This document shows positions 1-64,000 of a DNA stretch of 64,000 bases, in pieces. Location of the stretch: NCBI GenBank assembly GCA_951406725.2, contig OX597832.1:70432001-70496000 (forward strand), given 5' to 3'. Position 1 is the first letter of the stretch. Each line of letters starts with the position of its first letter. The notes beneath the pieces are model-generated. The model was given only the letters and a program-made list of their open reading frames with translations, was not told the origin of the DNA and searched no databases. Position numbers and translations under genes: made by a program. This DNA comes from Octopus vulgaris (Eukaryota).

Positions 1-65
1 CACACTGACGTGCGCGGGCGCGCGGGTGCGTAATATAAATGCATGTGTATATATACGTGTACATG

Positions 66-117
<52 letters not shown>

Positions 118-138
118 TATGTATGTATGTATATATGT

Positions 139-233
139 AACAAAATAAGCAGCAAGGTTATCCAGAGGTAATACATTACGATCGTTTCATGCAACTCCAT
201 TTAATTGAACAAAGCAAACATTACATCAATTTA
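139..233 (-). mobile_element. Degenerate terminal fragment of the hammerhead-bearing (TA)n-inserted repeat family
   Basis: The minus strand reads TTGATGT-AATG...GCAT-GAAA-CGATCG-TA and then GATAACCTTGCTGCTTATTTTG. This terminus matches those at 21131-21155, 37538-37562 and 51240-51265. Confidence 0.55.
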
Positions 234-244
234 CAATATAGAGC

Positions 245-324
<80 letters not shown>

Positions 325-327
<3 letters not shown>

Positions 328-861
328 TTACAAATATTCTTGTCTGTGGAGACTTATTTTTGTAGTAAAAGGAAATAGTAGTCTTTTGGTTGCTATTTCT
401 AATATTTTCGGTATGTGGTTTAAGCAAATTGTTGCAAAAAACTCTTATTATTATAATTATATAAATCTTACCGAATATGGTCATTTTCCATACCGAAATA
501 CTACTAGGTGAAATTTTTTAATTTTATTAAATTAATTATATTTCACCCTATATCTGTAATAACTATATAGACATATATATATAAGCAGAGGCGCGGGCTT
601 CGAAATGTGGTAAGAAGCTTGTTTTCCAACCACATGGTTCCGTGTTCAGTCCCTCTGCGTAGCAACTTAGGCAAGTGTCTTCTACTATAGTACTATAGCC
701 TCGGGCCGACCAAAGCTTTGTGAGTGGATTTGGTAGACGGAAACGACATATATATATATATATATATATAATTTAATAATGAGGGTGATAAATTGAATAT
801 TAATTTAATTAACATCAGTTTAAAACCATTAGTCTAGCATATAGAAAAATCTGAAAATGCA

Positions 862-902
<41 letters not shown>

Positions 903-1309
903 TAAAGGGTGAAATATAATTACTTTAACAAAATCAATAAATTTCACCTAGTAGTATTTTCGGTATGGAAAGGACCATATTCGGTATAAATTTATATAAT
1001 TATAATAAAGGGTTTTTGTGCAACAAGTTGCTTAAACCACATACCGAAAATATTAGAAATAGTAGTCAAAGGGCTACTATTACTATTACTGCAAAAATAA
1101 GTCCCCGCAAAAAACAGCCCTTGTAACTCATATATGGTAGACTGTGTGGTTCGTTGTTTTCCTTCCTTTTTTTACCATATATGAGTTACAAGGGCTGTTG
1201 TTTGCGGAGACTTACTTTTGTAGTAATTGTAATAGTAGCCCTTTGACTGCTATTTCTAATATTTTCGGTATGTGGTTTAAGCAACTTGTTGCACAAAAAC
1301 CCTTTATTA

Positions 1310-1319
<10 letters not shown>
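325..1319. repeat. Fold-back repeat with three arms (325-548, 905-1139, 1173-1319), possibly an inverted Penelope-type pseudo-LTR
   Basis: 993-1139 and 1173-1319 are near-perfect reverse complements around a 33-nt spacer. 325-548 is a more diverged reverse complement of 905-1130. All arms abut (TA)n or (TG)n. Confidence 0.75.
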
Positions 1320-1359
<40 letters not shown>

Positions 1360-1606
1360 TGTGTGTGTGTGAGTGTGTGCGCGCATGTGTATGTATATGT
1401 TTGTGTGTCTGCGTTTGTCCCCCACTTTTGCTTGACAAACGATGTTGATGTGTTTATGACCCTGTAACATAACGGTTCAGCAAGACAACCGATGGAAATT
1501 AGTACTAGACTTACAAAGAATAAGAACCTAGGGTCTGTTTGTCGACTAAAAAGGCGGTACTAGCATGGCCGCAGTCAATTGACTGAAACAAATAAAAGAA
1601 TAAAAG
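589..1606 (+). mobile_element. SINE family A, split copy (5' half 589-744, 3' half ~1400-1606) interrupted at its internal microsatellite
   Basis: Both halves align to the complete copy at 21578-21976: a tRNA-like head with TGTGGTAAG...GTTCAGTCC, and a tail GGCGGT..GCATGGCCGCAGTCAATTGACTGAAAC. Confidence 0.8.
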
Positions 1607-1630
1607 TATATGTATATGTATATATATGTG

Positions 1631-1684
<54 letters not shown>

Positions 1685-1717
1685 TATCTATCTATCTATC
1701 TATATATATATATATAG

Positions 1718-2108
1718 TGATCAAGAAAGTGAATAAGAATGAAATTTCTGTGTGCACAGTTTGTGACAGACCATGCCTTTCATTTGCTGGGCTCAAATCC
1801 CATTTGTGGACCCATGAAACGAACCTGCACCAACAATTCTGCCGACGTGTCTGTGCATAACTTTCTATGCCATGTATGCCGTAAGGTCTACAAATCCAAC
1901 GGAAGCCTCAAAAGACATTTGAAGATCCACAAAGATCAAATCTTGACTGCAGCTCTTCTGGTTGTCTTTTCAAAACATTGTTTGGTTTAAAAAGACCACA
2001 TTAGACGCTGATGGAGTTCAGGTGTACAGAAGATGGTGGGACTCGACATAAGGGGTTGCTAGTTTAGTCGTCGACGACTTGACCATCCAGCAAGTTGTAC
2101 TGGATACG
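1718..2108 (+). mobile_element. Frameshifted fragment with two C2H2 zinc fingers; probably the 3' end of a 5'-truncated RTE-like LINE
   Basis: CTVCDRPCLSFAGLKSHLWTH and CHVCRKVYKSNGSLKRHLKIH lie in two different frames with no TGEKP linker. A short 3' region with the palindrome GTCGTCGACGAC follows, and (TA)n flanks both sides. Confidence 0.55.
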
Positions 2109-2152
<44 letters not shown>

Positions 2153-2159
2153 TACATAC

Positions 2160-2208
<49 letters not shown>

Positions 2209-2394
2209 CAGATACATACATACATACATACATACATACATACATACATACATACATACATACATACATACAAATGGGACAGAGTAAAAACAAAAAGAAA
2301 CTAATTAAAACTGAAGAGAGTTCCTGAGTACAAGTATTGTGTGTGTGTGCGAGCGCGCGCAGATGATTGCGTTTTGGGAGAGCAACAGAAAGAC

Positions 2395-2429
<35 letters not shown>

Positions 2430-2676
2430 GAGATGAGGAAAAATGTGGGATACAGTTTGAAAGATGATGCGGCAATGTAGAAATAGGCGCAGATGTGTCT
2501 CTGTGGTAAGAAGCTTGCTTCGCAACCACATAATTTCGGGTTTAGTCCCACTGCGTGGCACCTTGGGCGAGTGACTAGGGCTGCGAGCCGACTTGTGTGT
2601 GATTTGGTAGACGGAAACTGAAAGAAGCCCGTCGTATATATATATGAAAAGTTGATCATATATATATATATATATA

Positions 2677-5600
2677 AGAAAAAGAAAAAGAAAAATATAA
2701 AAGAAGGAAAAAAAGCGCACTGACCACTCCTGAAAGACGATATGCGGATGTGGTGCGCGGTAACCCAACAAATGGCCAGCTTCACCCAGATGTGAGAAGG
2801 GCAGCAGCTGAACAGCAATCTTTTTTGTGCATGGCACAAAAAATTGTTCAGCAGCTGACCTGGCTACAAGCACAAAGTTGGAACTACCACCACATAAAGC
2901 TACCACCAACAGATGCAGGATGGCCACCGCAGACACCAACACCAACACACACACCACAAAAATATTTATACTGAACGTAGGAGGCTTGCTGCGCGGAAAC
3001 TGTAAAAGGAAAATCTCATTCCTCAGAGACCTTGATGCATGCAATCAAGCTATATGCATGGCACTCACAGAAACGCATCTTGAACCTGATATAGGTGATG
3101 CAGAAATACACATGCCGCATTATGCAGTCATACGCACAGATAGAAAAGGGAGGAGCCATGGTGGAGTTGCAATGTACATCCGAGATGACTTCACGCCCCA
3201 GGTCCTGTTGTCATATTCAAACTCAGTGTGTGAAACTCAAATTGCACACATAAGACAACTGAATATCGTCATATGCACTACATATCGCCCACCAGATGCC
3301 CCAAATCACTCAGGCATGTTTGAAGACTGCCTAACAAAAATAGGAGAAGTCCTCACCAACCTTGTATTCTTCATGGGTGACTTTAACTTCCCCAATGTGG
3401 AATGGCCTGTGGGGCAGATGCTCTCAGGGATGACACACCATCAGCAGGCACAGGCAGAGTCCCTGCTCCATCTCACAAATGCCTCTTTCATGGAGCAAAT
3501 AGTTCTGCAACCAACTAGGGCAGATAATATACTGGATCTCTGCTTCACAAACAATATGAATATTATCCATAATGTTAATGTGATGCCGACAATTATCTCG
3601 AATCACAACATAATAGAGCAGTCTATGTATGGACCAAAAGCCCCCGTAGACACACAGCCTATACGAAGCATCCACCATCTCTCCAACTTAAATTTCATAA
3701 AGCAAACTGGAAGTTGATTGAGAAAGAGATCCTCAAACAGGATTGGCCTAAATGTCTCTCCACACCGGACATTAACATGAAACACAAACACTTCATGTCC
3801 ATAATACAAGCCATATGTGACAAATATGTCCCAGTGTGCAGGGCCAGCACACACAAAAACAAAAACAGGATCCCTAGAGAAAGGAAGATTCTTATGAGAC
3901 GACGGACAAGGATTGCGAACCGCCTGAGTAAGCACACCAAAAGTGGTGAGAAGTCTCGGCTCTAGAGAATGCTAATGGAAATTGAGAAAAGTCTGCATCA
4001 GTCCCAGGAAAAGGAGAGAGCAGATAAAGAAGCTTGGGTAATAGAAAATATAAAATCAAACTCTAAAGCTTTCTTTAAGTTTACCAAAGATAGAGCCACA
4101 GTGCACCAGAGAATAGGACCTCTCATCCAAAAAGATGGCTCTCTCACAGGTAATCCCACGAGGATAAGTGAAATACTGAACGAACAATTCCAAAGTGTGT
4201 TCACTACACCTCTAGGACACAGGCAAGTAAACAACCCAGAAGAATTCTTTGCCACTTTACCTGCGGCCAAAGCGGCAAAAATTGAGTACATCAACATCGA
4301 AGATGATGATATCACACTAACCATAGATGAGATTGACACAAACTCAGCTGCTGGACCTGATGGATTCCCAGCGATCCTTCTCAAATCGTGCAAACGAGCC
4401 CTTGCAAAACTGCTACAGCTTCTTTTTCAGAGCTTTCTTGCAAGTGGTAAGCTCCCAGTCAAATTGAAGGATGGGGTAATATTCCCTATCCATAAGGGAG
4501 GTAGCAGAGCAGATGCTAAAAATTATAGGCCTATCTCTCTGACCTCACACATCAGCAAAGTTATGGAACGAATAGTCCGTAAGAAACTAATCATGTTCCT
4601 TGAAGAAAATGACTTGCTGTCTGACACCCAGCATGGATTTCGACCAGGTAGAAGCTGCCTAACACAGCTCCTGCAACACTATGACTGGTTGTTGAAACAG
4701 CTACTAAATGGCTCAAATGTGGATGTAATATATCTCGACTTTGCAAAAGCCTTTGATAAAGTCGACCAAGGTATGATCTGTCACAAACTGCGTGGTCTCG
4801 GCATAGGCGGAAAACTTGGAGAGTGGCTGCACAACTTCCTAAAAGACAGAAGACAGGCAGTTGTGAGAAATGGAGCCACCTCCAAGGAAACACAAATAAC
4901 AAGCGGTGTCCCACAGGGCACTGTCTTGAGGCCACTGATGTTCATAGTGGCCCTTTCAGACATGCTTTCAGTTGCTACGATGGCCACCCTTGCTAGCTAT
5001 GCAGATGACACAAAAGTCTCCCACACAATACAAAACCCTGAAAATATTGCGCATCTGCAACAGGAGTTGGACACAATATACAGGTGGGCTGCAGCTTAAT
5101 GCAGGTACGCTCCAGGCCCTGCGCTACCGGCACACAAACGTAAACGATGTACAGACTGTATACACTGGCCCAGGAAGAATTGCAATCCCTGAGTCAAAAT
5201 CAGTGCCTGACCTGGGCATTGACATGAGTAATGATGCATCTTTCCAAGTGCATATTACTAATCTGGTGATAAAATGCAGACGGCTAACTGGATGGATTCT
5301 CCGAACTTTCAGAACAAGAGAGAAGGAGACACTGATGGTCCTGTAGATAACTTTCGTCCTCAGTCGCTTGGACTACTGCTCCCAACTGTGGTCACCACAC
5401 AATATAAAATTAAAAGCAGAACTCGAAGCAATTCAAAGAAGCTACACAAAGAAGATCGTCTCAATGCAAAATATCAGCTACTGGGAAAGACTGAAAGTAT
5501 TAAACCTCTTCTCCCTAGAGCGGAGGCGGGAGAGATATGCGGTGATATACATCTGGAAAATCCTGGAGGGTCTTGTCCCAAACTTTGGCATTCAAAGTTA

Positions 5601-5974
5601 CCCCAACCGCAGAACGGGGTGCCACTGCATTGTGCCAAAGATTCCAACATCACCATCAAAATACAGGTCCAGATACTGCAACAGCTTGGGTTTCAGAGGA
5701 CCACAGCTCTTTAACATCCTCCCTAAATGCCTGAGAGACTTACATGGTGTGGATGTGGGTTTCTTTAAAACTAAACTGGATCTCTTCTTGTCGGGAGTCC
5801 CAGATGAACCTACCTCACGTCAGGAGACGCAGATGCGGGCAGCAGCATCGAACTCCCTTGTTGATCAAGTGCCACGTATCAGAGGTGGATTCACATATTA
5901 GTGTAGCTCATTCAGCGGTGGTGCCCCAGCATGGCCGCGGCCTTCGGGCTGAAACATTTTTAAGGATTTAAGGA
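2677..5974 (+). mobile_element. CR1-group non-LTR retrotransposon (ORF1 C-terminal remnant plus APE-RT ORF2), 5'-truncated and inactive
   Basis: APE motifs: LTETHL, YRPP, GDFNFP, PTR..NILDL. RT motifs: QHGFRPGRSC, YLDFAKAFDKV, SGVPQG, YADDTK. C-terminal SLERRRERY. The 3' end is a hairpin plus (TTTAAGGA)2. Confidence 0.93.
2920..5901 (+). pseudogene. Disrupted LINE ORF2 (endonuclease-reverse transcriptase)
   Basis: It is assembled from ORFs 2827-3717, 3714-3965, 3969-5099, 4972-5346 and 5368-5901. Frameshifts occur near 3710 and 5097, and stops at 3963-3965 and 5344-5346. Confidence 0.9.
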
Positions 5975-6014
5975 TATATATATATATATATGTATGTATA
6001 TATATCTACCTGTT

Positions 6015-6076
<62 letters not shown>

Positions 6077-6128
6077 TAGACAGATGAATAGATAGGTAGG
6101 TAGTAAGACAGAGAGACAGACAGTCTAC

Positions 6129-6207
<79 letters not shown>

Positions 6208-6552
6208 AAAAAACTTATTTGTTCCCCTCCATCGCTTGACAACCGATGTTAGTGTGTTTACATCCACGTAACTTAGCGGTTTGATAAAAGAGACAGATAG
6301 AATAAGTACTACTCTTACACAGAATAAATCCTGGGGTCGATTCGTTCGACTAAAGGCGGTGCTCCAGCATGGCTGTTGTCAAATGACTGAAACAAAAGAA
6401 TAAAAGAACAAATAAACTTTAGAAAAGTAGTAACAGAGATATGACAGATCTCTCTTTCTCACTGTCACTTTCTTTCTCTCTCTTTTTCTGTCTGTCTGTC
6501 TCTCTCTCTTTCTCTCTCTCTCTCCATAGATAAATAAATATATATACATATA

Positions 6553-6603
<51 letters not shown>

Positions 6604-6652
6604 GTATGTATACGCACACACATATGTATGTCTGTACGTATGTAAGCGCTTA

Positions 6653-6723
<71 letters not shown>

Positions 6724-6982
6724 GAGACAAGTAAAGAGAAGAGTATGAGATGCAAGAAGATGGAAAGATATTATTTAAGGTAGTTGAGTAATGGCGAAGG
6801 AACTTAGGCAAAAAAGAAACAGAAAAGAAACAGATAGAAAGAAGGAAAGAAATAAAAAAAGAAAGAAACATCAAGAGAAGAGAGATAATATAACGGGAAT
6901 AAGGTAGTTATAGATGATAGAATCAGGGAGGGACGTTAGAGTGATGGAAAGACATAACAGAGAAGATGAACAAGTGAATCAC

Positions 6983-7020
<38 letters not shown>

Positions 7021-7025
<5 letters not shown>

Positions 7026-7198
7026 TGAATGGATATATATATATTATTTTATATATATATATATAATATAATATAATATAAAATATCTATCTATCTATAT
7101 ATATATATATATATATATAGATAGATAGATAGATATTTTATATTATATTATATTATATATATATATATAAAATAATATATATATATCCATTCATCCAT
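7021..7198. repeat. Near-perfect ~178-bp palindrome centred on (TA)n
   Basis: It starts ATGGATGAATGGATAT and ends ATATCCATTCATCCAT. Internal irregularities (TATTATTTT/AAAATAATA, TAAAATATCT/AGATATTTTA) are mirrored. Confidence 0.85.
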
Positions 7199-7201
7199 AG
7201 G

Positions 7202-7242
<41 letters not shown>

Positions 7243-7346
7243 GGATAGATATGTTTTCTTTATTAGCCACACAGGGCTGCACACAGATAGAACAAATTAC
7301 AAGGTAGAGCTTTTCTTTTGAAGGTTTAAAAAAAAAAAAATAGATG

Positions 7347-7461
<115 letters not shown>

Positions 7462-7497
7462 GGATAGACAGATAGACACACAGGTAGACAGACAGAC

Positions 7498-7575
<78 letters not shown>

Positions 7576-7676
7576 GTGGTCAGACAGACAGACAGAGTAT
7601 TTGATAGATAGATCGATAGATAGATAGACAGATGAATAGATAGGTAGGTAGTAAGACAGAGAGACAGACAGTCTAC

Positions 7677-7800
<124 letters not shown>

Positions 7801-9635
7801 GAGATATATTTAGTGATGGATTGACATAACGAAGCGCATGTGTGCATATATATTTATATATATATTTGTTTGTATGATAGAATGTGAGAGAGAGAAAAAG
7901 GCAAAGATTTGGACAGGAGTAGCGAGAGGTGTGTTTGTGAGGCAGTTGCATTAAAGGTAAACGACATTAAGTAAAAATTTCAGTAGCACTACAAGCACCG
8001 ACACTACCACAACACACACACATATACACACACACACACGCACACACACACACATTCAGATTCACCCATCTATATATATATATATATATACATATATATA
8101 TACACACTTATATATGTATGTAGATATATATTTATGTATATAAATATATACATATATATCCATAACATCCTCACACACGCATATATACATACATACATAC
8201 ATACATACATACATACATACATACATACATACATACATACATACACCCACACATACATACAGCCACCACCACCGTCACAACCAACATGACATACACGAGT
8301 TGAAAAAAACAGCTTTTACCTGAAACGGCCATCACTACGGTGGCAGCTATGGATTTATACATTAATTACAGCAGAACAATTACCAACTACCACCACAGCC
8401 ATAACATGTTTTCACACCTCAACGCGACCTACCGATCAGCACGACGTGGGCCAACGAGGGAACGTCAGGAAATAGCACCGAGATGTGCCTGAAAACACAT
8501 CCCCGTGCCGTCTACGAAAAGGACGCTTATCACTGGATAATGTGACGCCGGGTATCTGGTACACAGGGAAGGCCTAAAGAAAAAGCAAGAGAAAAACAAG
8601 GTGAAGATTGTCAAAATGTTTAACGATGGACGTGTTAGATGAAGAGGAACAGTAGAAGAGAGGTAAACCACAAGCACCACCATATCAACATGTGTCACAG
8701 CACATGTCACACTTCAAGTCACATCAGAAACATTACATGCTGGTCACCATGTCACAACATCACAACAAAGTAACGTTGTAGAAAAGAAGACTACAAGAGA
8801 AAGCCACCGCCACAACTCGGCCATTGGATCACGTCGCCAAAAAGGAAGGAAGAAAAGATACTCTAGAAGACGACGTAGTTATTTGTGAGAGAGAAAGAAA
8901 AAAAGACAAAATAAATACAAAACAAAATTTTAAAAAACAAAACAGAGAAGAACAATATGTTCTCATAACTAGATTGCGTTCGATGAGAGGTGCAAGGTGA
9001 GGGCAGGCCTGGGGCTAAACAACGGCAATAACAACACCGACAGCAGAAGCACAACGAGAGCCAGAGAGACCTTGGACGTGCTGGAAATAGAAGCTAAATC
9101 TTCTTGCTCGCTTGAGAAAAGAAATGAAAATATTGGTCTAGGTTTTCTCTCCTAAAGGGGTAGAATGGTCACGGCTGGAGTGTCTTTGATTATAGGTCTG
9201 CAGATACCCATAACTGAACGGGAGCTAAGTAATGCTACAGGATACACAATAACAACACGATTCGCCACTTCGCCACACAATTTCACAACGCAATACTAAC
9301 ATCACAACACAACATTCCACAAAAGAACACAACGCTTCACATCACAACGGAATAACCCAACACAACGCAACCCCACAATACGGTACACAACACACACACA
9401 CACACCACAGCTAGTACATGACACTACCTCGCATTAACCATGCACTACCATACTACAACGAAGTACATGAAAGCACCACACGGTACTATACAGTTATATA
9501 AACCAAATAAGCCATACAACACGAGACACTATACAACAACGCACCTGCCTACATACACCTGGACACAAACATAACATGTACAACCCTCTAACTCACTTGA
9601 AAAATATATTTTATCTGGCTCTCGCTTCTATCCAT

Positions 9636-9694
<59 letters not shown>

Positions 9695-9798
9695 CTTACC
9701 ATTCTACCTGCTTGCTTGTCTACTTGTCTGTCTCTAATCCATATACCCATTCATCTGTTTATCTACCTATCGATTTACCTATTTATCTAACTACCTGT

Positions 9799-9849
<51 letters not shown>

Positions 9850-10405
9850 TATATATATATATATGTCTCTGTGTGCCTACCTGTCTATCTACCTGATACT
9901 ATACCTCATTCAACTGTGACCCCTGAAACCTCAGGTAAGAAGGAAAGCAAAGACGAACGCCGTTCCTGCTGGCTTGTTCACTGATTGGCTGTCTGGCTGC
10001 CTGGTTGGCTGGCTGACTGGTTGGCTGACCGGTGAGCTGGTAGGTGTGGTGGGTTGGCTGAGTGATTCGCTGGCAGGCTGGCTGGTTGGTATGTTGGCTT
10101 CGGTAGAGAGGTACAGAGAGAGACGAAGAAGGAGTGAGTGTCTGAGTGTGTGAGAGTGGGAGAGTGAGCGTGAGTGAGTGTGAGAGAGAGAGAGTGAGGA
10201 GTGATCTAGCATCTCGCTAGTGCAGCGAACATCGAAATACTATCATCGGAAGCTGATCTACCGCTACTTTCACGTCTCTTCTGTTTTAAGAGTTTAGCTA
10301 AAAGCAGCGAACGTTCTACCTGGCCTGCCTCTCTGCTGCCTCTGTACATACATATACATAACATATATACACACATACATATATATATATATAAATACAT
10401 CTGTA

Positions 10406-10453
<48 letters not shown>

Positions 10454-10467
10454 CATATATATATTTC

Positions 10468-10540
<73 letters not shown>

Positions 10541-11496
10541 ACTTACATACTTTTATGCAGAAAAAGTTAACAGCACGAGCTTCCCTCAGAAAAGTCTAAG
10601 AGTAAAGAAAAGCTTCTTTCGACAGACAAGAAAAGATAAAAAAAGATTTAAAAAAAGACATAAGAGAGAAAAGTAACTTTAGAACAGCAGCATCACTATA
10701 TCGCATCATCATCATCATCACCAACAACAAAAACACCTACAACATAACTTGTGTCTAATTCCAATCTTTCCATCTCTTTATATATAATTTGTTATTTTTA
10801 CCAAGTATCGGTGTTAGTGGTAGGGGATATTTTTTTATATATTATCCCTCTTGTTTTTTGGCATTTCTTTCTTCTACTTAATCTTTTTGTTTTCGGGATT
10901 TTGTTTTCTTCTTTCTTTCTCTTCTTTTCATTTTTTTTTTGTTCTAAACTTTTTGATATCAACTGGTAAAGATTTTTGGAGTGTTTTTGCAGAGGTTTAT
11001 TCTCTTTTCTTCTTTCCTACCTTCTTTCTTTTTCACATACATATACAGATATATATATAAATATATATATATATTTATAAATATATATATATGTGTGCAC
11101 GTGTGTGTGTGTGTGTATATGTATCTATATCTATATATCTATATATATATATAGGTATACAATTATGTATTGTGTATTTGTTAGTCATATAGATGTTAGC
11201 GATATAAATTTCCAAATTTATTAATAACAAAACCGATAACAATCTTATTTAAATATCATTGATTAATAAATGAATTAATGAGTAAAATAAGAAGTATAAA
11301 GATAACAAAAAAAAATTCTTTATAATAGTTAAAACAATGATTTTTCCACAAAATTATCTATAAAAATAAACCAATAATAATTATTATTGCATTCTAACTA
11401 TATTTATAATTATCAATAATAACTGTAATTGTGATTTTGCTAAACTCTGCTATTCTAAGCCAAAGACTGACTGATTGTGGAAGTGTACGGAGCGGC

Positions 11497-13374
11497 ATGA
11501 GGAAAGCTTATGCCAAGTTGTTGCCGCTGCTACTGCCATTAGCTGGATATATATTTTTGATGCACAGAGTTCCAAATACAGTCTGCAGTTGGGACAGCAG
11601 TAAACCCCAGGAACCGGGAGTTACTCTGAGTAAGCTGATGGCACGTTCTTCCGGTGGCGGTACTAATAGTGCTGCTGGAGGTGGTATAAGTGGTGGAGGT
11701 GTGAGTGGTGGTATCGTTATTGGTGTTGGTGGTGTTGGTGGAGGTGGTGGTGTTAGTGGTGGAGCTAGTTTCGGCCGTATCGGTCTAGGAGTTGACAGTG
11801 TTGGTGGTGGAGTTGCAGACGGTGGAGGAGGAGGAGGAGGAGGGGGAAGTGAAGGTGGTACTGTTGTTGTTGGTGCTGGTGCTGGTGATGGTGTTGGTGG
11901 TAGTGACGGTGGAGGAGTATACGGCAGTGACGCTGATGATGATGACGATGATGGTGGTGGTGGTGCTGGTGGTGGTGGCGGTGCTGGTGGTGGTGCTGGC
12001 CCAGGACGCGGACTGGCTGTGGCCGGTCAATTCGAGACAGGACAAGCAAAGCGGTGGGTGGGTGACGATGGTTTTGTCGGTGGCGGAGGCAGCAGCAGCA
12101 GGAAAAGAGAGAGAAAGGACGAAGCGGCTGGCGCCAATTCTTTTCGTTTTGCGCAGCAAGCAGCGGGCGGCGGCTCCTCAGTGGAGGACGAGCCTGACGC
12201 TGCGGGCGGCTTTCCACACGATCGTCGTTTACTGACCGGACAGCAACTAAAACCCCTGGACCTTGCGAAAATGTCGCCGAAATTCAGGCAGCTACATAAT
12301 TTTCAGCGACAACAAAGAGTCCAAGAACAACGACAACTTCAAGAGCAACTTCGCAGGAATCAATATAACAGGCAGCTACACCCTTCTCGGGCTCACGGTA
12401 CTCTTCCAAGCATCCATCCACACCAAGTGTTCCGTGAGTACATCTTTAATTGTTCCAATATACACGATATAAAAATCGTGCGGAAAGTCGGTCACGGAGT
12501 GTCGAAACAAACCTACTTGGGTACATTTCGAGGCATGAAAGTCGCCGTTAAAATGGTCACAAGACACGTATCCGACATTCAAAGTTGTTTAAAGAGATTT
12601 AAAGAACAAGGCGATAATACGAATTCTATGAAAATTCGCGAGAAATGTTTCGTTTTTCCGACAATGAAATTAATGAAAGAAATTTTGCTCTTGGAACAGT
12701 TAAGTCACCCGAATTTAATTAAATTACTCGGATTTTGCGTGCGCAGCGAAGAAACAGACACCACCGATCTTTCGGAACACGGTATAATTGCCGTTCACGA
12801 ATTTGGGGAACATTTTATGATTGATAATCTGCGCATTCTTCCTTGGCAGACGCGTTTAAAACACGCCCGGCAGCTAGTTTCGTTGTTACAGTATTTGGAA
12901 AACTCTCCCATAGGATCTTTACGCATTTCAGACTTCAAAGAAACTCATTTCCTTTTAGTCAACAACGACCGCATCAAAATGATAGATATGGATGACATCC
13001 ACAACATCGAACCGAAATGTTCCTCTTATAACCGACCCACGGTCGGAATGATTGCCAAAGATATGCAAGCACAGCTGGGGCGTGTGGAAAACGAATGCGA
13101 GTATTCCCTTCCCTGCCGAATGGCGCTCTGTCTCGGTTTTAACGCGAAATTCAATTTAGACCGAGCCAACGCTTTGTTTTTTAAGCGTTTGTTATTTCCC
13201 ACATCTTTCCCTTCCAATATAACTCGAAGACTTGAAGAATTAAATGTTGAGTTAGACACGTTATCAATAAGTACCTCGGATTTGTTACATGAACTGGAAT
13301 CTATCCAACTTATAGCCGACGAAATTCTAAAAAATATCAAGAGAAAAGTAAGAACTCGAGGTGCCAGGGGCTAA
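11497..13374 (+). CDS. PKDCC: PKDCC/VLK-like secretory-pathway (extracellular) tyrosine kinase, 625 aa, single coding exon
   Basis: The ORF is uninterrupted from ATG 11497. It has an N-terminal hydrophobic signal/anchor (LLPLLLPLAGYIFL) and a Gly-rich stem. The kinase domain has FNCSNI, GHGVSK, VAVK, KLMKEILLLEQLSHPNLIKLLGFC, YLENSPIGSLRISDFK, KMIDMDD..EPKC and C-terminal Cys, all typical of PKDCC. AATAAA follows the stop. Confidence 0.9.
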   Translation: MRKAYAKLLPLLLPLAGYIFLMHRVPNTVCSWDSSKPQEPGVTLSKLMARSSGGGTNSAAGGGISGGGVSGGIVIGVGGVGGGGGVSGGASFGRIGLGVDSVGGGVADGGGGGGGGGSEGGTVVVGAGAGDGVGGSDGGGVYGSDADDDDDDGGGGAGGGGGAGGGAGPGRGLAVAGQFETGQAKRWVGDDGFVGGGGSSSRKRERKDEAAGANSFRFAQQAAGGGSSVEDEPDAAGGFPHDRRLLTGQQLKPLDLAKMSPKFRQLHNFQRQQRVQEQRQLQEQLRRNQYNRQLHPSRAHGTLPSIHPHQVFREYIFNCSNIHDIKIVRKVGHGVSKQTYLGTFRGMKVAVKMVTRHVSDIQSCLKRFKEQGDNTNSMKIREKCFVFPTMKLMKEILLLEQLSHPNLIKLLGFCVRSEETDTTDLSEHGIIAVHEFGEHFMIDNLRILPWQTRLKHARQLVSLLQYLENSPIGSLRISDFKETHFLLVNNDRIKMIDMDDIHNIEPKCSSYNRPTVGMIAKDMQAQLGRVENECEYSLPCRMALCLGFNAKFNLDRANALFFKRLLFPTSFPSNITRRLEELNVELDTLSISTSDLLHELESIQLIADEILKNIKRKVRTRGARG

Positions 13375-13673
13375 AAAATAAATATAAATAAAAAAAGATA
13401 ATAGAACATATATATAAATGATAATTAAAAAAAAGAAGAAAAAAGAAAGCAATCAAAAATCATTTACTTTGTTTGGAATTATATTTTTTATTGTTGGCCA
13501 AAGTTAAAAAGAAAATTACAGGAGAAATAAAAGAAAAAATAACAACAACAAAACAAAACTTGATTTTGGAAGAAGAAATCAAATCATTTGAAGAAAATTT
13601 ACAACTTATGGAAAAAAGCGAAAGCAACAAAAAAAAAAAAAACACACACTCACGTTATTGAAATATGTTTGTA

Positions 13674-21129
<7,456 letters not shown>

Positions 21130-21520
21130 AGGAAAAAAGCAACAAGAATGGATCAATATATCGGTACAATTGTTTCGTACGAAGACATCTTTAATAAGGC
21201 TACAAAAATTGCAGTAAATATAGGTGACTCGTACTCATCAGCCGAAAAAACATCCGAGAATCCCAAACATCAAAGGGAGTAATGTTACACTCGTGAAACA
21301 TCATGGAAGGTTCTATAAAAATGAGATTTAGATAACAAATTGGTTTCTAAAAGTTCAATTAGTATTACACAGTCATATATCAGGTTTTTAAAAGAAAATT
21401 TTCAAAACCTCTTAGTTTTCCAGAAAGTGAAGATGAAAATGAGGGTGTGAGTTTATCCATATTGAAGAAAGTTTGATTCCTGGAGATCTGATGAGAGGTA
21501 TCGTACTCACACAATATGTG
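21130..21520 (-). mobile_element. ~390-bp non-coding element carrying a hammerhead ribozyme (retrozyme or Penelope pLTR-like)
   Basis: It is a unique-sequence island bounded by (TA)n on both sides, with a hammerhead ~35 nt from one end. The terminus GATCCATTCTTGTTGCTT is shared with 37538-37556. Confidence 0.7.
21161..21245 (-). ncRNA. Type I hammerhead ribozyme with canonical core
   Basis: Minus strand: UCGG-CUGAUGA-GUACGA-[46 nt, foldable]-UCGUAC-GAAA-CAAUUG-UA-CCGA. Helix I is UCGG/CCGA, helix II is GUACGA/UCGUAC and helix III is palindromic. Predicted cleavage is after GUA (21165/21164). Confidence 0.88.
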
Positions 21521-21577
21521 TTATATTATATATATATATTCGTATATTATATATATGTATATATATATATATATATA

Positions 21578-21976
21578 GGCGCAGGAGTGGCTGTGTGGTA
21601 AGTAGCTTGTTAACCAACTACATGGTTCCGGGTTCAGTCCCACTGCGTGGCATCTTGGACAAGTGTCTTCTGCTATAGCCCCGGGCGACCAATGCCTTGT
21701 GAGTGGATTTGGTAGACGGAAACTGAAAGAAGCCTGTCGTATATATGTATATATATATATGTATGTGTGTATGTGTTTGTGTGTCTGTGTTTGTCTCCCT
21801 AGCATTGCTTGACAACCGATGCTGGTGTCCCCGTCACATAGCGGTTCGGCAAAAGAGACCGATAGAATAAGTACTGGGCTTACAAAGAATAAGTCTCGGG
21901 GTCGATTTGCTCCACTAAAGGCGGTGCTCCAGCATGGCCGCAGTCAAATGACTGAAACAAGTAAAAGAGTAAAGAG
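21578..21976 (+). mobile_element. SINE family A, complete copy (tRNA-like head, internal microsatellite, CR1-like tail)
   Basis: It has A-box-like TGGCTGTGTGG and B-box-like GGTTCAGTCCC. The tail is GGCGGTGCTCCAGCATGGCCGCAGTCAAATGACTGAAAC plus (GTAAAAGA) repeats. It is nearly identical to 32862-33278 (-). Confidence 0.9.
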
Positions 21977-22049
21977 TATATATATATATTATATATATGT
22001 ATATATATATACATATATATATATTATATATATGTATGTATATATATAC

Positions 22050-22092
<43 letters not shown>

Positions 22093-22148
22093 TATATATA
22101 ATATATGTATATTATACATATATATACATATATACATCTATATATATG

Positions 22149-22183
<35 letters not shown>

Positions 22184-23102
22184 AATACTAAAATAGGACA
22201 AGAACGCAAAACATCCAGACAGGTGATATAAAAAAAGGGACTATATATGTACATACATAAATAAATATATGCACATATATGTATATGTAATGTATCTTAA
22301 AGTAATAGTTGTAAAGTACACTAAGATATGTCATATATTGGAAAGAGTAATACAGAACTCATACCATTGTTAGGAGTATAGAGATGTATTTATTATATAA
22401 AAACCTGACCGAATACATTGGATTTGTTGTTAATTTCTGCCCCACCCATCATGAAGTTTGCCTTATTTGATCTGATATAACATGATTTGAGTCCGAATGT
22501 GACCATCCCTACATTTCTATGTACACATATACACAAGCGTAACCATGTTGCACCAATGACTCTACTGTTTAAGCTGTCTAGAAGTGAATTTGTTTTTCCT
22601 CGATGTTTAGTCTAAGATGAATCCTGTTCAAGAAGATCTCTGATCAAAACAGGGAAAAGAGAATCACATTATCCGTTTGTCAGTTTTCCTCTTTTCGTAA
22701 GAGGACGAGCCGATACGGATGACTGTTATTCCAGACGTCTCATATCTAACATTGCAAATACTGCAAATTAATTTTTGTCATCCATAGTCGAAAACAACCA
22801 AGTATAAAACGTAGATGGGACTGCCAACTTTTGATACCATAAATACAGACACACATGGGCGCATGCGTGCGTGCGCGCACGCGCGTGTGTGTGCGTGTGA
22901 TTCGGGTGTGTTTGATCAGTTGTATTCACCAAAGTTCGTATTAGCGTTCGTTTACATTAATATATTCCCTGGAAGCTGAAGTATCCCTTCCTCTCTACAC
23001 CGAATATTCGGTAAACATGAAGATTTACAAGAGCAACTACTGCCAGGATGTCACCTGACGGGCTTTTTTACATGAGATGTAACACAGACATGCGCACACA
23101 CA

Positions 23103-23140
<38 letters not shown>

Positions 23141-24034
23141 CAAAGAACCACACACGCGCGCGCGTGCACGTTACACACGTGTACACACAAGCACACACAG
23201 GTGCCCGCATACACAGACACACACACATATTATACGTAATGATATTATATATATTATATTAATATGCTATATAATTTATTATATATATCTTGTGTATATA
23301 TATATATGAGTGTGTGTGTGTGTGTATGTATATATATATATGTGTGTGTGTGTGTATGAATGTATAACCACACACTCACAGACAGAACGAAGTGGGTAGT
23401 TTTTATTAAGAAAAATATTTAGCAGTTTTTCTCTGTGTATGTGAATGTAACTTGATTTCCATTATTTATTCATTGATTCCTTTGCAGAGTTAGATGTATG
23501 TAAAAGCTATTTTCAGAGAGGGAGGGAGAGAGAGGGAGAGGAGAGAGAGACTGGGGTGAAAGAGAGTGCAAACTATTTAGTTTTTAACTTCCAAATTTTC
23601 AAGCAAAACCATGACAGATTGTGTGTGGTAAAATATATTGTAATTGGGGAGGTTTATTGTGTAAATATAAAGACAAGCGCCAGTTGTAATTCACTTCATT
23701 GTCAAAAAGAAATGAATCATAAAACATGTTTTTGTCACCAAAAACAGAACTCACACATTACATTGTGCGTGAGCATGCACGTGTGTGTGGCTTCAAGAAG
23801 ATATGAGGGAATTCGACCGGAGGTACGAAGTGTTGGCGTAGAAATACGTAGCATGCGAGAAAGAATTAATATTTTGTTTGGACAGCACAACCACAGTTTC
23901 GTACAATTGAAAGCACTTGTTGCTCGATTGATTTTTAGCAGCATCCATGGCTTCTCTTAAGCTGGGAATGTACTCTTAAGGCATTTCCGATAGATTTGCG
24001 GAAACCTATGTGTCTTCATGTTTATATGTAGTTG

Positions 24035-24091
<57 letters not shown>

Positions 24092-24417
24092 ACGCGCTCA
24101 TACATGTATTTGGCTGACTACTTCTCTATTCACACGTGTATGATTTTATGTCAAGACAAATGAAAATATATTTACAACTATGCACCATGTACTCATAGAC
24201 AGATAGATTGAGAGGCATGTGTTTCTATGTGTCTATAGGTAAATTTATTTGAAAATAAACACAAAATACAATTGCATATAAGCATTCATTTATACATACA
24301 TACACATATACATACACACACGTGCGTCCCTCCACATATGTATATATATATACACACGAATTCTATGTATAATATATATATATATATATGCATGCATATA
24401 TGTGTATGTATGTATGT

Positions 24418-24546
<129 letters not shown>

Positions 24547-24593
24547 TAGGTAGATAGATAGATAGATAGATAGATAGATACATAGATAGATAC

Positions 24594-24685
<92 letters not shown>

Positions 24686-24924
24686 GTATTTCGCTTCCTC
24701 AGTATTGCCAGTGCTTCTTGCGGTCCGTAAATTATTACAGATTGCAAATCGCTTTAAGTTCCAAGAACCATGGAAGTGAAGAATCGCATTCGAATAAATA
24801 AATCCCAAGCATGACTTCTTCTTCCTCCAGTTTCCACATCGATCTATGCTTATGTGTTTGTAAATCTGTATAGACATAGGTTGGCACGATTATTCAAGAC
24901 TATATATATATATATACATATGTA

Positions 24925-24962
<38 letters not shown>

Positions 24963-25600
24963 GCACACACACACATACATACATGCATACACACATACGT
25001 ACAAACATACGAGCATACATACAAGCATACATACATACACACATACATACACACATTCATACACACATACATGCACACGCACACGCACACTGATACACAT
25101 ACACCACCACACGCTCTGACACCTGCGCCCCCTCCACATATGTATATATACACATGCATTCTATGTATAATATTCATATATCCATATATGTATATATCTA
25201 CACATAAACATATCCATACATGCATATACACATCCATACATACACACATCCATACATACACACCTGTATACAAACATACCTTAGTAATGCAGCCGTAGTC
25301 AAACTGTTTCCCACTTTAGCATTCCACCGTGGCACATTGAGTCACTTTTTGTGGAGTCCACTAAAAATGTTGGCTCATGATATCATTTTCGGAGGAAATA
25401 GTCGTGGGCTGTGCCATCCCTTTGCTGAAAATTAACAATAAAACGAATTAAAGCATGTAATGGCCCGAGAGCCAAGAGCCCGACATAAAAGAGAGGATTA
25501 TCGGTTAAACCGTAACAACTTGAGTGTGTGTATGCATGTATTATGTATGCATGTATGTGTGTGTGTGTGTGTGTATCGATACAGATAGATAGATAGATAC

Positions 25601-25731
<131 letters not shown>

Positions 25732-25732
25732 T

Positions 25733-25782
<50 letters not shown>

Positions 25783-26975
25783 CGCGTGAGAGTGTCGGTC
25801 ACATGTAAAGTACTTCATTAATTGTTTTTAGGTGACATGAGCAAAGTCCCCGACGGAGGAAGAAAACCCAAGAGTCACGATCGGAACACCTTTAATTATA
25901 TGTCTGCAGGATGAGACTTGAACTGGGGTGAACAACAGCAAGTACAAATAGTGGATGAAGGATAGAATGGCTAATATAGTCATAGCTGAACCATAGGTGA
26001 AACTAGCAAAGGATGGTCATATTTGGACACCATTCATTCTATATCCACTCGATTAGAGTTGATTCGGTACTTATGTCTTTTTGGAATGTTATGGGGGCTA
26101 AATTATAACTAACTGTTGGCGTGTTTATGGGGAGGTAGAGGATGGACACAAAGCGAACAATTGTAGCCGTCCTTCATTTCTCCCTCTACGGGCTTTCAAG
26201 AAAGATAACAACCTTTATTCGCCTTCATTCGGAGCCTTTAATCGGGATTAAACAGTAACAACTGAACACTCTCCATGATGTTAATTAGTCCCAGGTCAGC
26301 CCTGACTAACCATATGATAAGAGGCGTCCCAACTATGACCATCTCGACACTTTCCCTGGTACAGGCTGGCTAGAACCACATTATCCAACATGTCCTAATG
26401 TTCTAAGACTTTAGTGTGCGACGGAGAGAGATTTATGTTCTCTTTCCTTTTGGTAGAGTGAACATGTAAATGCTTTCTAGTTGACTTTTCAGCCGCCGTC
26501 GCCACATTAATGGCGTCACCATTATTATTTTTCATCATCATCATTTTCACAACCGCTCCTCTTTCGACCTCAGAATCTCCTGCCCGTGCACCTACGAATA
26601 ATTTACCCTTAATGGTATGACTATCATTCTTCTTTTACATTGCTGTTACTCTCAAACCATCTATAAATAATAAACTTTCTCCTTATTTGTTACTAAAGTC
26701 ACAAACGTGCTTAGGTCGGAACAAGATGTCTTATATCGCACTCATTCCCAGTGATCAAACCAAGGGGCAGACTTGCGTCACATATGTACACGTTGTTCAA
26801 TAAATCATTAAAAGAAGCAAGACGAAATCCCAGTCACAAATATGTATACGATTCTACTCTCACTGTTGAGTCTTTTCACCAGTTAAAGATGGGGTGTGAT
26901 TCTTAAACTTGCTTTAAAATGCTCAACTTTATACAACACACACACACATACATACATACATACATACATACATAC

Positions 26976-27036
<61 letters not shown>

Positions 27037-27104
27037 CATACATACATACATTTACATATATATCTATGCATATATACTTACAGATATGAATACATATATA
27101 TATA

Positions 27105-27267
27105 GTTTAAATTTACAGAAAAACAGAAGGCAAAGACAGGTGTACAAACGGCAAGCAGGTGTATTAGTTTGACTGTCGGGAAGGTGAGAAAGACTTTTAC
27201 GCCTCGAGCCTACGCTCTTCAGCAGAAAGGAACACGAGGAAATAAACAGAGAGAGAATAAAAAGAGA

Positions 27268-27270
<3 letters not shown>
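27105..27270 (-). repeat. Interspersed repeat with a degenerate minimal-hammerhead-like motif; second copy at ~31230-31360 (+)
   Basis: The minus strand has CTGCTGAA-GAGC-GTAG-GCTC-GAGG-CG-TA. The 31.2-kb copy keeps TCGAAACGTA but lacks the core. Flanks such as AAACTAATACAC...TACACCTGT are shared. Confidence 0.5.
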
Positions 27271-27313
<43 letters not shown>

Positions 27314-27417
27314 CAAATGAAATAAAAAAAAAAAACATTTGATACATATATCCTCTCACCTATGCTACTAGCTGGCATATACAGGCGCTTACATTTATCA
27401 AGTATTCACCCTGAATT

Positions 27418-28463
<1,046 letters not shown>

Positions 28464-28752
28464 CATATACATATATATATATATATCTATATGTATTGTT
28501 GTATTTAGGAATGGTCTGTGACGTCCTGTTTTTGTTATTATTATTGTTATTATTATTATCATTATTGTTTTTACGTATTTTCGTATTCTTATTCGTGTTA
28601 TCATTATTGTTTTTATGTATTTTTTGTATTCTTATTCCTGTAACATCGCCCGTTTTCCCGTCCTTGTTTTGTATACATTCGAGGCTTTCTTCCAAGGAAT
28701 CTAATGCGCTTGGCTTAGATTTTCCTTTGGGGTTGGCCAGGCCGGAGCAATC

Positions 28753-28894
28753 TCAAGATTAATCAGCCGAAATTGCGAGGATGATACGGTTCTTGACTGA
28801 AGATTGAAGGCTTTGAATGTCCCGTCCGTGTTTTTTGTATCGTCTTCTAAATGTTTTGCGTTCTTGTCCCAGTTTGTATTTTTTACATATACAT

Positions 28895-28965
<71 letters not shown>

Positions 28966-28995
28966 CATGTACATACACACGCATATATATATGTC

Positions 28996-29059
<64 letters not shown>

Positions 29060-29967
29060 AAATGTAAATGAATCTCCCTCGTTTAAACGATGAGTATTCG
29101 ATTGAAAGAGAACAAAAAACTTGTGTATTGATCTAAAGAATAAATGGTCGAGTATTCCACAGACATGTTGTACCATTGACATAATTCTCGACCAAGGCTA
29201 GTGTAGCTCAGAATGACAAGACTGAATTTTGACGACTGCAACACCAATCCATAGCAGACATTCCCCTACTAAAACCTGATATTTCACTGACAAACTTTAG
29301 ATTGATATAGTAAAAGATATTTGTCCGAATTATTTGGTGTTGGGGTCGGCTTTACGAAGTGAACTCCAAGGAAATCGGTTATATTAGTGGTGGGTAAACA
29401 CACACACTAATGCACAACCAATACACACGCATCGAAATGCACGCATTCATATGCACACATACACTCAACGTAGTCACGCACATATGCTGACACCCAACAA
29501 CCACAAAATACACACACACACACACACATACACACACAAGCACGCAGAACAGGCACACTCCCCCAAACAATAATATTCACACAGCTAGATCCGTTTTAAT
29601 TTGCTGGACTCTGCTTTGTAATTATCGTTTCGGCTCTCTGCACTCTGGGTTGAAATACCACAGTGGCAAATTTCACTTTTCGTCCTTAACTCCAAAAATA
29701 CAATGCCAGACCTGTATCGAGATCTTTGTCTAACTTCCGTTCTTTTTTAATTATTTCTGTGAGAGTACTTGGAAATGGATGAGCTCCAGCTGGTCTAGAA
29801 TCCTCAAGACACGTTGCATGCTTCAAGATTAATCAGCCGAAATTGCGAGGATGATCCGGTTCTTGACTGAAGATTGAAGGCTTCGAATGTCCCGTCCGTG
29901 TTTTTTGTATCGTCTTCTAAATGTTTTACGTTCTTGTCCCAGTTTGTATTTTTACATATACATATAC
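28753..29967. repeat. Near-identical ~145-bp direct repeat (28753-28898 and 29823-29967); short diverged inverted copy at ~22190-22240
   Basis: TCAAGATTAATCAGCCGAAATTGCGAGG...GTTCTTGTCCCAGTTTGTATTTTTACATATACATATAC occurs at both sites. Confidence 0.85.
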
Positions 29968-30160
29968 GGCTCCTCCAAGTCCTTAAGTTCCTTTGGTATG
30001 ACATGCTGTATGCTCAAATGCATAGTGATTTCGTAATGTGCGTCTGAAATTTAGCATCAACGAATATATACACAAGCGCACGCGCATATTCGCACTCTTA
30101 CATACAGACACAATCACATGAGTGCACTGTGCCATTTGTATATTCTTGTTGTTGTTGTTA

Positions 30161-30370
30161 AGGAGACGAGCTGGTAGAATCGTTAGTGCGACGAACAAAA
30201 TGTTTAGCGGCATTTCACCCATCTTAAAGTTCAATGATTCCGCCGAGGTCGGCTTTGCCTTTTATCTTTTCGGGGTCGACAAATTAAGTACCAGTTACAC
30301 ACTGAGGTCGATGTTATTGAATAATTATTACCCTCACCTGAAATTACTGACTTTGTACTAATATTTGAAT
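30161..30370 (+). mobile_element. SINE family B (Nin/Deu-domain-like core)
   Basis: GAGCTGGTAGAATCGTTAG...TTCCGCCGAGGTCGGCTTTGCCTTTTATCTTTTCGGGGTCGACAAATTAAGTACCAG; homologous to 46536-46740. Confidence 0.75.
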
Positions 30371-31669
30371 CCATTATTTTTATTACGATTATTGTCGTTG
30401 GTGTCGGCTTTTTTTTTCATTGTAATTTTGTTATGCCAATGTCGAATGTCGTTCCTCTGGATTTTTTTTTTTCCATTTCGAAAATAATGCATTTTGCTTG
30501 GTTTTACTGCTGAAGCCGGTGTGGTTGTTGTTGTTGTTCTTCTTCTTCTTCTTAAACCCCACATTAATCTCGAATCGATATCCCGATCATCATGTTCAAA
30601 CGGGTTGTTTAACTGTACACCCTGGTGACTATGACAGTAGCCACTATCTTTCCCAAGATTGTTGCATGTGATTCGAGGGATATTTTGTTTCTATTTCTAG
30701 GAGCCATTTTGAGTATGTCTGTTGATTTGTATCGTCGTTGTTACTGTTCTTATTTAACCCAAGCCAACGATGATGCAGCAGACATGATTAAAAGTGTACC
30801 AATCATGACTAACCTGTAGGGTCATCTGCTACTACGTTATTCTACGAGCTTTTTTCTAGTTTTCTTCACAGTTCATGACACATACGCAAACTCACATACA
30901 CAAACACACACATTTAGTATAATGATACACTTTTGAATTAAGTTACGAGTATGGCCGTATCATTACAAATTTTGATTCTCAGCCACGTGGTTCCGGCGGT
31001 GATTCCACAACTCGTCACTAAGAGAAGTTCGCCTATGATTCGCGATTGGATTTTGGTAGAGAAAAACCTCGTGGTAGCAAGTCTTCTAGATGTGCACTGC
31101 ATATGTCGTATACATGTACATTCATACTTTTATAAATATTAAGCTCTAAACTTTTAGCTACCAACATGTCATTTGCACACGCATATAAACACATTCATGT
31201 ATGTAAGTATTACTGAACTCAATACGTTTTTTCCATTCTCTCTCTATTTATTTCCTTTTATTCCTTTCTGTCGAAACGTAAAAGGCATTTCCATTTTTCC
31301 CGAGCGTTAAACTAATACACTTGCTTGTTGTTCCTACACCTGTTTTCGTCTTTGTTTTTCTTACATACACACATATACATGTATGTATGTATTTATGTGT
31401 GTTTTCTTTTGTTTTTGATTATTTGATACCTTCCTCTGGATTTTAACAAAGATACGAAGTGCTCTCATTGGAATGTAGATAACGAAAGCAAGATTACATT
31501 TTAATCCCGGGAAAAGTCATAGACATTAATACTATACCACTTCCAGATGGCATTTGGAATGTGACAATTAGCTGGTTGATGAGGCATTTACTAATAAAAC
31601 CCCGTTCATCAATTATTAGTGATATAAATGTGAATTTATAGTCTTAATACAGAGGGTGAGTTTTTCCAA

Positions 31670-32125
31670 TGTAGTTGTGCATAATTACCTTGTTTCTTTT
31701 TCATTTTTCCCGACATATTGACTTCAACAAGGCAGCTGATTTGTATGATGGTACATACTTTTCTTGTCTGTCCCAACAAACTCTATCTGACCTGTTATGT
31801 TTACACTTGGTAGATTTCTTTTTCTGGGAATGTTCCACTATTCCTTGTGTTTATCTCTGTCAATTACACGGGGATTCTCTATATTAATTCCAGGACAGTC
31901 TTTTTTCCGGATGACATTGTATATTGTTTTTGCAACCACGTCGTGCCCCGTAGGAAGGTAGTAACTTTGATGACATTTCTGGGCAGCTGATAATCAAACG
32001 TGTGATGTCTTCCACAGAAATATAACATAATCTACGTTTACAGTTGTATCTTAAAACTCCAAGGGCTCCATTGTCTCTTTTGTTGATTAAGTATTTAGCA
32101 GCAATCTCCTGTTCTTGCATAACGT
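31670..32125 (-). mobile_element. Degenerate R4/Dong-like RLE retrotransposon fragment
   Basis: The minus-strand peptides QEQEIAAKY...RLC..SVEDITRLIISCP and KCKHNRSDRVCWD resemble the CCHC and PD motifs at 60900-61290. Confidence 0.65.
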
Positions 32126-32327
32126 TTGGAGAGTGATATGATGTAACGGTCAATGTTACTTTTTCAAGTCTAGTTTTCTTTGCTTTTTTCTGTTTTCTTT
32201 TCTATCCTGAACAAGTGTGAAGTGAAGCAGTTTCATAGGCCTGAATAAAATGGACACTCATATATCAAGTAGTAAAGTAGGTTGTTGTTTATAATCGAGG
32301 ACCGAGGATACATTCATGCATATCGTC

Positions 32328-32712
32328 GCTGCATGGTAAGAGGTTTGCTTCCCAGCGACATGGTTCAGGGTTCAGTCCCACTGTATGGCATCTTAAGCAA
32401 GTATGTTCTACTGTAGCCTCGAACCAACCAAGGCCTTGTGAGTGGATTTGGCAAACGCAAACTGAAAAAAGCCTGTCGAATATATATATATGTGTATATA
32501 TTGTATGTGTGTTTATGTTTGTCCCCGACCACTGTTTGACGATCAGTGTTAGTGTGTTTCTTTGCCCGTAACTTAAAACTTTCTGCAAAAATGACCGATT
32601 GAATGAACACCAAACTTCAAAAATACTAAGTATAGGAATCATTTCATTCGACTAAAAATCTTCAAGGCGGTGCTCAGGCATGGCCGCAATCTAATGAATG
32701 AAACATGTAGCA
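32328..32712 (+). mobile_element. SINE family A, diverged copy
   Basis: Collinear with 21578-21976 but with many substitutions. Confidence 0.8.
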
Positions 32713-32734
32713 AACTGCTTTTTTCTTTCAATGC

Positions 32735-32847
<113 letters not shown>

Positions 32848-32861
32848 CACACACACATACT

Positions 32862-33070
32862 CTCTTTTACTCTTTTACTTGTTTCAGTCATTTGACAGCG
32901 GCCATGCTGGAGCACCGCCTTTAGTCGAGCAAATCGACCCCGGGACTTATTCTTTGTAAGCCCAGTACTTATTCTATCGGTCTCTTTTGCCGAACCGCTA
33001 TGTGACGGGGACGTAAACACACCAGCATCGGTTGTCAAGCAATGCTAGGGGGACAAACACAGACACACAA

Positions 33071-33108
<38 letters not shown>

Positions 33109-33278
33109 ATATATACGACAGGTTTCTTTCAGTTTCCGTCTACCAAATCAACTCACAAGGCAATGGTCGACCCGGGGCTATAGCAGAAGACACTTACCCA
33201 AGATGCCACGCAGTGGGACTGAACCCGGAACCATGTGGTTGGTTAGCAAGCTAATTACCACACAGCCACTCCTGCGTC
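32862..33278 (-). mobile_element. SINE family A, complete young copy
   Basis: The reverse complement is nearly identical to 21578-21976. Confidence 0.9.
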
Positions 33279-33292
33279 TATATATATATATA

Positions 33293-33465
33293 TTCTTTTA
33301 TTCTTTTATTTGTTTCAGTCATTTGACTGCGGCCATGCTGGAGCTCTGCCTATAGTCGAGAAAATCGACCCCAGGACTTATAGTTTGTAAGCCTAGTCTG
33401 TGTTTGCGGGGGCAAACACAGACAAACACACACACACACACACAAACACAAACACACACACACAA

Positions 33466-33500
<35 letters not shown>

Positions 33501-33520
33501 CACACAAAACACACACACAC

Positions 33521-33608
<88 letters not shown>

Positions 33609-33648
33609 GACGGGCTTCTTTCAGGCTTCTTACCACACAGTCACTCCT
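33293..33648 (-). mobile_element. SINE family A, internally deleted copy
   Basis: The tail (33293-33400), the internal microsatellite and a collapsed head (33607-33648) are retained. Confidence 0.75.
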
Positions 33649-34545
33649 ATATATATATATCCATATATATACATATAAGTATGCGTACACACAAACTCAC
33701 ATACATACACACTCACGCACACACTAATCTAATCTCATACACAGAAATGTGCTTAGTCATCCCTCGAATATGATCTGATAACATTTGCAGCTTCTTCTCT
33801 GATAGGTAGCCATGTATTGGGGAGTAGACATAGAAACGTTCTCTGGACTCCTACCCGGGATCCAGGGGAGCATCGGGTAATGTTACAGCTGAAGAGAGAG
33901 AGAGAGAGAGTGAGAGAGAGATGGGTGAGAGAGAGAGCATTGCAAGACACTCTTCTGATGCTAATTTTCTGCTGAGTTTAACTGGAAAAAAAATGGGAAA
34001 TTATAAACCTTGTTAAAAGACACTACGAGCTACCTGTTTCATGAATCGAATCACAATTTTATGATCGTAATCCCAGAAAGCTAGCCACCCACCCACACAT
34101 AGAGAGCAGGATACACATTTTCGATGTATTTGTATGTACATATGTATGTGTATCCGCGTTTCTATAAAATTAATCATTATCATCATCATCATCATCATGA
34201 AATCAATCTTTGCTCGCGGTTTCTTATTTTCCCTTATTTATTGATTGATTCCTTTATTCATTTTCTAAAGGTCATTTTCTTATTCTTAAGTAACTCTTAG
34301 TCTTTTTAGGTGATCGATGTCCAATGTATGTTTTGGTTTTATCATTCCATCCATCTGCCATTCTCATTTCACTCTCTCAGATTCCACTGACCGCTCTCGA
34401 TCCCATTATTTCCCTTCACTTCCTGTCAGAAAACATACAAATGTCTTTGCTCCAATTCTGCACTACTATCGTTTTATCCACTCTCGATATTTCTATTGTC
34501 GGATTTTTGCTTTTCATTTTCCTCCATTTCGTCGTTTCAAGCACA

Positions 34546-34707
34546 TTCTTCTTCTTCTTCTTCTTCTTCTTCTTCTTCTTCTTCTTCTTCTTCTTCTTCT
34601 TCTTCTTCTTCTTCTTCTTCTTCTTCTTCTTCTTCTTCTTCTTCTTCTTCTTCTTCTTCTTCTTCTTCTTCTTCTTCTTCTTCTTCTTCTTCTTCTTCTT
34701 CTTCTTC
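34546..34707. repeat. Pure (CTT)n/(GAA)n triplet repeat
   Basis: An uninterrupted run of about 54 units. Confidence 0.95.
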
Positions 34708-35002
34708 ACTTACTTTGCCTCACTCATTTTCCACTCCCACATTTTCTGTCTTTCTGTTCCCACTTCTTTCTCCCCCATACATACACACATATACCGACTC
34801 AGACACACACATACACACACACAGATACACACAAACACACATTATACAATTTATATATTATATTATACATTATACATTATACAATTTATATATGTATACA
34901 TGTACGTATGTACGCATGGATGTATTGCTTGCATGTATGTCTGTACGTATGCATGTATTTTGTATATATATATTTAGATAGATAGATAGATAGATAGATA
35001 GC

Positions 35003-35097
<95 letters not shown>

Positions 35098-35936
35098 ATA
35101 GATGGATGGATGGATGGATGGATGGATGGATGGATGGATGGATGGATGGATGGATGGATAAGTAAGTAGGTAGATAGAGAGAGATGTAAGTATGCGTGTA
35201 TGTGTGCATATGTGCCTATTTGAGTATATTAAAAACTTCTTACAAAAATACTTGATACAATCAAAATATTTTAAGAAATATTTTTTTAAACTTATTAACT
35301 AAAAAAAAAAAACAGAATGTCCGAAACCATTTAGAAAGAAATATCTGTGTATTTTTTGTTTTGTGTGTAAACGCTTTCATTGACCAACTTTTCAATCGCA
35401 TGTATTTGAAAAGCTGAAGAGCGAAAGCGCTCACACACAAAGGTTGGTAACATTCTGCTCGCTCAATATTTTTTTTACGTAGATTATAATTCATGCAAAA
35501 AAATATTTCATTAAATACTCATGCGCGAGTGCGTGTGTATTTATCGAGGAAATGTGATCTATTTTTCCACATCGTTCATTATCTTCCTTTTCTCTTCTGC
35601 TTCCTTTTCGTTCTCCTATTCCACCCCTTCTCCTCTTCCGCTTCCTCCCCTCGTCTTCGCTCTCTTATATTAATCCATTCTCCGCGCTCTCTCAATGTCT
35701 TCATCTCCGTCTTCTACCTAGGATGTTATTTTCTTTCTCTTTCCTTATCTCTTTCAACTTCTGTTTCTTTGCTCTAAGTTCATCATTTTCGTACATCTGG
35801 CATAGTTACCGGAACGTCGGCAAGAGCAGTTCTTCGTATTCCTTCCAAGGTCCTGATTTCAAATTATGCTGAGTCATCTTTGCCTTGATTCTGTTTGGGT
35901 CGGATATCTATCTAACTATCTATCTATCTATCTATA

Positions 35937-36007
<71 letters not shown>

Positions 36008-36012
36008 AACTA

Positions 36013-36086
<74 letters not shown>

Positions 36087-36511
36087 TTATTTATTTATAT
36101 GTATATGTATATATTTATATATATAGTTGCAAACTGAGATAGGGGTTGTAAATGCAACCCTCCATAGGATAACATATATCCAATATACTGCCAGTGAAGT
36201 ACCCAACAAAGTTAATACATAAATGTTAAGAATTGCGATGCAATTAATTCATTCACTGTATTATATGGGCAAAGGTAAATTGTATTACCACAAATTCATA
36301 ATACAAAATAAGAAAATGGAGAAATACATCTAAATCAAATATCAACTACCAGATTAAACCACCACATAAGAAACTTTAAGGTCAAACATAATAATATATG
36401 ACAAAACAGTGTACATAAAGGAGTGTACATAAAGGAGTAATATGATACAATAAGTACAATATGTATAAGAGAATATAAATATAAATAAATATAAATATAA
36501 ATATAAACTAC

Positions 36512-36638
36512 ATCTTACAGCTGTTTCGGCCCTGCAGATAAGTATGTCTCATTTTACTTATATTAGCCATGTGTGGTAGGTCAATAAGTAGTTATAAATG
36601 AGACATTTACAAAATTATCCTAAGGCCTCTTCGGAGAT
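36512..36638 (-). ncRNA. Type I hammerhead ribozyme motif with a U4C core variant and a long helix II
   Basis: Minus strand: AUCU-CCGAAGA-GGCCU-[long insert]-GGGCC-GAAA-CAGCUG-UA-AGAU. The insert contains ATGTCTCATTT/AAATGAGACAT (36544-36554/36596-36606) and TACTTAT/ATAAGTA. Confidence 0.75.
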
Positions 36639-37171
36639 TATGAAATACAAACCAAATTACATATACACTTACATAAGTGTGGGTACATACCCATAATAGA
36701 TCATATATATATTCATATGGGTGCATATACTCATACTCCTATACATATACATATACACATACATGATAATATAAATAATATAAATCAACAAACATACATA
36801 TGTTCCATATTCAACGTTACAGTTTTTCAACTTAATATTGTGATATTACAATATAAAAAACATACACATATCAATACCCAAATGCAGATATACAGAGTCA
36901 AGAGTACATTATATTAATTTATATTAATTTACAAAATGTCATTAATGTTAACATCATTACCATTATCATTACCACTAATGTTACCAATATCATTATTCTT
37001 ATTAATAACACTAATAGCAATATAATAGCAATATAATAGCAAAACTAAGGACCACAACAGTACTACAGTACCATGCAAAGCATTAAATATCTGTATATAC
37101 ATACAAAATAAGAAATAAAAGCATTCGGTTTACATGATATTAAGATCCACAGGTGCACGGATGTATATATG

Positions 37172-37440
37172 TGAACTTAATCTTGGTTTGACTGGCATCT
37201 TTCTTCATGTTTCCTGAAAATCTTATCCACAACTTTATCGGTATTTTTACCTTCTCTGGGATGTTACTAATTGATTTGAGAACTTTACATTGTTGGAAAA
37301 CATAAATGAACTTAATCTTGGTCTGCCTGGCATCCTATTTCAAGTTTCTGAAACTCATATCTACAACTTTATCGGTATATTAGCACTCTCTAAGATGTTA
37401 CTAATTGATTTAAGAACTTTACATTATTGGAAAACCTATA
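37172..37440. repeat. Two diverged tandem copies of a ~135-bp unit
   Basis: TGAACTTAATCTTGGT...CAACTTTATCGGTAT...GATGTTACTAATTGATTT.AGAACTTTACATT.TTGGAAAAC starts at both 37172 and 37307. Confidence 0.85.
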
Positions 37441-37445
37441 TGAAA

Positions 37446-37530
37446 TTAGCTGAAGATTACTTCACATATTATATTTGCTGTAATATTTGCAGCTTTAATA
37501 AATTGTTATAGTATGAAACAATTGTACTAA
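37446..37530 (+). ncRNA. Type I hammerhead ribozyme motif (canonical core, U-U mismatch at the base of helix II)
   Basis: UUAG-CUGAAGA-U-UACU-[insert with GCUGUA/UGCAGC stem]-AGUA-U-GAAA-CAAUUG-UA-CUAA, followed by the family terminus and (TA)n. Confidence 0.75.
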
Positions 37531-37565
37531 ATTACCGGATCCATTCTTGTTGCTTATTTTTTGGT

Positions 37566-37600
<35 letters not shown>

Positions 37601-39594
37601 TTGTGTGTGTACACACACACAAATACGCACGCACACAACACATAAATATACAAATGTGTGTGTATATATGTGTGTGTGTGTATGTGTGTGTGTTTCTGTG
37701 TGTGTGTGTAGTGAGAGAGAGAGACAAACAGAAAGACAGAAATAGACACACACATGTAAAGTAACTAGTCTTTTTCCTCCATGTGCCACATGTTACCTAC
37801 ATGCGTCACAGACTTAATCTCCCGACCAGTTTAATATCATCCTTGATGCCTTGGATCCCTCGAGCAAAGTCTGCTCTCTTACAAATGGTTGGCCAGGACT
37901 GAGGATAACTTTCCCCTCTCATAACGCCTCTGTGAACCTGTAACCCGTTTTAGGTCCTTCCTTTTTGCACAACTAAAAGCATTTAAAAAATCATCGCCAA
38001 TATCATCGTTCTTACCATTCACTCCTCCTCCTGCTTTTCCTCCTCTACCTCCTCCTCATCATCATCACCCTCATCCTCCTCATTCGTCTTCTTCTTCTTC
38101 TTCTTCTTCTTCTTCTTCTTCTTCTTCTTCTTCTTCTTCTTCTGTCATCTTATGTTTTCTTGCTTTTCTTTCTCTTTCTTTTCTTTTTTCTCTCTTGCTT
38201 TCTTTTCTTCTCTCTCACCTGTTTGTTTTTCTTTCGCACCATCAACCTTACTATTAACAACACGAGAAACATTCCAACAGCAGCAACAGAACAGAAAAAA
38301 ATATGAACTAACATACCCCATCATCTTAATTGCATTCAATGTAACTATAAGCTCTGCACCTATATCCACCCGATTGCCGCACACCATTGACACGCTTAAT
38401 TGCGTCCACCGAAACATTTAATATTACTCGGTGATGATAGTACTGGGCTTGACTTAGTGCTTGCATGGTTTTTCTCGACCCCAGAAATAAAACACCAACC
38501 AAGCACTAAGGTCAATTTAATACTAAGTACCTGCCACTTCTAGTATTTGTGGCAACGTTAAGAACTATCATATTCATAAGGGGAGGTGGGTGGAGATGAG
38601 AAGATAGTTATAGCACCGAACAGAAAACTAAAAAAATAATAAGGTTTTCAACTAAGATTTTGAACTTAGAATGTGGAGGTCCTTGAGGATAATGGTGCCC
38701 TCTCTTCATTGCACACAAGAAAAAGATGGGAGGATTTGTTCACAACTTCTGGAATGTCTTTTAGCCTTTCAGGTTTGTAATCCTTTTCAATGAGAGTTAA
38801 CCTAAGATTTAATAACAAAAATCATTATTATGTAACGACCGTGAGATATATGGAATCATAAGCGCGTCGAACAAAATGCTTAGCAGTATTTCTTCAGAAT
38901 TTTTACGTTCTGAGTACTTTTGCCGAACCGCTAGATTGCGAGTACGCAAGAATAGCAACAGCGTTTGTCAAGCAGTAGTTGGAGACAGACATACACACGC
39001 TTACATATATTCATATACGACAGGCTTGTTTAGTTTCTGTCTACCAAATCCATTCACGAGGCTAGAGTAGAAGAAACGCGGTAGGATTGACCAGCGAACC
39101 ATGTGGTTGGGAAGCAAGCTTGTGTTTTGTATACCTGTATAAACTTAGATTAATTTAAGTCATTAATGACCCGAGGGCCACATAGATCTTAGTAGAACCC
39201 ACACGATGTTATTAAGTTATAATCACTATTTGGGGACTTCGCAGGAACAGAGGAATTGCTGTTGGTTGAAATATATTCAGGTGATACTAGTGTGGGGGAT
39301 ATTTCTTGAAGGAATTTTTTCAGGTAATCTTAAAATGTTTTTGAGTCTATTTCTTCCTTAAGAACTTTCAGAAGAATAATAAAGCAGACCCAGTTGATGT
39401 AAATAAAAAAAAGTATTCTGTGTCGCAATGTATGTATGTATGAACGTATGTATGTATATGTGTATGTATGTCTGCATGTATGTCTGCATGTATGCATGTA
39501 TGTATGTATGTATAAATGTATATATATATATACATACATACACACATACATACATACATACATACATACACAAACATACACACACATACACACA

Positions 39595-39671
<77 letters not shown>

Positions 39672-39679
39672 CATATACA

Positions 39680-39840
39680 TTTGCAATCCAAGAACAGGAA
39701 ATACCAACCAAATACCTGGTACACAAAAGGGACAACAATGCAGGAAAAGCAGTAAAATGTGACAACCGATGCAGACTTTGTGGAGTTATATCAACCATAT
39801 AATAAGCAGTTGTTCGAAAATGTTGTCACGGTATTATCAT
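39680..39840 (+). mobile_element. R4/Dong-like fragment (CCHC region)
   Basis: AIQEQEIPTKYLVHKRD...CRLCGV, then frameshifted INHIISSC. It is homologous to the 31.9-32.1 kb fragment. Confidence 0.65.
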
Positions 39841-40104
39841 ACATACGTACAAAAGTACCTTGTTTACTCTGTTGTTGAAATTCCAACGAAGAAGCTTGGA
39901 ACTTGGTTAGAACACGGTTCATTCTCTATCGGCAAGAACTCTTAAAATAAAACTGATTAATGACATACATATAAATATAACCCAGGTGCACGAACGCACA
40001 CGCATTCAAAATTAAATCGATATATATATGTAAATATATGCACATCTAAAAGCATGCTTGCAATACGTGACATAATGCAAACACACGTTCGCACAAGCAT
40101 ACAC

Positions 40105-40143
<39 letters not shown>

Positions 40144-40144
<1 letters not shown>

Positions 40145-41435
40145 GAGGGGCGTTCAATAAGTAATGCTTCTGATCCACTTGAAGTTGTTCGATCTAGCTG
40201 AAATTTTGCATGTGCAATTATTTATATCTATATAGATTACGTGGCAAATTACAGCTCTAAACTAATTGTGGTTTCTGATTTACAGGTGTTTGAACTGAGT
40301 CAAGTGTGAAATGGAGTCTGTTGAATGTCGAGCAGTGATCCGGTTTTTGTATTTGAAAGGACGCACACCACGGGAGACTTTTGATGAAATGAAAGTAACT
40401 TATGGTGATGATGCCCCATCATATGACCTTGTAAAACGCTGGCATCGTGAATTCAAACATGGTTGGAACTCTGTGGAAACAGCTCCCAGATCCGGTCGCC
40501 CCCTTCTGCCATTGATGAGGCATCTGTCCGTCAAGTTGAGGCTGCCATTTTGGAAGATCGACGCATAACTATTCGCGAAATAGCCCATGAGGTCAAGATT
40601 AGTACCGGGTCTGTGGAAACTATCATTCATGACCATTTGCATATACAAAAGGTGTCTGCCAGATGGATTCCCAGGTTGCTCACTTCCTTCCAGAAGCAAG
40701 AACGCGTCGATTGCTCGAGGATGAATTTGGAGATGTGCCAATAAGATGAGTCAAAATTTTTCAAAAGACTGATTACACAGGATGAAACCTGGGTCCATCA
40801 CTATGATCCAGAGACCAAAGCCCAGTCAATGCAGTGGAAGCACCGTGACTCCCCTCCTCCAAAAAAGGCAAGGGTGCAGCCCTCCGCTGGCAAGGTCATG
40901 CTCACAGTCTTCTGGGACCAGGACGGAGTAGTGATGACAGATTTCCTGGCAAATGGTGCCACAATTACAGGAGCCTATTATGCTTCACTTTTGAGGAAAT
41001 TAAGAGAAGTTACCAAAATCAAGAGGCGGGGCAAGATCAGCAAAGGCCTCCTCCTCCTGCAGGACAACGCTCCGGTCCACAACTCGCGTCTCGCCAGATC
41101 AGAAGCACAGGTGTGCGGCTATGAACTCCTCCCCCATCCCCCCTACTCTCCTGACCTTGCACCCTCTGATTTTAACCTCCTCCCAGCCATGAAGTTGTTT
41201 TTGAAAGGAAAGCGGTTCCCAGATGATGCAGCCTTGATTTCTGAAGTCACGTCGTGGCTGGAGGACCAAGCTGGTGTCTTCTACAGAAACGGTCTTCAGA
41301 GCTGCATCAAACGATGGGAGAAATGCGTAACTCTGGGTGGTTCCTATGTAGAAAAAGACTAATAACTGTGCCAAGTTTCGTTGCTCTACTGCTATGGGAA
41401 GTGGGTCAGGGGCATTACTTATTGAACGCCCCTCG
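40144..41435 (+). mobile_element. Full-length mariner DNA transposon (1292 bp)
   Basis: A perfect 24-bp TIR core CGAGGGGCGTTCAATAAGTAATGC / GCATTACTTATTGAACGCCCCTCG extends imperfectly to ~37 bp. TA lies on both sides (40142-40143, 41436-41437). Confidence 0.96.
40311..41362 (+). pseudogene. Mariner D,D34D transposase with one frameshift and one stop
   Basis: Motifs WIPRLL, TQDETWVHHYDPE, QDNAPVH and YSPDLAPSD, with 34 residues between the last two Asp. Frameshift near 40500; TAA at 40742-40744. Confidence 0.93.
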
Positions 41436-41971
41436 TATAATACTTATACACACACAAAAATTCACTCGCATACACAAACGCACATACCTCTAAAGTTATT
41501 CCGAGCTCGGTTTATGACACCAAGTCCACACTATTTCTACCAAAGCTTAACTGTCAATGCTCACAAGACTTAAACGTGGAGGTCATATTCAGCTCATTAA
41601 CACACAGACAATTAAACGAACATAAACACACTTGAATAGGAGGAAATACAAGGAAAACTTTAAATAGAAAAAGTCATTGGCAAAAACAGAAGTGAATAGG
41701 TAGACCCGTATATATAGTACAGCAGATGCCATTATTAAACACATATACGGGCATATATATAGTTTACGTAGAATGTGGATCAATGCCCGTCAGATAGTGT
41801 TTTCCGGAATGTGTTAGGCGAGGAGAGAGATGTGGATGTAGTTAGAACTGAATGGAGTCAACTTGCAGCAGAATTCACATCGCTAAAGTCGGGCAAGAAT
41901 TAACGGATATAGCAACACAGCTTTTTACCTACAATTCTTACGCATACATATGTATATGGATGTGTGCGCGC

Positions 41972-42011
<40 letters not shown>

Positions 42012-42850
42012 ATGCAAATGAATGTCTATGCCGTTTGTCGTGCGTGCACATATGCATCTTATACACTCATCTCTCACTCCCTCTCTCTCTCTCTCCTTCT
42101 CTCTCTCTCTCTCTTGTTTCTCTCTTTTCCCGTAGATATATATATATATTTCGTTTTTGGATATGGTTTCAAAGATTCTTTATATGAGTTCGTGTGTTGA
42201 AGCCTATTCTGTTGTGTCTTGGAAGAGTCATTCTCTTTTAGTGCCTTTTTATTTAACACACACACCGGAAAAATTTCCACTTATTTCTTATTTTTATTTT
42301 CTAAAATTTTCGTTGCGTCTTGCAACCTTTTCAATAGTCTGGACTCTGTCCGTTATTTACACTACGTTCCCTTTTGTTTGTTTGTGCGCATGTCTGTGGG
42401 TCAGTGTGTGTGTGTGTTCCTATACATGCATGCATGTACGTATGTATGTGTGTGTGTGTTTGCATGTGTATGCATGTATATATGTGTGTTTATGAATATG
42501 TATGTATGTGTGTGCATCTGTATGTACGTATCCTGTATATTTATGTGCTTGCCCGTCCGTGTTTGTGTATTTTCTATGTATGTGTGTGTGAGCATGTGTT
42601 TGTATATATATGCATCTCTGTCTCCTTGTGTGTGCATATCTGTGTGTGTGTGTTATGTAACTATGTACCATGTTTGTATGTATGGATGTGCATCTTTATA
42701 TGTGTGGATCCGTGTCTCCATATGTGTCTGTTCATATAGTCTATATACTTATCCATCTGTATATTGATCGGTTTATTTACATATCTAAATGCTTACATAC
42801 AGAAATAAAAAAAAGAAAAAGAAATGAAAATTTATTAAATATATAAAAAA

Positions 42851-43219
42851 AAAATTAAGAATACCATATGCACCAATGATAACTGCATGGTATGTACTGG
42901 TATTAACTGTAGAACTCGAAATGTAGTTTACAGCATAAGATGCATAGAAGGTACTTGTAAGGACATGAACATGATGTACATAGGGGAGACGTCTAGGAGC
43001 ATTGCAGAACGGATAAATGAACATCTAAGACAATATGACGACAGAAAACAGTCCTCCATACTCTACCAACATGCCAAAGACCACCATGGCGGTAACTTGG
43101 GTCAACTGGACATCCACATCTTATCCAAGCACCCAAAAGACCCAACACTCAGACAAATACGGGAGTACGTCCTTATAAATGAAACCTCCCCAATATTAAA
43201 TAGGAAATATACACAATAA
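42851..43219 (+). pseudogene. GIY-YIG endonuclease domain of a Penelope-like element (no RT present)
   Basis: In-frame CTNDNCMVC..NC, then VVYSIRC...YIGETSRSIAERINEH...HAKDHH...LRQIREYVLI....PILN. A Cys cluster before GIY-YIG is as in Neptune/Nematis-type PLEs. Confidence 0.85.
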
Positions 43220-43797
43220 ATACCATACCTCCATACGCACAGTTTACAAGGTAGAGTAGAATAGTTAGTGGACTGTTAGGTAGATAAATGTATGTATGTG
43301 TGTGTGGGTGTGAGTGTGTGTATACCTTTTTTTAATCATTATTATTTTTGTTATTTTTTTTTATTTCTGTATGTAATTTACATATCTAAATGACGGATAG
43401 GTATATAGAGTATATGAACAGACACATATGGAGACACCGTTCCACACATATAAAGATGCACATCCATACATACAAACATGGTACATAGTTACATAACACA
43501 CACACACAAAGAGACAGAGGTGCATATATATACAAACACATGCTCACACACACATACATAGAAAATACACAAACACGGACAGGCAAGCACATAAATATAC
43601 AGGATACGTACATACAGATGCACACACATACATACATATTCATAAACACACATATATACATACATACACATGCAAACACACACACACATACATACGTACA
43701 TGCATGCATGTATAGGAACACACACACACACTGACCCACAGACATGCGCACAAACAAACAAAAGGGAACGTAGTGTAAATAACGGACAGAGTCCAGA

Positions 43798-43834
43798 CTA
43801 TTGAAAAGGTTGCAAGACGCAACGAAAATTTTAG
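43798..43834 (+). ncRNA. Candidate minimal hammerhead in the pLTR (U3-A8 variant); mirror copy at 42301-42337 (-)
   Basis: CUA-UUGAAAA-G-GUUGC-AAGAC-GCAAC-GAAA-AU-UU-UAG. It has a 5-bp helix II, a 3-bp helix I and palindromic AAUU in place of helix III. It is on the same strand as the GIY-YIG ORF. Confidence 0.5.
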
Positions 43835-43924
43835 AAAATAAAAATAAGAAATAAGTGGAAATTTTTCCGGTGTGTGTGTTAAATAAAAAGGCACTAAAAG
43901 AGAATGACTCTCCCCAGACAAACA

Positions 43925-43977
<53 letters not shown>

Positions 43978-43978
43978 A

Positions 43979-44220
43979 GTATATCTCAACAGATTTTCTA
44001 TGCAATTCAGAGCCAACAATGAAAGTTATGACCTTTCGTATACGAACATGTCTATTTAGACAATGCAATGGAAGATAGAAAAGATAAGTAATGGATGCAT
44101 ACACAACGAACCCTGTCTTTCTTCTTTCTATTGCTTTCTTCAAATGGGCGTATTTGTATACGAAACGTTGTAACCTTCAACGCTCGCTCTGAATTCAATA
44201 GAAAGTCCGTAGAGATATCC
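43979..44220. mobile_element. 242-bp MITE with ~80-bp imperfect TIRs and TTAA flanks (Kolobok-like)
   Basis: TTAA|GTATATCTC...AATTCAGAGC...TTTCGTATAC and GTATACGAAA...GCTCTGAATT...GAGATATCC|TTAA. Confidence 0.72.
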
Positions 44221-44370
44221 TTAAAAACCGAAAATAATGCACTGCTAACACAAATTAGGCACAGTATTGGGTTATAAGCCTTTAATATACTTGGTAGAAT
44301 TTTATGCTATCAAAACAAAGTACGATGTCCCTACCATCAATTAATACGTATATATGCATATGCATGTGTG

Positions 44371-44411
<41 letters not shown>

Positions 44412-44510
44412 AGATAGGTAGATAGATAGATATAGAGGCCACACACATATCACTTCAAACGTTCTATACACACACATATATGTATGTACATATATGTGTG
44501 TGTGTGTATA

Positions 44511-44565
<55 letters not shown>

Positions 44566-44664
44566 ATATAAGTATATGTATGTGCATGTATAGTGGTATA
44601 TATATATATATATTATATCTATGCATGTATGTATATATATATGTGTGTATGTATATAAGTATGT

Positions 44665-44699
<35 letters not shown>

Positions 44700-44710
44700 C
44701 ATATATATAC

Positions 44711-44762
<52 letters not shown>

Positions 44763-45512
44763 TATACATATACATACATACATATATATATATAGTAGTT
44801 GAAAATGCACTGAGAGTTAAATTATGTTTTATTGAAATATTTGAAGCTTTGACCGGTTTCACAGTTTACACTGATAGTCAAAAAGTTCAAATAGAAAGAC
44901 GTGGCTTATGTCGCAGCTGTTTTGCCATAGTGTTTGAAGTTTGCCCTGTTCATGTTTCGAATTATTATATGTTTTGAAGAGGATTTGATTGTTAAACGGC
45001 TTTTTTTCCAGAAAAGGAAATATTTGGCTGCTATTTCTTGTATGCCCTGCTACATCGTAACAAATATTTGCGTTCACACCGAAATATTTTCCAACTATTT
45101 TCATTCCATTTATTTTCCCACTTTATGGAAGTCAGTATTTTCTCAGTTGGCATCCACCTCAGCTAAGTCACGGATCAAGTAGAAACCCATCAATCACTGT
45201 TCCCTCTTGACAGGACAAAGAAATTTCCCGCTGTCTTTGCAAGCAACAAACGGGTGGATTTGGTTTCAAATCTAGGCGGGGCCAAACAATGTCCTACAAG
45301 TTATTTATAATAGTAAGTGGCGTTATATCGGCGTTGAAAGAATAACACGTACAATATGCTATGACAATATGGTATGACAATGAAATTTTCGGGTTAACGG
45401 AAGCTCAATGTAACTGACGTTAATTAGCTCTGTAATGATTTTCAAAGTTAACTTAAAAGTTAATCGTTAATGAAAATGTTAACTTCGCTGATTAATGATT
45501 AACAGACGTACG

Positions 45513-45551
<39 letters not shown>

Positions 45552-45579
45552 ACTTTATTATTCATTTTCTGATTTTAAA

Positions 45580-47428
45580 TTTTGGCACAAGGCCAGCAAT
45601 TTTGAGTGAGGGAATAAATCGGTTAAATCGACCACCATGTTTGCTACTTATTTTTATCAACTCCGAAAGAATAAAACTGAAGTAGACTTCGGCGTAAATT
45701 AAACTTAAAAGTTAAGTACCTCGGTGTAATTTAAACTTAGAACTTTACCATTTTGCTCGGTGTGCTAACGATTTTGCTAACTCGCTGGCCTATATTACCT
45801 GTCTTTCAATACCCTTTTGTTGTGATCCAAGAAAGTGAAATAAGCCTAAAAATTTCCAGATGACATTTGTTGAGATATATATTGAGATATATATTACTAT
45901 TAAATGAATACTTTGGTATTAGTCATTTCATTAGTATCTTAATATGGAATATTCAAAGCAGCATCTCTACCTTGTATATCAAATTATGATTCACACACAA
46001 ACAATAAAGCTTTAAAATTATTTTGGGAAATTAAGGCGTCGAAAAGATGCATCTTTTGCTTTCCCCACGCCCTAGTAACCGATACTTAATTTTGCGGCGC
46101 CCCCATGTGGTAGTTTTGCCCACTTTGAGAAACATAATTTTAAAGGGCCTCTTTGACTGCTAGGAGGGAGATAAGTATAATGAGACGAAAGACTGGAGAA
46201 TGGACACTGCGAAAATGTAGCAGATGATGGTGTCAAACTGAGCGATGCCGGGGCAGAATTTGAACTCAGAATACAACGAGTCAGGACAAGCAATGCAATA
46301 ATACTGTGTGACAATCTAAGAACAGTATCAATGCGCTACACTCAAACCGTATTTTACTTATCGCCTCTCTGAAGGCTGAATAAGAGACTTGAATTCGACA
46401 AGATTTGAACAGAGAAAGGAAGTCAGTTGCTCTAACGACTCAGCCATTTCAGCACTAACAAGTGATGTGTTGGCTTATAGTAATGTTACGATAATCTACC
46501 AAATATTACTATAGCTTCTATTAAACTTGGCGAAAGGGCGAGCTGGCAGAAACGTTAGTACGCCGGTCGAAATGCCTAGCGGTATTACGTCTGTCTTCAC
46601 GTTCTGAGTTCAAATTTCGCCGAGGTTGACTTTGCCTTTCATCCTTTCGGGTTCAATAAATTGAATACCAGTTGCGTACTAGTATATAATCAATTGAAGC
46701 CCTCCCCCAAAATTTCGGGCATTGTACCTAGAGTAGAAAAAAAACCTTTAGCATGGCGGGCAAAGTGCTTAGCAGCATTTCGTCCGTCTTCATGTTCTGA
46801 GTTCAAATTCCGCTAGGGTCAACTTTGCCTTCATCATTTTGGGGTCGAAAAAATAAGTACTAGTTGAGTAATAAGGTTGATTTTAGATATTAACCAAGAG
46901 AACCAAGGGCTATATGGAATATATACGGAGAATGTATATCAATACACAGACATTTCATTTATTGTACATACCCTACTCATAAGAATGGGCCCCTGAGTGG
47001 ACATTTGATTTGCTAACAAATCATGATTCCCAGTTGTGATCCTCAGATCTCCTGTTTCCTCCTCCATCAACTAAATGAGACCTTTAAGTGGCTGAATGAC
47101 ATGCTAGAAATACTAGCCAAAGCAATTTTAAGTGAAGCTCTACTGTCAGTAAACACGTTAACAACAAGCGGTAAATTTGCTTCCGACACCGAGTCGCAAG
47201 TGAGTCTAATATTAATTTCAAATTTTGACACAGAGTGAGCAAGTTCGGGGAAGGGTGAAAGTCGATTATATCGACATCCAACTATCAATTGGTACTTATT
47301 ATATCGAGCTCGAAAGAATGAAAGGTAAAGTTGACCTCGGTGGAATTTGAACGCAGAGCGTAAAAGCGTACGAATTGCCGTTAAGCATTTTGCACGATGT
47401 GCTAACAATTCTGCCAACTCACTGCCTT
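45580..47428. mobile_element. Cluster of SINE family B copies: 45580-45790 (-), 46536-46740 (+), ~46750-46880 (+), 47245-47428 (-)
   Basis: Shared core GTTCTGAGTTCAAATTCCGCCGAGGTC.ACTTTGCCTTTCATCCTTTCGGGGTCGA..AAATAAGTACCA in either orientation. Confidence 0.8.
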
Positions 47429-47914
47429 CAGGAAAGATAATATTGATAAATGAAAGCAATTCTAAATTTATGTATCGTTAATAAATAGAAAAGAGGGCAG
47501 CTGAGGACACATTGTTTTGCCTCAATAAGCATGATCACGTCCTACCTTTAATCAAGCCTGACACATGATGTGAGAATATATAAAAAGAGTAGGAGGCGTT
47601 AATTGTCTTGGCTACTTTGCATAATCAAAATGAAACTAAACTAAGAGAAAATTATTCAGTGACCACTAGCAAGAATTTCAGGAGATAACATAGAAGGTTA
47701 TTTTTAGGACATCTAAGATGAAGTCTTGATTCAATGAAACTCTCTTCGTTTTTAGAGGAGATAAAAGAACCAGCGGACCACGACGATTGTAAAAGACTCC
47801 AAACGAGAAACGGAGATAATCCCAATGTAAAAAGTAAAAGCTCCTTCCCGAGCCATATAGACTGATAGGGACGGTTTCCGTGACGTATTCATATTCTCCA
47901 CCAGTATAATAAAA

Positions 47915-48264
47915 CACAAATTCACACAGCTAAAGTTGTTACTGAATGGTACGAGGAACCTTATAGTGAAGTTGAACATCGTATCTGGTCACCACAGTCC
48001 CAGATCTCAATATTATGGAACATTTATGGTGCATTTTAGAAAAGCAAGTAAGGAGTCGATATCCTTCACTATTATCACTACAAGAACTGGAGACTGTTTT
48101 AGCTGAATAATGGACAAAAATTCCTTTGGAAACAATTCAAACTTTATAGGAGTCCATACCTCGTAGAATTCAAGCTGTAATTACTGCCAAAGGCGGTCCT
48201 ACCCAATATTAAAATAAATTTGTTTGAAATATTAAGGTGTTTCCTTTATTTTGTCCAACTCCTG
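47915..48264 (+). mobile_element. Tc1-like transposon 3' fragment
   Basis: WSPQS/PDLNIMEHLW...ESIPRRIQAVITAKGGPTQY* with stops, then a TIR-like end ATTTTGTCCAACTCCTG. Confidence 0.8.
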
Positions 48265-48272
48265 TGTGTATA

Positions 48273-48355
<83 letters not shown>

Positions 48356-49859
48356 AGAGAGAGAGAGAGATGCTTGTAATTAGTGAGGGGAAAATATTTT
48401 AAAATTCCCATAGAACAAAGCTGACGTAGTTCTGTCTAATTATGAGGAAAGCACTAATTTCTCTCTCAGTTGCCGAAGCAGTTATATGAGGATCGCTAAA
48501 CAAGACTTTTTACTGGCAGTTGGGAGAAAATAGAGAATTGTTTAGAGTTCAATCACGTAGAGAGACTATTAAAGAATTTAGAGAAAAATGACGACCGATT
48601 GATTTAATGTGTGGACTACTAAAACAAACAAAAAAATACTCTCTACAAATAATTGCAGAGAGGAAAAAACAATTAATATTAATGCGTTACTAATCATATA
48701 TTACAATGATATTAAGAAAAGGGCAGACAACTAGAGAGAAATTCCGGTCGCATGATAACTTAGCAGCGTCGAGGATGAGAATGAAATACTTTTTTTAAAA
48801 GCATTCTCAATGAATCAACATTAATTCAATATCTGATAATTTTAACAGAGATATTAAAAAAGTTGAGCAGCTTAAAGTATAATACATATCTGTATGAAAA
48901 AGAAAAACTTCACGAATTTGCGTTTTTGCTGCAGCAAAGACAGACTCTGACTATTTCATAGCAACTAAATAAAGAGTTACAAGAAAAAATGAATAATGAA
49001 TTAAATGTTTAGATAAATTTCATTTGTGTTGAATATTAAATTATTTGAGATTATCAAACATTTTGCTTTTCAGAAATATATTTTCAGTTAGCCTGTTTGG
49101 TCTCCATATTGGAATGGCTTGGTCAATTTTGGTTGGACACCAACAAGATATATTTTTGCAGGACTTGGCTATGATGTCTTTGACGTTACCAGTTTGATAG
49201 TTTCCAGAGTGTTAGGATGGTTTACCAAAACAGGGCATAATACTTGACAGTAAGAAATGCAGCCAACTCTACCGTTAGAATGATTTTTCACACACAGATA
49301 TTTTTCCATGAGCGGATGGCCATTTCTGATCACACAAGTCTACGTAGAGGAGGGAACCGCTTCTGCTGGGATATGAACGATGCCATCTTATTACCGGTAA
49401 CAACTCCAGGAGTCCACACCTGAACAGAACACTTCAAAATCGTAAAACACCTTCCAACGCCTCAGTGCTTCAACAGATGACAGAAGTAAATTGTAAAATG
49501 CCTTCTAACATCGCATCAAATGTTGTCTTGTCAAAGGAACTCTATCCAATTCTTTATTTCTTTCGTACAGCTTAAAATTAATAGAAAAGATTTTAAACTG
49601 GTGTTCACTGTTTTCTGATAATATTTCTTCTATTCCTGTCCTCATAAACTCCACTTAATAACTTTACATTGTTTACTGTTGATTCCCGTTTTTTTAACAC
49701 ATTCCACAGTCTCCCAGAATTAACAATATATTTCAGTGAACTCGGACAATTTTTTTTTTAAATTTCGGTTTCATTTATGTTTGACATATGTTAAAAGTGT
49801 ATAAAATTATAATTTTGTTTATAATTCTAGAATTTATATAATTTTTCTTATAGTTTTAT

Positions 49860-50225
49860 TTTCATTCCTGTTGGATTTTGCTTATTTGTCCACGACAGCT
49901 TTTTTCAATTTGGAAGCAATCATTTCGTCTACCTCCATCTCGAAGATGAAGCAATAGTTCAATGAACTGAAAGAACGCGTTCTGGTAGCAGTGCAGGAAA
50001 TAACTCCTGAACGACTTCAAAAATGGGAAGAATAGATTTGAAATTTGCAGGGATTCGGACGGAGTACATATTAAAAATCTTCAACAAACTTTTTACGTGA
50101 GATATATAATTCTATTTGTTTTGGAACCATAATTATGTAATAAACATAAAATTCTGTCCGTTTTTTTTTTCCTTTTTTTGGCTTAATTTCATTGAAATAC
50201 ATAGTCAATTGAGGGACACCCAGTA
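49860..50225 (+). mobile_element. Very degenerate Tc1/mariner-superfamily 3' fragment
   Basis: NELKERVLVAVQEITPERLQ...RFEICRDSDGVHIKNL and an end GGGACACCCAG|TA. Confidence 0.45.
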
Positions 50226-50743
50226 TTAAGTCGTCATAGTTTAACACTAAAAGCTATACACTATAGAGACATATTCGTTGTTTATTGTTGTTTGATTTTC
50301 TTGTTTTGTTTTCACACAATTTCCCACTACATAGAATTATCCAGTGTATGCTATTATAAAGAAATATGTGTTCTGGTCCCATCTGGAATGAAAAGCGATT
50401 ATATGTGTATCTTGTCGTATCAGTCGTAACCTGGGGCTAACAACAATATCAAGAACTCTTTTAATTAATTGATTGAATATTTGTTTGCTTTAGCGAACGA
50501 GTGAACGTCTTCCCACGCAACTGGCATTAGAAGCCTCTTGAGTTCGCTGCCAAATCACTGTCCTGGAGACGGCACCATTTTGTTGCAAGTAACGGAGAAA
50601 ATGACGACGAGTGTAGAGAAGATTACGATGTTGATGGTGGTGATGATGATGATTGTTACAGGGATTACTGTGACAATGACGGTTGTGAAAATTTGTGTGT
50701 GTGTATAAATATATATATATATATATATATATTTGTGAAAATT

Positions 50744-50785
<42 letters not shown>

Positions 50786-50930
50786 ATATATATATGTATA
50801 TATATGTATATATATATGTGTGTGTATGTGTGTGTTTGTGTGTATACATATATATGCACACACACACACATATATATACATATATATTTATATATGAGAA
50901 GAAAACAGATGAGCATTATATATATATATA

Positions 50931-51267
50931 TATAATCAAAATAAGCAACAAGGGTATCCGAGGTAGAGTAGTACAATTGTTTCATGCTAATGATAAAATC
51001 TGCAGACGGAGAGTGAACATACTACTATCATGTTATTAAAAATGAAATTAACCTCTCTGTCTATATATCTACCCTCTTTATGATGTTGGCAAATGAAATA
51101 GGGATAACAATATGCATTGTCCGTTTAATTGGAAAATTCTATATGTGGTAGAAGATTGCTCGACATTTTAAAACTGATGTAATACTTACAGTGTTTAATA
51201 AAATGAAGTAGCATGAAACCATTGTACTACTCTACCTTGGATATCTTTGTTGCTTATTTTTATTATA
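50931..51267. mobile_element. Inverted-repeat element of the hammerhead-bearing family (arms 50931-50989 and 51209-51267), degenerate core
   Basis: The arms are reverse complements. The + strand has CTGATGT (51174)...GCAT-GAAA-CCATTG-TA, while the left arm retains CAATTG. The terminus is shared with the 21130 and 37560 elements. Confidence 0.7.
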
Positions 51268-51364
51268 ATCACCCCATTTGATTTATATGGATAAATTCAT
51301 ACAAAATTCTGGTGCCTTTAACTTAAGTACCATATTCATCTGAATCAAAATTTATATATATATA

Positions 51365-51414
<50 letters not shown>

Positions 51415-51419
<5 letters not shown>

Positions 51420-51474
51420 GTTAGGATTCCTGGCTTTCACCCAGGCGGCCCGGGTTCGATTCCCGGCATGGGAA
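51415..51474 (+). tRNA. tRNA-Glu(TTC) pseudogene lacking the first ~12 nt
   Basis: TAGTGGTTAGGATT-CCTGG-CT-TTC-AC-CCAGG-CGGC-CCGGG-TTCGATT-CCCGG-CATGGGA-A, with the anticodon at 51436-51438. The 5' acceptor strand is replaced by (TA)n, there is no CCA, and trailer CGCC plus T8 follows. Confidence 0.9.
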
Positions 51475-51560
51475 CGCCTTTTTTTTAACGGCGGTGCATC
51501 GGCATGGCCGCAGCTCTGAGCTGAAACTATAAAAAAAAAAAATATATATATATATATATA

Positions 51561-54455
51561 TCTTTATATATATAAAACTGAGAATGTGTGCCTGTCTGTC
51601 TGTCTGTGTGTTTCCCTAAAACTTGAGAACTACACAACCAATTTCATTCAAATTTTACACAGCCTTACTTAAGGTCCGGGGAGTGTCATCATTTTAACTT
51701 TTTTCCTAGGGCGACCCCACAGCAATATCATATCTTCTCCACTATTTCTGTATTACGTGTTAAAAGTGAAACAAAAACATCTCTCTATTGTAATGCAGAC
51801 ACTTTCACTTTAATACTGAAACTATTAAAGTGAAAGTATTATATAACAGGGATGAACAGTGGTCATCAATTTTGCTAGAAGAAGATCCGCTATGGTTTTA
51901 TATGCTACACCACTGGTTTTCAATTCATATTAATCAAATTAATATTCAATTTTTCACCCTTATTATGTGTGTGTGAATGTGTATTAGCAATTCGTATAAA
52001 ATTGCATCAATGACTTCAACTTGAATAAGTGGTTTCACATAAATGGGGATAATTTAAATAGGTTTGTTATTATTATTACTGTTTGACTACTGTAATCACG
52101 TTTGTTGGTTCCTCGTAAGGGAAACGTTGTTGTGTTGCATTTGTTAAATAATTGTAAACCTTAACCTTCCCCTTTCGGAGAAGGGGCTTTGGTTATTGTT
52201 TAAAAACTGAACTGTGTCCCTGTTTGGGGAAATTGACAATATTTTCACCGTCTTTACGGAAGCATTTTTGTTAAAATGCCTTCGATAGAAGAAAGTCCAA
52301 AAATGAATTTCGCTGCAGCCGTACACTTCTATACAAGAGGGAGTACAAGATCCAATTGATCGAAATTGCAAGAGACGGGCCTACAATTCCAGTCTGTCAT
52401 ATATTTTGAGTATTGTTATCACTAGCGATATCAAGATATAACTTTGTATTTTGTATTTTATGTGTAGATGTATATATATAGATGTACATGTAATATGTAT
52501 ATATATACACATATATACATGCATAATATATCTACCCATACACACATACGCACACATACACACACACACATACATAGGGGCAGGTGTGGTTGTGTGGTAA
52601 CAAACTACGTTCCAAACACATGGTCCTAGGTTCAGTCCCACTGTGTGGTGACTTGGCATGTGTCTTCTGCTGTAGCCTCAGACCAACAAAAGCCTTCTCA
52701 GTGGATTTTGTACATGTATACAGACATACATACATATATATATATATATGCATACGTACACATTCGGCATAAACACTCTACCACTACAAGTAATAACTGT
52801 TGGGAACACTTTCAAACATGCCTTACATTCGAACCGGAATCTCAAAAACATTGTCCCCTTACATCTCATTCTCATTTCATTCCCAACACAGGGAAATAAA
52901 ACTTACTTCTCACTACGGGACAATGGATGATGGTAACATATATTTACTACAGAACTATTCTTAACAGTGTACGCCAACGCGAGGGACGAATCTTCCTCCT
53001 CGATGCTCCTGGTGGGACAGGAAAAACATTTATTACAAAGCTTCTCCTTGCAGAAGTTACGTAGCATCAGGACGTTGCAGTAGCTGTAGCCTCCTCTGGC
53101 ATTGCAGCTACTTTGTTAACCGGTGGCAGGACAGCACACTCAACTTTTAAACTCCCTCTCAATTTAGCAGCATCCGAAATGCCTTCATGCAACAGCAACA
53201 AAAGCTCAGATCAGGGACAAGTACTTAAAATGTGTCACCTAGTTGTCTGGAATGAGTGCACTATGGCTCACAAGGGAGCTTTGGAAGCATTAGATAGGGC
53301 CCTGAAAGACATCCGAGACTGTCAAGCTCCAATGGGAGGTATAACGCTTCTGTTGTCAGGTGATTTCAGGCAAACTCTTCTTGTCATTTCGAAAGGCACT
53401 AGAGCAGATGAAGTCCAAGCATACCTAAAGTCCTCTACCCTGTGGCATTATGTTACAATCATCAGTCTCACCACTAACATGTGAGCTCAGCTACACGGCG
53501 ACAAAATGTCCACAAAGTTTGCACAGGACATTTTGACACTTGGTGAAGACAAGATGCCTCTCGATGCTGCCGGACAAATGGAAGTGTGGTCATTTTCCTC
53601 TGTTGTTAATTCTGTAGATGACCTCAAAAACAAAGTCTTTCCCAACTTAACACAAAACTACCAAAATCACAATTGGCTGTGTGAAAGAGCAATATTAGCT
53701 CCAAAAAACGTCGCTGTTAACAAAATTAATCAACAGCTAATGCATTCTCTTCCCGGCACTATACACACTTACAAGTCTGTTGATACAATTCCAGATATAA
53801 ATGAAGTTGTGAACTATCCTCCTGAATTTCTCAATTCACTGGAGCCTCCTGGACTACCTCCACATATATTACCACTTAAAGTTGGAACTCCTGTAATCTG
53901 GAACCACCAAGACTTTGCAATGGAACACGACTGGTGATAAAGAAAATGATGTCACACGTTATCGAGGCGATCATTCTTTCTGGATGTGGAAAAGGTGATG
54001 ACGTCTTTATTCCAAGATTTCCTCTTACTCCATCAGGGGAAGAAATTCCATTACATTCAGAAGACTGCAATACCCCCTTCGTGTCAGCTTTGCCATGTCC
54101 ATTAATAAATCTCAGGGTCAAACCCTCTCTGTAGCTGGTCGGTCTTCTCTTGGAAGAGCCCTGCTTCTCGCATGGGCAACTGTATTTTGGCTGCTCAAGA
54201 GTAGGAACCAAAAGAAACCTTTTTGTATATGCTCCACAAGGAAAAGCAAGGAACATTGTTTACAGCGACGTGTTATAATCTCAACAGCCAGGAGGTATAT
54301 ACGTGATCCCCTTTTTTTTAACAAACTTCATGTACTTTCATGTATTTATATTAATATATATGTGTGTGTGTGTGTGTGTGTATCCATATATATATAACAG
54401 AAAAATCTAATTCTACAATTGAATGTAACCTGACAACGCCGGGTATCTCTGCTAG
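51561..54455 (+). mobile_element. Internally deleted Helitron
   Basis: 5' end A|TCTTTATATATATAAAA. 3' hairpin ACCTGAC-AAC-GCCGGGT and then CTAG|T. It encloses a PIF1 helicase remnant and a SINE-A 5' fragment (52577-52710). No Rep/HUH region was seen. Confidence 0.85.
52945..54275 (+). pseudogene. Helitron PIF1-family helicase remnant
   Basis: FLLDAPGGTGKTF, ASSGIAATLL.GGRTAHSTFKLP, SGDFRQTL, RAILAPKN, PEFLNSL...GLPPH.L.LKVG.P, MSINKSQGQTL, FSHGQLY; multiple stops and frameshifts. Confidence 0.92.
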
Positions 54456-55324
54456 TATCTATCTATATATATATATGTATGCATGCACGTATGTATGTTT
54501 GCATGTATGTAAATATATATGCTGAAAAACAGATAAACATCGCCATATATATAGTAATATTTATCTGTTTTCCATCACATATTGATATGTATACACGCAT
54601 TGATATGTATTGATATATATACACGCATTGATATGTATTCTCAAATAACCATGAAATGTTACTAATAGCCAGGTTTACTATCTCACGGAGACGTGTGTGT
54701 GCGCGCGCGCACGCACGCGTGTGTGGTGGGGGTGTGGAGGTAGGATTTATGCTCTCTTTCCATGAGGCTATTAGAATATCATTAATTGTCTCCATTATTG
54801 TATTGACTGAACTAGTTTTAATAGTGTCATACGCATATCGTCTGCTTTTATTGAATTTAGATCAATGGCGTTCTCGTTTCTTGGTTGGTGACAAATCACT
54901 GTCATTCGAGTTACTGAGTTCAGCAAAATATATTTATTGGCTTACATTGACTGCTATTCTTGGCGACAAAACCTCTGTTGTCTATTTTATCGAGATGAAA
55001 AGAATGGTTGCTTTCATTATTATTAGTTTTAGATTTTTCCATCCACCTTGATATATTTTTATTGTGACACACTACTATGTAGTGTGCATTATTGAGGTTT
55101 ACAACACTCATCCAGGAAATTGTTATCTGATGGACAAAGGGAACTTTGTACTTTGATAATAAAGTAACAAAGATAAAAGAGGAATTAAATGTTCGACCTG
55201 TTGGAGGATGAGCCGAGTGACATCAAGGTGAATAGAAGCTAACGACAGATTGATTGTCTGTAAAAGATGTCACATAGCGAGGCATGTATGTTGTTGTTGT
55301 TATTGTTGCTGTTGTTGTTGATAT

Positions 55325-55535
55325 GGCAGTGAGCTAGTAGAAACGTTACTGCGCTTCAAACAATATTTAACCGCATTTCTTCCGACATAACATTCTTGGT
55401 TCAAATGCCGCTGGGGTGGATTTTACTTTTCATCACTTCGGAGTCGGTAAAATAAGTACCAGTTGAAAACTGGGGTCGATGGAATTAACTTATCACTTTC
55501 ATGAAATTACTGGCCTTCAACCAAAATTTTAAACC
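55325..55535 (+). mobile_element. SINE family B, diverged copy
   Basis: Collinear with 46536-46740; ends in (TTA)n. Confidence 0.7.
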
Positions 55536-55603
<68 letters not shown>

Positions 55604-55940
55604 TGCCGCCATACTGAAAATCATGGAAACCTGCAGCTCCGTGTCATGAGTGTGTTATCAATTCTTTCGGTTTGGTAAGACCCCGTTCATTCATTTCAAT
55701 TGGTACAGCCCTGTTTATGTCATTGCCTGAATTGCGTTGGTAGTATTCCTGCTTAGAATCACACCCTGTTTTGCAGAGGGGGCACAATAGAATGGACAAA
55801 AGCTGCAACGGAATAGATTTTGACAATTTGAAGAACTGATAAAGACATCAACAACAAGAACAAAAATCATGAAGCGGTGCAATAATAATAATAGTAACAA
55901 CAACAACGACAGCAACATTAACAACATTAGAAACAAAGAC

Positions 55941-56065
<125 letters not shown>

Positions 56066-56211
56066 GAAGAAGAAGAAGAAGAAGAAGAAGAAGAAGAAGA
56101 AGAAAAAAAAAAAAAAAGGTGAATTACAGCATGAACTTCCAACTTGTCTCTTTAGGTCTCTGGGTGAGACTTGGAGCCAACTTGTACAAATGTAAAGCAA
56201 AAGTCAAACAA

Positions 56212-58177
<1,966 letters not shown>

Positions 58178-58197
58178 AAATATAATAATAATAATAA

Positions 58198-58284
<87 letters not shown>

Positions 58285-58492
58285 CAACAACAACAACAGC
58301 AACACCAACTGCAACAGCATAGCAACAGCAACAGCAACAACAACAACAACAACAACAGCAACAACAGCAGCTTAGCAACAGCAACAGCAACAACAACAAT
58401 AGCAACACCAGAAACAGCAACAACAGCAACAACAATAACAATAACAATAACATCATCATCATCCTCATCCTCATCATCATCATCATCAACAT

Positions 58493-58563
<71 letters not shown>

Positions 58564-58583
58564 TAATAATAATAATAATAATG

Positions 58584-58617
<34 letters not shown>

Positions 58618-58619
<2 letters not shown>

Positions 58620-59174
58620 GCCCTGATGCAGTACCAGGCAGTGGCTCTCATGGCTTCTGATCTTAACTAATTGGAAGTGTTATCATGTACATTGTTTTGT
58701 CTTGGTATAAAAGAAGGGCTTACAGCAAATATTCTGCTCAATACCACAGATTTGCTTGTCAGTTGTTTGACCTTAACCAGTTGAGCATGTCCCTTAGTGG
58801 CTGATGATATGTGCATCTCTGATCACGAGCAGAAGTAGTGGGGGAGCATCATAGCCATGTGTTGAGAGGGATTCTTTGGGGTTTGAATAATTCACCTCTG
58901 GAAACATGGGTGGTTCTTTCAACATCCTTAAACAACCCTTATTCAGGGACCGTTTGAGCGGGATGGGCTATTCAACCAAAAGAAAATTCTAACTGAGCCC
59001 CACCTGCAAGGTCATGTGCTGTTTATCTTGATATGAGATCACCATGTCGCGCACATATGGTTGTGATACATGTGCCTGGTGTACCTTTATCAGACGGGTA
59101 GTCATGATGGGTATATTGGGCTTCGTATATTTTACCCCAGTGTCACTTTGATGGCATGCACTGCTCTCTCACTC
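58618..59174 (+). mobile_element. 557-bp non-coding repeat in (TAA)n, probably a non-autonomous Dong-type element
   Basis: It is flanked by (AAT)n. The same 5' start recurs at 63935-64000, and a diverged 3' part at 61850-61908 plus 62078-62128 is split by a SINE-B (~61909-62075). Confidence 0.7.
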
Positions 59175-59210
<36 letters not shown>

Positions 59211-61631
59211 CAAATGAGACAGCAAAACCAGAAAACTACAGACCAATAACCTGTCTCCCTACAATGTACAAAGCATTTACTGCAGTGATATCGCAAAGGT
59301 TGAACAATCACCTGGACGAAAACAACCTGTTCCCAGAAGAGCAGAAAGGATGCCGCAAAGGCTCATATGGCTGTAAAGATCAACTAATGATTAATAAAGC
59401 CATAATTGAAGACAGCCACAGAAAGAAGAAAGGCCTCAGTATGGCCTGGATCGACTACAAAAAGGCGTTTGATAGCATCCCCCACACATGGATCCTCGAA
59501 ACACTAGCCATTAACAAAATAGCACCAACAATTATAAAATTCATAGGGCACTCTATGAATAAATGGCAAAGAGTGCTACAGCTCCAAACAAAAGAGGGAC
59601 TCATGAAAAACGAAGCCATCCCCATTAGAAGAGGAATATTCCAGGGAGACACGCTCTCTCCACTCCTTTTCTGCTTGGCACTGTCACCTCTATCTGATAT
59701 GCTAAATAGAACTGGATGCGGATATAAATGTTACGGCAAAACGATCAGCCACCTTTTATATATAGATGACCTAAAACTATACGCTGCAAATGACAAACAG
59801 CTGGAAACACTATTAAAGACAGTTCATGGATTTACCAAAGAAATATATATGAAATTTGGATTAGAAAAATGCGCCAAAGTAACCCCGAAAAGAGAAAAAC
59901 TAGTTAAGAGTAGCAACATCACACTAGTTAAAACCAATGAAATAAAAGAATTAGACCAAAGCTAAACTTACAAATGCTTAGGAATCCATGAACTAGATAA
60001 GACACAACACACACAAATGAAAGAGAAAATAAAAAAAGAATATTATAGACGAGTTAGATCAATACTAAAAACGGAGCTCAATGCTAAAAACAAGATAATA
60101 GGTATTAACACTTTAACTGTCCCAGTTATAAGTTGCAGCTACAATATCCTTAACTGGACACTAAATGAACTGATCAAAATAGATACGAAAAATAATGACA
60201 GGATCTGGGATGCATCACCCAAAATCTGACATAGAAAGACTATATATACAACGTATAGAAGGTGGTAGAGGCCTTATACAGCTGGAAAACTACTATAAAA
60301 TAACCACCGTAGGACTGCAAAAATATCTACTTCAGAAGGAAGGAAAACTGATACAAATAGCGGCAAAACACGAGCAAGGCAAAAAACTGTTCTCAGTATT
60401 TAAGGAAGCTGACAAATACAAACAAGAAATCATACCACCTAATAAATATGAAGAAGAAGAAGAAGAAGAAGAAGAAGAAGAAGAAGAAGAAGAAGAAGAA
60501 GAAGAAGAAGAAGAAGAAGAAGAAGAAGAAGAAGAAGATGAAACAAATCACAGCACATACCTAAGGCACACAGAGCTGCGCTCGGTAGTGAAGTGAAAGC
60601 ACGCTATAAAAATAATGAAGAAGAAGAAGAAGAAGAAGAAGAAGAAGAAGAAGAAGAAGAAGAAGAAGAAGAAGAAGAAGAAGAAGAAGAAGAAGAAGAA
60701 ACAACAAAAGCTATAAAACAAATGAAGTCCAAACTAAAAATAGAACACCAACGAACCATGATAAAACGATGGCAAGAAAAGCCCCTTCATGGTAAATACT
60801 GGACTAAACTAAACGCAAAAGAAATAGACAAAGAAAAATCCCAGCAATGGTTGAGAAGCTCAAGACTCAAAGCAGAGACAGAGGGATTTTTAATTGCAGC
60901 ACAAGACCAAAGCCTCCCCACCAGAAATTACCAAAAACATGTAATGAAAAGAAATATTACAAGTAACTGCAGAATATGTGGAGATGAACAAGAAACAATA
61001 AATCATATTATCTCTAGCTGCCCAGTCCTGGCTAAGAAGGAATATATTCACAGACAGGACAGAGTTGGGACCTACATACATTGGAAGCTATGCCAACATT
61101 ATGGAATAACAACAGAAAAAAGATGGTATAGGCATACACCAGAAAAGGTCACAGAAAACTAGAAAGCAACCATACTCTGGGATATGCCGATACACACAGA
61201 TAGAGAAATTAAGGCCAACTGACCAGATATAGTTGTCAGAGATCATGAAGAAAAAAAATGCTTTCTAATTGATGTATCAATACCGGCAGATGACAATGTG
61301 TCTCTAAAAGAAATGGAAAAACTCTCAAAATACAAAGACCTGGAAATAGAGGTAACCAGAATGTGGAATCTAAAAACAGAAACAATTCCTATCATAGTAG
61401 GTGCCTTAAGCATGATGAAAAAATATTCAAACAAATACATAACAAAAACACCAGGACTTACAAACAAATATAACATACAGAAAATTGCACTACTAGGCAC
61501 TGCACACATCCTACGCAGAACACTTTCCATACAATAACCATCAGAGCATCACAACAAATCACAGCACATACCTAAGGCACACAGAGCTGCGCTCGGTAGT
61601 GAAGTGAAAGCACGCTATAAAAATAAAACTA

Positions 61632-61634
<3 letters not shown>
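59211..61634 (+). mobile_element. Younger 5'-truncated R4/Dong-type retrotransposon (RT-CCHC-RLE)
   Basis: YRPITCLPTMYK, WIDYKKAFDS, RGIFQGDTLSPLLF, YIDDLKL, CRICG...HIISSC, PDIVV...IDVSIP...KLSKY. It has a few stops and frameshifts, and a short 3' UTR ending ACTACTG+(AAT)n. Confidence 0.93.
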
Positions 61635-61711
<77 letters not shown>

Positions 61712-62131
61712 AGAAGAAGAAAAGAAGAAGAAGAAAAAAGAAGAAGAAAAAGAAGAAGAAGAAAAAGAAGAAGAAGAAGAAGAAGAAGAAGAAGAAGAAG
61801 AAGAAGAAGAAGAAGAAGAAGAAGAAGAAGGAGAAGAAGACGCACATTTACACGCATGAGCCCGATGTACCCATATCTGATGAGTGGTCATGATGGATAT
61901 ATTAGGGTTCCTACGTTCTGAGTTCAAATTCCGCCGAGGTCAACTTTGCCTTTCATCCTTTCGGGGTCGATAAATAAAGTACCAGTTTCGCACTGGGGGC
62001 GATGTAATCGACTCAATCCCTTCGTCTGTCCTTGTTTGTCCCCTCTGTGTTTAGCCCCTTGTGGGCAGTAAAGAAATATATTTGTACTCTAGGGTCAATT
62101 TGATGGAATGCGCTGCTCGCTCACTCAATAT

Positions 62132-62201
<70 letters not shown>

Positions 62202-62265
62202 ACTACTACAACTACTACTACAACTACTACTACAACTACTACTACAAATAATAATAATAATGATG

Positions 62266-62335
<70 letters not shown>

Positions 62336-62532
62336 TAATAACCTTTCAGCTGATGGCACAAGGCCTGAGATTTTTGGAGAGGGGACTATTCGATTACATC
62401 GACCTCAATGTTTCACCGGTAATTAATCTATCGATATCGAAAGGATGAAAGACAATGTTAATCTCGGTGGAATTTGAACACAGAACATAGCGACGGACGA
62501 AATACTGCTAAACCTTTTATCTGCTCCCCGCA

Positions 62533-62619
<87 letters not shown>

Positions 62620-62639
62620 GTAATAATAACAATAATAAC

Positions 62640-62694
<55 letters not shown>

Positions 62695-62704
62695 TTAATA
62701 ATAA

Positions 62705-63769
<1,065 letters not shown>

Positions 63770-63818
63770 GGATAATAATAATAATAATAATAATAATAAT
63801 GCTGATGATAATAATAAT

Positions 63819-63933
<115 letters not shown>

Positions 63934-64000
63934 AATGCCCTGATGCAGTAACAGACAGTGGCTCTCATGGCTTCTGATTAACTGATTAGAAGTGTTATCA

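Follow-up and report, generated by a model that had tools for sequence, protein, structure and literature searches.

The window that we analysed is a stretch of 64,000 nucleotides of the Octopus vulgaris genome (contig OX597832.1, positions 70,432,001 to 70,496,000). Two hammerhead motifs on opposite strands, which we call A and B, lie in this window within an island flanked on both sides by microsatellite DNA. The features of the island are as follows.

35917-36125, no strand: left microsatellite tract of CTAT, TA, CT and TA repeats, likely the insertion target.
36126-36511, minus strand: region 3' of A, in which a short stretch precedes a (TTTATA)n run (36472-36507), with ~350 nt of unique, AT-rich sequence after it and two small hairpins at the far end.
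36512-36638, minus strand: hammerhead A, type I, with a U4C core and an 8-nt palindromic helix III.
36639-37124, minus strand: region 5' of A, low-complexity AT-rich DNA with no ORF remnant.
37108-37177, no strand: putative junction between A and B, the support interval of a changepoint in strand composition (best position 37124).
37172-37448, plus strand: tandem duplication in the upstream part of element B, 2.1 copies with 84% matches.
37446-37530, plus strand: hammerhead B, type I, with a canonical core, U10.1.U11.1 and an inner hairpin in the helix II region.
37531-37565, plus strand: 3' tail of ~35 nt that is conserved in family B and stops at the microsatellite.
37566-37610, no strand: right microsatellite tract, (TA)5 followed by (TG)n.

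The window as a whole is rich in microsatellites (190 tandem-repeat rows), and in the ORF at 11410-13374, residues 300-654 share 99% identity with an Octopus vulgaris PKDCC-like kinase; the island lies ~23 kb downstream of this ORF.

Both motifs were found where the original prediction had placed them, A with its U4C substitution, its ~100-nt helix II and its perfect 11-bp stem, and B as a match to our descriptor; the tandem duplication of ~135 bp reported to adjoin B on its 5' side was recovered as well. As for the (TA)n tracts said to flank the island, there is microsatellite DNA on both sides: the left tract is a mixture of CTAT, TA and CT, and the right one has five TA units before the (TG)n. 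The motifs had also been said to bracket a 1.4-kb island; because A sits ~390 nt inside the left edge, the span that they truly bracket is ~0.8-1.0 kb, and the spacing between A and B is ~810 nt. The descriptor used for the hammerhead search, which was written after the motifs had been seen, gave three matches in the 64 kb, namely A, B and a further motif at 21161-21245 on the minus strand, and it gave none in 100 shuffles of the window or in 2000 shuffles of the island. In the Rfam search, one match in the window reached the gathering score and it was not a hammerhead; around the island there was no hammerhead match at E<=10, and the 56 weak matches were mostly of microsatellite DNA to miRNA or snoRNA models. 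The long helix II of the motifs is the likely cause of this miss.

Both A and B are type I hammerhead motifs, with the core CUGANGA...GAAA...UH and the helices in type I order. In A, helix I is ATCT/AGAT (4 bp), the core reads CCGAAGA and deviates from the canonical type I core at one position only, U4C, and helix III is ACAGCTGT, followed by the GUA site with a predicted cut 3' of 36516. The U4C variant has lower in vitro activity in a viroid hammerhead, yet it persists in viroids (PMC3088659). The two halves of the A core are 100 nt apart, the base of helix II consists of 6 bp closed by G10.1-C11.1, the perfect 11-bp stem lies within the helix II region (36544-36554/36596-36606), and the helix II fold beats 199 of 200 shuffles (z -2.86). 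In B, helix I is TTAG/CTAA (4 bp), the core reads CTGAAGA, and helix III is the 8-nt palindrome ACAATTGT, followed by GUA, with a predicted cut 3' of 37526. The halves of the B core are 58 nt apart, and helix II has the U10.1.U11.1 opposition plus 4 bp at its base; the helix II fold is weaker than that of A (z -1.44, with 16 of 200 shuffles as good), and the minimum-energy fold of the B monomer is not a hammerhead. A helix II as long as these (58 and 100 nt) is a mildly new feature. The original prediction did not mention that helix III is palindromic in both motifs. Such a palindrome marks the dimer-requiring hammerheads of Penelope-like elements (PLEs; PMC4209133; PMC6765202), and A and B are therefore of the dimer-requiring type known from these elements. 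The predicted duplex energies of helix III are -11.1 kcal/mol for A:A, -6.4 for B:B and -2.2 for A:B.

Searches with BLAST, nhmmer and a covariance model revealed that B belongs to a family with five sequences at four loci in the 64-kb window; the covariance model was built from four of these sequences, so those four match it by construction. Besides the island, the family is present at the following positions.

139-250, minus strand: fourth B locus, 5'-truncated inside helix II, with its tail at (TA)n and no A half beside it.
21130-21246, minus strand: second B copy, with a fully canonical hammerhead at 21161-21245, its tail at (TA)n and no A half beside it.
50934-51263, no strand: third B locus, with a plus-strand copy at 51128-51263 whose hammerhead core (51145-51230) is decayed, and no A half beside it.
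~50934-50992, minus strand: inverted copy of the 3' end at the third B locus, 59 nt, abutting (TA)n.

The four longer B copies are 67-80% identical in pairwise comparison. All five sequences share a tail that stops ~35-40 nt beyond the cut site, and four of them end directly at a TA run, the fifth being the right arm of the 51-kb locus. Each of the four loci has at least one end at a TA run; no target-site duplication is readable in the microsatellite flanks. The 5' extents vary, one copy being cut inside helix II and another having no detectable likeness to the family upstream of the hammerhead. At the 51-kb locus, the element's own 3' end is present a second time in inverted form (54 of 59 positions identical, a score reached by 0 of 300 shuffles), an arrangement found at one of the four B loci. 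An inverted B 3' end is absent from the island: a candidate at 37089-37118, an inverted repeat of 30 nt and 73%, was rejected because 466 of 500 shuffles scored as high, against none of 300 in the 51-kb control. Helix I of B is 100% paired in the three copies that keep both strands, and three of its four pairs are changed on both sides. The covariation score of the whole B structure was reached by 6 of 500 shuffles, a figure from four related sequences whose kinship inflates the test. These results identified B as a dispersed repeat whose 3' end is fixed, whose 5' extent varies and which is flanked by microsatellites.

The tandem duplication has a period of 134 bp (135 in its first part), and its unit shows weak homology to upstream sequence of the B copy at 51 kb (a score attained by shuffles in 2 of 2000 and in 6 of 2000 cases). 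Non-LTR retrozymes, like the island, are non-coding and AT-rich, carry a type I hammerhead and are probably derived from PLEs, but they are built of tandem units of 150-450 bp with a hammerhead in each, and the island contains no such array (PMC7229834; bioRxiv 10.64898/2026.07.22.740005). No hammerhead lies inside the 134-bp unit and the unit has no stable fold (z +1.5 and +1.3), and the reading of the duplication as a retrozyme was rejected on these grounds; nor are any two hammerheads on the same strand adjacent.

Homology searches found no second copy of A within the 64-kb window, and the region 3' of A likewise has no other copy there. This region, 36126-36511, may be part of element A. 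Its (TTTATA)n run begins ~8 nt after helix I of A, and ~390 nt separate A from the left (TA)n tract, compared with 35-40 nt in family B. The terminal hairpins at 36126-36200 were considered as a special structure and set aside, as their fold is not significant (z -1.15). On the other side, 36639-37124 would be either 3' UTR of element A, cut short, or spacer DNA of the host. What can be proposed about the family of A, its ends and its independence from B is read from this one copy.

A and B are unrelated to each other. Alignments of A with B gave scores that 59 of 500 and 793 of 2000 shuffles equalled, indicating that the two are not homologous and bearing out the original prediction that they differ in sequence and do not form a simple inverted duplication. 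On its coding strand, A was detected neither by the B profile nor by the covariance model, and the covariance-model matches at 36239-36309, 37057-37094 and 36531-36625 (E 1.5-3.9) were treated as noise. The original prediction had proposed looking for the two halves together at other loci, and it held that halves always found independently would mean a chance juxtaposition. Within the window, the right half occurs independently at all three other loci and an A half stands beside none of them, the outcome that would refute a true pairing; this applies to the B side only, since A is single-copy. When the whole half was compared with the 1.1-1.2-kb flanks of the other B loci, all eight alignments scored at or below shuffled sequence. 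With the complex parts of A, seven of eight tests against those flanks were null, and the eighth, which 1 of 40 shuffles matched, was dropped as a gappy AT-rich patchwork. No second copy of the whole block or of the junction was found in the 64 kb.

The composition of the island changes between the two motifs. The G+T fraction of the plus strand rises from 0.41 to 0.55 at 37124 (log-likelihood ratio 12.5, compared with a maximum of 8.1 in 300 shuffles), just to the left of the duplication, and this flip would fit two oppositely oriented pieces joined near that position. A residual TATATATG lies at 37161-37168, inside the junction interval, and it is the only remnant of a target there, with no long tract.

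To place A and B among known elements, we compared them with published PLEs. These elements account for 6.83% of the O. vulgaris genome and fall into 190 families (PMC13282606), and according to a review they tend to land in or beside older PLE copies. Their hallmarks include 5' truncation, an inverted 5' copy, a tail of 30-40 bp and (TA)n targets (Craig et al., PMC8557442). The Hydra-clade hammerheads tabulated in that work (File S2) were counted and compared by eye. Like A and B, they are type I motifs; they lie near the 3' end of the element, are followed by a short tail and have (TA)n targets, as is the case for B and may be for A. Insertion in (TA)n holds for almost all of the tabulated families, one of which comes from Octopus bimaculoides. 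A helix III of the form ACAG-NN-CTGT, as in A, occurs in 4 of the 25 families, and the form ACAA..TTGT, as in B, in 1 of the 25, while the TGTAGTTT stretch that follows helix I in A has a counterpart in Penelope-1_NV (PMC8557442). A further likeness lies in the U.U at the base of helix II. A U after the core and another before GAA, as in B, are found in 14 of the 25 Hydra-clade families (PMC8557442), and the axolotl retrozyme HHR_Amex2 has the same mismatch (PMC7229834); among the B sequences, U11.1 is common to four of five, and U10.1 is present in two of the three that retain the position. Because the U.U is shared by B copies (two of which have the complete opposition) and by PLE families, it is a family trait and not damage, and the U10.1A change once suggested as a repair mutant was misdirected.

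Differences from the Hydra clade were also evident. The loops of the tabulated hammerheads measure 3-10 nt in helix II and 1-3 nt in helix III, and the core-motif search of that study allowed a spacer of 7-17 nt, whereas the helix II regions of A and B measure 100 and 58 nt (PMC8557442). Unlike the Hydra-clade motifs, A and B close helix III with a loop-less 8-nt palindrome, A carries U4C, and no ORF is attached to either. In Penelope-13_HM, an inverted 5' copy places a hammerhead on each strand (PMC8557442); the island differs from pairs of this type in that its two strands carry unrelated motifs. In the style of their hammerheads, which is where the likeness lies, A and B look like the 3' ends of Hydra-type PLEs, and they probably work like them.

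The minimal PLE hammerheads provide a second comparison. They are type I, with a helix I of 4-5 bp and a palindromic helix III, as in A and B (PMC4209133), and they are mostly solitary, derive from truncated PLEs and are predicted to act as dimers with low activity (Cervera & De la Pena 2014, PMC4209133). Helix II in these motifs is a plain hairpin, ~3-8 bp long and capped by a short loop, and those of A and B are far longer. In Schistosoma mansoni, dual minimal hammerheads lie ~100-700 bp apart on opposite strands, compared with ~810 nt for A and B, and a truncated PLE of the Cotesia bracovirus carries a second hammerhead at its 5' end on the opposite strand (PMC4209133). The window itself contains two remnants with GIY-YIG sequence.

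28246-28380, no strand given: second GIY-YIG remnant, between inverted arms (27508-28463) of 83 nt and 95% identity.
42205-43929, no strand given: Neptune/Nematis-type PLE remnant, with inverted arms identical at 579 of 599 positions around a GIY-YIG ORF with a CX4CXXC linker.

The latter remnant, which lies 5 kb from the A/B island, carries minimal U3-A8 hammerheads at 42301-42337 (minus strand) and 43798-43834 (plus strand). They were found with a relaxed descriptor for which shuffled windows give 0.2 matches each (at most 2 in 100 shuffles), and they are individually weaker for that reason. Long relatives of its ORF have a YVDD motif upstream, and Pfam reverse transcriptase (RT) and GIY-YIG domains occur together in 1 of the 10 relatives scanned. 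As with A and B, its hammerheads point outward on opposite strands (here ~1.5 kb apart), have a palindromic helix III and are flanked by microsatellites, but with their U3-A8 core and short helix II they are unrelated to A or B. The view that ribozymes on opposite strands are unusual for a genomic repeat was therefore mistaken, as this remnant has such a pair and PLE precedents have been published (PMC4209133, PMC8557442).

Coding remnants of the telomerase-like RT and GIY-YIG endonuclease that mark EN+ PLEs were sought in several ways. First, a Pfam scan of 5 of the 28 listed island frames gave no family match, and a protein search with the 78-aa island frame found no homologue. Second, tblastn of 151 GIY-YIG relatives against the island gave a best E of 0.39, a GIY-YIG profile search of the island gave a best E of 1.6, and PLE motif patterns revealed no coding remnant in it; Neptune-like sequences served as the protein probes, and short motif patterns alone represented the Hydra type. 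Third, neither the island nor the surroundings of any B copy yielded a remnant of an RT or endonuclease. The lack of an ORF is expected if the copies are 5'-truncated. It also means that A and B cannot be filed as members of the Hydra clade, whose proteins are recognised by RWK and DKT motifs, a CxCX5C linker and an endonuclease that lacks CCHH, and their assignment to PLEs is one of architecture. Compared by eye with the whole of Naiad_Ovul, the 3' part of Naiad_Obim and Hydra-1_Obim, A and B showed no match, and the 12-mers searched for in the PMC8557442 supplement gave none either; 12-13-mers likewise gave no match to the 5,371 characters of the supplement of the O. vulgaris repeat paper (PMC13282606). 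A phage collection yielded no match, and the sole match of a family-B pattern among prokaryotic genomes, in Paenibacillus, lacks a hammerhead and was taken as chance. No published description of these octopus motifs was found in the literature covered, which included few subscription papers.

Taking these observations together, we consider it likely that the island consists of two 5'-truncated PLE ends from two unrelated families, lying head to head in (TA)n-rich DNA and each carrying its own dimer-type hammerhead. Of the two options left by the original prediction, it is the first, back-to-back insertions of different families, that fits the data, as B occurs elsewhere without A. Against it stand the lack of any RT or endonuclease remnant in the searches made, the single occurrence of A, the ~390 nt between A and the left tract, the small target remnant at the junction, the difference in loops from the Hydra clade and the failure of Rfam to recognise either motif, as well as the low chance of adjacency estimated below. 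The RNA of each parent element would have carried a hammerhead near its 3' end, in line with the known structure of PLEs (PMC8557442), and the protein of the element would nick (TA)n DNA. Target-primed reverse transcription would then start just 3' of the hammerhead and stop before the coding region, leaving a non-coding 3' fragment; a lizard PLE protein nicks AT-rich DNA in vitro and initiates internally (PMC11167929). In the case of B, the copied part would extend from ~37125 or ~37170 to 37565, and in that of A from ~37120 leftwards, and two such insertions in one microsatellite-rich spot would give the island, their closeness being a consequence of the shared preference for (TA)n targets. 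Judging from the literature on tandem PLE transcripts, cleavage would occur only in a homodimer, in which two like copies pair through helix III. Each motif is solitary on its strand, and the island locus is thus predicted to be inert or nearly so, with U4C likely to reduce the activity of A further.

How often two such ends would meet by chance can be estimated if insertion is taken to be uniform. A B copy would then be found within 1 kb behind a given A, in the opposite orientation, with a probability of 2-3%, and a 64-kb window would hold at least one divergent mixed-family pair spaced at most 1 kb apart with a probability of 1.5-11%; both figures are rough because their inputs come from a window chosen for having the pair. 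Across the 2.8-Gb genome, hundreds to thousands of chance pairs would be expected, and more with shared targeting.

Another scenario accounts for the low chance of adjacency for a given A by a single integration from two RNA templates, in which a PLE dimer nicked both strands of the (TA)n target and primed on a family-A and a family-B RNA, so that a head-to-head hybrid arose in place of the usual two arms from one family. The orientation of A and B is that of ordinary inverted PLE arms, as at 42205-43929, 27508-28463 and 50934-51263, both outer ends of the island meet microsatellite DNA, and little of a target remains at the junction. In addition, the one PLE protein with in vitro data cuts both strands and extends them, and it has been predicted to dimerise (PMC11167929). 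Nevertheless, the arms belong to the same family at all three inverted-arm PLE-type loci in the window (579 of 599 positions, 83 nt at 95%, and 54 of 59 positions), the 3' end of A is undefined, the TATATATG at 37161-37168 could be the target of B itself, and hundreds to thousands of chance pairs would be expected genome-wide, with clustering in microsatellites adding more. A study of two rotifer PLE types also reports no evidence of cross-mobilisation between them (PMC3846280). We therefore regard this scenario as unlikely. Craig et al. named the formation of PLE inverted arms an open mechanistic question (PMC8557442). If the scenario were true, these arms would come from two separate RNA templates, unrelated PLE families would be co-mobilised into hybrid insertions with two ribozymes, and head-to-head pairs of mixed family would offer a genomic test of how inverted arms form.

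The second option of the original prediction, one element with a ribozyme on each polarity, would make A and B a single mobile unit of ~1.4 kb, for instance a non-autonomous PLE derivative processed in both polarities. Both motifs do lie within one microsatellite-bounded block and share an architecture (4-bp helix I, long helix II, 8-nt palindrome and GUA), but this architecture is generic for the ribozyme class, the A:B duplex of helix III is predicted to be weak, and the occurrence of B without A at three of three other loci, together with the lack of a second block or junction in the 64 kb, leaves this option without positive support and decidedly improbable.

It is more doubtful still that A comes from some other hammerhead repeat (a retrozyme, SINE or satellite), or that no more than a very short remnant of A survives, with host DNA on both sides of it at 36126-36470 and 36640-37120. 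In favour of this are the lack of a further A copy in the window and of any ORF linked to A, and the (TTTATA)n run ~8 nt after helix I of A, which could mark a real end. Retrozymes are defined by tandem hammerhead units, though, whereas A forms no tandem array; its helix III and tail resemble those of Hydra-clade PLE hammerheads, and even then the pair would still be two independent things.

Finally, it is hardly credible that the island derives, as a DNA copy, from a circular RNA replicon (viroid-like or ambisense) with ribozymes for both polarities: it has one self-cleaving-type motif per strand and its minus strand folds better than shuffles (z -3.4, 12 shuffles), an excess that is probably due to helix II of A, but the plus-strand fold has z +0.8, circular folding produced no rod-like viroid fold and instead a branched one with 28-29 hairpin loops and paired fractions (0.56 and 0.65) equal to those of shuffles (12 per test), none of the island frames searched has a family match, and the right part recurs at dispersed genomic sites with ends like those of a retrotransposon.

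If the island is, as we favour, a meeting of two unrelated PLE ends, the pair itself matters little, being two retrotransposon remnants in a genome of which PLEs form ~7%. The broader implication concerns how such ribozymes are detected. Rfam misses these octopus hammerheads with a helix II of 58-100 nt, descriptors restricted to short loops would miss them too, and the ribozymes of cephalopod PLEs may consequently be under-counted.

A remnant of a Penelope-like element (PLE) was observed at 42205-43929 of the window, where a GIY-YIG open reading frame (42839-43216) that includes the CX4CXXC linker is flanked on both sides by inverted arms. The arms are identical at 579 of 599 positions, and both of them contain a minimal U3-A8 hammerhead, so that a divergent pair, here of two hammerheads from the same family, is formed. 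Database searches revealed that the best longer match of this remnant was part of a protein of O. bimaculoides annotated as a cadherin, which is probably a gene model into which a piece of a transposon has been absorbed.

A second PLE remnant is present at 27508-28463, with a C-terminal GIY-YIG piece on the minus strand (28246-28380) and inverted arms of 83 nt on both sides of this piece (95% identity). Its interior holds long (TAT)n/(ATA)n tracts, and no hammerhead satisfying the descriptors, the motif patterns for the hammerhead core and helices, was found at this remnant. An arrangement recalling PLE arms was also noted at 324-1327, where copies of a single unclassified repeat are clustered in both inverted and direct orientation (324-583 vs. 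871-1130, 86%; palindrome at 985-1327, 88%). This cluster folds strongly and has TA/TG tracts at its bounds; a search for a hammerhead within it found none.

Another repeat, abundant and dispersed, occurs at 21580-21990, 32863-33397, 606-744, 1409-1605 and 6218-6414 in copies showing 75-94% identity, and it resembles an Octopus SINE. A tRNA-like sequence on the plus strand (51412-51466; Rfam, 31.7 bits) lies immediately 3' of a (TA)n tract and is followed by a T run; it may be the head of a tRNA-derived SINE or a pseudogene.

An open frame of 654 codons at 11410-13374 (+) encodes a PKDCC-like kinase domain; the portion of it used in the search matched O. vulgaris with 99% identity. LINE-type and Mariner-type remnants, and helicase pieces that possibly represent a Helitron remnant, were as follows.

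2812-5099, plus strand, LINE-type remnant with endonuclease and RT domains
40745-41362, plus strand, Mariner-type transposase fragment (Pfam Transposase_1)
53065-53937, plus strand, PIF1 helicase pieces
59210-61162, plus strand, LINE-type remnant with RT and zf-RVT

Family B, a dispersed hammerhead-bearing repeat, has a copy at 21 kb. About 250 nt upstream of its hammerhead, the stretch 21489-21508 was seen by eye to contain 8 nt complementary to the hammerhead core, together with 9 nt that directly repeat the helix II strand, and could be a rearranged remnant or a chance occurrence. The hammerhead itself (21161-21245, minus strand) is fully canonical, with a CUGAUGA core and a 7-bp helix II base closed by a G-C pair. 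Among the hammerhead motifs of the window, it would be the most suitable one for assaying cleavage.
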